The notes under the pieces are model-generated. The model was not told the DNA's origin and did not search any database. It saw nothing but the letters and a program-made list of their open reading frames with translations. The position numbers and the translations under genes are program-made. A DNA stretch of 63,943 bases, the filler included, from Folioceros fuciformis (Eukaryota): assembly GCA_049999805.1 (NCBI GenBank). It is 8 parts of 8 records of this genome, joined end to end, with 100 filler letters (N's around TTAATTAATTAA, not from the genome) between each part and the next. Parts side by side here need not be neighbours in the genome. Positions count along the whole stretch, not along the records: positions 13,393 to 23,970 come from JBNGIO010005307.1; 7 more parts are not named here. One strand, 5' to 3'. Shown here one piece after another: positions 1 to 63,943 of this stretch; position 1 is the first letter of the stretch, and every line of letters starts with the position of its first letter.

Positions 1-331
1 AAACCCTAAACCCTAAACCCTAAACCCTAAACCCTAAACCCTAAACCCTAAACCCTAAACCCTAAACCCTAAACCCTAAACCCTAAACCCTAAACCCTAA
101 TCCGGAACCCTAAACCCTAAACCCTAAACCCTAAACCCTAACCCTAACCCTAACCCTAAACCCATTAAACCCTTAACCCATAACCCTTAAGCCTTAACCC
201 TTAACCTATAATCCTAAAACCCTAAACCGTAAAACCCTAAACCCTAAACCCCTATACCCTACAATTCCTGAACCCGAATCCTAACCCTTCACCCTAAATC
301 CCTGAATCCTAATCCTAAATCCCTAAACCCT
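1..331 (+). repeat. Telomeric array (CCCTAAA)n with degenerate proximal variants
   Basis: Perfect CCCTAAA units from 1 to about 100, then variants (CCCTAA, CCCTTAA, TCCTAAA, CCCTGAA) to about 331. The C-rich strand at the window start indicates a left chromosome end. Confidence 0.97.
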
Positions 332-611
332 CTCTCTTTGTGTCTCTGTGTATCACAGTAGCAGAATATATCCTTAAGAACGTAACATAGTATGTCGTGA
401 AGAACGTAACATTGGCCTATTAATATTGGGATTTATACACACCACTTATCTAAGAATACTAGTGGTCATTACAACTCCATCCCTTCTTAAAAAATTTTGC
501 CATTTTGTAGGAAGCAAGAAGGATACTTACTTTCATAAGACAGTTCTAGATTTAGATTGCATCTTTCTACTTTTAGCTTTCATCTTATTTTACGATTACT
601 TTTAAGGTAGT

Positions 612-690
612 TCAAGCAACGTCCAAAGGCTAGCCAAGCACGCAACGTCCAAAGGCTAGCCAAGCAAGCAACGTTCAAAGGCTAGCCAAG
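612..690 (+). repeat. Short tandem repeat, ~27-bp unit x3
   Basis: gcaacgtccaaaggctagccaagca repeated three times with minor variation. Confidence 0.85.
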
Positions 691-765
691 TGGTGTAGGG
701 CAATAATACGGCCACATGGCAAATAAGGTGCATTGATTGATGGGCCCGCCAAATCAGGTACTATC

Positions 766-2697
766 TTACATCTTATTTAAGTGCTCGGCTTCCCTTAACT
801 GTATTTCGATGACTTTCTTAACATGGCTGATGTCCCAGCCTGTTTCTCCCCAGACCTTGGCAGCGTTGATGATGTTGCGAATCTCCCGGCCGTTGAACGG
901 ATGGCTTGCAAGCTCCGAGTAGTCGATGTCGCGGTCCGGGAACCCTACCTTGTTCAACATTTGCCTCCAGATCTGAGAACGCTGTTCTTCGTCTAGGGGA
1001 GGGTAGTATATGGACATGGTGATGCGGGAGCAGAAGGCAGCGTCGAAGCACTTGGCTCTGTTGGTGGTGAGGAACATGATGCCTGAGTAGTACTCGAGCT
1101 GGCGGAGGAAGATGCCAGTGGAAGCATTTGTGTGCGGAGAAGAGGTGGACGATCTGCTTTCCATGTAGACATCGGCTTCGTCCAAGAGGAGGATTGCTTG
1201 CCAGGTGTAGGACAACTCAAAGATGTTGAGAAGTCGTAGCTCCATGGCGATCGAGTCTGTGCTCGGCAGCTCGAAGGCGTTCACAGAGTAGAGCGGCCTG
1301 TGCAATTTCTCCGCAAGCCCCTCTGCTGTTAGGGTTTTGCCTCCCCCTGGAGGGCCATAGCACAAAATGATGAAGCCGCCACCCTTGTTGTCGATGTTGT
1401 CCACCTGCTGTACGCTCTGGATACCCACCTGCCGAACGCTCTGTTGGAACGTGCAATTGGTGGCAATTCTGAGGAGCATCTCCTTCTTCCCTTCCTCCAT
1501 CACCAGGTCTTCGAAGGGCTTGTCGGAGAAGACGATGTCGCGGAATCCGCACACATCAAAGCAACCCCACAGCTTGCGGGAGAGGGAGAACCCGTAGACG
1601 AAGGCTGGGGACTTCATGAGGCTCTCGGTGTCGGGCCTTGGAATCTTAGGACATGCGGCGGCTCCTCGAACCAGATCGCAGGGAGGCTCCGCGTACCCCA
1701 TGGGGTATCCTGGATTCATCCTGGCGAAGCTCTTGAGATCAACCATCACCCGGCCATCTCCCGGGATTTGTTCTCGTACCCAGCACCCTCCATCTAACCT
1801 CTTTTTGACTATTGAGCCCTTGTATTCCATGTAGACTGGCTGGCCTGCTTCTTTCAACATAAGCCTGTAGAACATCTCTCCCTGTTGCCGAAATCTCTCT
1901 TCCCTCTCCTTCCTGTCGGCGTCGTCGAGGTACTTCAAAGGAGCAACGTCCAATGATGAGAACGGCTGCTTATCGGTGTACTGCATTACATTTCTGCTCA
2001 CCGTGCATTCCTTGTAGCTTTGCAGATCGAAGTCCCGGACACGAATATAGATTTTGAACCACTTGGATCCTAGCTCCCCGTACTTCTTCTTCACCCGCAA
2101 GATGGTACCGGAAACATGCCGAGTTGTTAGCTCGCACTTGTAAGATACCACCTCACCGGGCGCAAGTACAGTCCAAAGGATGTCCCAGTTGATGCGCTTC
2201 TGCTCCAGCGCCTTCTGCAGCTGGAGAAGAGTGTTCTTATACTCCTCTTCCACGAACCGAACGAGGTGACTGAGATGGAGGTGGAGCTCCCCTGTTGCAG
2301 CTCTCAAAGACCGCTTCATTTCATCCCGAGCAAGGAAAAGAGTCTGCCCATCGATATCCGGCTCGTCATCAGTGTCCGCTGTAGTGTCCGGAATGAGCTT
2401 CGCCACAATGTCGATTAGACAGGGAGAGTACAGCGTGACAAAGACTCTCATATCGTCATCCCCACCATTTTCCTGAGTCACGATGAACGGTGCTCTCCAT
2501 GATGTCTCCTTGCGCTCCACAAGCCGTTTCCGGACTTTTCTGCCATTCCGCACTAGTGTCTCGTAGCGATCCCATTTCCAGTCCGGCGCTTCCAGAGCCG
2601 ACTGCAACGCGTTCAGCTTCTCTCGGTGGTCGTCGTTGTCTTCGTCGTCTTTTTCGTCGTCGTTGTCTTCGTCGTCTTCGTCGGACAATTTCTGCAA
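766..2697 (-). CDS. AAA+ ATPase, fungal-type family with long N-terminal domain; true 5' end uncertain
   Basis: Walker A GPPGGGKT, Walker B ILLLDEAD, sensor/SRH FLTTNR..FDAAFCSRI and lid FNGREIRNII. Upstream motifs are GRVMVD and VYGFSLSRKLW, plus an acidic N-terminal tract. The ORF starts at TTG next to a possible acceptor (ttgcag), so an upstream exon is likely. Confidence 0.9.
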   Translation of the reverse strand: MQKLSDEDDEDNDDEKDDEDNDDHREKLNALQSALEAPDWKWDRYETLVRNGRKVRKRLVERKETSWRAPFIVTQENGGDDDMRVFVTLYSPCLIDIVAKLIPDTTADTDDEPDIDGQTLFLARDEMKRSLRAATGELHLHLSHLVRFVEEEYKNTLLQLQKALEQKRINWDILWTVLAPGEVVSYKCELTTRHVSGTILRVKKKYGELGSKWFKIYIRVRDFDLQSYKECTVSRNVMQYTDKQPFSSLDVAPLKYLDDADRKEREERFRQQGEMFYRLMLKEAGQPVYMEYKGSIVKKRLDGGCWVREQIPGDGRVMVDLKSFARMNPGYPMGYAEPPCDLVRGAAACPKIPRPDTESLMKSPAFVYGFSLSRKLWGCFDVCGFRDIVFSDKPFEDLVMEEGKKEMLLRIATNCTFQQSVRQVGIQSVQQVDNIDNKGGGFIILCYGPPGGGKTLTAEGLAEKLHRPLYSVNAFELPSTDSIAMELRLLNIFELSYTWQAILLLDEADVYMESRSSTSSPHTNASTGIFLRQLEYYSGIMFLTTNRAKCFDAAFCSRITMSIYYPPLDEEQRSQIWRQMLNKVGFPDRDIDYSELASHPFNGREIRNIINAAKVWGETGWDISHVKKVIEIQLREAEHLNKM

Positions 2698-4241
2698 CAG
2701 CTGGCCAGTTACGCGGGTCCATCGCGATATCTCGTGTGCTACTTGTGTGAGGGCTGCTGCTCAAGCCACATGTACGACACCAGAAGAGACATCTAGGTGA
2801 GGTTAGATCAATTTGGTCACTACCGTTGTCAGTCAACTCGTAGACGACGTTGTGCAGTGCCCTGGATGTCATGTCAAGCAACACTAATCATCATCATCGG
2901 AACGTGTGAAATAGGCACCTTGAGATTGGGTTTGTAGCATATCTGGCGTTACGGAGTTGATGGTCCTGTCTCCCTAAAATAAAGCAAACGCTCGTTCAAA
3001 AAACCGTGTACTACATGTAGATGGAAGCCAGCAGGGGCACCAAAACCAGATACAAGAATGTTACCACCAACCTGGCTTCTTGAGCTACTTTCTCGGCCCC
3101 AAGAGATGTTCTTCAGTAGCTCGAAGGGGAGAAGGCCAAAGTTGCGTATCTTGCCTGCAACCGGGATCAGGCATAGCGAATTGGTAGGTTGAGACCTCCT
3201 TCTGTCACACATCAATTACTTGTAACGAATCAATTACAAGGTGAAAGTTGGGGATGAAGACATGTTTATTCATCACCTGATTTAACCAACCTTGTGAGTT
3301 GGGGTTGTCGAAGTTGGAAGAGCCCCCATGTTGTCAGCCACACGCTTGCCATCACCAGTGTTTGGAGCAGTCCCTTGGAAAACGTAAGCTCATACAGCAC
3401 GAGCACAATGGATCCAATAATAGCATACGATAGAAATGGCCAGTTCAGAGACGTAACGTTTTCTGTCACAATGCAGTAGACTCGACTTTGTAAGCAAGTT
3501 TGAATTTCATCAGTTCAGGGTTCAAGTACTACTCCACGTTGTCACCCGCCCACCCAGTTAGTTGCAACTAAACCCTAAAGCCGCAAACCGAGCCTACCTT
3601 GCTTCCATTTCAGAAGCAGAAGCATGGTCCTAGAAGTTGGCAAAACAGTTTACCGATGTCGCTCAAACGGATTGCCTCACTCCGGAAAAATGTTGGTTTT
3701 CTTGTTTCGCCAATAGGCACCGTTTTGGTAGCGTATATCCATATGTCCACTGCTACATCCGTGAGCGCGAGCTCAGAGGGTAGCATTGCAACTCCCCGCT
3801 CCACGCCTGCCACAATCTATGGGATGCAGCCCAAATCCATGCTCATCATCTTGAAAGAGACTCTCTGTCCGGGCTTATAAAAAATACACAGTGGTCACCA
3901 TGATTATGAATAATGACGATGGAGGCACCTCACCTCATGCTCGTCCCATGTCACATCTAATGCATGCTTTCGTTCAGCTGTTGCTGCATATACACAGACT
4001 GGCCCCTCGCCCTCGCCCTGCACTTTGAGATGTAATCCACATATACTTATCTTGTCTACAAGTGACATGCAACAACGAGGTGATTTTCACGTTCGGCCGC
4101 AAGTCAAAGCACTTCTTAACACATCAACAACAGCAAGAAAACAATCAAAAAAAAATTTGAACGCTACGCCTTAACGAATCTTACCAGAGGTAATACGAGT
4201 GCACATGACAAGAGTGGGAAGATTCTTCTCCATGAAACGCT

Positions 4242-5207
4242 CTAGTCGATTCGTACCTGGAACCTCAAACACCTACAACGATAAACAATCCCTCCATCTC
4301 TCCCATTCCATACAGTCAACGAAATTGAAGGTGTACAGTACAACGATTTCATACCTTGGTCAAAAACCCCCCAGTGCCCTAGCTGAATGGTGCAACTCTC
4401 AGACAAGTTGAGAGAAGCCAGGTTTTGAAGCAACCGGTGGAGTCTGCCAACCAATTCCCCTTTCTCAACCGAAATGCTGGTTTTGAAAATGTGGGATCCC
4501 GAAATTTCAATTACATGCTCGTTAGGCATGGCGTTCCTCAGCTGTTGCACCTCAGATTTCGAGAGATCTTTATCAACTACCACAATCATATCGATGTCCT
4601 CAACCGTGCTGACCGTGGCGCAATTCTTCGGTACATCATTTTCAGCCGCCCTCTCTTCAGTGCTCTCGCCATCGCAATCGATAGAGTCGTGAGGGGCACG
4701 AGGAAGCTTCCCCTTCCCACTCACACCATTCGAATCCGTTGGCCTTCGACCTCGATTCACAACAGATCCAGAGTCCGCAGTAGCTCCACTATCGGCCTCC
4801 GTCTGCATCTGCTTCTTCGCCTCCTCCTCCAGCCATTTATTTACACGATCTAGACAGGTTTGCTGCTCCGCCAGCTGTCGACGCGTCCTTTCCCGTTCCT
4901 CCTCCCCATCCCGTTTCAAATTCCGGCAGAGACACGCCTTAGCAACCAGTGCAACCAGTGCAACCAAACATTGCGATGCCAGGTTCAAAATCACCTGGCC
5001 AACCCATTGGCTAATTAGGAAGTTGTTCACCACCGCATATAGTGGTTCCTTGTTCACTACTCTCTCGGTCTCCGTGGATGGGGTCTCCATCGATGGACTC
5101 TCCTTGAGTACCTGTCTTCGAATTGAAGGGACTTCGCTCAAACCAAGTCGCCTGAAGTCCTTCCAATCGCCACACCCACAGCTGCCATCCGTCCAGGGTG
5201 CCTCCAC
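4242..5207 (-). CDS. Uncharacterised ORF with a hydrophobic segment and a coiled-coil; probably one exon of a spliced gene or pseudogene
   Basis: A 321-codon open frame (first ATG gives METPSTE...) with hydrophobic QVILNLASQCLVALVALVAKACL followed by an E/R/Q-rich helix. GT-AG-like signals lie near 4354 and 4180. No family recognised. Confidence 0.4.
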   Translation of the reverse strand: MEAPWTDGSCGCGDWKDFRRLGLSEVPSIRRQVLKESPSMETPSTETERVVNKEPLYAVVNNFLISQWVGQVILNLASQCLVALVALVAKACLCRNLKRDGEEERERTRRQLAEQQTCLDRVNKWLEEEAKKQMQTEADSGATADSGSVVNRGRRPTDSNGVSGKGKLPRAPHDSIDCDGESTEERAAENDVPKNCATVSTVEDIDMIVVVDKDLSKSEVQQLRNAMPNEHVIEISGSHIFKTSISVEKGELVGRLHRLLQNLASLNLSESCTIQLGHWGVFDQGMKSLYCTPSISLTVWNGRDGGIVYRCRCLRFQVRID

Positions 5208-5327
5208 CCTCTCCTCTTGCGATGTCTAAGGCGGTGTCCTCGCCGATTTCACTTTCAGGCGATTCATGATGGCGGGTGTTATCAACCAGAAGTGCGCACA
5301 CAGGCTGGAGTGTGACGCGATTGTTGA

Positions 5328-5870
5328 GGTTGAAGCTAAGCGACCGGGGCAGTTTCCTCCACCTTTCTTCTTCATTGACGCCGACCATATTGGGAAGAAC
5401 CAATTCAATAATCCGTTGTGGTCGGGAGTTCTACTTGTACAGTCCACCCTCCCTAAATGTTACCTGTTTGTTGGGAGTATGGCATTGGGTAACATTTACG
5501 GAGGTGTAACAATTAGAGAATTCAAGTATTTATTAAAAATAAATAAATAATTTATTTAATATTAAATATATCGCATAAATATTATAACGCCGACCATATT
5601 GGGAAGAACCAATTCAATAATCGGTTGTTGTCGGGAGTTCTACTTGTATGACCCCCGAGCAAACACGCGCCGAGTCTGACAACGTTGTCACAGGGCCCAC
5701 CACTATACAGTACAACGCGCAAGAATTCATCAAGCTTCTACACTCTTGTAGCTGAACTTAAAAGCGTAACAGGATTCTTGACGTTGAAGCTAAGCTATCG
5801 GGGCAGTTTCCTCGACCTTCATCATCCACCGTATTGTGAAGAACCAATTCAATAATCGGTTGTGGCAGGG
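5328..5870 (+). repeat. Three dispersed copies of a ~60-110 bp sequence
   Basis: The core gaagaaccaattcaataatc(c/g)gttgt occurs at ~5394, ~5603 and ~5838. The flank gttgaagctaagc...ggggcagtttcctc is shared by copies 1 and 3. Confidence 0.85.
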
Positions 5871-6924
5871 AATGTGGCATGCCAAAGAGCACGCATCACC
5901 TCTCTACATTAATACAAAAGAGAACACCCTACGTCTGGCTCCTTTTGGTGCGAGGACCAATCAAATCCTCTTCGTCAAGAGAAAAAATTGCTTACTTGCA
6001 GGGTGATTGAATAGATGCCCACAAACTCGGCCACACTCAACATTTCCCCTCCATTTCAGCCGTGCTTGGCACCATGAACTCCGCCGCACCGATCCATCTA
6101 CCTCCCCTCTGCACCAGCACGTACAGGCACGATGTGGTCATAGAGAATCCTCTGGAGATTGGTGTTGGAGCCCGGAAAAGCTTGGTCTTTCATAAACCCG
6201 AGGGGGAATTTGAGCTATTTTCCGACCTACAGAATGCAGAATGGCTATGCAGCATAAGGTTTGGTTACCACCACCACTCTTTCCCCACGCCCCCTCCCCG
6301 CTGATCTGTTCCGACACAAGGATGGTATACTCCGCTCCAAGCTCCCTGTCTCTCACTCCCCTTCCTCCCCCTTCGTTCCTTCCCCATCCCCGCGGTCCGA
6401 AGGCAACTCGGGCACACGTGCCAAACGTGTGAACATTCTCGACCTCCCGGACCACTGAAGTCACTAGGGGGTAAGGCCAGTTCGCCGGAAAGTCCTCCAC
6501 CCCGTCTCCCCCATACTTTCCTCCCACTCTGACTGGGACACGCAAGGTACCTGTGACTACAAACATGACTGGAAAAACATCTTCAAAGCCTTAGTGCTTG
6601 CAAGTGTGTTGGATATCCATAAAGGCATGTACTCTAAGCTCACACACATCCATGGTATGTGGCAATCAACTCACGTGACGTGACTTGATGTGGTGGTGAC
6701 GCGAACCTTCTAGGCTTTGTGTGGCAAGTGGTAAAATATCCCACATTGAAGAACTATCTAACAAGCACAGCATTTTGGTATAAAATGACCGGGATCTTCA
6801 ACTAGATTATTTGTTGAAGTAGGTTAGATGGTGAACAATGTACAGCAAGGCTAAGGGTGGCTTGGGTAGCCTATACCAACAATTTTAAGTAGGATGGAGG
6901 CATCCGGGTGTAGAATGAAGAGGC

Positions 6925-7541
6925 TTACCAATCAATCAAGTGGCCACATCAAAACATTTGCCCTACCAATCGAGAGGCCACATATCAAAACATTTGCCCT
7001 ACCAATCGAGAGGCCACATATCAAACATTTGCCCTACCAATGGAGAGGCCACATATCAAAACATGTGCCCTACAAATCGAGAGGCCACATGTCAAAACAT
7101 CTGCCCTACCACATCTCAAAACATCTGCCCTACCACATATCAAAACATCTGCCCTACCAATCGGGAGGCCACATCAAAACATTTGCCCTACCAATCGAGA
7201 GGCCAAATATCAAAACATCTGCCTTACCAAAACATCTACCCNNNNNNNNNNNNNNNNNNNNNNNNNNNNNNNNNNNNNNNNNNNNNNNNNNNNNNNNNNN
7301 NNNNNNNNNNNNNNNNNNNNNNNNNNNNNNNNNNNNNNNNNACCAATCGGGAGGTTACATATCAACACATTTGCCTTACCAATCGAGAGGCCACATCAAA
7401 ACATGTGCCCTACCAATAGAGAGGCCACATATCAAAACATCTGCCTTACCAAAACATCTACCCTACCAATCGAGAGGCCACATATCAACACATTTGCCTT
7501 ACCAATCAAGAGGCCACATATCAAAACATCTGCCTTACCAA
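6925..7541 (+). repeat. Minisatellite, ~36-bp unit (ccctaccaatcgagaggccacatatcaaaacatttg), with an internal N gap
   Basis: More than ten direct copies with 34-36 bp length variants; explains the repetitive ORFs in three frames. Confidence 0.95.
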
Positions 7542-7819
7542 TTGCAAGAAACAGGCATTGTATTTGTTGCGGAAGGCTATATTCTAAATGCTACAAATGT
7601 AGTAGCTTCTTAATCTTTGACAAGGTTGGATCCCTAAATGTAATAATTATAACATAAAATATATGTATAAAGAAGTAACATAGAAAGATGGAAAGGGCTC
7701 CCCTCATTATCCATGGGTTTCTTTCATCGTGTGCAAGGTAGGCAAACACGAGTCACGGTTGGTAGATCTTACTTGGAGCAATTTCAATATCCATTTTTAA
7801 TCATGTTTCCCCAAAATTG

Positions 7820-8068
7820 CACTCGCTAGACATCTCTGTTTTTAAACTAATCATGTATTTTTTTCAATTAAATAATAAAGAATTCATGGTGGTTGCCACC
7901 ATTTCCTATTCAATAAATTATTTTGTTTTTTTCTTTTAAAATACACTGGGCTCACTAGATATCTCTGTTTTTAAACTAATCATGTTTTTTCAATTAAATA
8001 ATAAAGAATTCACGGTGGTTGCCACCATTTACCTATTCAAAAAACTATTTTGTTTTTTTCTTTAAAAA
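7820..8068 (+). repeat. AT-rich direct duplication of ~130 bp
   Basis: atctctgtttttaaactaatcatg...aattaaataataaagaattca..gtggttgccaccattt occurs twice. Confidence 0.85.
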
Positions 8069-8149
8069 GTGCAGTAGTAAATCCACGCACTCACTTGACA
8101 ATAAACCCTAAACAAATATTGATTTTTGACTCATTGGTGTTTTAAAATA

Positions 8150-11100
8150 CAGAAGGCACTAGGCTACGACATCTTGCTGGGCAAGACTTGGCTGTATGGA
8201 TCGAGGTGCAGGCTGTCATGGGGAAGGAAGGAGGTGGCTTTCAAACCACTTGAATGGAACCCCAAGACAAAGGAGGGTAGGATTTGTTTGAGCTGGAGCC
8301 GGGATGTCTACCTCGTTGAGACCCCAACGGACGCGGAGGGGTACACGTCTGTGGGGGACACAACTGATTTGGAGGAGGGGGAAGGGGAAGATAAATTCCC
8401 TTTTCCCCACATATCATGGACAGATGAAGAGGAGGACTACCGAAGGGATATTCCTTATACCCTGAACCGGGTCGAGTGTTTCGGGATCACCTTGGACTGC
8501 AACATGGTAGGGGCTGAAGCAGCAAACATGGAAGGACAGGCTGCTAGAGTTGCTGAAGGGAAGGGCCAGGAAAAAGCCTCCCATGCCAAGAGGGGTGTGA
8601 AGGAAGGTGAGATGAGGAAAGGGGGCTGTGACCCAAGGTCTGAAGGGCCTGCTGGTGAGGATACAGAGGTCACTAGATTCACCTCTGAAGACCTATTCAG
8701 GGAATGGGGAATGAGGGAGAAAGATCCCCGAGAGACGGAAGAAGGGTTTGGAGTCAGCTCTGCACCCGTGCAGCGTGAATGGGTGCAGGCTGATGAAATT
8801 AAGGATGTAGAGGTGTTGCCGGGCAATGTGCTGAAGTTTTCCAAATAGCTGGATGCCAAATTGGAGGAGGGAATGAAGCAACTCCTGGCTGAGTTTATCG
8901 ATGTGTTTGCCTTTGAGGTGACAGACATGAAGGGAATTCCCAAAGAGTGGGGGGAGCACAAGATCGACTTGGAGCCAGGCGCTGTTCCCGTTCGAATTCC
9001 ACAATACAAGCTGAATCCAAAATACTCCATGAAGGTAAAGGAACAACTGGAGCAATACTTGAAGGCAGATGTGATTTTTCCAATTGTGAACTCAGATTGG
9101 GTGGCCCCAATCGTGGTGGTGCCCAAGAAACAGCAAGGGAAGATCCAAGTGTGCCAAGACTGGAGAAGGCTGAACAAAGCCACCAAGAAGGATCATTTCC
9201 CCTTGCCATTCATTGACAACATTTTGGATTTGGTGGCTGGCCGCATGATTTACTCCTTTTTGGATGGCTATTCTGGTTACAATCAGCCGTCCCTCAGGGA
9301 GAGTGACTGGCCATTGACAGCCTTCACAACTGATTGGGGGACATTCGCCTACAAGAGGAGTGCTTTTGGGCTGACAAGAGCACCGGGGTCCTTTATGCAC
9401 AGCATATACAAGATCTTCAAGGATTTCCTCCACAAGTTCCTAAAGGTGTTCATAGACGATTTTTGTGTGTCTGGAGGGGTGGAGCAGCATCTGGAGCACC
9501 TAAGGCTGTGCTTGGCCAGGTGCCGTGAGACGCAACTTTGTTTGCATCCAGAGAAATGCTATTTTGGCATGGCTGAAGGGATCTTGCTAGGTCACAGAAT
9601 TTCAGCAAGGGGCATTGAAGTGGACAAGGTGAAGGTGATTGCTACCTTGAGGGCCCCAGCCACACTGAAGGAGCTGCGTGGATTCCTTGGGATGGTGGGA
9701 TACTACCGCCGATTCGTGCCAAATTTTGCTAGACGGGCTGCACCTTTGACGGGCCTATTGAGGAAGGAGCAATCTTGGGAGTGGACAGCGGCGAGGGAGG
9801 CTGCATTTCAGGACTTGAGGACCACTCTTGTGATAGCACCAACACTCAAGGGGCTTGATTGGGACAAGAAATTCCATGTGTACGTGGATGTTTCAGCCTT
9901 TGCTATTGGGAAAGTCCTTAGCCAACGGGATGAGAAGGGGAGGGACTACCCAATCTACTATGCTGGACGTCAACTTACGGAGGCTGAACACAAGTACACC
10001 ACAATCGAGAGGGAGGCACTTGGCATGGTCTACTCTTGTCATAAATTCCGCCACTACCTCCTCTCCTATGAGTTTGTCTTCCATGTTGATCATTTTGCTC
10101 TCAAGCACCTGGTCAACAAGGCAGACCTATTGGGCCGCATAGCTCGCTGGATCTTGCTCTTGCAGGAGTTCACATTCATCGTGGAAACAGGGGAAGGGCG
10201 CAGGCATGTGAATGCTGATTTTCTATCCAGGCTGAAAATGAGGAATGTGGTTCAGGACCAAGAAGATGATTTTCCGGATGAGACATTTTCAGCAGACCTA
10301 GTGGAGAAGGAGAGGGCCAAACCAAATGTTAGGTTGCCAAGAGGTGAAGGTGCACCACCAAATGAGAAGGGGAGAAGAGGGTCCCGTAAGCCTTCCTACC
10401 AAGAGGTGTCTGATTTTTTAGGCACGGGGGAATTTCCAGTTGATCTCACATGGCAGCAGCAGCGGCTGTTCTTGTACTTCACAAGGCTGGTGGTTAAGTA
10501 CAAGGGCAAGCTGTATCGCACAGGAGCTGATGGCGTGGAGAGGTTGTGGGTCAAACCTGGCCAAGTGGAGCAAGTTATCAGCTCCCTACATGAGGGAGAG
10601 GCTGGAGGCCATTATGCAGCCCATGTGACCTGTAGAAAAATTTTGGCAGCAAGGTATTGGTGGCCAACAATGCATGCTGATGCTGGAGAATTCATCAAGA
10701 GGTGTGATGCATGCCAAAGGGTGGGGAAGCCTACTAGGACCACACAATGGCCATTGGTCCCCATCCTAGCCCTAGCACCATTTGAGAAGTGGGGGATTGA
10801 TTTTGTAGGACCAATTCAGCCCAAGTCTAAGGGAAGGCAGAACCAATACATCCTGGTGGCAACTGACTGCTGCACACGCATGGTGGAGGCCCAAGCTTTG
10901 CTAGTGGACACAGCAAATGTGGTGGCCCGATTTTTGTTTGAGCAAATCATCACAAGGTATGGGTGCCTGTTGGAGCTGGTAAGTGATAGGGGGACTCACT
11001 TCATCAATGAAATAGTCAAGCACATGACTGAATATTTCAATATCAGTCATAGGAAGACCACTCCCTACAACCCTAAGGCCAATGGACTCACGGAGAAGGC

Positions 11101-11647
11101 TAATGGGCTGTTGTGCGAGATTCTCGGCAAGCTCACCGTCACCTATGCTCATGATTGGGATAGGAAGCTCCATTCAACCTTGTGGGCGTATAGGACTACT
11201 GAGAAGGTTACTGCCCAGCAAACCCCTTATTACCTCACCTCTGGACACTCATCGATCATGCCCATCGTATTTGAGGTACCTACCTTGAGAATGCAGGAGA
11301 GCAATCGATTGCCCGTGGAGGAGAGCCAGCTAGAGAGGCTAACCAGTTTTGTGCAGCATGATGAGAATAGGGAACGGGCCTTGGCTGTTTTCCTTGATGT
11401 TCAGGAGAGGAGGAAGAAGTGGCACGACCAGAAGTTGCGTAAACAAGAATATGTTGTGCCTGGAGATTTAGCCTTGTTATATGACAATAGGTACATGCAC
11501 TTTCCAGGTAAGCTGCACTTGAGATGGATGGGACCTTACAAGATGCTGGAAGTGTATGAGAATGGGTCCATCCAACTGCAGCACCATAACAGCCCTAACT
11601 TGCCAACTAGGGTTAATGGCTGGCGGGTGAAGAAATATTATCAGTAG
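8150..11647 (+). mobile_element. Ty3/Gypsy non-chromovirus pol (protease C-terminus, RT, RNase H, integrase); 5' truncated, one in-frame stop
   Basis: Protease end YDILLGKTWL; RT FLDGYSGYNQ and FIDD; RH VYVDVS and EREAL; INT HHCC (H-x6-H...CDAC), WGIDFVGP, SDRG, GLTE; ends RVNGWRVKKY with no chromodomain. TAG at 8846-8848 replaces the Tyr seen in the related copy (SKYL). Confidence 0.95.
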
Positions 11648-12867
11648 TTGGCGAGGACGCCAACAAATGAGAAGGGGAGTATGTGGACTCCACATGCTGA
11701 ATAGGTCCTTGGAAAATGGTAGGATTTCTCTTTTTGGGAATCTCTAAGTGAACCCTGTGGTGAAATGGTTAAAAGATTAGGTTAGATTAATAGCTAGATT
11801 AATGGTGAGGTGAGACGCGTCCTTGAAGGGTTGCTGAAATGATCTGAGAGAAGGGATGGAATGATTTGAGAGAGGAGGGAGAGTGTTGAGAGGCACTGAC
11901 CATTTTGGTAGTCTTGAGAGGTTGGTCAATTTTGGTAAGGGCACCCAGTGGTGTCCATGGGACACAACCCCTATTAGGTCAGAACTAGGTTTGGGTTAAA
12001 GTTAGGGTTAGGTCAGAGTAAGGTTTAGGTCAGAATTAGGGGTGGCTTAGGTCAGAGAGAGATTGCTGGGTGGTTGACTGAGGCTAACCCTAATAGATAG
12101 AGATGGAGGTTTGGGCCAAGGTAGTATAAGAGGCTAGACCTGCCATTGAGGAGGGGGCTGTCTACGGTGCGATTTCCCTGGACCTTGGGTGCAGAACTCT
12201 TGGCTTAGGGCGCTGAGCTGGTTGAGACTAAACTAAGGTCCTGATTTCCCTTGCCACTAGGGGAACGTGGAGGATCCCAAGACTGCCAAGATTCTTGTGG
12301 CCGGATCCGCAATGGCTAACCACCTTGCATGGTAGCTGAGGTGAGGTTGCAGGGCCATGAGCCAAGGAGGCTACCCAGCCCTAGGCCTCGCCTTTGCCTT
12401 GAAGGCTGCAAGAGGGAAGGCTGTTGTGTTCCAAATTGCAGGAGAGAAGGGTTGAGTTGCAGATTTTGGAACTGTTGAAGTGAGGAGTTGAGCTGAAGTG
12501 AGGGGCTGGAGGGTGAACTGAAGTGCTGAAGTGAAGGACTGAAATGCTGGGGTGAAGTACTGAAGTGGTGGAATGAAGTGTTGAAGCTGGAGTGAGGAGC
12601 TAGCTGAAGTTGAGGTTCTCGTTCAACTGCGGAGGTAGCTAGCACTAGGTGCTGAGAGTTGGAGGCCAGACTTGGGCTGGAGCCTCCTCTCAGCACTGAA
12701 GTGATTGATACTTGGAGCTGGAAACGAGGGCTGAAGACAATGCTGGAGTTCTCATTTTGTTGAGGCTGGGGTTGGTGTTGTGGTAGGAGCCGAAGATAGG
12801 ACCGAGAATTCTGATCTATTGCTGTAGCAGTTGGTATATGCTGATAGATAGGGTGAGATTAGGGGGA

Positions 12868-12983
12868 TGTAGGTAATATTGACATTAGTTCACTCCCTTG
12901 GGAGCGAATCATAAGACTACAACGATTATAAAGGGAAGTGTGGCCCCTTGGTGGTTCTTGGGTGTGCAAGAAATCACCCCACA
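12868..12983 (+). mobile_element. Short Gypsy LTR (~116 bp) flanked by a PPT and a PBS
   Basis: Purine tract AGGGGGA directly precedes TGTAGG; the element ends CCCACA; an internal TATAAA is present. Confidence 0.65.
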
Positions 12984-12986
12984 TTT

Positions 12987-13004
12987 TGGCGCCGTTGCCG
13001 GGGA
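12987..13004 (+). promoter_or_regulatory. Primer binding site (Athila/Tat-type, tRNA-Asp-like)
   Basis: TGGCGCCGTTGCCGGGGA located 3 nt after the LTR-terminal CA, followed by an ATG ORF at 13081 that runs into the gap. Confidence 0.85.
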
Positions 13005-13292
13005 GTGACATTGCTGTCAAGGTTTGGAGAGGACTGACCTAGATAGGGGACTGTACGAGGGAATGTGGCAGGGTTGATGGATGCCCTGCATAGGAGCTGA
13101 AGATTTCAACTCTAGCTTTGAAGGGGGAGCTCAAGCTCAAGTAAGGAGGCAGCAGCAAGTATTGGAGCGTGAGCAAAGAGCAGTGGAGAGGGAGCTAAGG
13201 AGGGCACAGCCAGGGCATACACTAAAGAGGAGGAGGAGAGGGGCTAGCAACCAGCAGATCTTGGGGGAATCAATCACGTTGGAACAAGACCC

Positions 13293-13392
13293 NNNNNNNN
13301 NNNNNNNNNNNNNNNNNNNNNNNNNNNNNNNNNNNNTTAATTAATTAANNNNNNNNNNNNNNNNNNNNNNNNNNNNNNNNNNNNNNNNNNNN
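13293..13392. other. Artificial contig linker N44-TTAATTAATTAA-N44 (also at 23971, 30489, 40210, 48819, 57857 and 62224)
   Basis: An identical 100-bp construct with a 12-mer giving stops in all six frames recurs seven times. Confidence 0.97.
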
Positions 13393-14132
13393 CTCCTTAG
13401 GTTGTTCCTCCAATCTTTGGCGTGCTCATTGAACTTTGGCCCTCCTTAGGTTGTTCCTCCAATCTTTGGCGTGCTCATTGGACTTTGGCCCTCCTTAGGT
13501 TGTTCCTCCAATCTTTGGCGTGCTCATTGAACTCTGGCCCTCCTTAGGTTGTTCCTCCAATCTTTGGTGTGCTCATTGAACTTTGGCCCTCCTTAGGTTG
13601 TTCCTCCAATCTTTGGCCCTGCTTGGGTTATTGCTCCAATTTTTGGCCCTGCTCGGATTGGTCCTCCAATCTTTGGCCTTGTTCGGGCTGTTCCTCCAAT
13701 CTTTGGCCCTGCTCCTTGCTCAGGTTGGTCCACCCCTGCTCCTTGTTCAGGTTGGTCCTCCAATCTTTTGGCCTTGCTTGGGTTGTTCCTCCAATCTTTA
13801 GCTCTGCTCGGGTTGTTGCTCCAATCTTTCTCCTTGCTCAGGTTGGTCCTCCAATCTTTTGGCCTTGCTCGGGTTGTTCCTCCAATCTTTGGCCGTGTTT
13901 TGGATCTTCCTCTAATCTTTGGCCCTAGTTAGGTTGTTCCTCCAATCTTTGGCCCTGGTTAGGTTGTTCCTCCAGTCTTTGGCCCTGGTTAGGTTGTTCC
14001 TCCAGTCTTTAGCCCTTGTTGGGTTCTTCCTCCAATCTTTAGTCCTTGTTGGGTTCTTCCTCCAATCTTTAGCCCTTGTTGGGTTCTTCCTCCAATCTTT
14101 GGGCCTGCTTGGGTTTTTCCTCCAATCTTTGG
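13393..14132 (+). repeat. Composite minisatellite: 49-bp unit x4 grading into a ~30-bp unit array
   Basis: Shared core ggttgttcctccaatctttggc. The period is 49 bp at 13393-13590 and ~30 bp thereafter. Confidence 0.93.
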
Positions 14133-14841
14133 AGTAGATGGAACTTTCCATCTCTTTATCAATAATAAAAAATACTATCTTAAATTTGATAATAATAAAA
14201 CTAAATAATAGCAAACATCTCTCCTCTCTTGGCAAAGCTCCTACTCTTGGCACCCCCATTATGGTTTTCCTTCCTTCACATATAAATGGTTTTCCTTCCT
14301 TCACCCATCTATAGGTTTTTTTTGTGGTGCATCATATATGGATTTTTTTTGTGGTGCATCATATATGGAGAACGAGGTGATCCTTCTAGATCTTGGTGCC
14401 GTTGGTTTGATAGTAGCTCAACTTGGATAGTTGGTAATGACATATTAAAGCCCACATTGTGTTCTCCTCACGGGAGGAATCACCATGCTCTCTATCACAC
14501 TTTCCGCAACCGACACAAGGTCACACAAATTACGGCAACGATCCTACTGAGGATAATAAGCAAACTGTACAGACCCATCGAGGGTAGAACCGCATTGCGC
14601 GTATCACGACTCAAATCCTCATCGGCTCGTTCGGATTGGGAATAAGCAGCGTCGCAGTATAAACCTGTGGGTGATAACGTACGCCAGATATGCTTTAAAA
14701 TAGCAGTGGATTTATCATGAAGCCTACTGAGCTTGCAAGGTGGTCAGTAGGTTGGTGTTCCACGGCCAGCCCGACTGGCCGGAGCGACATTCCTCTGATT
14801 CCCGCTCCAGGCCCCATTCCTTGCCTGATTGGCTGAGGCGG

Positions 14842-15171
14842 ATGGCCGAGGGCCAAGATTTTGTGCGCGGTCGTCGCATCTACTGCTGCAACTGCCGCAG
14901 ACATATCGCGGACCACGACGACTGCGTGTCGAAAACTTTCAGTGGGCGAAATGGGAGGGCATTTCTGTTCACAAGCGTGACGAATGTTATGGTCGGGGAG
15001 AGGCGCGACCGGCAGCTCTTGACGGGCATGTTCACTGTCGCTGACGTCTCCTGTATAGGTTGCAAGAATACTCTGGGTTGGAAGTATGAGAGGGCCTTCG
15101 AGGATTCGGAGAAGTACAAGGAGGGCAAGTTCGTTCTGGAGAAGTCTGAAGTTATGGAAGAGGAAGTCTAG
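14842..15171 (+). CDS. Yippee-like (YPEL) zinc-binding protein, 109 aa, intronless
   Basis: Two CxxC motifs (CCNC, CIGC), SKTFSGRNGRAFLF, LLTGMFTVADVSC, GWKYERA and the KYKEGK signature. ATG at 14842. Confidence 0.93.
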   Translation: MAEGQDFVRGRRIYCCNCRRHIADHDDCVSKTFSGRNGRAFLFTSVTNVMVGERRDRQLLTGMFTVADVSCIGCKNTLGWKYERAFEDSEKYKEGKFVLEKSEVMEEEV

Positions 15172-16474
15172 TGACAGCAGCCAGTGGTGCTGGTGTTCTG
15201 TCTTGTACAGATGGAGGCTGAAGGAGCCAGTCTATCATGTGTATGTGCGTGGCACGATCTCTCACCCTCGGAGCTATCGTTGTGCAGGAGATGCCTTCGT
15301 AGTGGGGATGGATTATCTGGGAAGCAGCTTGTTGTGTAAAGCATCCCCTTAGACCACAGTTTGTTCTTTGCATGGCATGCCTGGTACGAAATTTCAGGAG
15401 ACAGCAACACCGCACAGTGCTTTCTCCACGTAGCAGCTTTACAGCGGGCACTCAGTCCGAAGAGGTCGGTTGGTGAGCCTCACAGGTTCGTGACGATTTT
15501 TTTTCGGTTGTTTTTTGGCATATCTTCCTCCAATTGGGATTGAGATAGTTATGTCTTTCCACCACCACCTGGGTGAGGTCAGGATTAGGATCGTCTACTT
15601 CTCTTTTCGTGCAGCGAGTTGTGCTTCGAGCTCTCACGAGCTAGCCCTAGATGATCGTCGGGTTGCCAGGAGATTGGTTGGCGTCCCTGGAACTACCGTT
15701 CCAACTGGGAGGGAGATGCAGGCAGGGTTATTGATGGCTTGGCCACAACGTGACCTTACCTGCAATCGGGCTGCACCAAGAGAACTCTTGTTCTGCATGC
15801 ATGCACAAAATGAGCCGCAATATGACAGGCGCTGGACTCACAGATTGTGGAAGAGCACTGCATGCTCCTGCCCTCCCTCCCTCTCTTCGTTGCCCGCTCT
15901 AAGAAACTTCAGAGGTATCAAGCGGCTAACCTGGTGGATGCATCCAGCGTCTCGGGTGATCATTTGGACCACTTCAGCCCTTGGAACTGAACAACAAGGA
16001 CCTGTCTGGACTCCTTCCTGCAGTCCAAATTAGTACAGTACTGAGAGTCTAGAAACCTTCAGCTGCTTGCCGTGCCAGAAAAGTTGGGAACCCCAGGATC
16101 CGACTGCAGCAGAGTGAGTGACTGCAAATCTTGCGGGAGGTCGGAAAAGCCTTATACTGTACGATGTACCTGACCCTTCAGCGCAGAGAGCCCGATCCCA
16201 ACTATTAGGGTTTGAGTGCACCACGGCCACGATCCTCTGACCGCACTGAATGAGGCAGACCTGTGGAAAACAGCCCGCCATTGGTTTCCGCTGCTCATGC
16301 CGGATCGATGAGATGGCGAAGCAGATCGCCGCGACCTCTCCCCCACGCACAGCGAGAGCCGAAGCGGCGGGATCCGCGAGCTCACGGGGAGCACCAATCG
16401 CGGCAGGGGACGCTTGGTTTTTCTTTAAAGGCACGAAACCTTTCTCCCCTCGCTGCCGGCGCTGGTGAGCGAGG

Positions 16475-16672
16475 ATGGACGTGGCGACGGCGCACCCCCA
16501 TGTGGTGCACCACAGGCGCAGGCGGCGGCGGAAGGGCCACGCGATCCGCCACCGTCACCGCCGCAGGAAGGGCCATGGCCGCAAGCGCCGCCGCAGACGT
16601 CGCCGCCATAAGCACAAGAAGCACGGTCGCAGACGGCGCCGCCGCCGCCGTCGCAAACACCGCAAGCAGTAG
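16475..16672 (+). CDS. Protamine-like Arg/His-rich small basic protein (65 aa)
   Basis: ATG to TAG; 29 Arg, 12 His and 8 Lys; Arg runs of 6, 7 and 9 encoded by mixed AGG/CGC/CGG/AGA/CGT codons. Confidence 0.7.
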   Translation: MDVATAHPHVVHHRRRRRRKGHAIRHRHRRRKGHGRKRRRRRRRHKHKKHGRRRRRRRRRKHRKQ

Positions 16673-18413
16673 CCTGCTTGCCATGCGGCTTGGTGCTCGC
16701 TCTCCATCCCAAACTGAAATTCCGTTGGATGCGAGCCACATCCCGAGTCCCTGGACAGCGAAGCAGTTACCATTACATAACACTGAATGACAGAGTGCGC
16801 GCTCAATGCTCAACAAAAAAGTGGCCGGCAGAACAGCGTCAAGTGAATCCCAACTCACACGCGATGAAGCGGCCGGCTCCCCATCTCCCTTGCCGCCCGC
16901 ACATACATGCAAGGCGCCTTGTTAGCGTGGAAAAAATGCTTTGCACAGACGACAATCCCTGGAAGCAAGCGTCATGTTGTTGTTGTTGTGTTGTTGCACG
17001 CCATCCACATTGCGCTCTGGCGCTGTATAATACCAAGAGACTGAACCTGTTGTTGCCTGAATCAAAAATCAAATTTGAGTCCAATTCCCCAACTGATTCT
17101 CTTGCCAGCTTCCATTCCTCGCACGATCATATTGAATCCTTCTTGCCCAATCCACGACTGAATCAACACATTCTCCTGGAACGTTACCTCTCTCACTCAT
17201 GTCGTGCCCTATTGCAACGCATTTCAAACTTCTCTGTTTGTTTCCTTCACATCCCCACCATCTCGTCCAGTTTTGACATCTCGTTTGCGTGTGTACACAT
17301 GACGTTGCCCCCCTCCCCGTCCTCTACATAGTGCTCGGTTTTGTCTACAAACGTAACCAGTTCCCATCGTTTTTTCTCAAAATTGAGTATCTATGGAGTT
17401 TTTCTGAAGGTTTGTGGCGTCGTGTTTCTCATGGCGGAGGAAGAGGGAGGGAAAGAGCGGCGTGCTGTGACGCTCAGATTCAAGGGGAGTCATGGCCGCA
17501 AGGTGAGGGGGGTGGAGAAAATTGAAGTCGATCAGCTCGAGGAGGGAACTATTGAGGTTTGACGATGAGAAGGTCACAAACACGGCAGGCCGCACCTGTT
17601 GCCAAGGTAAGCTTGAATCTGCCGGTTGCGTGGTACTTCAAGGAGATGATCAAGAACCGGCTGGTGTAGCTGGAACTGACGGTAGAGGGGCACGGAGGTC
17701 ACATTCGAGACGTCAACCCTCCTGTCAGGCCGGCAACATGAAATTTTGCAGTATCGGTTGAATTCGAGGAATGGTGACACAGCCCCTTTCCCGGAAAGAT
17801 GCGGAGGTATCGCGAAAGTTCTGGCAAAAGATCTGGCACGAGGCTTTCTTGGAGCAGTAAGAAAGCATCCTGGCAGAGGATTGGAGAGGCATTGCTGCGG
17901 GGGGTGNNNNNNNNNNNNNNNNNNNNNNNNNNNNNNNNNNNNNNNNNNNNNNNNNNNNNNNNNNNNNNNNNNNNNNNNNNNNNNNNNNNNNNNNNNNNNN
18001 NNNNNNGTGGGGTGGAAGAAGGGCAAGCCGATAGGAGGGAGATGCAAGAACGCGGTGGCACCTTCTGAAGCACGCGCATCCACGAGGGTCATGGGTGAAG
18101 CCCATGTGTCTGGACCTCGTCAAGACATCTAATAGGTAGGCACGGTAAGCGACAGCCTACTTCCTGCAACCTCCTTTTTGTGTGTACCATTTTTCGTTTT
18201 CAATGGACCGTATGGCATAGAGTGATTGCTATCCTGCCTACCGTCACGCTTAGAGACAGCATTTTGTTTCAGTCAAAACTTTTGAAGGCCGCATGAATTC
18301 ACGCGACACTCATATCCCCTACAAGGCAGGCATTAACTGGTGACAAACTCAGATGTCCCACTACCCTTTTTCCTACGTTCTCGGCACGGGCCGTTTCAGC
18401 CCTCTGCTTGAAC

Positions 18414-20519
18414 CTACAGTTGGTTTTGCTCTCCAACCAGAAAACTATGCACAACTCCATCATTATCAGTCCACCAGCTCTCGCCCGGTAGCTTCCATGC
18501 CTTAATTCCTAGTCTCCTTGCCTGCATCTCAGCAGCTTGCTCCCACATCTGGACACAGATGTATATATTCGACATAGTTACATATGCTGTCGCGTCTTTC
18601 TCATCAAGCTTCACTGCCTCATCGAAAGCAAACCTTCCCACCTCCACGTTCTTCCACTTTCGACAAGCACCCAACAGGTTGTGCCAAAGTGCAGAGTTGG
18701 GTGTTACAGGCAACGTCCTTGCCAACACTAGAGCTTCATTCAGTCGACCTGCCCGTCCAAGGAGATCGACCATGCACGTGTAGTGCTCTACCGTGGGAGA
18801 AATGCCGTAGACTTTGCTCATAACCTCAAAGTATTCCTTCCCCTTGTTCACTAGGCCCGCATGACTGCATACTGCTAGGACACTGAGAAAGGTGACCCCA
18901 ACCGGCTGTATGCCATCCTCCAGCATCTCTTGGACTAAATCAAAGACCTCTTCACTGTCCCCTTGGCAACTGTAACCTGCTATCAACGCACTCCAGGCAA
19001 CAACATCTCTTTCCAGCATTGCATCAAACACCTGCTGTGCATCCACCACACTCCCAGCCTTCCCATACATGTTTATCAAACTGCCAGCTACAAACACGTC
19101 AGTTTGAAGGCCTTGTTGTTCAATTCGTGCATGTAGCAGTCTTCCTTGATGCAAAGCTGCCACATTTGCACATGCCTGCAGAAGATAAACAAAGGTCACA
19201 CAATCAGGTGAAGCGATCCCTTCTAATTCCATTGCATGATAAAGATTAAGGGCTTTTTGACCCATGCTATGCTGGGAGTAGCCTGCTATTAAGGCATTCC
19301 AAGTCACGACATCCTTTTGAGCAAGTCCGTCAAACACTCTATGAGCATCCTCTAGACTCCCACACTTTGAGTACATATTAACCAAACTGTTAGCTACAAA
19401 CCCATCATCTTGATGCCCTCGTTCTTTAATTCGAGTGTGAAGCTCCTTCCCAATCTCCAAAGCCGGAGTCCCCACACATGCGCATGCCTGCAGAAGGCAC
19501 AGAAAAGTCACAGAGTCGGGTACAGAGATGTCATCATCTTGCATAGCACTATAGAGGCGGAGAGCTTCCAAGCCCATGCCCTGCTGGGAATACCCGGCAA
19601 TCATGGCATTCCACGTCACAGCATCTTTCCTATCAAGTCCGTCAAACACTCCTTGGGCTTCCTCTAAGTTGCCACACTTTGCATACATGTCCACCAAGCA
19701 GCTGCAGACAAACACATCAGGCTCAGTCCCACTGGCCATCACATCGGCATGCACAAGCTGCCCAGCTTTCAAATCCAATCCCCTCGTACAGGCTTGAAGG
19801 GCTGCGACGTAGACATGACCATCTGGCTGTACACTTGATCTGCGCATCCTGCGATAAAATTGTAAAGCCTGCTTGTCTTGCCCGTATTTAACATGGGCTG
19901 AAATGAGGGAGGACCACATGAAGGCATCTGGTTTCGCAACCGCGTCAAATACATCTATCGCGTCTTGCAACCTGCCATGAGAAGCATACATTCGCAGGAT
20001 GTGGTTGCCCAAGAAGGTGTCCGACTCGTATCCCCCTTTCACCGTCAAGGCATGAACTAGGCGACCTAACATTAGATCTTTTCGGACTACACATTTCTTT
20101 AAGACAACATAAATGAGATCTTTGGCAATACAAGAGTTTGTCTGCACGAGAATCCCCAAGGCCTCGACAGCCTGAGTGAGCAGGCCCTGATCACATAACC
20201 AGCTTACGGTTTCAGGCATGTCAGAATCACTCGCCAGGCTCCAGGCCGCATCCAGCAAGGCTGTCTTCGAGGAGTCGATATTGCACGAAAGCCCTGGATG
20301 CCGATCCAATTGTCGCCGAACAAGCTCTTGCGAGCGACATGCCGCACGTACAACCACACACTCTCTGGAACTGGCTAGGGATCTTGCTGAGCTAATGAAC
20401 CACCTCGATTGGTATGGTTGGTCGCCTGGATTCAGGTGAGCCGAACCCTTTCCTCCTAGGCCACCTGTTAACCCACCGCTTAGGCTGGTCCACGAAAATT
20501 GACCGCTCCAGACACTCAT
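18414..20519 (-). CDS. PLS-class PPR protein with E1/E2 and truncated WW-type DYW start (organellar RNA editing factor)
   Basis: P-L-S triplets (LVDMYAKCG, VTWNAMIAGY, TFLCLLQAC), HYTCMVDLLGRAG, and C-terminal KLPGESWWTD..VVHSFLVG. Intronless; first ATG at 20519; transit-peptide-like N-terminus. Confidence 0.96.
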   Translation of the reverse strand: MSVWSGQFSWTSLSGGLTGGLGGKGSAHLNPGDQPYQSRWFISSARSLASSRECVVVRAACRSQELVRRQLDRHPGLSCNIDSSKTALLDAAWSLASDSDMPETVSWLCDQGLLTQAVEALGILVQTNSCIAKDLIYVVLKKCVVRKDLMLGRLVHALTVKGGYESDTFLGNHILRMYASHGRLQDAIDVFDAVAKPDAFMWSSLISAHVKYGQDKQALQFYRRMRRSSVQPDGHVYVAALQACTRGLDLKAGQLVHADVMASGTEPDVFVCSCLVDMYAKCGNLEEAQGVFDGLDRKDAVTWNAMIAGYSQQGMGLEALRLYSAMQDDDISVPDSVTFLCLLQACACVGTPALEIGKELHTRIKERGHQDDGFVANSLVNMYSKCGSLEDAHRVFDGLAQKDVVTWNALIAGYSQHSMGQKALNLYHAMELEGIASPDCVTFVYLLQACANVAALHQGRLLHARIEQQGLQTDVFVAGSLINMYGKAGSVVDAQQVFDAMLERDVVAWSALIAGYSCQGDSEEVFDLVQEMLEDGIQPVGVTFLSVLAVCSHAGLVNKGKEYFEVMSKVYGISPTVEHYTCMVDLLGRAGRLNEALVLARTLPVTPNSALWHNLLGACRKWKNVEVGRFAFDEAVKLDEKDATAYVTMSNIYICVQMWEQAAEMQARRLGIKAWKLPGESWWTDNDGVVHSFLVGEQNQL

Positions 20520-21798
20520 AGCTAAGCTCTTAACATGCACAGACCGACTCCCTAGAGCCCTTCAGCAGGCATGAGATTTTGTCAAGATTTCACTATTCAT
20601 CCGAAACTACACAGATCTGTCTAGTATCTTCATGAGAGCCCGGAAGAACTCGTCATCCAGGTCATTGCAGCTAAGTATTCCGAAGTCGCGCCCTTGACAA
20701 GGCGGTGCTTAGAAGGCGTGCACCACTCGACATGGGACACTACGGTGGAGAAGACTTGAAGCCTGCTGACCCTGCCCAGCTGAAGACTTAATTCCGGAAT
20801 AGGGTTTTCCATAACTGTCCGGAATGTCTTGTGCAGCTGCACAAGGCAGTCAGGAAAGAAGTCTCCACCTACAACAGGGCCCATACTTCAAGCACCGTCT
20901 ACTCACAGCAAGCAGCGACGGCATGAGATCCGGGACAGGCTGAACGAGCTGAAAGTACTTGGCTGGGACGGCTTGGATGACGAGCAGTTCAAGGCCCTCG
21001 TGGGATCACTTGTCACGAAGATGAATCATTGCGGACTACTAGACCAGGAAGCACACCATGGCAGCTTACACAGGAACCACATTTGAAGTACGGGTCACCG
21101 TCTGAAGGACCACGCAGCACTGTGGACGGAGATTTCGGGCACTTCCGTACGGGCCATTCTATGGAGCAAAGATGGCCTAGAGCTTCCCTTTCAAAGAACA
21201 CAGTCCGCACAGCTCGCACGACCACTTCTATCCTCACCAGGCTGCTCACCTGTCAGCCCATGATAATAAGAAATAGTGTGTCCAACAAGGCAACAACGTA
21301 TGTATGTATGCACGCGTATCATGAAACAGCCAGCCGCGTAGCCAGACGCAGAGAAGTGCTCCGTGACAAGCGCTAAGCCGAGCCTCTTGGACCGCCGAGC
21401 CTCTTAGAGCCGCCGAGCTCTTCGCAAAATCCCCAGAGAGCTGTTGCAATATACAGAGAGTCGACAGGCGACAAATCAGTTACATGCAGCGTCATGTAGA
21501 CTATAGCTACCAATCTAGGATACGGGAATATCAACCCGCAAGTAAGAAAAATAATCCTTCACAAGCGCACCGTGCAGGATGGAGAACCAGAGGCAACGAT
21601 AATGCCAACCATGGCCTATTATCTTTCCCAAGAACAACATCCAGTACATGTCGTGAACGGTCTACGAGGTGCCAGATGAAGAATGCAAGAAAACCAAGTA
21701 TCAGAGCTCCAGCGATGCTGCTAAGACCAAAACGCCGAAGCCTACAGCTAACATGAAGGCTTCGGCACAGCCAAAATAAATCCTGAAGGGGGCAGGAG

Positions 21799-23970
21799 CT
21801 ACTCCTCTGCTGCACTTGCAGCATTAAGATCGACAGTTAAGTCCAGAACCTGCAAGTAGATAGCGTGTAAATTAGAAGCCAACCATATCTACGGAGTCAA
21901 GACATGTCATTCATAACAGCGCCATCTCTGGACTGCCCACATTCTGAGCTGGTGGCGACCATTCAAACTGACTAAATCTTCTTCAAGAAGTTCTGTGCGA
22001 CAACATTCAAATTCTCTGAAAATTCAAGGCCGAATGCAACCCCTTAGATACCGTCACGCAACTGTGGTAATTACCTTTCCCGTAATTTTGGTGTACATGG
22101 CACAGACATCTTGGACAGTTGTCTCAAAATGAGTGGTTGGATCATAACTCTGCGTTCACAACCAAAAACAGTTTCAGCATAAAGTGAGAAAGAAGGGTTT
22201 TATACGGGGCAGATGCATTTTGAGTCCACGAAAGACTGGGCAGAAACGCTCAACTACCTTGGATATAAAGCAGTTATCTTTACTTGAGTCATTGATAGGC
22301 TCATATCTGTCATATATATCATAAAAGGTCTCGTCGACAGGCCCTAGAATTTTCAGCCCAGGAGCAAGCTCCTGCTCTGGCCTGTCTGTCTCAGCTGCTG
22401 TGGATACAAAAGCTATATACTTCCCCTTGGGTGCCACATTGTGGGAATAAGAACAGCAAAACACATACCTGCAGCATGAACACGAGATCAAAACCCCTCA
22501 GTCTCAGAAACCAGAAGACTCGCCAAAATAAAGAGAAAACAAGAATGATACAGACATGTCGGACTTCCTGTTCAGCTGCTTCTGAGGAAGTATAATTTGA
22601 ACAGACTGGGATTCACTTGTGTTTGGTATAGGATGGCTCATAAAACAAATTGCTCGAACTACTTTGCCCACAACTTTCACCTGCCAAAAAAACCAGGATT
22701 CAAGCAAGTGCCGCTTATCGCAAACGGGCGGCTCTGCTATTAACATGAGCATGCCCACCCCGTGTACCTTGTCGGGGAGGTATGACGGGTCACAGACCAC
22801 CTTCTTGGACTTTGCAGTCTCTCCTTCGGAGGTCACACCCCTTACTTTCCCTTCCTCATCAAACTCTACCTGAAAACCCCACCAGGATTTCACTACAATA
22901 ATAGCACAGGATTATCACGACCATACAAGCACAGACTGGCTTCTAGGAAGCGTACCTTGCAATCAGGCTTGGCCAGCATGTACGTCCCACCATACACAGC
23001 ACTCAACCGGGCAAAAGCCTGTTAGTACAAGACAGAATAAGTGACCCAGAGCTCAAAAGCAAATTAGCTTGGCAAACGAAGGCAGTGAAGTTAACTGAAA
23101 AGAAAAGCCCAATCGATTAATTACCTGAGGAAGCTCACCAAGCCCATAGAGAGGGTAAATGTATGGTGAAGTGCCCTGGAACCTGATCAGAGACTCCTCG
23201 TAGAGCTACAAGGCCCATTCCCAAAATCAGAGACGATGTGGCTTGCATAAAATGGGTCCTCTAAGGTCCTGTGTGTCCTCTAAGATAAAAAAATCTCTTA
23301 GAGGACACAGCTGCTGTTGCAGAGAAATTCTGGAGCCTGAAATTCTTACCTTAACCCTCATCACCATCTCCAAAGCGGGCTGATCAATATAATCATCGTC
23401 CCTATAAAGAGCTACAGCATGGCCGACGAAATCGATTGTGTTCTCGGCTAACTTGTACTTACTGTATATTTCACAGGTTAGACAACACGTAGAGGTGAAT
23501 GCGAAGGCATATGCATAACGTACAACACTCATTTCGAACATCTTGACCTAACCACTACAGAAGGTAAACACGTTCTACTCTCAAAATTTCCATCCAAAGT
23601 CATGTCAACTCACGTGAACAATTCCCTAGAAGTGACTTTAGTAAGATCCAAGCCCTCATGGGTCTTGGGATCCTTTTCGTCATAGTTCTGCACATACAAA
23701 AAGAAGGACTTTGCATGGCGCTTCTCAAAGATTCCCATGAGTGGAGACTTAAAAGCCTCCACATCATTCGCTGGGACTTTGTAGATCTGCAAAGAGTACC
23801 AAGGCGGGTCATCAAACACTAGAAGCAGTTCTACGGAACGGGCAGTCCGCCTTTGAGCGTTTATTGATTGGAAAAACAGACATTGACCATCAGCGCAACA
23901 CGAATAATCACAGCAAACCCGACGTTTCATATGCTGCACACAACTCCACACCTTTCCTTGCTTGTAGACA
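21799..23970 (-). CDS. GDI: Rab GDP dissociation inhibitor, multi-exon, 5' part lost in gap
   Basis: Exons encode [89 protein letters not shown] and final [16 protein letters not shown] (21799-21849). Introns are short GT-AG. Confidence 0.96.
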
Positions 23971-24070
23971 NNNNNNNNNNNNNNNNNNNNNNNNNNNNNN
24001 NNNNNNNNNNNNNNTTAATTAATTAANNNNNNNNNNNNNNNNNNNNNNNNNNNNNNNNNNNNNNNNNNNN

Positions 24071-26413
24071 CTGTCGCTACGGCGGTTCCTCTTCCTCCGA
24101 GCCTGGCTGACCTTCTGGCTACTCTCAACCCTTGTAGAGGTTCCTCCTCCCTCACCAGTAACCTGTTCATCGAACTCTCCCTCTTCTACTGTATGTACAG
24201 CAGCAATCAACTCCTCATCAGGAAACTTGTCATCCGTTTCTCTAACCTTCCCTTTGGTTTTGAGTCTAGAAACAAAGTCAGCATTAACATGGCTCTTCCC
24301 TGCTCTTGTTTCCACCTCAAAATCAAACTCCTGCAACAAGAGAATCCACCTAGCGATCCTCCCCGATAGGTCAGGCTTGTTCACAAGATACTTCAAAGCA
24401 AAGTGGTCCACATGAAATACTACCTTGCAAGCTAGAAGGTAGTGACGGAACTTCTTACAAGCGTAGATGATGCCCAAAGCTTCTCTCTCCGTTGTGGAGT
24501 AATTCCTCTCCGCATCCGTGAGTTGCCTTCCGGCATAGAAGATAGGATGATCCCTCTTCTTGTCGTCTTGTTGGCTGAGGATGGCCCCTATAGCATAGGC
24601 TGACACATCCACATACACATGAAAGGTCTTCTCCCAATTTGGTGGGCTCAATGTGGGTGCTGCCACCAAACTCCTCTTCAAGTCCTGAAACGCTTCCTCC
24701 CTCTCCGGGGTCCACTCATACAGCACATCCTTCTTCGTTAGCTGGGTCAAAGCTGCCACCTTCTTAGCGAAGTCCTTGATGAATCTCCTGTAGTAACCCA
24801 CCAACCCAATGAAAGCTCTAACCTGTCTCACGCTCTGAGGTGCATCCATCTTCGAGATGATCTTCACCTTTTCCATGTCGACTTGCAACCCCCTGGCTGA
24901 AACTCTATGGGCTAGCAAGATACCCTCCGTCATGCAAAAGAAACACTTCCCCGGATGCAACTTGAGGTTAGTCTCCCTACACCTCTGCAAGCACTTCCTC
25001 AGCTGTTCCAAGTGTAGGTACCTCCTTCCAAAGACACAAAAGTCATCCAAGAACACCTCCATGAACTTCCGAAGGAACTCCTTGAAAATGGTATTCACCA
25101 CCCGCTGAAAAGTTGCCGGAGCATTGCAGAGCCCAAAAGGCAACTTGGTGTAGGCGTAGGTCCCCCAATCAGTTGTGAAAGTCGTCTTGTCGCGATCCTC
25201 CTCCCGCAGTGTGATCTGATTGTAACCTGAATACCCATCTAGGAAACTGTACATCTCATGTCCAGCAACTGTGTCCAACACACTGTCCATGAAAGGGAGT
25301 GGATGATGGTCTTTCTTGGTCGCCTCATTGAGCTTCCTGAAGTCCTGGCAAACCCTCACCTTGCCAACTTGCTTCTTAGGCACCACCACAATTGGAGCTA
25401 CCCACTCACTAGTTAGGACAGGATAGATGACTCCAGCCTCCAAGTATTGATCCAACTGCTCCTTCACAACCATGGAGTACTTTGGGTTCAATCGGTATTG
25501 CTTCACCCGAACCGGTGTGCTTTCCTCCTTGAGATCTATCCTATGAACACCCAGCTCCTCCGGAACACCTGTCATGTCCGTCACCTTGAAGGCAAACACA
25601 TCCAAATATTCAGTCAATAGTGCCTTCAAACCTACCTTCTCCTTGGGTGTGAGGTACTTGGACACCTTGACCTTCTTCCCTGGGATCAACTCCATGTCCT
25701 CGACAGCATCAGGATCCACGTAAACTCCTTCGTGACTACTCCCTACACTTGTTCCTGATCCTTCTTCTGGGAAATCATAGTCATAGGCTTTCCCCTTCCA
25801 AAAGGCAGCTCCTTCCCTTTGTTCTTCATCCTCCTGTGGATCTTCATTCTCCACCACTTCAGTATGGAAACAAGTCACCTCTTGACCCAAATCCACCATC
25901 CTGACAGTATGCCCTACTCCCTTGTAGGCTCCTGTACTGCTGGAAGTGCTACCTCCAGCACTACCGGATGTGTACCCGGGGATGGTGCTGCTGTTTCTCC
26001 CCCATAGGGAGCTTTGCTCCACGAGACAAATGAAACCTCAGCAGGTCCTGTAGGTTTAGACCTAAAGGTCACACCTTTCCTGCCAAAATCAAACACACAA
26101 GTTGTCCCATACAACCACGGTCTCCCAAGGAGCACCTTGTACCCTAGGTCAGACACTGGCCTCATGACAATGTAGGTTAGCTTGAACATGATCCCTCCTA
26201 TCACCGTGGGCACATCCTTCAACACTCCTAGAGGCTTCCTCTTGGTCTGATTTGCCATCCGAAGGTACACGCGGATAGGGTCAAACTCCGTGAACCCCAA
26301 ACTATGGGCTGTGTCCTCCGTCATGAGGTTGACACCAGACCCCGTATCCAACGGTACATCCGGTACCAGACAACCTGCAATCTCCACCTCTATTTCAGGA
26401 GCTCCACAATCAT
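24071..26413 (-). mobile_element. Ty3/Gypsy pol fragment (protease-RT-RNase H), same clade as the 8150-11647 element; frameshift near 26000
   Basis: PLDTGSGVNLM and VLLGRPWL (protease); FLDGYSGYNQ and FLDD (RT); VYVDVS and TEREALG (RH). Cut by the linker gap. Confidence 0.95.
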
Positions 26414-28416
26414 GAAGAACATCTCCATCAACAGAGTTCACCTCGTCACGGTTGACACTCTGACTTGCCTTGTTGTCGCTCTGCTTCTTCTCCTTGCCTT
26501 TGTCCTTCTTGAACTTCTCGCAGTCCCTTCTAATGTGACCCTTCTTGTGACAATGGTAACACTCAACATTGTTACAACTATGAGATTTGCTACAAGAAGA
26601 ACTTCGCTCCTTGTACTTCCGCTTTGAAGTGGACCTTCTTCTCACCATGAGGGCATTGGAACCTTTCGAAGGTTCCATATTCTTCATGCTCACCTCCTCT
26701 ATTAACAGGCTACCTTCTACATTTACAATGGTAAGACCATTGGCAAGAGCGGAATTACTCAGAGCTGTACGAAAGGTGTCCCAGCTCTTTGGTAATGTGA
26801 CCAACAGAAACATAGCTCTCACGGAATCTGGGAACGAGATACCTTGAGATGAGAGCTGGTTGAAAATGGTATTGAACTCATTCAAATGATTGGACATCCT
26901 CATCCCTTCCTTCATCTTCAAGTCCACCAGCTGTTTCAACCAGTACACCTGAGAAGTTGCACTTTGCTTCTCATACAGGTCACACAACTTCTGCCATAGT
27001 TCGTAACTTGTGGTCTTGTCTTTCACGTTGAAGTAGACTCACTTCGACAATGTTAGCATGATGGTACACCTAGCAAGCTCATCTAGATCCTGCTACTCAT
27101 CCTGAGTCATGCTAACAGGTTTCACTCCTAGCAACTTGATGGGCTTGATCTGCTTCTTTTGTACTAGAACATTATATATACACTTGTTCTTTCTAGAACG
27201 GGAAGTTAGTACCATCTAACTTCTCGATATTGAACATGATGTTTTTTGAGGACGTCATGTTTCAAAATCAATGCAAATCAACCAAAAGGCTAGTTAGAAA
27301 ACGGTCAAAATGTAAGAAGTTACCCTCACAACGAAAGGGTTGTCCACAATTTAGGCCGACACGTTGGATCTAAATCCTCCAATTGAGATCTGATTCCGCC
27401 TCGCGGCCAAGATTGTTTTGGCGCCCGTGCCCTTGCTCTTGGCGTCGGCGCCCTGGCGACCGCGATCTAGCATCCACGACGTCAGTCTCGCCCGAGGTCC
27501 GGGTTCTCACCCTCGGGTTGGGTCTGCGCTCGCCAACCGGGTCAGGGCCCACCGACGCTGCTGGCGCTCGCCGGCCGAGCGACCTGCACGGCCCGGCGGC
27601 CGGGGCCTGGAGCCCTTGCCAAGGCGGCATGGGGCCGGAGGCCAGGTGCCCTTAGCGCCTGGCGTCCTGTAGGCGCCCCCAAATGGGGAGGCGCCCTTGG
27701 CGCCCGGGGGTCAGGAGCCCCCGATACGGGGCTGGCACCCTAGCAGACGCCCGCCGGGCACCCCTGGCACCTCCTGGCGCCCCCCGTAGTGGGGAGGCTG
27801 AGGGCCTGGTGCCCGCTGCCCTTGGCAGCGCCCCGCGCCTGTGATCCCGGGGCCCTTGGCGCCCGCGCACTGCGGCTCCCCGGGTGCCTGGCATCTGCAA
27901 TCGCGGCTGGCGCCCCACGCACAGGCGCTTCATGCTCCTGGTGCTCCTGGCGATCTTGAAGCTCCCTAGATGTTGCACACAGCCTAAGATCACTTCTACT
28001 CCGTGCTGCCACTCCTTGCACGGCGGGGTTCGAGACCCTCGCACCTCATTTCAGAGCCTCCCTCATGGCCTTGAGCCTCTTTCCACATCACCCACGGACA
28101 TCACCATCTTGCTTCACACCCTAGCTCTGATACCACTTGTAGGATTGCTAGAGGAGCATGGTGAAGGAGGAGAGGCAAAGAGGAGGAGAAAGAGGTCACA
28201 CTCTCGCAATAGAGTCTCTATAGCAAGGGAGCTCAAGGGGGTATTTATACCCTCTAGAAGAGCTCCCTAGGAAGCTTCACAAGAAGCGCACAAGAAGCTG
28301 CGCAAGAAGCTTCATACAGATTAGCTTAAGCTAATCTAAACTAATGGTACTTAACTAGACACTAATCTTAGACTAAACAAATTAGTCTAAGCACATTGGG
28401 CTTGAATAACCCTACA
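26414..28416 (-). mobile_element. 5' part of a Ty1/Copia element: LTR 28138-28416, Met-i PBS 28124-28135, GC-rich leader, decayed gag (~26414-27258)
   Basis: LTR TGTAGG...CCTACA; PBS TGGTATCAGAGC on the minus strand; gag IEKLDGTNF, LWQKLCDLYE, LLVTLPKSW and zinc knuckle CYHCHKKGHIRRDC. Confidence 0.92.
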
Positions 28417-30109
28417 GTGTGGCGAGATGAGCAACGAGCCTTGGGGTGCTCGATTTGATGGTGGTGGTAGTGGCTGCCCGTTCATGTGGGAAAGGGGTGC
28501 CTGGCTGCTGTATGCAGGCGCGGACGAAGTGCTGGGATTGCTGCGGGATTTGTAGCTAAAGTAGATTGGGGAGTCGGCACCTTTGCCAGTGCATCACTTG
28601 AGCCCGTGCTTATGGTGCCCGTGCCTCTGCTCCGGGCCGGTTTCTATTTGGCATCAACAGCAACAATAGACGGGGCCTGGCAAGGGTCTCGTCTTGGCCA
28701 GGCCGGATGGGCAAGGTGGGCGGCGTTGTGCCCAAGGCGGGCTGGCTGGGTGCGGGGCCCAGGCAACAACCGGGCGGCGGACCCAGCAAGCTGGCTGCCT
28801 GGCTAGGTTCAGGAGGGCAGGCGGCCTGGCAGGCAAACCCAGCTCGCTGGCCGGGGTCAGATCCCGAAGCCAGGTAGGATCCCAAGCAGTGGCCCACTGA
28901 CCTAGCTGCAAGATCCCAAGCAGTGGCCCACTGACCTAGCTGCAGGATCCCAAGCAGTGGCTCGGCTACTGAGGGTAGGCAAGCGTCCCAGCAGCGCTGA
29001 CAGTCGGCAGGTGGCCGGGGCGGATCCAAGCTAGTCGGGACCAGGGCTGGATCCGAAGGTTGGCAAGTGGTCCAGCAGCAACCGGATCCAGGCCAGGCGG
29101 GTGGCGACATGATCTGGGCAAGCATGCAGGCTCGCTGACCCGACTGGCGGATTGCGCAGGACGTTGGGGAGGATCCAGCCAGGTGGTCGGCAGGGGGGAG
29201 GTTGGATCGTGGTGGCTGGCTCCAGTGGAGGCCCAGTTGGGGGCAAGGCGTTGCGCTACAGGTAGGGGACCCATGCGGTTTCACCTTTCCCCCTGAACAG
29301 TGGGTTGGTTGCCTGATGCTGTTCAATATGTCTGATCCGAGAGTGTGGCCAGTGGGGAAGCTGGTGAAGAAGTTCCGGGGCTTCTAGCCTCACCCCGGGA
29401 TTCAGGAGCCAGAAGCAGGGGAGGATTGAGAGGCGGTAGACAGTTGCGATGGTGACCTAGTTGGAGGTAGTGCTATGTGCATGAGAGGGTAGTGCACGGG
29501 AGGGTGTATTGTCGATAGGGGCGATTTCTAGGTACTAGATATAGGCTGAACATGGCAACTGATTTGGTGACCTTCCTGCGGAAGACGGGGGATGCTTATG
29601 AGTTGCCAGGTTTGAAGGGGGAAATGTAACACGGATGGTCGGTTTCAGGGAAGCAAATGGCGGAATCCTCCCCAGAGCGCACATCCCGACCCCCCACTGG
29701 CACACGGAGCTGGCTCTATACGATCCAACGCCTTGGTGCTCTCGATTCCACCCTAACTCACCTGCCTGCGAGAGGAGGCTCTGGACAGCAGCGGTGTGGG
29801 TTGGTGGAATGGGAGCCGAGGGAAATGGGGGATCGGATAGCATGCTGCTAGCAGACGCAAGCCAGAGGCTGGCGGCCTTGAATGGGCAGTTCTATGCCCT
29901 CTCCGGGAGCGCACCCGTGTATAGGGAAGGGGTGNNNNNNNNNNNNNNNNNNNNNNNNNNNNNNNNNNNNNNNNNNNNNNNNNNNNNNNNNNNNNNNNNN
30001 NNNNNNNNNNNNNNNNNNNNNNNNNNNNNNNNNNAAGCTGGGGACAGGAGAAACACGAACACCACTGGGCTTTACTGGACTGGTTGCATCTCTCCACAGA
30101 TTGCGGAGC

Positions 30110-30260
30110 AAAGGTCTAGAAGCTAAGCGCTGCAAATGTGGAAGCCGCAGCAGTAAGAAAGGAGACCAGTTGCATGCACAAATTAGAGAGCAGGGACAGG
30201 AGGCTAATGAGTTGTGTCCAGCAGTTCAGTTAGCATTACAGCTACATGCCAGACCTTCTT
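30110..30260 (+). pseudogene. Degenerate PPR L-motif fragment
   Basis: KKGDQLHAQIREQGQEANE resembles EKGRELHAQAKERGLQA of the neighbouring WW-type PPRs. Confidence 0.45.
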
Positions 30261-30588
30261 GGCCAATATGGCTAGCAAGGGGGGGCTTGAGGATTGGAAG
30301 AAGGTGAAGGCCCTAAGGGAGTTAGGGGAGGATCTAAGGGAGTAGAGGAGAGTGTTGAGGAGCACCCCGGATTCTTACTAGTTGTGAGAGGATGACAATG
30401 TTGGATAGAGGGCAACCAGCGGTGTCCTAGGGGGGTAATGGGCAATTAGGTGCAGGGGTAGGTTAGAGTTAGGCTTTGGTTAGGCTGCNNNNNNNNNNNN
30501 NNNNNNNNNNNNNNNNNNNNNNNNNNNNNNNNTTAATTAATTAANNNNNNNNNNNNNNNNNNNNNNNNNNNNNNNNNNNNNNNNNNNN

Positions 30589-33500
30589 TCCCCCCCGTGC
30601 CCCGCCCGGACCACCTGGGCCTCTCCCAATTCTTGGAGTCTCTCGACCTCGCCGACGCGCGCTTTCTCGTTGGCGCCACCGCCAGGGTCGTCCCCTCCCA
30701 CCGCGTTCTGCTCCATGCATGCTCGCCTCTCCCTGCTGTCGCTTCGGAGGCCATTGTGCTGCCCGATGTGGACCATCGCGTACTACGCGCCCTGCTTGAG
30801 TATATCTACCTCGGCCGGACTAAGGTTTTGATTCCCTTTCTTGCCCTCGTCGGATTTTTCTTCTCATTCTGCTGCTGGTGCCTGCCCTAGCAGACTGAGC
30901 CTCCTGCCCGCCTGCTGCCAGATCTCAGTGTCTCGGGTCCTGCAGCTCCAGCGGCTGGCGCAGGAATTCGGCCCGCCTTCCCTGCTCCAATGTTGCCAGC
31001 AGCATTTGGCGGAGCATTCTTCTGATCCCTCCGACAGCCTCTTGGTGGAATTCACGTGTCCCGCTGCAGCAAAATGTGTGGACGATTCCTTCACCTCCTG
31101 CGGGTGCCTCCGGGAACCCGCTGTTGCGGAGAAGCTGAGGCGTTTTCGAGAGGAGGGCCACCTATGCGACGTGGACCTTTTGGTTGATGGTTACGGGAAG
31201 GTTGCTCGAGCTCACAAGTTGGTGTTAAGTGCCTGGAGCGCTCCCTTCGCTAAGGTTAGTGTTGGTGCGTGCGTGTGCTCGGAGAGTTTGCATATTCTCG
31301 TGACTGGATTCTCACCGTTATCTGACTTCAGATGTTCAACAACGGGATGTTCGAGAGTAACAAGTCCCAGGTTTCTATCACAGACGTCACCCCTGCGCCG
31401 TTCAAGGCTATGATCGACTTTCTCTACACCGGCGAAGTGGATTCCGACGGGGCATTGCTTCTTCCCCTGCTGTTTCTTGCGGACCAGTTTGGGATTTCGG
31501 CACTTCGAGAGGAGTGTTGTGACCGCCTGCTGGAGTGCCTTACAGAGGTTAGTTTGCTGCACCCTCTCTTGGTTGCATCGCTGGATCTCGGCAGGACAGG
31601 TGCACTTGCGCTTCAGGACGAAATGCATCCTGCATCTGGGAAGCTGGTCATCCCAGTTTGTCTGAACGATTTCGCATCCTCTCCGGGCGGCCTTTTTGTG
31701 AATCACAACTGTCTAAACTGCCAAGCCTTATCCCCTTTTCCCTGATCTCGTTCTCGAGACTGGGGACCGCAAGCTTTTCCTTGCCTTGCTCCTAGAAGAA
31801 CGTGCCCGGGGGAGGCTTAGCCGTCGAGTACCCTTCCTGGTGTTATGCACAGGAATTACAGCCGTCACTAAACTTGCTGCATACACATATGCAGGACATG
31901 CGGCTACCGTGAAGCAACATGTGGCCATGTCTTTTGGTCCGGGAGATACAGGACCAATCTCCTTCTCTGGAAAAGTATGTGTATCAGGGTATCCTCGTGC
32001 TACAGCTGACATGGACGTGTGCTACTTTGCAGGATTCGGTGACTGTCATTCTTCAGGTCGCAGCAGAATTGCCTGGCTGTGATTCGCTGCGAGATGCATG
32101 TGAGGAATGTTTTGCCAAGCATTTTGACTACTGCACTGTACCACCTGCTCTGGAGTTCAGAGAGCTAGAAGGAGAGTGCCTGATGAGAATACTTCAGGTT
32201 CGTCTGCACTAAGCCCTCCAAAGAGCTCACTGCGCGAAAAGTAATGAGCCGTTTCTTGGATGTAATGCTTTATCCGCTACTTGACTCTTCACAAGCGTTT
32301 CGTTAGCGGATTTCCTATAGTTTATTCTGATCTGTTTGGTTTTGTTTTTGTTCTCCGCTGGTTTCACACAGCATCCAGATGTATGGGTATCAGCTGAAGA
32401 AAGAGTCCTCGATGCTGTGTTGACGTGGGGGGCAAATAAGGATGGCATATGTAGTTGGGGAGATGCGTGTAGTCATCTGGAACTGCCCACTGATGGTCTT
32501 TTTCAAGAAAGATCGGAGGAATTGCAACTCATGCTTCAACTTGTGAGGTTTCCTTTGATGCCAGTGCAACTGCTTGAGAAGGTAAGTTGTTCTTAGCTGA
32601 AAAGCTGTTGAATCAGATTTTCTTAAGCAAACTGCGGCGTGGGTTGATGTCCTATGTAGTGATGGCTCTTGGACCCTAGGCAGTCGAATGACTGGTTTTG
32701 TTATCGGGAGAAAACAGAAAAAAACTAGACGAGTGGTTTCTTAGCCTATTTCAGGGGGTTTATTTCTTGAATGTCCTGAGTGCAGTTGCAGTCATCCTCT
32801 GTGAGCAAGCACTTACCAGTTGTACATGAGTTGGTAAGATACTGACTGGCGCTATTGTGAATGACCTCCATGCTCTTCAAGTTGACAATGCAGCTGAAAC
32901 TTAAAACTTATTCATTCAGGTCAGCGAAGCCTTAGATTATCTGGGACAAGAAGCAATAACTTCAATCCGGGAAAGGTAGGCACGTATTCTACCCTTCCTT
33001 TGGACAAGTCTGCACCTCCTTGTTGCTTTCTGCTTACGTGTGTCCACAACTCTTGCAGGGATGCATCACACAAAGTGGACGTGAAAACGCAAGGCAGACT
33101 AGTGAAAATTCAGACGAGGAGCATACGATTTAACCGACGTCTTTCAGCCTACAAAGAGCTGATGTACATGAGTGATGGCGATCGCAATGGTGTGTTCTAT
33201 TATGCAGGAACCTCTTATGGAATCCATTCCTGGATGAATCCTGCTGTTATCAAGGTTGGATGAATCAGATTGAAATCTTGTTTCTTGGAGCCAGTGGCAG
33301 CAATCATGAATGAGGCTAGACGTCGATCGTTGTGCTGCAGACGATAACCGTAACAGCAAGCAGTCCACCATCTCGATATACTGATCCCAAGGCGCTGGTT
33401 TCAGGCAACTACCAGGTATGACGGTTTTTTGTTGGTGGGATCACACCTTACTTAGCTGGTGTTCCATCGGACTCAATTGGTTTGTACTGTCAGGGGACAT

Positions 33501-34028
33501 CATTTGCCAGTCCATGCACGGTGAATGGCGTGACGTCAGCGTGGTGGAAGGTCGATCTCGGAGAGGATCATCAGGTGAGTTGGCTAGCGACTGTTATCCC
33601 GAACGAAGTAGGCCCGAGGCTCCTTTTCAATCCAGGCATCTTATCGTACGCTGCTTGCAGCTGATGTGCAACTACTACACGTTAAGGCAGGACGGATCGA
33701 CAAATTTCCCGCGATCATGGAGCTTACAGGTTAGCATGTTGTGAATTCACAAAATTTCAGAGTGAGCAGGTACCCACTGTGAAAGTGCTTACATGTTCGA
33801 CGCGAACAGGGGTCCACGGACGGGTTGGTATGGATAGAGTTGAGGACTCATGAAAATGACCAGACGATCTGCCACCCTGGTCAGTATGCGTCATGGCCAG
33901 TCTACGGTGGTGGAGCCTGCTTCCCATTCAGATGTTTCCGGATTGTGCTTACCGGTCCTACAAGGGGAATCTCACATTCCTGGAATCTATGTCTATGTTA
34001 CATGGAGTTGTACGGTTACTTTCGGTAA
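30589..34028 (+). CDS. BTB/POZ-BACK-discoidin (F5/8 type C) protein, At2g30600-like, multi-exon, 5' truncated at gap
   Basis: Two BTB segments (VPSHRVLL..LLEYIYLG; CDVDLLV..AHKLVLSAWSAPF..MIDFLYTG), BACK (SAEERVLDAVLTW..VRFPLM), DGDRNGVFYYAGT, WWKVDLG, YYTLRQDGS, LRTHENDQT and final MELYGYFR*. Introns are short GT-AG. Confidence 0.92.
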
Positions 34029-34061
34029 GTCCACTGCGTCGGAGGTATTGATTTGTACATT

Positions 34062-34156
34062 AGCCGTAGATTAGTTATCTAATTGTTCAGACGGGTTGCG
34101 ACGAGCCGTAGATTAGTTATCTAATTGTTCAGACGGGTTGCGACGAGCCGTAGATT
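34062..34156 (+). repeat. Perfect 42-bp tandem duplication in the BTB gene 3' flank
   Basis: agccgtagattagttatctaattgttcagacgggttgcgacg x2 plus a partial third copy. Confidence 0.9.
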
Positions 34157-34427
34157 CAACATGACCGTGAAGCCGCATTCTCTTGGAACTTTTGTCCCAT
34201 CGGCTCGTTCCGCGAACGCCCTGGGAATATACAATCCGCCTGCAGCGGATAATGAAGTTGAGCTCACGGGAGATGTCCGATGCTCTGAACCTGTTAATCG
34301 TCGAATGCAGTTCCCTTCCATTGTTCTGGGCAGCTGGGCATACCAGTAGCGTACAATATGGCAGGGAGAGGCCAGCGTCCGGCCGGCTCTTCTCGCATCC
34401 AGCCCTTCAGCTGGCTTGCTGCAAGCT

Positions 34428-37400
34428 ATGGCCGTGCGAAAATCATCTGGGCTNNNNNNNNNNNNNNNNNNNNNNNNNNNNNNNNNNNNNNNNNNNNNNN
34501 NNNNNNNNNNNNNNNNNNNNNNNNNNNNNNNNNNNNNNNNNNNNNNNNNNNNNCTTTTAGGGAGAGTTCCCGCCCAATTAGCTTCGAGGAAGCAAGCGGC
34601 TGCAAACAACAGAGCCGTGATCTGGCCGACCATCGCTTCCGGATTTTGCCGAGATCAGAAGAAGTTTGATGATGTGGCTGAACTTGATCCTACTTCCGGT
34701 CGGAGCGTGGTCGATGAGGTCGATGGCCACGAGAGGAGAATCACCGCTGATAACGTAAGCACACTCTGCAAGACGGGGCAGCTGGCGGAGGCTGTTGATG
34801 CTCTGGGGGCTTTGGTGCTCACTGGGTGTCACATTGCAAAGTTTCTCTTCTACACCGTTGTAAAACAGTGTGTGGCCGGTAAGGATTTGTCTCTGGGTCG
34901 CCGTGTGCATGCTCTATCTGTGAAGAGGGGATATGAGTCGGACACGTTCCTGGGCAACCACATTCTGCGGATGTATGCTTCCCAGGCCACGTTGCAGGAA
35001 GCCATGGATGTGTTCGCCATGGTTGCCAAGCCAGATGCTTTCACGTGGTCGGCCATAATTTCTGCTCATGTACAACACGGACAGGATAAGCAGGCCATAG
35101 CACTGTATGATCGGATGCGTAGGTCAAGTGTCAAGCCGGACGGCCATGTGTTCGTGGCAGCCCTCCAGGCTTGTGCGAGGGGAACAGACTTGAAGTTCGG
35201 GCAACATGTGCATGCTGATGTGCTGGCTGCTGGCGTGGAGCATGATTTGTTTGTCTCTAGTTGCCTGGTGGACATGTATGCCAAGTGTGGCAGCTTGGCA
35301 GATGCTCAGAGAGTGTTTGATGGGCTTTTCCAAAAGAATGTGGTGACATGGAGCACCATGATAGCAGGGTATTCCCAACAGGGTATGGGGCAAGAAGCCC
35401 TTCATCTGTACAGGGCCATGCGACAGGAAGGCATTGTGGCCCCTGATAGTATGACGTTCGTGTCCCTCCTGCAGGCTTGTGCAAGTGTTGGCGCCCCAGC
35501 GTTGGAGGAGGGAAGGCAGATACACGTCCAAGTTAGGGAACGAGGCCATCAAGCGGATGTGTTTGTGGCCAACAGTCTCGTCAACATGTATGCAAAGTGT
35601 GGCAGCCTCGAGGATGCTCGGGGTGTTTTCGACGGACTTGGTCAAAAAAATGTGGTGTCTTGGAATGCCATGATAACAGGATACTCCCAGCAAGGCAGCG
35701 CTCAGCAAGCTCTTCATCTTTTTAGTACGATGCAAGAAGAAGGTTTGGCTGCTCCGAACTCTGTCACATTTGTGTGCCTACTGCAGGCATGTGCAAGCAT
35801 TGGCACTACTGCTTTGGAGAAGGGGAGGGAGCTTCACGCACAAGCTAAAGAGCGAGGCCTTCAGGCTCATCTAGCTGTGGGTGGAAGCCTAGTAAACATG
35901 TACGCGAAGTGTGGCAGCGTAGAGGATGCTCGGGGTGTGTTTGATGGACTTAGTCGGAAAAATGTGGTGACCTGGAATGCCATGTTGGCAGGATATTCCC
36001 AGAAGGGCAGGGGGCGTGAAGCCCTTGACATTTACAGAAGCATGCAAGAAGAAGGTGGAGTGGCACCCGATTCCGTGACGTTTGTGACCCTCCTCCAGGC
36101 ATGTGCAAGTGTGGGCACTCAGGCTTTGGAAAAGGGAAAGCAGCTCCATTTGCACGTAGAAGATCGAGGGTTTCAGGCAGATTTATTTGTAGGTAACAGC
36201 TTGGTGAACATGTATGCCAAGTGTGGCAGCTTAGATGATGCTCGGGCTGTCTTTGACAGGCTTCCTCAAAAAGATGTGGTGACATGGAATGCCATGATCG
36301 CAGGTTTTTCCCAGAAGGGAATGGGATTGGAAGCCCTGAATCTTTTCAGTGCTATGCAGCAAGAAGACGTGTCTGCTCCAAATTCTGTGACCTTCGTGTC
36401 CGTCCTGCAGGCATGTGCAAGTATAGGCAACCAGGCGTTGAGTAAGGGGAAGGAGCTTCATGCACGAATTAGACAACGAGGACTTGAAGCAGACTTGTTT
36501 GTAGCTAGCAGTTTGGTAGACATGTACGCAAAATGTGGCAGCCTAGAGGATGCTCGAGGCATGTTTGACAGACTTGGGAAAAAGAATGTAGTAACGTGGA
36601 GTGCCATGATAGCAGGATACTCTCAACAGGGCATGGGCGTCGAAGCCCTTAATCTCTACAGGGACATGCAGGATGAGGGCATGGTTGTACCGAATTCTGT
36701 GACTTTTGTATGCCTTCTTCACGCATGTGCAAGTGTGGCTGCGCTGAATGTTGGAAGGCAGATTCATGGACAGATAGTAGATCAAGGGCTTGAAGATGAT
36801 GTCAACGTATGCAACAGTTTAATAAACATGTATGCAAAGTCAGGTAGCATGGTTGATGCACAGCAGGTGTTTGACGCCTTATCCGAAAGAGATGTCATCA
36901 GTTGGGGTGGACTGATTGCAGGATACACCCGCCAAGGCAACAGTGAAAGGGTTTTTGACTTGGTTCTCAGGATGCAAGAAGAAAGCGTAAAGCCAGATGG
37001 CATCACGTTCATTAGTGTCCTTACAGTATGCACTCATACAGGTCTGGTAAGCATGGGGCAAAAGTACTTCGAAGCTATGAGCAGACAGCATGGCATAAGT
37101 CCCACGGCAGATCACTATGCCTGCATGGTGGACCTCCTGGGTCGTGCAGGACAACTGGATGAGGCACTAGTTTTGGTAAGGACAATGCCTATACTGCCTA
37201 GTGCAGCTGTGTGGCATACTCTATTAGGTGCTTGTCGAAAGTGGGGCGACGTGGAGGTGGGATGCCATGCTTTCGAGGAAGCAGTCAAGCTGGACAAGCA
37301 AGATGCAGCAGCGTATGTGTTGATGTCAAACATTTACACAGATGCCCAGATGTGGGAGCAGGCACATGAAACACAGGCGAGGAGGAGAGGACTTGGGGCA

Positions 37401-37562
37401 TGGAAGCAGCCAGGTCAGAGCTGGTGGACAGATATGGAAGGATCTGTTCATAGTTTCCTGGTTGGGGATAAGAAGCATCCCGAGGCTGAAGCCGTACTGG
37501 AACTGCTGTCTTCCAAAATGAGGATCGAAGGGTACGTTTCACATCAAGCAGCAGCGGCCTGA
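34428..37562 (+). CDS. Long PLS-class PPR protein with E1/E2 and truncated WW-type DYW (E+-like); N gap in the 5' end
   Basis: Multiple PLS triplets, HYACMVDLLGRAG and KQPGQSWWTDMEGSVHSFLVGDKKHPE..GYV, then a stop with no HxE/CxxC. Paralog of 18414-20519. The start codon is uncertain because of the gap. Confidence 0.96.
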   Translation: MAVRKSSGXXXXXXXXXXXXXXXXXXXXXXXXXXXXXXXXXXLLGRVPAQLASRKQAAANNRAVIWPTIASGFCRDQKKFDDVAELDPTSGRSVVDEVDGHERRITADNVSTLCKTGQLAEAVDALGALVLTGCHIAKFLFYTVVKQCVAGKDLSLGRRVHALSVKRGYESDTFLGNHILRMYASQATLQEAMDVFAMVAKPDAFTWSAIISAHVQHGQDKQAIALYDRMRRSSVKPDGHVFVAALQACARGTDLKFGQHVHADVLAAGVEHDLFVSSCLVDMYAKCGSLADAQRVFDGLFQKNVVTWSTMIAGYSQQGMGQEALHLYRAMRQEGIVAPDSMTFVSLLQACASVGAPALEEGRQIHVQVRERGHQADVFVANSLVNMYAKCGSLEDARGVFDGLGQKNVVSWNAMITGYSQQGSAQQALHLFSTMQEEGLAAPNSVTFVCLLQACASIGTTALEKGRELHAQAKERGLQAHLAVGGSLVNMYAKCGSVEDARGVFDGLSRKNVVTWNAMLAGYSQKGRGREALDIYRSMQEEGGVAPDSVTFVTLLQACASVGTQALEKGKQLHLHVEDRGFQADLFVGNSLVNMYAKCGSLDDARAVFDRLPQKDVVTWNAMIAGFSQKGMGLEALNLFSAMQQEDVSAPNSVTFVSVLQACASIGNQALSKGKELHARIRQRGLEADLFVASSLVDMYAKCGSLEDARGMFDRLGKKNVVTWSAMIAGYSQQGMGVEALNLYRDMQDEGMVVPNSVTFVCLLHACASVAALNVGRQIHGQIVDQGLEDDVNVCNSLINMYAKSGSMVDAQQVFDALSERDVISWGGLIAGYTRQGNSERVFDLVLRMQEESVKPDGITFISVLTVCTHTGLVSMGQKYFEAMSRQHGISPTADHYACMVDLLGRAGQLDEALVLVRTMPILPSAAVWHTLLGACRKWGDVEVGCHAFEEAVKLDKQDAAAYVLMSNIYTDAQMWEQAHETQARRRGLGAWKQPGQSWWTDMEGSVHSFLVGDKKHPEAEAVLELLSSKMRIEGYVSHQAAAA

Positions 37563-38869
37563 GGTACCTAACCGTGGACGAAAGATCCCAAGTATTTGCT
37601 TGGAACAGCGGGAAACTGGCTGTTGCCAAACAAGGCAATGTTTATCATGCAAGCATCTGGCATGTTTATACTTCTAGTCCCAACTACCAGGCAAGACGAG
37701 CTTCGAGCCATCGTTTGGCAGCACGTTGCGGGGCCTGGGCCAGCTTGCTGCATCCAGTCGCACCTTACGGAAGGTTTAAGTATTTGCAGTTGTTCTTGAT
37801 CCTGTGAGACTGAGTTCCCTGGCTAAAGGCTTTTGTTGTGGAGAACTTGGTGTGAGCTGCTTCAGCACCTGGTCCTATGCTGGCCTTTGCTCCCGAACTC
37901 AAGGATCTGCCACAGCTTGATTCGAGCATCATGTGGCGGGAGCGCAGTGTAACGGGATGCTACATGCTGGGGCCAATCGCCCCAGAGCTGCTTCCACCTT
38001 CGATCTGTTGTCAGCGTTTGGCTTTGAGATGGTAGTCGTGGCCGTGGATGTGATGCGGCTGCAAGTGCAAGGAAGGTGTTCTCACCGAAGGCATGTCTCC
38101 AACAAAGATGTGTCTCAGGAAGATGAGCTCAAACAGTGAATTGAAAGGCAATGGGGTGGTATGTCCTGTTCTTCGGGTTGGAGGGCACATCACTGAACGA
38201 GGAAGCTGCAAATGCACTCACTCTCCCGGAGTGTCAAAAGGAAGAATGGTTTAAGGTGAAGCGTAACTGTCATTTCACAGATGTGCTTTGGCTGGCACAG
38301 AAGCTACTGACCACAATCTGTTGCAAAGGAAGGAAAGGTTTCTGTCGGGAAGAAGAACAACCTCGATCACAACTACATGGAACCAGGAGTGGGAAGGTTG
38401 TTGACGGGAAGAACAACTACCTGGGCAATCGTTTCAAGATATGAATATTGAAAACTGCTCTCAACACAATATTTAAAGAAAAGTAAAGGCCGTTAAACTC
38501 GCCTGAAACTGCACGTAATCGAGGCTTGCGAGGATCCTCCCTCAGCTGTTCCTCGGCTGCCATGCTTTTCATGGAGGCAGGTACTTCACTCTAGAAGAAG
38601 TTTAGCTACCTAGTGAAGATGATACATTGAGAAATTGGAGGATGAGCCAAAAGATGTTCATGAGAACGATTTGGCTGTCAGGTGCGCTGGTGGGTGCTAC
38701 GAGTTTGTGCGACTGGGCGATATTTTACCGTTTGATCACCACCAAGGCTTTAGTTACTATGCTGATCACAGCTGTAACCACTATGTCGATCATGGAGGAG
38801 CATGATTGTAATTCATTTCAATGATGCCTTATGTTGCTTTAGTGTCCTCTCGACATGAGAATATTTGTC

Positions 38870-39255
38870 ATTGTGCAAAGGCAAAGTAGAAGAGATGGTG
38901 GATCTCTCCACTGAGAATCCTTGCTGTTGCGCAAAGGCAAAGTAGAAGAGGATGGTGGTTTTCTCCACTGAGAATACTTGCTCTTGCGCAAAGGCAAAGT
39001 AGAAGAGGATGGTGGTTCTCTCCACTGCGAATGCTTGCTATTGCGCAAAGGCAAAGTAGAAGAGGATGGTGGTTCTCTCCACTGCGAATGCTTGCTATTG
39101 CGCAAAGGCAAAGTAGAAGAGGATGGTGGTTCCCTCGATGGGAGCAACTAGATAACACTTGGATCTTTTCCACCTTTATTATTTTACAAAGTTCCATAAC
39201 TAGATGGGAGCAACTAGATATCACTTGGATGTTTTCCACCTTTATTATTGTACAA
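38870..39255 (+). repeat. 57-bp minisatellite (~4.7 copies) followed by a ~66-bp duplication
   Basis: Repeated ttgcgcaaaggcaaagtagaagaggatggtggttctctccactgcgaatgcttgcta, then gatgggagcaactagata..cacttggat..tttccacctttattatt twice. Confidence 0.92.
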
Positions 39256-39436
39256 AGGTTCTATGGCCTCCAATCCTTCTTGGATTGCTGCTCCATGGCC
39301 TCCACCCTAACCTTGGATTTTTGTGAAAATCTAAGGTTAGGGTACAAAACAGGGTGCTACGAGAATTATTTCACATACTTGATTTAAGTATTATTTTGAA
39401 TAAGTGTGGAAATAAAATTAAAATATTATTTTTAAG

Positions 39437-40209
39437 TATTATTTATTTATTTATTTATCATTAGGCGTATGCAGCCGTAAGGCTATGATGCCGGAACGTG
39501 AATCAAAAACATGATTGAATGGACACTTTGGGAAAACGCAAAAGAAAGAGGATTAGAGCAAACAAAATAGCAAATCTAGATAGCTATGTCAATAAGCCTA
39601 AGTTAAGTAATCGCCAATCGCCTTGAAGTAAGAGAGAAGTTTTTCCCTGAGTTTGGGAACACTAAGAAGTTGGCGGATATCGTAGTAAGAGCCTTGAAAC
39701 ATCTGGATCCAAGTGTTGCGAGTGGCCATACACTGGCCAAGGATGTGGTGACGAGTTTCTTATGAAGACCTGCATTTCCGACAAAAAGGATCCTCTACAA
39801 TGTTGAATCTCATAAAGTAAGCCCCATTAGCCATATGCCCAGTCCGAAGCTGCGTGAGAAATGATGAGAGCTTACGGTCATGGAGACCAAGGCATTGTAG
39901 CATCGAGGCCGAAGCGCCACCAAGCACCACCCTCTTAAGCACAGAAGCCTTAGTTGAGGAAACCCATCGTAAACGCCACTCCTGTAGACTTGTAGCATGA
40001 ATTTGCTGGCAAGCTCTGGACACTAATAGGATCCGGTCTTCGCGGGAAATGGGAAGAAGAGTGGCAGCCTTGGCGATTACATCTACATGCTCATTACCAA
40101 CAATATTGTGATGGCCCGGAATCTAGTGGAGATTAAGGGAAACCTCCGGATGAGCAACCGAGAAGGCATGGAGAGATGTCCTAGCTTGGAAAGATATGGC
40201 TTGGGCTGG
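39437..40209 (-). mobile_element. 3' end of a decayed non-LTR retrotransposon (LINE) with RNase H and C-terminal CCHC finger
   Basis: The minus strand reads LH*IPGHHNIVGNEHVDVIAKAA (RNase H; Trp replaced by stop), QLRTGH and CRKCRSS*ETRHHILGQC, with an (ATAA)n tail near 39437-39458. Confidence 0.85.
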
Positions 40210-40309
40210 NNNNNNNNNNNNNNNNNNNNNNNNNNNNNNNNNNNNNNNNNNNNTTAATTAATTAANNNNNNNNNNNNNNNNNNNNNNNNNNNNNNNNNNN
40301 NNNNNNNNN

Positions 40310-42185
40310 CTTCAGCTTTGGTTAAAAAGGCAACATCCGCAAGGAGAGTCTCGTCCAGCCCACTGATTATGACGGCACAAGCAACATAATTAAGGTTCGC
40401 CCTCTTGTCTTTCTCGTCTTGTGTGGCAGACTGTCCAGGTTGCTTAAGCGTGCCACTAACAACTCCCCAAACGTGTCTCGCTTGCAGGGCAGTTGTCATG
40501 CGCACCTTCCAGCCTTCGAACTTCATGCCATTAAAGCGATCGCGCTCCTTAAATTCGACTAAGTAAGAAGGTTGTGGAATCACTGGCACAGGCGGGAGTG
40601 AAGGATTCACCGCTCCGCCGGTACCCCCTCCCCCACNNNNNNNNNNNNNNNNNNNNNNNNNNNNNNNNNNNNNNNNNNNNNNNNNNNNNNNNNNNNNNNN
40701 NNNNNNNNNNNNNNNNNNNNNNNNNNNNNNNNNNNNCCGCCTGCTCCTCCTCCCCCTCCTCCAGTTGCCATTCTGACCCGTTCTTTGGAAAAAAATACAG
40801 GTTACGGGTGATCAAGCCGCACCAGGACCTTTTTCAGAAAATGGGTCAAGATGGGTGGAAGGAATGTTGGGCAAAAGAGCACAAAGCGACATGGAGGTAA
40901 GGCCAGAAAGGGGTCAGACGGCAGCAGACATCAGGTGATGGCGGTTAAGGAAACGGGAAAGAACTAACCCGCGTCCTTTGCCTGCAGGATGAAAACGTCA
41001 CTCGCTTGCACCGCTTCCGAGACACCCCCGCACCGCCAAAGAGCGTGCCCAACCAGAGGTCGACACATCGGAGACAGCACCTGCTATCGGATGCCACGGA
41101 AGATGCACCACCAAAAGGCGCGCCGTCCTAGCGCATAGCGGGTGTTGGTTCGGATCTGATCTGCTTGCGCCCAGAGGCCAACGAATTCAAAGGATATGGA
41201 CAAGAGATGGATCCAACTTGTCGATGCAAATCAGTCACCAATTCTGTGAGTTTCCGCACATCCTCGATTAAAGATGTCTGCTTGCAAAGGAAAAGGTCAA
41301 TTGCCACCGAAATCTCTTGATGCCGGGTAGTGTGCACCTCGTCCTGTCGAGATAAGATAGTGAGAAGAACTCTTTCCATTGTTTTGAGCCTGTTGTTGAG
41401 TACTTGAGATGCCCCAACAATCTCTGGCAAATCAGTGGCTCTGTGACGGTAAGTCTCCTCCAAGTCCTGCTTCTCTGATGGATGCCGTTCCGTATAGAGA
41501 CGATTGGGTGTCTGAACGAATGGCAAAGTGTAAGAGATGTCCTCAGATCCCGCTCCGTAGACCCTACGGAAGTTAAGATCACCAGAAAAACTAGAAGATT
41601 GATTCCGTGTCCTCTGATGATTGCAGGATGCTGGAGGGTATCGCTCAACGTGGGAATGTCCACGTCGAGGCATCTTCAGGCCGTTTCAGAGTATAGAAAT
41701 CTGCTGCACTAAGGCAGCCAGATTTGCACAGCGGAAATCATCCATGTCTTTCTATTTGCCTAGTGCAGAAAACTAGCCTATCGCTAATGCTCTCGTGCAA
41801 GTAGTAAAGTGGAAGATTGGACACACAACCTAGGAGCCAGAAAAATTGTGGCCTAATAAAATAAACCCTAAATTGTGGCTACTGGATTTTTGTGTCCAAG
41901 AATTCTGTATTGCTACTTGTAGCTAGAGCATTGAGCTAGGAACTGATGCAAATAGCTGAGGACATGAAATCATGTATCAGAAAAACAAAACACGCTCTGA
42001 TACCATGATAATTTTCTAAGAGCAGTGTGCACACACAATTGCCAAAAGCAGAAGATAATAAATTAAGCACAAATACAAATTTTAAGAGTCATGACTGTTC
42101 ATAACCCTAAAGTCTAGGCTGCTAACAATAGCTATGTTTACTTATATATACATAACCCTAAACGCAGGGGTTATATATCTTAACA
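40310..42185 (-). mobile_element. 5' part of a Copia element: LTR ~42006-42185, PBS 41994-42005, leader with extra ORF, gag start
   Basis: PBS TGGTATCAGAGC; LTR TGATAA...TTAACA; gag KERDRFNGMKFEGWKVRM at 40310-40610. Confidence 0.85.
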
Positions 42186-42904
42186 GTCCTATCATGAGGC
42201 TCTTACCAGTCTTGAATCCAAGCAATGGAAAGCTGCTATCAAGTCTGAATACGACTCTCTTATTTCTAATCACACCTGGGAGCTTTGTAGACCCCCTCAG
42301 GGGAGGAAAATTGTGACGAGTAAGTGAATCTTCAAGCTGAAGTATCGAGCTGATGGTTCCATTGCCCGTTACAAGGCCAAGCTGGTTTCTCATGGCTTCT
42401 CACAAGTCCCTGGGCTGGACTATCATGATACATTTTCCCCTGTGGTCAAGGGTTAGTCTCTTCGGGTTCTATTTGCCATGTCTGCCTTCTTCTCTCTTTA
42501 TACATCATATGGATGTCAAGACAACGTTTCTTCATGGCAAGCTGGAGGAGGAGATCTACATGCAACAGCCCAAAGGTCATGAGATTGTTGGCAAGGAGGA
42601 TTGGGTATGCAAGTTACTCAAGACTATTTATGGTCTAAAGCAAAGTCCAAGAGCTTGGTATGAGTGCATAGATGAGTTCTTACGAGATTTGGGCTTCATG
42701 AAGTCTTCAGCAGACTCTAATGTGTATCTGCTTCATGATGACACTGGCTATGTTATCTTGGCCTTATACATTGATGACTATATTCTCCTAGGTACTCACC
42801 TGCCAAACATTGAACGTGTCAAGTCCTTACTCTCAGGAAGGTTCGACATGGTGGATGTCGGTGAGTTGTCCTACTGTATGGGGACACAACTCCTACGAGA
42901 TTCT
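42186..42904 (+). mobile_element. Older Copia RT fragment interrupted on both sides by younger LTRs
   Basis: [47 protein letters not shown] and LYIDD, with stops and frameshifts. Confidence 0.9.
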
Positions 42905-45900
42905 TGATCGGATAAATCCATACTTTTATATACAAGGGAATAAAAGCATATTTCTATTCATAATAATACATTACATAAATTGAACAAGTGTTACTTCTTA
43001 TATACTAAGCAACCCTTCACTAAGTGCCCTTTGGATATACAAACCCTAATTGGTTATCACATAACCCTAACCCTAAGCGACGTTAAGCTTATGCCCTAAC
43101 ACCATCCCTTAAGCGTACAAGCTTAGGGAGGCATCCAAAGGTCAGTCACGAGGAGCGGACCGCGGCTGGTTGTGGGGATGATGCAATTACGCCCAACAAC
43201 CTTCATTGAGTGCGCACCTGTGCGCCTGAGCTAGCAGGGACGGCTACAAGTATTGCGCCAGCTTACACTACCTTCATCACAGCTATTTGCACTTGCGTGC
43301 AAATCCTTAGTCTGTTGCTGGTGGCAACCATGGCTCCCAAACGTGAGGTAGGAGGCGAGAAGGCTGAGGAGTGGGATGAACACCATGTCCTAGGCTCGTG
43401 TGTGACGGTCAGTGGGTGGAAGATTTTCCTTGAAGTTAAACTATGCTGCAGTAAGCCCGTGAGGGTGGAGGAGAGCTGCGTCTTGCCAGCATACATGGGA
43501 GATAGCGCCTGCTAGCTCAAACCACTTCACGAAGCAGAGAGTTGCTCCAGTTGATCAAAGAGAAGCAAGAGAGGGAGAGGTGATTATCCAGCACCCATGT
43601 CAGTTTTAAAACGTGGAGCTTCATCCACCTGCTGTTGGTATTAAGATACTGTTGTTACTGTTGTTTAGTCTACTGCTAATGAGCACACTGCTGCTGTGTA
43701 ACCCTCCCTATCTCATAACTGTAGGCAAAAACAGGAGACATCAGGCGGCTGGAAACAAAGCACAACTGTAACAACAACATCATAGGACTAGGTCCTCACC
43801 CGTAAGGCCCCCTCTCACTGTGCATTGAAGTACTAGCTGTAATTAAACAGTCCAAGGCCATCCATATGTTTTTGATGTTTGTCTTTGGGAAGGGCCTTTG
43901 TTAGGATGTTAGCTGTGTTGCCATCTGTAGGCACATAAAGGATTTTAACGATTCCCCTCTCAGCTGCATCCCTAACATAGTGGTGGTGGATCTCGATATG
44001 TTTTGTCCGTGCATGGAGGCAGGGGTTAGCCACCATGGCGATCGCAAACCGGTTGTCACAAAAGAGGTGAGTGGGACCATCATGTGTCTCTCCTATATCC
44101 TTCAAAAAAGCACACTCCCATTCAACTTCTTTTGTGGCATTGCTAAGGGACTTATATTCAGCCTCAACGCTGGATAGGGCTATACTGGTCTGCTTCTTGC
44201 AGCTCCAGTTGACAGCTGTTTGGGACAAGAGGAAAGCATATGTGGAGAGGCTTTTTTTGGAGTCATTGTCAGAAGCCCAGTCAGTGTCAGTGAACCCTTG
44301 CAAAGATAAGTGCCTCTTACCACTACTCCTATAGCATAGGCCTATATGGTGAGTCCCTTTTAAGTATCAAAATATTCTCTTTACGCTAGTCTAGTGGGCA
44401 CGGCCAGGATGCTCTAAGAACTGTGAAATAGTGCTGACTGAGTGCTGGATGTCGGGTCGTGTCCAGCTGCTAACAAAAATTAGACTACCCACAACATGAC
44501 GATATGGAACGTCCTGCATGTCCAGCTGGTCAACTTCAGTTGTGGCACATTCATATCTTGTGAGCTTAGCACCTCCTGCACCTAGAGTAGCTGCTAGATG
44601 TGCCTGGCCCATGTTGAACTTGTGCAAAATCTTTGTTATGTACTTATGTTGGTGTATTGTAAGCAGTCCCTCAGAATGGACCCTTAACACTTGAATACTA
44701 AGGCAAAATAGGAGATCTCCACTGTCTATCATCTCAAATGTTTCCCTTAACATGTCCTTAACGTGTGTGAGCAGGGATGTGTTGTTGGTTGCAAGTATCA
44801 CGTCGTCTACATAAAGGGCAAGAATCATGTAAGTATCCCCTTTCTGCAACACATACACATTTGAGTCTGCTTGGCATTGGCAAAAACCAAGGCCTTTAAG
44901 AGCTTTGTCACAATGCTTATACCAGTGTTCTGCACTTTGCTTCAACCCATATAAGCATTTGATTAACTGACACACAAAATCGGGATGTGCAGGATCGGCA
45001 TATCCTTCAGGCTGTTCCATATACAGCTCTTCCTCAAGGATGCCATGGAGGAAAGCATTGCAGACATCCATTTGCTGCAGTTCCAGATCATACTCAGTTG
45101 CTAGGGCAAATATCAGCCTAAGGGATTGAGCACGAACTACAGGAGAGAATGTCTCCTGATAGTCCAAGCCAGCGATTTGTGTGAAACCCCGAGCACACAA
45201 ACGTGCTTTGTACCTTGCTATTTTTCCCTCTGCATTGAGTTTGTGTTTGAACACCCATTTACAAGTAATAGGTTTTCTATTGGCAGGCCTAGGAACCAGC
45301 TTCCATGTTCAGTTTTTGATCAAGTTGTTATATTCGTCGTCTATTGCGATTTTCCATTTCTCCTTGTCTGGTCCAGTGAAAGCTTCTATAAGGCTAATTG
45401 GCTCTGCTGGAACATAAGGGGGAGATGTAACAGCTCCTGCATGATGGCAGAAAATCAACATACTGGTATCTTGGTTCCTTTCACTCTGAAGGTGGAGGTC
45501 TGTGGCGAGCTGATCGTCATGGACTAGCATCTTCATCCACAAGAGGGGCCATAGCCATAGGATGAGGGATGTCAACAACCTCATGCCCGACATCTTCATC
45601 TACAGGTTGGCCAGCCTCTTCAAAAAGGTTTTGTTGTTCCTCCCGTGCTTCGTCATGATCATCATAGAGTACAATCTGGCAATGGGGCAAGCTCCTGTTG
45701 TTGGTCAGGAGCAGCATCCAGGTCGCCTAGAGGGTTTGGAGGTGGATCTACCATGTCTCCTAACACTTGTGGTTCAGGGTCAGCATCATCAGGGTAGAAG
45801 GAAAATAGTCCGACAAGTTCATCAAGCTCATCATTAACACTAGTGATAGGTTCTGAGACGAGTCTACTCTTCTTGTCAACGGTTGAAGTGGTTCCACAAA

Positions 45901-48025
45901 GGTGACGCTTCTTACTAGAGCCAATTGTTGTGATGTTGGATCAAGCAGCTTGAATGCTTTCACGTGTTCACTGTAACCAATAAATGTAAAGCAGCGAGAA
46001 CGATTGTCTAACTTCCTTCGCTTCTCTGCAGGGATATAAGCATAGGCCTTGGATCCAAAAATCCTGAGGTGAAGGAGATAGGTTTCTGTTTCCAGACAAG
46101 CTCAAAAGATGTGGCAGAGGCAAGGGAGCTAGCAGGCAATTTGTTCAGTATGTACGTGGAGGTCACTATAGCTTCAGCCCAATGGGAAGAAGGTAAGCCT
46201 GACCATAATAGCATAGTTCGAGTCATACCCATCAGTGTTTGGTTTTTACATTCAGCAACTCCATTCTGCTACTGCGTGTAAGGGACTATTAGTTGATGGA
46301 TAATGCCTTGATCTGCCAGGTAATTGGTGAACGAGTGGTTGACAAACTTTGTCCCATTATCAGATCGAAAAATCTTGAGGAGAAGGCTTGTCTGCCACTG
46401 GACCAGGAGTAACCAATCCTGGAACAACCCAAAAGTTTCATTCTTGCGTTTCATGGGAAAGGTCCATGTATATCGAGTATAATCATCAGTAATTGTCAAG
46501 TAATATTCTGCCCCTCCAAGTGAAGGAACCCGGAGATGGCCAGAGATGTTAGAGTGAACAAGCTCTAAAAGTTGTGAAGATCTGTGAGCAGGGGCAGAAG
46601 GGAAAGGTTGCTCCTTCTGCTTGGCGAGGGCACAGGTCTCACAGAGTGGCAGTTCCTTCAAACCAGTAGGTAAGAGGTAACATAAAAAGGTTTGACTTTG
46701 ACATAGCAGCCATTGTGGTCCTGTTAACATGCCCCAAACGGGCATGCCATAGGACAGATTGCTGCTTGGTAGTAAGGTTGCCTACACTTGCTGAATATGC
46801 CTTGTTCTTGTGACCAGGTAAACAAATGATGTTAAGACGATATAGATCATGATTTGGTATAGCCTTAAAGACACAAGTGGCTGGTGAAGCTTTCCTAAAG
46901 AAACAACAGCAGTTATCGTGAGAGGTGAGCTCAAAAATCTAGAGCTGCAGAAGTCTCCTCAAGGATAGGAGGTTTTTGGCCATGTGTGGCACAAAAAGAA
47001 CGTCTGTGAGAGTCAGTATTGTCTCATCACTCAATCAAAAGTTGCAGCACCCTTGGCCTTGGATCTGCAGACTTGTGGCTTTTTGTTCATCACCTAGGTA
47101 TACCCTGTCAACAGTGGTGGAATACTCTAGGGAACTGAACAAGGATACATCTCTACAGATGTGGGAAGTGGCACCAGAATCCAAGTACCAAGCTGTCTTG
47201 TCTCCAGCAGAGGTAAACGAGCATACTGTAAGAATCTTGACTACTGGCTTACTCGTAGTGCCAGTCTTGTCTTTAATAGTTGTTGTGGCTGCAGATCTGG
47301 GAGGCCTTTGAGGTTCGCGAACTTTCTTCTTTCGACAATCACGAGCCCAATAGCCAGGAATGCCACACCAATTACATGTACTTGTACGCTTGGTTGAATT
47401 GGAATTAGAGGATCCTGCATCATTTTGAGAGCTTTGATTGTGAGGTGTTGTCCTTGGCCTGCCCCTCTGCCATGGTCTACCATGGAAAGCAGTAAGTACT
47501 CTGTCAGCTTTGGACTTGGACCCACACCCTGACATGAGTCTGCTCTGCTCTTCCTGGAATAGGGCACCAATCACCTCGTCTAAGGTGAGAGTTGAAGTTT
47601 TACCAGCAGCCTGAGCCTGCCGGATGGGGACATTATGCGCGGAGACAAAATTCTGATAACTAGGAGGGAGACTTGTCAGGAGCTGTGCAATGACGTCAAC
47701 TTCGTTCATAATAGTTCCAACAATAGCTAGCTGTGCACGAAGATGTCGGAGCTTGCTCGTGTGAGCAAGTACCTTATCTCCTTCCCTCATTTTCAGTCCA
47801 TAGAATTCCTGTCTTAATGCGCATAAGGTAAGAACATTTCTTACTTCGTATTGGTTGGACAATTGTTTCCATATCTCACTTGCTTTTGTGAGATACTCAA
47901 TTGCAAGAATCATGTCTTCTGTAAGACCACCTACTAGGAGCGCAATGGATATACCATTGGCATGAGCCCATCTATCCTTCTCTCCCTTAGTCTTAGAGGG
48001 ATCAAGTTCAGAGATAGTTGTGAAC
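42905..48025 (-). mobile_element. Decayed Copia element (gag-PR-INT-RT-RH, 3' LTR ~42905-43101); 5' end missing
   Basis: Zinc knuckle CNWCGIPGYWARDC, WYLDSGATSH, INT RSDNG, RT YVDD, RH DTDWA and RTKHIEI. A purine tract AAGGGATGG precedes the LTR on the minus strand. Several stops. Confidence 0.93.
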
Positions 48026-48920
48026 CTCCAAAGTTTGGGGTAGTAGTTTGTTTTGGTTGAAAAAGGGTTAATAGTGGTATGGTTTGGTTTTCTTTTTCTA
48101 CTTATTTTTCCTTTTTTTTTCTTTTTTTTCTGGTCATTTTTCCTATTTTTCTTTGTGCTAATTAAGTTAATTAACTAGGAAATAGTTGGTTTGGTTATTA
48201 AAGTGGGTATAGGTCTGGTCCTAGACCTGGGAAAGTTTAGGTCCGGTACCGGGCCATAGGGTTGGGAAAGTTTGAGTCTAGGTCTGGTGATTAGTTTAAT
48301 ATTAATTAAATATGTATAATAATCAAATGATTAAATAATAATAGAATAATATACAATAAATAAAATAATGGTCTGAATATAGGAACGGGAATATGTGGGG
48401 TATGTTAGTGTCAGGGGTTAGGGTCTGACGTCAGGCTGGCTGATTGCCTGGCTGGCTTGAACGGTCATGGAGGTTGTGCCCTAGGTAGGGCTAGAGGTAG
48501 GGGTTGAGGCTGCCCCCCCCCCCTTTCTCCCTTTCTCCTTCCTCCTCCATTCCCTTCTTGTCCTGCTTCCTCTTCTTCCCCTTCCCTCTCCATCTCCTTG
48601 TCCTGCTTCTTCTTTTGGATCCACATTGCAGGTAGACCGGGTGATGGGACTGAGGGCAAACACAGAAGGAGCATGAGGCGAGCTACAGGATTTGGCTGAT
48701 GTAAGGCCAGGCCTGCCTCCGTCTTCTCCCTGATTTCTTTCCCTTTCCCCTCCTACCCTATCCCGATTTCCTCCCCAATCTACAGCCCTGCTGCTAGATC
48801 TGCCTTGCTCCCGCTGCTNNNNNNNNNNNNNNNNNNNNNNNNNNNNNNNNNNNNNNNNNNNNTTAATTAATTAANNNNNNNNNNNNNNNNNNNNNNNNNN
48901 NNNNNNNNNNNNNNNNNNGT

Positions 48921-49880
48921 TATCTATAATGCGACAACAGTGGGGAAGCACAATAGATGACTACTCATCGTTTACAGGAGCTCCGCAGCAGGTTTCCCAC
49001 ACAATTGCCAGAGTCAGCATTGGCTACCACTTTCGCAGCATTGCCTCCATACGTCATGTACATCCAACAAGGCCATATCCATGTTTTGGGACCCATCGAC
49101 GTGCTGATTGCTGGTTGGGAATGCCAAGGGTTCTTGCAAGCAAGCACGTAAGTCGAGATGGAGGACTAGTACACTAGGCTTTTCCAAGACTTGCTCCAAA
49201 TCTTGGCATGGGTGTAGTAGGAGAACCCACGGTGTGGCTACCTTCTCAAGAACACCCCAGTGCAACTTAACAAAAGGGACTATGCCCGTGAGGACATGGT
49301 CGTTGTGCAGCACCATATTGGTGTTCCCTTTCTTATGGATGTTGTCCAAGTGGGGAGGTATGCGCATAGGCTATGCAACTATTGGACCAACCTCATACCT
49401 GGTTCAGTCTTGGAGCTTGCTCTTCGCAACAAGAAGTGGGATCCCACCTTGCAGCTACAAGATGTATTGGACGCAGACCATGAGCCTAGACCCGTGGTTG
49501 CTGAAAGGATTGTTAGAGGAGCATGGTGAAGGAGAGGAGAGAAGAAGAGAGGAGGAGAGGAGAAAGAGAGGTCTCATAGTGTCTCTCACAGCTCTATTGC
49601 AAAGGGAGCTCAAGAGGGTATTTATACCCTCTAGAAGAGCTCGCAAGGAAGCTTCAGAAGAAGCTCACAGGAAGCTTCAGAAGAAGCTCACAGGAAGCTA
49701 TGCAGGAAGCTTCCTAAAGATTAGCTTAAGCTAATCTGAACTAATGATACTTAATTAGACACTAATCTTAGATTAATTACATTAATCTAATTAAACTAAT
49801 CACATTAGTCTAAGCACATTGGGCTTTAATAACCCTACAGTTGCTATTGAGCAACCAATGTAGTCGTGGCCTTTAAACAT
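48921..49880 (+). pseudogene. C5 cytosine DNA methyltransferase pseudogene (retrotransposon-associated type), interrupted by a solo LTR at 49502-49839
   Basis: One frame read through stops gives YL*CD...GPIDVLIAGWECQGF (motif IV), GYLLKNTP (motif VI, ENx) and YAHRLCNYWTN (motif VIII). Confidence 0.8.
49502..49839. mobile_element. Solo LTR with 5-bp TSD GTTGC, same family as LTR 28138-28416
   Basis: TG...CCTACA termini; GTTGC at 49497-49501 and 49840-49844; shares gaggagcatggtgaaggagagg, ggtatttataccctctagaagagctc and attagcttaagctaatct with the 28138 LTR. Confidence 0.93.
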
Positions 49881-49888
49881 CATCTGCA

Positions 49889-50160
49889 ATGGCTGCTCAG
49901 GAAGATGAGGGAGAGCAAATTGACGTAGAAATCAACAATGACAAAGATTCTACCGAGACCAAATCAATGGTCGTCAATAATTTTGGAGACAGCTCCAAGG
50001 AGAAGGATAGATTTAATGGCAAGGACTATGACGTCTGGCGCCTACAAATAAGAGGAGTATTGCGCAACCGTGACCTATGGAACATCGTCAGTGAAGCATT
50101 AGAGCGCTCTGTATGAAGTACTAATGAAAAACGTACCTGGGATGCGAAAGATGAGAGCCC
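49889..50160 (+). mobile_element. Copia gag N-terminal fragment
   Basis: KEKDRFNGKDYDVWRLQIRGVLRNRDLWNIVS...TWDAKD matches the gag starts of the other Copia elements here. Confidence 0.75.
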
Positions 50161-50780
50161 AGGTATGGAGGCAAAACCCCGGGCACTGATTGCCGACGGG
50201 TTCCACCTTTAGTGGCCACACTTATCCCACTGTCATTGAGACATTGGGTTTCGTTCCCACGAAGGAGCGATGGGGTTCCTTGCTGCTGTGGATGGAGGGT
50301 CGGACTTGATCGACTCGATGATAGATTCGAGGGCTCCCCTCCAGCTCCGATCAGGAGTAGGACAGGCCTCGCTGTCCGGCGGTCAGCTGCACCTCTCTCG
50401 GTGCCCACAAACTCACTCCAGTCACTACAACGACCCTAACCTCTTAGATTTGCGACTTCCCTCACTCACTTCACTCACTCTCTCACTCCAACACCAGCAA
50501 CTACCAGCAACCAACAACGACACCACTACCTTCTACACTTCCCTACTGACTCCTCCTACCCGGCAAGAGTCACTAGACTAACCCCAAAGAAAAGGAAGAA
50601 GGGAACACACTCCCCTCTTGGGTATCTCCTCCCCACAACCTTACCAGACGCCATGAGACATGGCCGGCCTACAACACTTGTCCAAAAAGGGAACAAGAGT
50701 GGACAGGTCGAGAGAAAGATACATCCTTTACAATCAAGAGCTAGGGGGCAAGCCCCTTCACCCTGGTCATTACACCTTGT

Positions 50781-50940
50781 GATCCTACCAAACACTATAC
50801 AACCGGCAACACGCTGCCCGCGATCCTACCAGACACTGTACAGCCGGCAACACGCTGCCTGTGATCCTACCAGACATTGTACAGCCGGCAACACGCGGCT
50901 TGCGATCCTACCAGACGTTGCACAGCCGGCAACACACTGC
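50781..50940 (+). repeat. 41-bp tandem repeat x4
   Basis: gatcctaccagacactgtacagccggcaacacgc at 50781, 50822, 50863 and 50904. Confidence 0.9.
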
Positions 50941-51093
50941 AGGTCCTAAACCAAGCAGGGACATACCACAAGAGCTCATGAAGAGAGGACCTCCAAGAGC
51001 TCACGAAGGGATAGACTTACTCCCAAAGTGAATGACTCCCTCCTCCTACAGGCTCACCTGATCTTATAGGAGCCTCTCTCTCTCTTTGACTTC

Positions 51094-54000
51094 TGTTGAG
51101 TTTGTAGGCAGCGGAAGATGAGAGCCGGAGGGCGAGAAGTCTTGGGCATGCAAACTACTCAAAATGATTATTATTAACAACGAACGAAAAAGGTCTTTAA
51201 GTATCGTTTCGCTTCATCAACCACAGAACCCTAACTTATCCAGTTAGTTGACCAGTGTAGGGTTACCCCTTCAGCACTCCCTCTTAACCTAACGGCGTCA
51301 ACTGATTACGGCGTTGGCAAAAGCGGCACCACGTTCCGTTCTGTGAGGAAGCGGAAGCGCCATCGCCCAGCACTGTCGAGCTCCAGGCTCCCAAGATGGG
51401 CAGATCCACGACGGAAACCCTGGCTGTGGCGGCTCTCCTCATCGCGGTAGCTGCACTAAGCATAGGGATCCACCTTTGGACCATGACAACACGCAGTGGT
51501 CTCAAATATGGGGTGGGTACCCACAGCTGTGCACGGCCACCAAAGGAGAAGAAAAACAAGGATAAGGAGAGCAGCGCCGCCATCAGAGGAGAGGAGACAA
51601 GAATATCAGAGCTGGACGCCATTGAGAGTGGAGCAGCTGATCAAATTCGCCGGGTGGGAAAGCAAGCGGTCGGCGGAAATTGCTATAGCCAGGGTCAGGC
51701 GTGCCGAAGATGTCCTCAAGCGTCCTGAGGATACCAGCATTGAGCACGCCCGCGAACTGCTAAGGATGGCCGCCAAGGTCCCCTTGCCAATGGAATTTGT
51801 GCCGGCCACTGTGGGAATGGAAGGAAGTACTGTGGATGCTGGAGTAGAGTGATTGGATCAGGTAAGTGAAGCTTCATCCACCTGCAACAGCAAGGCCAAA
51901 GATAGAGGAGGACTGACGGACTGTGTGGGTAGACTGCAGAGAAAAAACTTGTCTGGAGAAGGAGGCAGCNNNNNNNNNNNNNNNNNNNNNNNNNNNNNNN
52001 NNNNNNNNNNNNNNNNNNNNNNNNNNNNNNNNNNNNNNNNNNNNNNNNNNNNNNNNNNNNNNNNNNNNNATTCAGACTCATCAACTGCACCAAGAGTCAG
52101 GAAACTTGATCGAAATAGGCAGAATAGTCCTGCAGTCCAAGTCCCGTCATATGTGTATGATGTTTAAACTTAGGCAGCGGCTTTGTGAAGATGTCAGAGG
52201 TATTGAGCTCGGTGTCAACATAACCGACTTTCACCATGCCGCGTGCAGATACATCTCGTATATAATGGTGTTGTATCTCAATATGTTTCGTGCGAGCATG
52301 ATACCGAGGGTTGGCAACAAGGTCAAGTGCACCAGTATTGTCGCAGAGAATAAGAGTGGGAGTAAGTTGGGGGTGACCAAGATCAGCCAAGAACTGTCGA
52401 GCCCACTCTGCCTCCTTGGAGGCCTCGGTAAGTGATTTATGTTCAGCCTCTGTCGAGGACAGGGCTATGGTAGTTTGTTTCTTACAGCTCTAGCTAACAG
52501 AAGCATTGGCCAGCAGAAAACAATAAGTAGATAAACTGCGACGGCCATCACTGTCTGAACCCCAATCTGCATCTGTGAAACCAGAAAGATGGAAAGTGCC
52601 TGTGCCGCTCCGTTTGTAGAATAACCCATACTTGTGTGTGCCCTGCAGGTAACGGAAAATACGCTTTACAGCGACCCAGTGGGGGCGTCCAGGGTTTTCC
52701 ATAAACTGGGAAGCAGTGCTGATGGCATACTGAATGTCGGGGCGAGTCCAATTAGCCACAAAAAGTAGGCTACCGACAGCATGCCTGTAAGGTACATCTG
52801 CCATATCCTGTTTAGCTTCACTGGAGGTAGGACATTGAGCAACTGTCAGTTTGATGCCCACAGCTGAGGGGGTAACAGCTGGGCGAGCCTGATCCATCTT
52901 GAACTTATGCAGGATTTCACGGATATATTTATGCTGATGGATAACAAGAAGACCTTCTTCACGAACTCGAAGAATTTGTATCCCTAAGCAAAATTTGAGA
53001 TCGCCGATATCCTTCATTTCGAGCCTGTCGCTAAGCATTTGTTTGACCTCGGCTAATAGCACTTTGCTGTTTGTGACCAGAATGACATCATCGACATATA
53101 AAGCGACTACGACGAAAGAAGTGCCTCTGGTCAACCTGTAAACGTTAGTATCTGCAGCACTCTGAACAAACGACAAGCCCAGCAGGTAAACATGGATCGT
53201 GAAATACCAGACCCTGCCAGACTATTTGAGCCCGTAGATGCATTTCAACAATTTGAGAACTTGTTTGGGATGTTGTTTACTGATATAACCTTCCGGTTGT
53301 TGCATGTACAGTTCTTCATCTAGGGAGCCATAGAGGTATGCTGTATAGACATCCATCTGCCATAAGTCCAAGTCAAACTCGGCAGCGCCAAGAGCATACG
53401 AATTGATTGGGATCGGACAACAGGAGAAAAAGTCTCCTGATAGTCCAGACCCTCTACTTGGGTAAAACCACGGGCCACGAGGGGAGCCTTATACCGGGCA
53501 ATCTTGCCCTCAGCATTCAGTTTATGCTTGAAAACCCATTTACAGGATATGGGTTTGCGGCCGGGTGGCAAGTCGACAAGAGTCCATGTCTTGTTTTTAA
53601 TCAAAGACTGATACTCGTCCTCCACAGCCGCATGCCACTGCTGGCTATCAGGTCCATTATAGGCCTCTGTCAAGGTACGTGGCTCATCTGGTATATCTGC
53701 TGGAGCAGTGTGAGTCGTAGCCGGAGCTGCCCGGTGACGGAAATCAACAGATTGATAACACGGTTCGGCCCACTGCTCAGGTGGTGGTCGGTGGCGTCCG
53801 GAACGGCGGGGAACAACTTCTTCAGGATCACGGACAACTTCTTTAGGGAAGGTAGGTGGTGTCTCAAGAGCCTCCGGTAGTTGTTCATCCAGGGTGAAAC
53901 CAAGGTCTTGCTCATCGAGAGGAGCAACATCAAGAAAATCCTCGCCAGCCTGAGCAGGAGAAAAGGGTGCCTCAAGATGGGCAAAATCCGGTCCCGCCGG

Positions 54001-57000
54001 AAGTTCTAACAGAATCTGTAGGAAGATCAGCAGGCAATTCAGCGTCCTGCATAGCCGCATCCTGGGGTCCGGCTGTCCGTTCAATATCCTGAGGATACAT
54101 GTGATAGGTAACCTGGCCTTCAGGCACAGGATACGTAGAAGCTCCCTCTGTCTCCTCAGGTATAGCCGTAGCTCCCTCTGTCTGTGGAACGTGGGCATGC
54201 AGTGGAGAGTGGGGCTCAATGAAGGTGACACTTCGTGCAAGTGACATCTTCCTTGTAGTCGGGTCATACAACCGATAAGCCTTGGACTGCTCACTATACC
54301 CTACAAAGACTAGGGCTTGAGCTCGGGGATCTAACTTTTGGCGTTTCTTTGCAGGAACAAACGCGTATGCTCGAGAACCAAATACACGTAAGTGCAACAG
54401 GCTTGGCTTCCTTTTATGCAGAACCTTATAGGGAGTTTGATTAGGAACGGAACTCGTGAGAATTCTGTTCACAATATAGGTTGCAGCAGAGATAGCTTCG
54501 GCCCAGTACACCTGAGGAAGACCTGACCAGAGCAACATGCTCCGGGTCATGGCCAGCAGAGACTGATTCTTCCTCTCAGAAACCCCGTTCTGTTGGGGTG
54601 TATACGGAACAGTAAGCTGTCGCTGAATACCCTCCGCAGTGAGATATGCATCAAATGCATCATTAACGAATTCAGTTCCGTTATCTGTACGCAAGTACTT
54701 CAATAACAAACCCGTTTGTTGTTGTACTGCAGGGAGCCATTCCTTGAAGATTTCGAGAACATCGTTCTTTCTCTGCATGGGGAAAGTCCATGTGTAACGG
54801 CTGTAGTCGTCCGTTAAGGTAAGATAGTAGTTGGAACCACCTATGGAGGGCACCTGTATCCTTCCAGAAATGTCTGCATGGACCAGGTCCAGAACATAGG
54901 TAGCTCTGTATGCAGGCGTGGAGGGAAAAGGGCGCTCCTTTTGCTTGGCTATTATGCACGCTTCACAGGACGGCAGATCCTTGAAGCAGCGGGGAAGCGG
55001 TTCCCTAAAACATTGTTTCGCAGACATGTCCAACAATCTCTGTCTGTTGGGATGTCCAAGTCTCGCGTGCCATAACAGAGCCAGCTGTTTGGTGTCCATA
55101 GTAGCTAATCCAGTACTATGTACTGTGGCAGTCTTCACAGGCAAAAGATCAAGGCAATACAAGTCATTATCAAGAAAGCCCTTGAAAATGCAAATGTCAG
55201 GAGTCACCTTCCTGTGGAAGGTGCACGTATCACCAGTGGCCTTCATCTCAAGGGTCCTCAGCTTAAGAAGCTGGCTCATGGACAATAGATTCTTCGCCAT
55301 GGCTGGTACGTACAAAACGCGTTCCAGAGTAAGATCTGAACCGTCCTTCAGTCTGAAAGTAACCTTGCCTTGTCCCTTAACTTGCAGGCTGCTATCAAGC
55401 TGTTTATCTCCGAGGAAGACCTTATCATTCTCACAACATAAGGTCAATGAAATGAAGTGAGTCTTGTTCCGACAAATATGAGCCGTGGCACCTGAATCTA
55501 GGTACCAGCTCTCTGTGCCCAGACAAGAGCTAGTCAAGCAGACTGTAAGTATCTTAACTATGTTTTTAGTATCACTGGATTTTTCCTTAACAACACTAGC
55601 CGAATTTTTGAGAGTTCGCTGCGGCTCACCAGCCCTCTTCTTCTTACACTCACGGGCCCAGTGCCCAGCAATCCCACACCAGTTACAAGTGCCTGTCCGT
55701 TTAGGTGGATTAGCAGGACTTGAATCAGACTTCTGGGTGTTGTGAAGTTTACCCTTGCCTTTGTTGGATGTGTGCCTTGCTGACAGAATCTTATCTCCCT
55801 TGGAGCGTGAGCCCCCAGATGAATGACTCCTGGCTTGTTCTTCCTGAAACAGCGGTCCGATAAGGATGTCAACTGTGTAGGTGGAAGTTCGGCCAGCTGA
55901 GGCAGTCAGGTAGGGAATATTCTGTGTGGTAATGAAGCCTTGATACGAAGGTGGCAACGTTGTAAGGAGGTGAGCAGCTGCATCCAACTCATCCATTTTC
56001 GTACCCATGCTCAAGAGTTGAGATCGGAGTTGACGAAATTTGGTGATGTGAGCAGCCATCTTCTCCCCCTCCCTCATCTTCAACGTGTAGAATTCCTGTC
56101 TTACAGCACAGAGAGACATCAAATTTTTAACTTGGTATGTACTGGCAAGTTGATCCCAAACTTGGTGTGCTCGTGTGTGGAATTCCACTGTAGGAACAAG
56201 GTCTTCATCAAGGCCATTTATAAGAAAAGCGAGGGCGATGGAATTGAGGGACAGCCAGCGCTCTACAGCAAGTGCAGATGGTGGAGGGGTGCTGTTTGGG
56301 TCCGGCTCCGGAACTGACTGGTCCACAACTCCCCAAACTCCTCGGGCTTCGAGAGCTGATCGCATGCGCACCTTCCATACTGGGTACTTGGTGCCATTAA
56401 AACGATCCTTCTCTTTCATGTCCGAGGTAAAGGTGGGGACGGGTGTTGACCGATGCCAAACCGGATGTGCAGGAAGAGGTGGAGGAGGCGGTTGTGGAGG
56501 ATTAGTGCCCATCTGGGGTACTAAGACAAGCGCCTACAACTGAGCGGAAAGTTGATCTACCAAAGAATCTAGAAGGTCAGTGTGAGCTGAACCAGAGTCG
56601 CTACTGTGTGCTGAAGTACCACCGACGTCAGAGGACGCAGAGCTGTCTGACATACGCAAGAACCCCCTCTTAGAGGTTATGACCTAGAGAAGGGCAAAGG
56701 TATGAATGACGCTACTTTGTTTGTTGTGAGTGTGCGCTAACCAGGGGAATCGCAGGGGAGGGAGCTGTCCAGACACACAAGGAGGGCCAGGCAAAGACAG
56801 AAATTGGCTGGCTCGTCGTGTGTGGCTAGACGAGTCCTTTCCCGGTGGTCCTGAAACTGTTAGTTAGGAGCGTCCGCTGGCGTTGGAACACCGCCAACCG
56901 ACAGTGACTCTGTACCTGGTGAGGCGCGGCGTCTCTGACCTCGCTCTCACGCTTTCGGCAACGTGGACGCGCCGCTCGGGCAGGTGTTGGCACAAGCCGA

Positions 57001-57856
57001 AGAGTCGTGGGGGCACACGCGACGCTTCACACCTCGCGGCTCTCAGGCAGCGGAATGTGGGTGATCGGGAAGCACTGAGGCCTGCGAGATGTTGGGTGCA
57101 GCAATCTCTAATCTCAGCAGGTAATCAGTGAGTTCCTTGATCTTCGTTGTCAATTTCTCAATTAGAGCATCAAAGATAGCTCGATTTTGCATATCACTGA
57201 CAAGAATTCTCGTGTGAAGGGATTCTGCGGTGGTAAGAATCTCCTTAAAAGAGGCGTTGAATTGGCTGGAGGCCAAGTTGTGGTGGGGATCTCGAACAGG
57301 GTCTCCACCGTTGGAATATGTCGGGTTCCCAAAATGAACCGTTCTTGGGGATTTGCAGAAAGAACCCGAGGCAGAAGGCGCATTGACTGTGCAAGATTGC
57401 CTTTGCCGCCTCTTCTTCCTTTGGTTCCTAGGGAGTCGATCTCGTCGATAGAATTGCTGAAGCAACTCAGTGCGCTCCCTATCTCGGGACCAATTCGGAT
57501 TGTGGAGGCCTGTCCCACCCGCCAGATGGTATGCCAGGGCGTTGATTTCAGCTGGAACTGTCTTAGGAACTTGAGGTAGGTTGTCGCATTTGTAGAAATG
57601 CGATCCGTGCCCCTGACTGACAGAACCGCCGCGCCAAGGCATACTTAACAACGAGAGAAGAACATCAGAACCTAGAAAACTCTGATACCATGTTGAGTTT
57701 GTAGGCAGCGGAAGATGAGAGCCGGAGGGCGAGAAGTCTTGGGCATGCAAACTACTCAAAATGATTATTATTAACAACGAACGAAGAAGGTCTTTAAGTA
57801 TCGTTTCGGTTCATCAACCACAGAACCCTAACTTATCCAGTTAGTTGACCAGTGTA
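51094..57856 (-). mobile_element. Near full-length young Copia element: 5' LTR 57691-57856 (cut by gap), PBS 57679-57690, extra leader ORF, gag-pol 56512-52097, PPT 51277-51285, 3' LTR 51094-51276
   Basis: The LTRs differ at 2 of 166 comparable bases. Motifs: CNWCGIAGHWAREC, WYLDSGATAH, WHARLGH..CEAC, RTDNGTEF, YVDD, DADW. Frameshifts near 54000 and 53385 and a stop at 52490. Confidence 0.96.
57043..57642 (-). CDS. Extra 199-aa ORF in the Copia leader, upstream of gag
   Basis: ATG 37 nt after the PBS; open frame with basic cluster RNQRKKRRQRQ and heptad-like C-terminal helix IFDALIEKLTTKIKELTDYLLRLE. Confidence 0.6.
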   Translation of the reverse strand: MPWRGGSVSQGHGSHFYKCDNLPQVPKTVPAEINALAYHLAGGTGLHNPNWSRDRERTELLQQFYRRDRLPRNQRKKRRQRQSCTVNAPSASGSFCKSPRTVHFGNPTYSNGGDPVRDPHHNLASSQFNASFKEILTTAESLHTRILVSDMQNRAIFDALIEKLTTKIKELTDYLLRLEIAAPNISQASVLPDHPHSAA

Positions 57857-57956
57857 NNNNNNNNNNNNNNNNNNNNNNNNNNNNNNNNNNNNNNNNNNNN
57901 TTAATTAATTAANNNNNNNNNNNNNNNNNNNNNNNNNNNNNNNNNNNNNNNNNNNN

Positions 57957-60649
57957 AGGCCATACAACTGTACCATGAAATGCGTAGGTCAGAAGTGAAG
58001 GCGAATGGTTATGTCTTTGTAGGCGCCCTCCAAGCTTGTGCATTTGCTGCCGATTTAGAATCTGGCAGAACAGTGCACCGCGACGTGTTGCGCAGCGGCT
58101 TCCGTACTGACTTGTTTGTTAACAGCTGCTTGGTGGACATGTATGCAAAATGTGGCCGAATGAAAGATGCACGCCAGGTTTTTGATAGCATGAACACGAA
58201 GAATGTGGTGACATGGACGGTCCTGATTGCTGGGTATGCACAGCAAGGACTCGGCCAAGAGGCACTTGTTGTGTATGGACAAATGGAGGAGGCGGGCCTT
58301 GTGGTGGCTGACCGGGTTACTTTTGCCTGCCTTCTGAAGGCGTGTGGAAGCACTGGTGCGTTGCAGAAGGGCAGGGAGCTTCACTCACAGATTGTCCACA
58401 GAGGTCTGCTGGATGATATAGTGGTGGGAACCTGCCTGGTGGACATGTATGCAAAATGTGGTGAGCTGGAATATGCACGGCAGGTTTTTGACAGCATGGA
58501 CACGAAGGATGTGGTGACATGGACGGCCCTGATCGCTGGNNNNNNNNNNNNNNNNNNNNNNNNNNNNNNNNNNNNNNNNNNNNNNNNNNNNNNNNNNNNN
58601 NNNNNNNNNNNNNNNNNNNNNNNNNNNNNNNNNNNNNNNCTGAAGGCGTGTGCAAGCACTGGTGCCTTGCAGAAGGGCAGAGAGCTGCACTCACAGATTG
58701 TGAAGAGAGAACTGCTGGATAATATAGTGGTGGGAAACTGCCTGGTGGACATGTATGCAAAATGTGGTGAGGTGGAAGATGCGCGCCAGGTTTTTGACAG
58801 CATGGCCACCAAAGATGTGGTGACATGGAATGCCCTGATCGCTGGGTATGCACAGCAAGGACTCGGCCAAGAGGCTCTTGTTGTGTATAGACAGATGGAG
58901 GAGGGAAGCGTGGTTATGGCTGACTGTGTTACTTTTGCTTGCCTTCTGAAGGCGTGTGGAAGCACTGGTGGCTTGCAGAAGGGCAGGGAGCTTCACGCAC
59001 AGATTGTCAAGAGAGAACTGCTGGATAATATAGTGGTGGGAAACTGCCTGGTGGACATGTATGCAAAATGTGGTGAGGTTGAAGATGCACGCCAGGTTTT
59101 TGACAGCATGGCCACGAAGGATGTGGTGACATGGAATGCCCTGATTGCTGGGTATGCACAGCAAGGACTCGGCCAAGAGGCTCTTGTTGTCTATAGACAA
59201 ATGGAGGAGGGAGGCCTCGTGGTCGCTGACTGTGTTACTTTTGCTTGCATTTTGAAGGCGTGTGCAAGCACTGGTGCCTTGCAAAAGGGCAGGAAGCTGC
59301 ACTCACAGATTGTCGAAAGAGAACTGGTGCATAATGTAGTGGTGGGAACTTGCCTGGTGGACATGTATGCGAAATGTGGTGAGGTGGAGGATGCACGCCA
59401 AGTTTTTGACAGCATGGCCACTAAAGATGTGGTCACATGGAATGCCCTGATTGGTGGGTATGCACAGCAAGGACTTGGCCAGGAGGCACTTGTTGTGTAT
59501 GGACACATGGAGGAGGCAGGCCTCGTTTTGGCTGACAGTGTTACTTTTGCTTGCCTTTTGAAGGCGTGTGGAAGCACTGGTGCCTTGCAGAAGGGCAGGG
59601 AGCTTCACTCACAGATTGTCAACAGAGGTCGGCTGGATGATATAGTGGTGGGAACCTGCCTGGTGGACATGTATGCAAAATGTGGTGAACTGGAAGATGC
59701 ACGCCAGGTTTTTGACCGCATGGCCACTAAAGATCTGGTTACATGGACAGCCCTGATTGGTGGGTATGGTGCTTGTGATGAAGGCCGCAAGGCGCTAGCT
59801 TGTTTTGAGGAGATGTTAGCTGCCGGTGTTTATCCTGACGATGCTACTTTTACTTGCGTTCTAGTAGCATGCAGTCATGGGAGTCTGGTCGAGGAGGGTC
59901 GCAAGCTCTTTGATTCCATGGCTGAACAGCATGGTGTCATACCTACTGTTGAGCATCACACCTGCATGATTGATCTTCTTGGGCGTGCGGGCCAATTAGA
60001 TGAGGCAGAGAGGATGCTATTATCATGTGAGGGCCAAAGTGATGTGGTGTGCTTGACATCTTTGTTGAATGCCTGTAAAAGCCACGGAGATCTAGAGAGG
60101 GCTGTGTGGTGTTTTGAAAGCATTGTTAGGCTGGACCCGCAGGAGGCACCGGCCTATGTTCTCATGGCCAATGCCTATGCAGATGCAGGTAGGTGGACCG
60201 ATGTAGACAGGATTGAAACACAGAGAAAGGCAGCAGGAGCTAAGAAGAAGCCAGCAGTGGCAAGCATTGAGGTGAATAAGGAGGTACACAGATTTCTGGT
60301 GGGAGAAAGGAGAAAGGATATTGCGCTTAAGGTAGAGAGCACGAATGCGCGTGTGAAGCAGGAAGGAGGCCACGTACCTGACACAAAGTTGGTGTTGAAG
60401 CCACTGAGTGAGAAGGAAAAGGAAGACGTGCTTTGTGGGCATGCTGAGAAGCTAGCTCTGGCGTTTGGTTTGTTGAACACTCCGAATGGGACACCTCTGA
60501 TGGTAACCAAGAATCTACGCATGTGCAGTGATTGCCACAGCTCGACGGCGATCATGTCGAGGCTTGAGCAGAGAGACATTGTTGTGAGGGATGGGTACCG
60601 TGTGCATCGATTCGCAAATGGTTGTTGCAGTTGTAAGGGACGACCATGA
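57957..60649 (+). CDS. PLS-PPR with complete DYW:KP (GRP subtype) deaminase-like domain; candidate U-to-C editing factor; 5' truncated by gap
   Basis: Near-identical 102-aa PLS triplets; KKKPAVASIEV replacing the PG box; HAEKLA, KNLRMCSDCH and C-terminal CSCKGRP*. Confidence 0.96.
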
Positions 60650-61574
60650 GAAAAAGGAAGAATTGAGTGTAGCCAGTGCCAGGCGGATTCCTTGTGGTGT
60701 GCCGATTCTTCTGGATGGCAAGTACCATTGTTCCCCTAACAAGAAGACGAAGAAGAAGAAGAGTTGTATGATCGTGCACTTGAGGGCATTTCGCTCTGTG
60801 GGCCTAGGTACTTCACAACTTTGTAGCAAGCCTAGCATGTTTTCCCTGCACCCCTGCACATGTTTTCCCTGCACCCCTGCACACTGTTCATGATGAGCAC
60901 GTTGTACACGTGCTTTGCAGGGTCTCCTGAACTCGGTTTCCTTACCAATACTGCCGTATGTATATGATGGTGTACAGTGCAGGTGAAAGCACATTGGTAG
61001 CCAGGATGCCGAGGAGTATCAAGGCACAAGTTCTTTGCAGTTGACAGGCAGCAGGTGAAAGTAGCAACCGCAATCACAATCCAGGCAGTGCGAGGCACAT
61101 ATCTAGACATTTACTTAACGGCAATTCCTCGTCTAGTCACATGCAGGACCGCGTTTCCGTTTCTGCGTTCAAGATACCACATGACCCAACTGCGTGATCA
61201 GAAACGGAGACCGTGATACCACGGCTCGGCTGAAATATCTTGGGTTATGTAGGTTGGCATGCACTTAACTTTGACAAGCCTTAAATGAAAATCTTGTTTT
61301 TCTTACGGCGGCTGAAAAGCAATTAACTGTTTTGTATATCTAAACTGACACATAAAGTTACTCTCTAATATGTGTCACATGGTCGAGTGGTCTGAAGCAC
61401 CAGTCGGACAGGCCGCCCACAGGTATTATAGAACGACTCACCCCTTCAGGCAGGACGGCTCAGGGTCCACCCCTTCTGGCTGGTGTGGTCATACATACGT
61501 ACAGTGTACCCGGCCGGGGATCTGCCTAGACGAGACTTTTGTTAGCGTAATATTCCGACAGCGGTCCCTGAACG

Positions 61575-62223
61575 ATGGCCACGGTATGGCAACCGGACCT
61601 GTTGTGGACCCAACAAATTGGAATTGGTGTGTTTACAAGGACTCTACCCGGAACCGCTGCTCACCTCAGCTTCGGGAGTGAACCCGTTGCAAACAAAGGC
61701 TCCAGGTGGAGCAGTGTGAGGAGCCCAGCACTTCCACCTCCGAGAAAGAGAACGTGTGTGGGCAGGGAGGGGTTTTCCGACGATGCTAGTAGGTGCCAGG
61801 AGCAGCAGGAGCACTTGTGGCAACAACTTTTTCTGGACCCTACCATGTGGTGGGATAACAGACGAGACAAGAAGAGCTCCCGTTCCCCTGACTTCCGGCG
61901 TAAGGGGTCCGGCGAGGTGCTGTGGTTGGACAACAGGTTTAAGCCAGCATGGGTTGATGAGCAGCTCGTCTCCTTGGATATGCATGTGGATCACGGTTCC
62001 GGTGCCTTGGCCTTTAGCTGTCCAGATAATCCTGAACCTGGAAGGCGTAGAGGTGGTGAAATGGGCTCCAGCAGCAGCAGTGTAAGAAACCCAGCACTTC
62101 CACATTCAGTGGGCCATGGAGTCTCTTCTTTCGAGTGCAGCCCTCTGTATAAGTGTGGATCTGGCAGGCGTGCAGAATTGGAAACGGGCGTCGTAACTGC
62201 TGCAACCGTGAGCATGTTATGTC
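61575..62223 (+). CDS. Organelle-targeted protein with an OSB-type PDF motif, probably the N-terminus of a PLS-PPR; 3' end lost in gap
   Basis: LWQQLFLDPTMWWDNRRDKKSSRSPDFRRKGSGEVLWLDNRFKPAWV matches the PDF motif consensus. The ORF ends VTAATVSMLC, like ITADNVSTLC of the PPR at 34428. Confidence 0.8.
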
Positions 62224-62323
62224 NNNNNNNNNNNNNNNNNNNNNNNNNNNNNNNNNNNNNNNNNNNNTTAATTAATTAANNNNNNNNNNNNNNNNNNNNN
62301 NNNNNNNNNNNNNNNNNNNNNNN

Positions 62324-63943
62324 GTCTATTGTGCCACGACCAGGAGACACTAGGGATCTATCATCACCTAGGTACACATACTGATCCTTAAATGTTTTAT
62401 ATGTTTTGAATGATCCTTTATCGAAACAGATGTGGGTTGTAGCCCAGTGTCAGATACCAATCTAACACATGTCTAATCTTTGTATTTGCTGACAGGCTAG
62501 CAGGATACAAGAATGAACTTGTTGCAAATACAGTTGTACCCACAATGAGGGCTGAAGGGGTCGATTGTTTCTTCACAACCACGTGAGTTTCAGCACTAGA
62601 TGAACCCTCCTTGCAAGGAACACCTGCCTGCTTTTTCCGACACTCACATTCCCAATGACCAGGTAACTTACACCAGTTGCAGTTGCCTGTCCTTTGTGGT
62701 TTTCTTTGGTTAGCTCCTTGTCCTTGTGAGCCACCACCCCTAGAAAAACTGCCTCTAAAACTGTTGTAGGGTCTTCCTCCACCACGTCCTCTGTTGGACG
62801 TGTAGAGTGCTTGTTGCTTGCCTGTTCTCCTATGAGATTGTCTTGTTGCTTCTTCTTGCAATACTGCTCCAACTAATTTTGTAAATGTGGTTTATGGCAG
62901 GGTCACATTTAAAGCCTTTGCCAACTTTTCAGTTTGGAGCTTAGAAGCATTAAAGGAGGTCACAAAATGTGACCAGGATTCTGAAAGTGATATGAGGAAG
63001 TAAAGGGCAAGCATATCATCCTTGATAACCTCATTTGATGCACTTTCCAGCTTTGAAACAAGAGTTCTGAAGTGTCCAAGGTGTTTCTCTAATGATTCAC
63101 CATCTTTCATCTTGCAAAGTTGTAAATTTTGCAAGGCTGTCATCTGACTTGTCTGATTGCTACCTGCATACAAGTCCTGAAGTCTGAACTAGATATCTGC
63201 TGAAGTTGTACATCCAAATCTCTGTCTGAGCATCTCTGAGGTAAGACCACTCCAGATGAGGAACATGGCTGCTTGATCTTTGGCATCCCATGTTTCCTGT
63301 AATCTATTTTCAGCTGTTGTGGGCGGAGTTGAGACTACTGGGGAGCTCTCTTCCCCAATAACCACCTTCCAGAGTTTCTTATTCTGTAAGGCTCCCTTCA
63401 TGCAGATTACCCATATGTCGTAATCATGCCCACCGAACCTATCTTTTTCCCTAAACCCTTCCCCACCCAAACTAGATGAGGGATCGGCCATTTTTCTTCC
63501 TTTGTGTTTTGGGTTAGCTACTCCCAAGACACTAAGATTCTAAAGTTGTTGTAGCAAGGGTTTAATATATCAGGACTTCAGACACATGCTATTAGGTCAG
63601 CAAGGTCACAGGATATTGACAGCATTAGCAGGTATGTCTTCTGCAGACTCTTGTTCTCTTAGTCTGTTCACTATTCTGTGATTTCTTATTTCCCACTTAT
63701 TGAATGCATACACTGAGTAGGAAGGGCAAGAGTTTGGAACACCAAACATGTGTTTCTTACTTGTTTTCTTAGCGTGCTTACATGCTACTTCTTTGTGTAC
63801 AGGATTAGTGAGTAAAACAGGCTTCAACAAGGTAAGAAGTTTGAAATCCAGATGTGATATCTGCTCCTGCAAGTCTCTAACATCTACACTAGTTGCTGAG
63901 ACCTTTTGTAGTATACTACTGAAACGAGTATCTACATGTTCTT
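62324..63943 (-). mobile_element. Decayed Copia gag/protease (ATG ~63491) with an upstream leader ORF running off the window
   Basis: REKDRFGGHDYDIW, LYFLISLSESW, CNWCKLPGHWECEC and frameshifted WYL-DTG; internal stops. Confidence 0.88.

Follow-up and report, generated by a model that had tools for sequence, protein, structure and literature searches.

The locus and its setting

The window (the whole stretch of DNA that was analysed, 63,943 nucleotides including filler, from the Folioceros fuciformis assembly GCA_049999805.1) is land-plant nuclear DNA. Among its contents are three long PPR frames that carry E, E+ or DYW motifs, as well as Ty3-type and copia-type retroelement frames. The PPR frame at 57905-60649 (+), which is interrupted by masked runs of N, carries an E motif and a DYW deaminase domain (1.5e-35) and ends in ...CSCKGRP. 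In the available excerpts of one study, hornworts are described as having two variants of the DYW:KP domain (the U-to-C editing type), GRP among them, and DYW:KP as restricted to hornworts, lycophytes and ferns (PMC9478123). The GRP-ending PPR protein would therefore fit a lineage that is very probably seed-free and likely a hornwort. The locus of interest is a short open reading frame (ORF) encoding a strongly basic product, here called P0001, which lies downstream of a zinc-binding protein gene.

14842-15171 (+): intronless gene for a Yippee/Mis18-type zinc-binding protein of 109 residues (PF03226, 5.9e-14)
16466-16468 (+): in-frame TGA, closing the frame three codons before the ATG
16475-16672 (+): coding sequence of the polycationic protein P0001, with ATG at 16475, 65 codons and TAG at 16670-16672
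16475-16513 (+): non-basic 13-residue leader, MDVATAHPHVVHH, from the translation
16514-16669 (+): basic body of 52 residues, from the translation and residue counts

Owing to the TGA at 16466-16468, the frame of the ORF cannot extend further upstream without splicing.

Evidence for a putative transcript

A contig of 622 letters from a run of the same organism (2017, guessed to be RNA) is identical to 16469-17090, with 0 other letters, 0 gaps and no loose end, and spans the region from six bases before the ATG to 418 past the stop. Since it is colinear through the ORF without a gap, the ORF is intronless there, in agreement with what had been proposed when the sequence was first read. The RNA status of this run is a guess, no listed run that holds the locus being recorded as RNA, and its contigs carry no strand information. 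The following features were drawn from the contig and from its upstream flank.

16394-16429 (+): possible core-promoter boxes, CCAAT at 16394-16398 and TTTAAA at 16424-16429, as consensus matches only
16469-17090 (presumed +): putative minimal transcript, from the identical 622-letter contig
16673-17090 (+): putative 3' untranslated region, from the contig, with AATCAA 31 and 24 bases before the contig end

Together, CCAAT and TTTAAA would fit a possible start site near 16455. The guessed-RNA run comprises 48.6 million contig letters, compared to 289.9 million in a DNA run of the same organism, and it also has two contigs over the Yippee gene (14765-14967 and 14996-15422), a gene that lay outside the search query. 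Depth in the guessed-RNA run is 13.3 on the ORF contig and 3.7-4.3 on the Yippee contigs, with 6.7-10.4 in the DNA run, values that are not fit for ranking. If the run with the 622-letter contig is RNA, the ORF locus is transcribed, which we regard as quite probable. The guessed-RNA run has no contig on 14500-14764, 15423-16468 and 17091-17700, where the DNA run continues, and the guessed-RNA run of a related species has no contig on the ORF; both results were counted neither for nor against transcription.

The ATG of the ORF is the first + strand ATG of the contig, at position 7, and stands in the context GCGAGGATGG, with A at -3 and G at +4. Read from its - strand, the contig has seven ATGs ahead of the sole closed rival ORF.

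Composition and build of the predicted protein

The sequence-only reading had described an ORF with a true ATG and stop, 45% Arg and 75% Arg+His+Lys, and translation and residue counts reproduce these figures exactly. P0001 contains 29 Arg in 65 residues (44.6%), 12 His and 8 Lys, and 49 of the 65 (75.4%) are one of these three. Its mass is 8.6 kDa and its net charge approximately +36 (29 Arg plus 8 Lys minus 1 Asp, His uncounted), and no acidic residue occurs beyond position 2. The Arg residues are encoded by five of the six possible codons (CGC 17, CGG 4, CGT 3, AGG 3 and AGA 2), so that the earlier count of five, including AGA and AGG, was correct.

Within the body, Arg tracts of 6, 3, 7 and 9 residues are separated by K/G/H spacers, and RRRKGH occurs twice. 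The non-Arg residues of the body are 8 H, 8 K, 4 G and one each of A, I and Q; a residue count found no Cys, Ser, Pro or Leu in the 52 residues, and Thr and Tyr are likewise absent. From CGC, the codons TGC, AGC, CCC, CTC and CAC are each one step away, and Lys codons two or three. A body with Lys and His and without Cys, Ser, Pro or Leu therefore favours selection on the peptide over the decay of a CGC repeat. When all stop-to-stop frames of at least 40 amino acids on both strands of the window were compared by their best 40-residue stretch, the ORF had 37 basic residues and the runners-up 19, 18 and 18, one of these three being the ORF's own antisense shadow. The composition of the ORF exceeds chance.

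Repeat content and base composition

Tandem Repeats Finder gave one weak 12-base array only, of 2.4 copies at 16578-16606, and for this reason the ORF is not a plain (CGC)n microsatellite. A repeat or transposon origin was considered and rejected, because 16000-17400 has no second copy within the window and the 12-base array is weak. CGC nonetheless accounts for 17 of 29 Arg codons in the ORF, whereas five further reading frames taken from the window use it for 24 of 153, and this over-use implies that triplet slippage probably contributed to the Arg tracts. The bias fits a repeat-driven origin and so counts against our best explanation, a protein-coding gene. The sequence-only reading had argued from the codon variety against simple (CGC)n slippage; its rejection of a plain repeat holds, with slippage as a probable contributor.

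A local CpG island spans the ORF plus its upstream flank, 16201-16800, where the observed/expected ratio of CpG is 1.04-1.10 compared to 0.50-0.75 over 15001-16200. This contrast counts in favour of the proposed gene. The locus could also be read as a non-coding GC- and CpG-rich island with triplet periodicity, acting as a promoter, an enhancer or a non-coding RNA, in which the Arg frame is open by composition and the likeness seen in a relative reflects shared repeat structure. Such a reading, which we regard as rather improbable, would account for the over-use of CGC, for the weak 12-base repeat and for the fact that five of the six frames (every + frame and two on the - strand) stay open across 16254-16921, and the guessed RNA status of the contig's run leaves it room. 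It does not explain the eight Lys codons and the missing Cys, Ser, Pro and Leu, which argue for peptide selection, nor does it predict a first ATG in strong context with a stop closing the frame just upstream.

Conservation in a related species

A DNA contig of 3,406 letters from a related species aligns to three blocks that keep their order, 16330-16381, 16552-16661 and 17036-17066. The two outer blocks could be regulatory.

16330-16381 (no strand assigned): kept block lying 94-145 bases upstream of the ATG and differing by 1 other letter and 7 gap letters, a candidate for a promoter element or one of the 5' leader
17036-17066 (no strand assigned): 3' kept block, candidate 3'-end or regulatory element, 31 bases with 1 difference, just before the 3' end of the 622-letter contig

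Between the kept blocks there is no alignment at 85%, the related species having 151 letters compared to 170 in the first interval and 273 compared to 374 in the second, and codons 1-26, start codon included, fall within the first of these unaligned intervals. The second interval also bears on the idea that the Arg ORF is a uORF or leader of a 200-residue ORF at 16729-17331, which was rejected: the difference of 101 letters is not a multiple of three, the 622-letter contig stops at 17090, inside the longer ORF, and the longer ORF has no Pfam family.

The middle block, 16552-16661, differs by 16 other letters and by one 3-letter insertion, its sole indel, in which CGT at a codon boundary adds one Arg in the related species. 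The test of coding conservation covers one species pair and 110 bases, and its codon analysis took in 8 of the 16 differences, those away from the ends of the piece. On these 8 of 16 differences, which hit 7 codons, the six reading frames behave as follows.

ORF frame (+): 6 of 7 changed codons synonymous (CGC>AGA, CGT>CGC, CGC>CGT, CAT>CAC, AAG>AAA, GGT>GGC), the seventh being Arg>Gly
Antisense Arg/Leu/Cys frame (-): 5 of 7 synonymous, with R>L and R>P non-synonymous
Ala-rich frames (one +, one -): 1 of 7 synonymous in each
Remaining two frames: 0 of 7 synonymous in each

The ORF frame thus shows an excess of synonymous change between species, for one pair and for 8 of the 16 differences, and the conservation of the frame in a relative, on which the sequence-only reading had staked its proposal, is borne out to this extent. 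In a simulation of 20,000 random draws of 8 substitutions within 16583-16633, no more than one non-synonymous codon in the ORF frame was obtained at a frequency of 0.0003, 0.00025 and 0.00045 for transition biases of 1, 2 and 4, respectively. Frequencies of 0.00025-0.00045 speak against a non-coding island, as do the three synonymous changes in the non-repetitive H-K-H-K-K-H-G segment and the CGC>AGA replacement, which preserves Arg through two changes. A point in favour of the island is the tendency of aligners to shift mismatches onto third positions where the sequence is CGN-periodic.

The same alignment weighs heavily against an Ala-rich gene product, either from a 119-residue ORF at 16382-16741 (-) or from a 160-residue ORF at 16308-16790 (+). 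Both frames are long and open, and the one on the - strand resembles a hydrophobic Ala-rich segment. Each was rejected as the gene, with a single synonymous codon among the 7 changed; neither has a Pfam match or is found in the protein collection searched, and the ORF on the - strand runs off the contig at 16469. We consider an Ala-rich gene extremely improbable, and in particular the antisense Ala-rich ORF, raised at the outset as the possible true frame, is not the conserved one (8 of 16 differences).

The strand is a finer matter. The transcript could come from the - strand, with the coding frame being the 72-residue Arg/Leu/Cys ORF at 16555-16773 (-) and the + ORF its shadow. Its 5 synonymous codons of 7 are a result that the same simulation gave (no more than two non-synonymous codons) at a frequency of 0.016-0.032, the contigs are strandless, and in the non-repetitive part, 16607-16627, this frame has 3 of 3 changes synonymous at wobble positions common to the ORF, so that the substitution pattern alone cannot fix the strand. 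Nevertheless, it has two non-synonymous changes compared to one in the + frame, seven ATGs lie upstream of its start in the contig, and its N-terminal half (16662-16773) fails to align with the relative at 85%. Its Pfam search was empty, and we know of no counterpart to such a R/L/C/F/W peptide. An antisense gene is thus very unlikely. The + strand was chosen for the ORF because of one non-synonymous change rather than two, the double change CGC>AGA, the place of its ATG as the first in the contig and a product that is plausible, and from these we infer that the ORF is transcribed from the + strand.

The contig of the related species also has a second Arg-rich stretch, which matches 16637-16654 in the opposite orientation. 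The 30 letters ahead of this match read, in its frame, K S H K K G R R R R, where the Arg codons AGA AGA CGT CGC differ from those of the ORF, and six further Arg follow. By its sequence, the related species seems to carry two convergent copies about 1-1.4 kb apart, which suggests a small, locally duplicated gene family in that species. The window itself has one copy only of the Arg-rich ORF. In addition, a DNA contig of 328 letters from the same organism copies 16461-16526 (66 letters) with 5 differences and then diverges on both sides. The copied part begins 14 bases upstream of the ATG and takes in codons 1-17, and its continuation is unlike the ORF and non-basic. This near copy indicates that the leader is also present elsewhere in the genome; the 328-letter contig may represent a paralogue whose body differs, a chimeric fragment or the source from which the leader came.

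Searches for relatives and families

Homology searches were uniformly empty. A search of Pfam-A (hmmscan, E up to 1) returned 0 families for P0001 and for four rival ORFs, so that P0001 belongs to none of the Pfam protamine families (P1, PF00260; P2, PF00841; and others). For P0001, phmmer returned 0 PDB chains (E up to 10) and 0 matches over 1.84 billion representatives, and the ESM Atlas held no usable match. Among protein relatives of similar length, 2,416 candidates gave 0 at E<=0.01; among longer proteins, 8,000 scored candidates likewise gave 0 at E<=0.01. Rfam returned 0 for the whole window, and scans of metagenomes returned 0 both for the degenerate pattern H-K-H-K-K-H-G-R5 and for a 24-base piece of the 3' kept block. 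An exact look-up in a collection of 15 billion sequences found neither P0001 nor either of the Ala-rich ORFs, which means that P0001 is unannotated there.

The lack of any relative, family or annotated protein in the databases searched is a further point for a non-coding island. Such searches are, however, nearly blind to low-complexity proteins, and their empty results do not prove that P0001 stands alone. The suggestion, made with the first reading, of a convergent origin is in the same position: it fits the absence of sequence relatives, but proteins of this composition would be nearly invisible to the methods used. Overall, we consider that 16475-16672 (+) is probably a real, unannotated, lineage-restricted, small and intronless protein-coding gene.

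Comparison with sperm nuclear basic proteins

Animal true protamines (salmine-type in fish, P1 and P2 in mammals) have approximately 30-100 residues, are roughly half Arg in spaced tracts and have no fold. Among cellular proteins, a foldless protein of 8.6 kDa with 45% Arg and Arg tracts of 6-9 residues is typical of protamines. P0001 resembles animal true protamines in its size, in its roughly half Arg content in spaced tracts and in having no fold, and mammalian P2 also in its richness in His and in an N-terminal leader that might be removable. Its Arg tracts with K/G/H spacers, the absence of late acidic residues and the absence of a fold amount to a protamine build, and its small size, Arg-rich tracts and lack of a Pfam domain place it, on build, within the protamine type (P-type) as operationally defined. 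Unlike animal protamines, P0001 gives no Pfam match (E up to 1) and its body has no Cys, Ser, Thr or Tyr. Many animal protamines are phosphorylated at Ser or Thr, and a body with neither counts against the protamine reading. Since P0001 comes from a plant lineage, any likeness to animal protamines would be convergent.

Hornworts, lycophytes and ferns have flagellated sperm with condensed nuclei. Going by the title of a 2019 paper by D'Ippolito and colleagues, which PMC12849711 cites, liverwort protamines are reportedly cut from male-specific H1 histones. P0001 differs from such products of H1 precursors in that its 65 residues are directly encoded in a stop-closed frame with no linker-histone domain. 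P0001 likewise falls outside the H1-related (PL) type, as in Marchantia: stops bound its frame upstream and downstream, and Pfam recognises no domain in it, with the search among longer proteins adding weak evidence.

In the literature of this field, as far as the available portions of the sources go, plant sperm nuclear basic proteins are described as little known (PMC12849711; PMC6290024), bryophyte sperm as mainly of the protamine-like type and fern sperm as having both protamine and histone types (PMC12849711). Protamine-type proteins have been described in ferns and charalean algae (PMC12849711, available portion, citing Reynolds and Wolfe 1984 and Ausio 2024); these also belong to the seed-free green lineage with flagellated sperm, and, being known as proteins, they can be set beside P0001 by description only. 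At the gene level, the same portions of PMC12849711 and PMC6290024 name only the protamine-like gene of Marchantia. This gene had been invoked in the sequence-only reading, and rightly so: MpPRM is an arginine-rich, protamine-like nuclear protein that depends on DUO1 and is presumed to act in chromatin compaction (PMC6290024, in excerpt). MpPRM of Marchantia polymorpha and P0001 are both arginine-rich and both come from plants with flagellated sperm, a likeness by description and not by sequence comparison. In the portions available of the literature searched, no sperm nuclear basic protein, or gene for one, was described for hornworts, and one article mentions protamine and names no hornwort gene (PMC12851517).

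Regulation offers a difference from Marchantia. The DUO1 site is given as RRCSGTT, and sperm genes of Marchantia are reported to depend on DUO1 (PMC6290024, in excerpt). The window has 23 RRCSGTT sites where chance alone would give 35.4, and the stretch from 2529 to 18388 is free of them, hence none lies upstream of the ORF, which sets the P0001 gene apart from MpPRM as a DUO1-dependent gene. The absence of the upstream motif is weak evidence against DUO1 control of the ORF, and a motif this short and degenerate is weak evidence either way.

Proposed function and its main alternative

We propose that P0001 is a sperm nuclear basic protein of the protamine type. The whole statement, that is, a real gene together with this predicted role, is a live possibility that falls only a little short of being probable. 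Translation of the ORF and every step in sperm would run as follows. P0001 would be made late, in spermatids of a plant with flagellated sperm, and its 13-residue leader MDVATAHPHVVHH may be cleaved off and is possibly missing from the mature protein. The Arg tracts would bind DNA and neutralise its backbone, and in this manner P0001 could evict histones and compact the flagellated sperm's nucleus. The His residues could add cross-linking that depends on metal or pH.

The same gene, read from the + strand and encoding the same polycation, might serve another job outside the male germ line, for instance as a nucleolar or ribosome-associated RNA chaperone, as a general binder of chromatin or nucleic acids, or as a small regulatory peptide. 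The evidence for the gene is silent on tissue, the guessed-RNA run having no tissue label, and the DUO1 motif is absent upstream of the ORF. Short, very basic proteins occur outside sperm too, such as ribosomal protein L41, which lends support to another job. On the other hand, the Arg-tract build is typical of protamines; housekeeping basic proteins are widely conserved, so that relatives would be expected and none were found; and the multi-copy status and the change in tract length between close species fit fast-evolving reproductive genes. We therefore hold a role outside the male germ line to be unlikely, though well worth keeping in view.

More specifically, a His-rich, directly encoded true protamine could pack hornwort sperm DNA and belong to a small, fast-evolving, multi-copy family that arose independently, probably through growth of Arg-codon tracts, and is related neither to the H1-derived liverwort protamines nor to those of animals. 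This fuller version is put forward tentatively and is somewhat doubtful. Should it hold, the protamine solution would have been invented independently a third time, unseen by standard annotation. If the sperm role is true, P0001 would add a new variant, evolved independently, to a known kind of protein. The P0001 gene provides a concrete candidate, with which the number of protamine origins in the green lineage would become directly testable. It also exposes a blind spot in annotation, as P0001 is absent from the 15-billion-sequence collection and its composition makes it invisible to HMMER-based searches.

Other features of the window

Several further observations were made in the window. Downstream of the ORF, 17404-17689 is approximately 86% kept in the related species, both in a DNA contig and in a 1,131-letter contig of a guessed-RNA run, apart from an unlike middle of 100 letters. 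No obvious ORF occurs in this stretch, which could form a gene of its own or the distal 3' end of the PPR gene at 18414-20561 (-). At 14000-14130 lies a tandem array with 4.4 copies of a 30-base unit, and repeated peptide-like units (…HISKHLPYQSRG…) occur in three frames at 6870-7650; both regions are probably satellite-like repeats. Finally, 766-2760 (-) is an open frame of 664 residues in which GPPGGGKT forms a Walker A motif of the AAA-type ATPase kind. It also has an acidic stretch, and an off-frame of this stretch is the second most basic segment of the window.

Follow-up and report, generated by a model that had tools for sequence, protein, structure and literature searches.

The window, meaning the whole stretch of DNA that we analysed, comprises 63,943 nucleotides, filler included, from the land plant Folioceros fuciformis. 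Paired 44-N runs of the linker type were found eight times across the window, which is a chain of unplaced scaffolds. At the 5' start of one of these, JBNGIO010005313.1 (48919-57856), lies a degraded reading frame resembling a DNMT3 cytosine methyltransferase, which is split by a solo LTR and broken off at a foreign gag fragment. The features of this locus are as follows.

48819-48918, no strand: artificial scaffold linker (44N + TTAATTAATTAA + 44N), which cuts the 5' end of the fossil.
48921-49501, plus strand: DNMT3-like C5-methyltransferase fossil, from just past motif I to just past motif VIII.
49113-49127, plus strand: motif IV, G-W-E-C-Q, read from the translation.
49242-49256, plus strand: motif VI, L-L-K-N-T, in which K replaces E (K-N-T itself at 49248-49256).
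49362-49394, plus strand: motif VIII, A-H-R-L-C-N-Y-W-T-N-L, in which C replaces the second R.
49497-49501, no strand: GTTGC of the target-site duplication to the left of the LTR, read directly from the sequence.
49502-49839, minus strand: solo LTR of 338 bp, TG...CA, of a very abundant family.
49840-49844, no strand: GTTGC of the target-site duplication to the right of the LTR, read directly from the sequence.
About 49845-49884, plus strand: methyltransferase continuation after the LTR, with an extra stop (TAG at 49861).
49889-50116, plus strand: unrelated Copia-type gag N-terminal fragment, which abuts the fossil and marks its 3' truncation.

Translation of 48921-49511 on the plus strand reproduced exactly the reading quoted in the initial annotation, together with its six in-frame stops (two TAA, at 48927 and 49149; four TAG, at 48954, 49167, 49215, and 49218), and motifs IV, VI, and VIII, which that annotation had named in this order, were found at the positions given above. 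The catalytic Cys of motif IV is present (codon 49122-49124), preceded by Glu in place of Pro. The order IV-VI-VIII is linear in the fossil, and the order I to X is linear in its relatives. Since the scaffold starts about 20 residues after the position of the relatives' motif I, (E/L)LFGGxxxG, the lack of this motif in the fossil reflects an assembly boundary rather than biology. Motifs IX and X, which like motif I are present in the relatives, would fall past the truncation at 49884.

The proposal that a solo LTR splits the frame was borne out by its TG...CA ends, the 5-bp duplication GTTGC, and the absence of any internal region adjoining the LTR inside the fossil, for which reason we call it solo. 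Summed read depth was about 50,000 over the LTR and tens over its flanks. Its orientation was taken from a 73%-identical 5' LTR at 28138-28416, which belongs to a minus-strand element encoding Retrotran_gag_2, an aspartic protease, RVT_1, and RNaseH at 24071-28135; that LTR abuts GCTCTGATACCA, which we read as a tRNA-Met-type primer-binding site on the complementary strand. Upon removal of the insertion and translation, a check put forward with the initial annotation, methyltransferase homology picks up again in a piece reading A-IEQPMxSWPLNII, which aligns with PPWFPVNII and PPYYAANVI of the closest relatives and is paired there with ..QEKPPWFPVNII.. and ..QDSPPYYAANVI... The frame resumes in register after GTTGC, indicating that the insertion split a once-continuous reading frame. 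The fossil is intronless, with a single frame colinear with its relatives over 582 + 39 bp (about 620 bp), and methyltransferase homology ends at 49884.

Beyond this point, the ORF MAAQEDEGE...KDRFNGKDYDVWRLQ (49889-50116) resembles the DUF4219 start of a Copia gag at 56533. We rejected the reading in which this ORF is native to the element; the relatives have gag upstream of the DNMT domain, which implies that the gag sequence at 49889 represents an unrelated junction and lies outside the element. A tblastn search with 165 relatives detected no further DNMT pieces in the window, and no reverse transcriptase (RT), protease (PR), integrase (INT), or element terminus linked to the fossil was seen within the window, with the scaffold end upstream and the unrelated gag downstream. 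As both flanks are lost, RT or INT linkage is missing here, and the case for a retrotransposon origin is made by the relatives. The scaffold at 24071-30488, on which a minus-strand Gypsy RT-RNaseH runs off the end at 24071, was considered for joining to the fossil scaffold and dropped. Taken as the other part of the fossil, the element on that scaffold has a PR-to-RT gap of about 246 aa, too short for a DNMT domain, and the fit of its RT to DNMT-bearing polyproteins was barely above that of a DNMT-less Gypsy element at 8849-11644.

Elsewhere in the window, an intronless gene on the minus strand (18417-20561) encodes a 715-aa PPR protein with an E motif. Among the matches listed (n=120), all its named relatives were embryophyte, comprising lycophytes, ferns, Ginkgo, conifers, mosses, a liverwort, and angiosperms, and the top named matches came from the lycophyte Diphasiastrum, which marks the window as land-plant DNA.

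Used alone as a query, the 197-residue read-through of the fossil (P0001) reached only 12.7 bits against PF00145 (E 0.083), below the cut-off of 22, and E of about 0.8 against DNMT3A chains in the PDB, in an alignment that still pairs motifs IV, VI, and VIII. A word-index search with this fragment among longer proteins gave no match at E<=0.01. These non-significant single-sequence Pfam and PDB scores are what would be expected if the likeness had arisen by chance in a stop-riddled frame. However, phmmer against 1.84 billion representative proteins returned 483 relatives at E<=1e-3 and 207 at E<=1e-10, the best match having an E value of 1.8e-35 over 182 residues, and homology resumes in the correct register past the LTR, so that we assign chance resemblance a vanishingly small probability.

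The family was approached through an alignment of the fragment and 35 short-to-medium relatives (A2, 36 rows). Although the fragment itself stays below the PF00145 cut-off, 28 of the 36 A2 members match this model at E<=1e-3, and scores of individual relatives amount to 45.5 bits (P0011), 58.4 bits (P0041), and 37.8 bits (an ORF at locus L032, described below). The PF00145 search recommended in the initial annotation thus fails for the fragment and succeeds for its family, in which its membership holds by transitive homology. The A2 profile, which includes the fragment, matches DNMT3A (6.4e-26), DNMT3B (1.7e-23), and DNMT3C (6.9e-23), followed by tobacco DRM (1.3e-12), M.HhaI (1e-9), and DNMT2 (about 1e-4), upholding the earlier identification as a C5-methyltransferase. 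Against solved structures, motif I, motifs IV-VIII, and motifs IX-X of the profile align in linear order. Together, these matches and the linear motifs characterize a non-rearranged DNMT3-type C5-methyltransferase. Judged by profile similarity, the family is assigned to the DNMT3 type rather than to DRM, DNMT1, DNMT2, or the bacterial enzymes.

Comparison with the relatives also separates family traits from damage. Motif IV was located in 128 of the best 150 relatives, with E-C in 83, P-C in 37, and another form in 8. GWEC is therefore the normal motif IV of this family and not a sign of decay, contrary to the earlier view of E-C as a replaced P-C. Among the same best 150 relatives, motif VI has E-N in 120 of 122 and motif VIII has R-x-R in 106 of 108, which identifies the K in motif VI and the C in motif VIII of the fossil as genuine lesions. 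Going by the family consensus, both would have arisen at former CpG sites, ctc-Aag from ctc-Gag and cta-Tgc from cta-Cgc, in agreement with the C>T origin suggested before for the GAG>AAG change in motif VI.

The same C>T origin had been proposed for most of the stops, and here the evidence bears it out only in part, short of a majority. Two DNA runs from one sample (X1 and X2) allowed sibling copies to be read from their contigs, and at stop 49218 these siblings carry CAG (C) in three contigs of X1 (depth 76.7/104.4) and in one contig of X2 (14.6/34.4), which is direct support. Stops 49149 and 49215 align with Gln in several relatives. Opposite the other three (48927, 48954, and 49167), the relatives have Tyr/Phe, Arg/Lys/other, or Ser/Pro, so that a C>T change is not a clear fit. 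Between the fossil and sibling contigs, 39 of 54 differing places in X1 and 52 of 69 in X2 are transitions, symmetric in direction. The CpG observed/expected ratio of 0.44 in the fossil is only slightly under the 0.56 of the whole window and thus weak as independent evidence of decay. Over the DNMT part, some X1 and X2 contigs show 0 differences (148 and 115 nt) and others 4-15 differences per 112-162 nt, indicating several diverged copies in the same genome. Another run, presumed to be RNA (X4), yielded no contig over the DNMT part, which speaks neither for nor against expression. As for the copy in the window, its reading frame is certainly that of an inactive gene; it cannot work because its start is missing, it contains seven stops, K and C have replaced conserved residues of motifs VI and VIII, an LTR sits inside it, and its 3' part is replaced.

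What kind of gene the relatives belong to was apparent from their domains. In a first Pfam scan, 10 of 14 relatives contained retroelement domains (RVT_1, RT_RNaseH, Integrase_H2C2, or rve) and 9 of 14 a C-terminal PHD finger. A second scan, of relatives of at least 1000 aa, detected retroelement domains at E<=1e-5 in 30 of 32, PHD in 15 of 32, and PF00145 in 16 of 32. With both scans pooled, 40 of the 43 scanned relatives of at least 900 aa carry retroelement domains at the cut-offs used. The homologs sit inside Ty3/Gypsy polyproteins, which answers the question, raised with the initial annotation, of whether they would be found in such a context. Two domain orders occur among the relatives, RT-RNaseH-DNMT-INT-PHD (order A) and gag(CCHC)-PR-DNMT-RT-RNaseH-INT (order B). 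Candidates for a "Copia-DNMT3" in the Pfam lists (P0294 and P0296) look like merged models, in which a Copia RT fragment is followed by CCHC-PR-DNMT, and were set aside.

This context bears on the possibility that the fossil stems from a DNMT3 or DRM gene of the host, as a pseudogene or a dead exon. The best solved-structure relatives of the family are DNMT3A and DNMT3B, no transposon domain is physically linked to the fossil in the window, and host DNMT3 genes are described as kept in non-flowering land plants in the available text of Yaari 2019 (PMC6453930), all of which would suit such an origin. However, retroelement polyproteins match the fossil at E 1e-20 to 1e-25 vs 0.8 for DNMT3A, and the fossil has the family-specific GWECQ form of motif IV and a linear motif order, unlike DRM. 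It is moreover intronless over its ~620 bp, represented by several diverged copies, and set in a nest of transposon debris. Taking both sides together, we consider derivation from a host gene very improbable.

Our trees, built without named DNMT3, DRM, or Klebsormidium references, place the fossil outside the order-A group. Among the 135 DNMT domains of the first tree, a single 102-row clade (SH-aLRT 99) contains all 41 rows of order A, and the fossil pairs with P0002 (SH-aLRT 96) outside it. On this non-A side, 9 of the 15 proteins scanned show order B (CCHC/PR before DNMT or RT after it) and 6 of 15 the DNMT domain alone. When short fragments were added, a quick search without bootstraps grouped the fossil with other fragments in a clade of 10 rows (SH-aLRT 94), sister to clade A (SH-aLRT 92); we regard its apparent placement in the 10-row clade as moderately supported.

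Genomic loci close to this clade were sought in metagenome contigs, which were scanned with A4, a five-protein alignment including four members of the 10-row clade. At least 600 stretches were matched, of which at least 464 encode relatives. Among the matches listed, 80 loci were kept, which are 60-87% identical to P0139, one of the fragments in the 10-row clade; the fossil shares 37-40% identity with them over 193 residues (E down to 9e-50). Domain order at these 80 loci was read by aligning the B-type polyprotein P0291. Among these matches listed, RT, RNaseH, or INT is colinear downstream of DNMT on the same strand in 55 of the 80 loci kept, less than 700 nt of downstream DNA is present in 20, and there is room but no RT, RNaseH, or INT in 5, while similarity to the PR region lies upstream of DNMT in 45 of the 80. 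In the closest relatives of known context, the predicted DNMT domain is thus located between protease and RT. As the fossil's own clade consists of short fragments, its tie to order B runs through loci that are about 40% identical to it.

At locus L032 (contig Ga0209611_10000619), a single 847-aa ORF combines PF00145 (37.8 bits), RVT_1, and RNaseH, and the next ORF encodes rve and a PHD finger. Direct repeats flank these ORFs (A at 3162-3453, B at 11833-12017, A at 12010-12301, and B at 12302-12486), giving the layout A-coding-B-A-B. About 2.3 kb past the last repeat of the element, the contig contains a PPR gene with an E motif and a DYW deaminase domain, whose product shares 67% identity over 279 residues with a protein that NCBI assigns to Sphagnum jensenii. 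PPR editing factors of the DYW type are a hallmark of land plants, and the PPR-E-DYW gene beside L032 therefore marks this contig as land-plant DNA. The source of these loci is a land plant other than the host of the window, and nucleotide similarity between the window and the loci is almost nil (two matches, 67-71%). Most of the plant copies are decayed; of the 31 loci at which one alignment spans 85% or more of the DNMT region (340 residues), two are stop-free.

These loci also speak to a further alternative, in which a retrotransposon DNMT was domesticated as a stand-alone host gene family of land plants, from which the fossil later decayed. In favor of it, the immediate clade is made up of 10 short predicted proteins, each lacking any further domain, and the DNMT domain stands alone in 6 of 15 proteins on the fossil's side of the tree. 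Against this, 55 of the 80 clade loci among the matches listed have PR and RT-RNaseH-INT in a colinear arrangement with DNMT, DNMT, RT, and RNaseH share a single 847-aa ORF at L032, and the copy number (at least 464 of at least 600 matched stretches) is transposon-like. In view of the colinear retroelement domains at the clade loci, the short proteins look like gene calls on decayed elements, and domestication followed by decay appears very improbable to us.

We conclude that 48921-49501 and 49845-49884 together very probably represent a pseudogenised DNMT3-type fragment of a Ty3/Gypsy family that carries its methyltransferase in Pol (Gypsy-DNMT3). The idea of the initial annotation that a land-plant retroelement lineage carried its own methylase gains support from the relatives found in Ty3/Gypsy polyproteins and loci. 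In intact relatives, the DNMT domain would be translated within a polyprotein, whose order in the clade nearest the fossil is predicted to be gag-PR-DNMT-RT-RNaseH-INT-PHD, and these enzymes appear to have conserved motif I for SAM binding, the catalytic Cys (usually in E-C), E-N, R-x-R, and motifs IX and X. The ancestor of the fossil would likewise have been a Pol-embedded methyltransferase. Past the start of the target-recognition region, the fossil appears to have been replaced by the unrelated Copia gag fragment. Following a published proposal, enzymes of the Gypsy type might act on the DNA that the element itself has reverse-transcribed, or on host DNA close by, as methylases.

Gypsy-DNMT3 elements are a known kind, so far described from one charophyte alga, and the land-plant host range is new; full-text searches of the open-access literature turned up no land-plant case of a DNMT carried by a transposon. 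The fossil, together with the abundant relatives on a contig with a PPR-E-DYW gene, indicates that the Gypsy-DNMT3 lineage reached embryophytes. In plants, cytosine methylation is the main route of transposon silencing, and a transposon with its own DNMT3 reverses this logic. The wider result, an abundant and occasionally open-framed relative on a land-plant contig, is of more interest than the relic itself. It is tempting to speculate that land plants host PR-DNMT-RT-RNaseH-INT-PHD Gypsy-DNMT3 elements with DIRS-like A-B-A-B termini, whose de novo methyltransferases may be, or may recently have been, active. We hold this proposal only tentatively and think it rather doubtful as a whole, with its open DNMT-RT frames, the better-preserved copies that possibly exist in the fossil's own genome, and the notion that the catalytic loop, with E-C family-wide where P-C is canonical, might point to a changed activity or substrate. 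The occurrence in land plants raises the questions of whether these elements were inherited from an algal ancestor or acquired by transfer, whether the plant copies still methylate DNA, and whether surveys counting annotated proteins only have missed such copies.

Several known systems can be set beside this family. The dinoflagellate elements SymbioDIRS-Dnmt3 and SymbioLINE-Dnmt, as described in PMC5890265, resemble it in that a cytosine methyltransferase was captured by a retrotransposon, but they have DIRS (tyrosine recombinase) and LINE backbones and are regarded by the authors of that work as independent acquisitions. SymbioDIRS-Dnmt3 is reported there to have methylated CG de novo in yeast. 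Animal DNMT3A and DNMT3B (PDB 2qrv, 6u8p, and others), the best solved relatives of the family, share with it the motif order, motif VIII as AHRxR(Y/N)(F/W)W(G/T)NL, and motifs IX and X as ERxxxxG(F/Y) ... R..LG(R); they are encoded by host genes, contain PWWP/ADD domains, and have P-C at motif IV, whereas the family mostly has E-C and resides in transposon polyproteins. In the word-index search with the A2 profile, the only named proteins were "unnamed protein product" entries from Closterium sp. NIES-53/54, of order B. They have the organization CCHC-PR-DNMT-RT-RNaseH-INT and fall, like the fossil, on the non-A side of the tree, but they come from a zygnematophyte, are 24-30% identical to the fossil, and belong to a different sub-clade.

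In more recent work, a 2026 preprint (10.64898/2026.05.21.726589) refers in its available text to "streptophytes (Gypsy-DNMT3)", and some DNMT3 members are noted as embedded in retrotransposons in the corresponding text of Sarre et al. 2025 (PMC12344493). The spreadsheet of the 2018 survey (PMC5890265) lists Selaginella and Physcomitrella with ordinary DNMT counts.

The closest counterpart is KnitGypsy-Dnmt3 of Klebsormidium nitens, the Gypsy-DNMT3 described by de Mendoza et al. (2018, Nat Commun 9:1341, PMC5890265), with which we compare our family by its published description. Its host is a charophyte alga rather than a land plant, the fossil is a dead fragment, and the PHD finger carried by the fossil's relatives has 0 mentions in the available text of PMC5890265. 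According to that text, the KnitGypsy-Dnmt3 domain gave no methylation in a yeast assay, a result the authors call inconclusive, and they propose that retrotransposon DNMTs methylate newly made cDNA. The A-coding-B-A-B layout of L032 equals the DIRS layout of the legends in PMC5890265, which is ascribed there also to KnitGypsy-Dnmt3. In both cases, as far as the published description goes, a non-rearranged intronless DNMT3-type domain is embedded in the Pol of an LTR Gypsy element of a streptophyte.

Between window positions 7242 and 62323, the runs of N show that about eight scaffolds were chained artificially through linkers of 44N + TTAATTAATTAA + 44N, and gaps of 100 N lie inside the scaffolds. 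Features that adjoin across different scaffolds are not truly neighbours. At position 49437, within the fossil DNMT3-type methyltransferase piece, the window has T, and every read contig of the two DNA read runs of one sample has C (depth 258/258 in X1 and 168.5/190 in X2); the T reflects an error of the assembly or else a difference between strains.

The LTR inserted in the fossil belongs to the same family as the 5' LTR of an element elsewhere in the window, a family of extreme abundance in the reads (depth ~50,000). The retroelement features and a PPR gene of the window are as follows.

24071-28416, minus strand: LTR element with 5' LTR (28138-28416), PBS, gag, protease and RT-RNaseH frame
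8849-11644, plus strand: open Gypsy Pol of 932 aa, RT-RNaseH-H2C2-rve
51094-51259 and 57691-57856: 166-bp direct repeat, 98.8% identity
18417-20561, minus strand: intronless PLS-class PPR protein with E motif, 715 aa

The LTR element, with a PBS that we take to be of tRNA-Met type, combines a Copia-type gag (Retrotran_gag_2) and aspartic protease with an open frame of ~700 aa that encodes Gypsy-type RVT_1 and RNaseH and continues past the scaffold's end. The Gypsy Pol lacks a DNMT, and its RNaseH-to-integrase spacing is only ~130 aa. The 166-bp repeats flank a minus-strand Copia (52097-56533) and are probably its LTRs; the right-hand copy is truncated where the scaffold stops. Among the matches listed for the PPR protein, named relatives are all land plants, with the lycophyte Diphasiastrum on top (36-45% identity).

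Outside the window, otherwise similar PHD-bearing Gypsy polyproteins (P0008-P0151) carry the DNMT at two alternative positions, one following RNaseH and the other between protease and RT. Extra domains occur in single members, a G-patch in P0019 and a Tudor domain in P0071. A Gypsy-DNMT3 element related to the fossil's nearest clade was delimited in a metagenome.

3162-12486 of contig Ga0209611_10000619: element L032, repeats arranged A-coding-B-A-B

It encodes an 847-aa DNMT-RT-RNaseH ORF and an rve-PHD ORF, and a PPR-E-DYW gene lies ~2.3 kb downstream of its last repeat; the contig is land-plant DNA. Related stretches number at least 464 across eight metagenome data sets. Polyproteins of Closterium sp. 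NIES-53/54 (P0290-P0297), labelled 'unnamed protein product' at NCBI, have the order CCHC-PR-DNMT-RT-RNaseH-INT, and the family is therefore present in zygnematophyte algae too.
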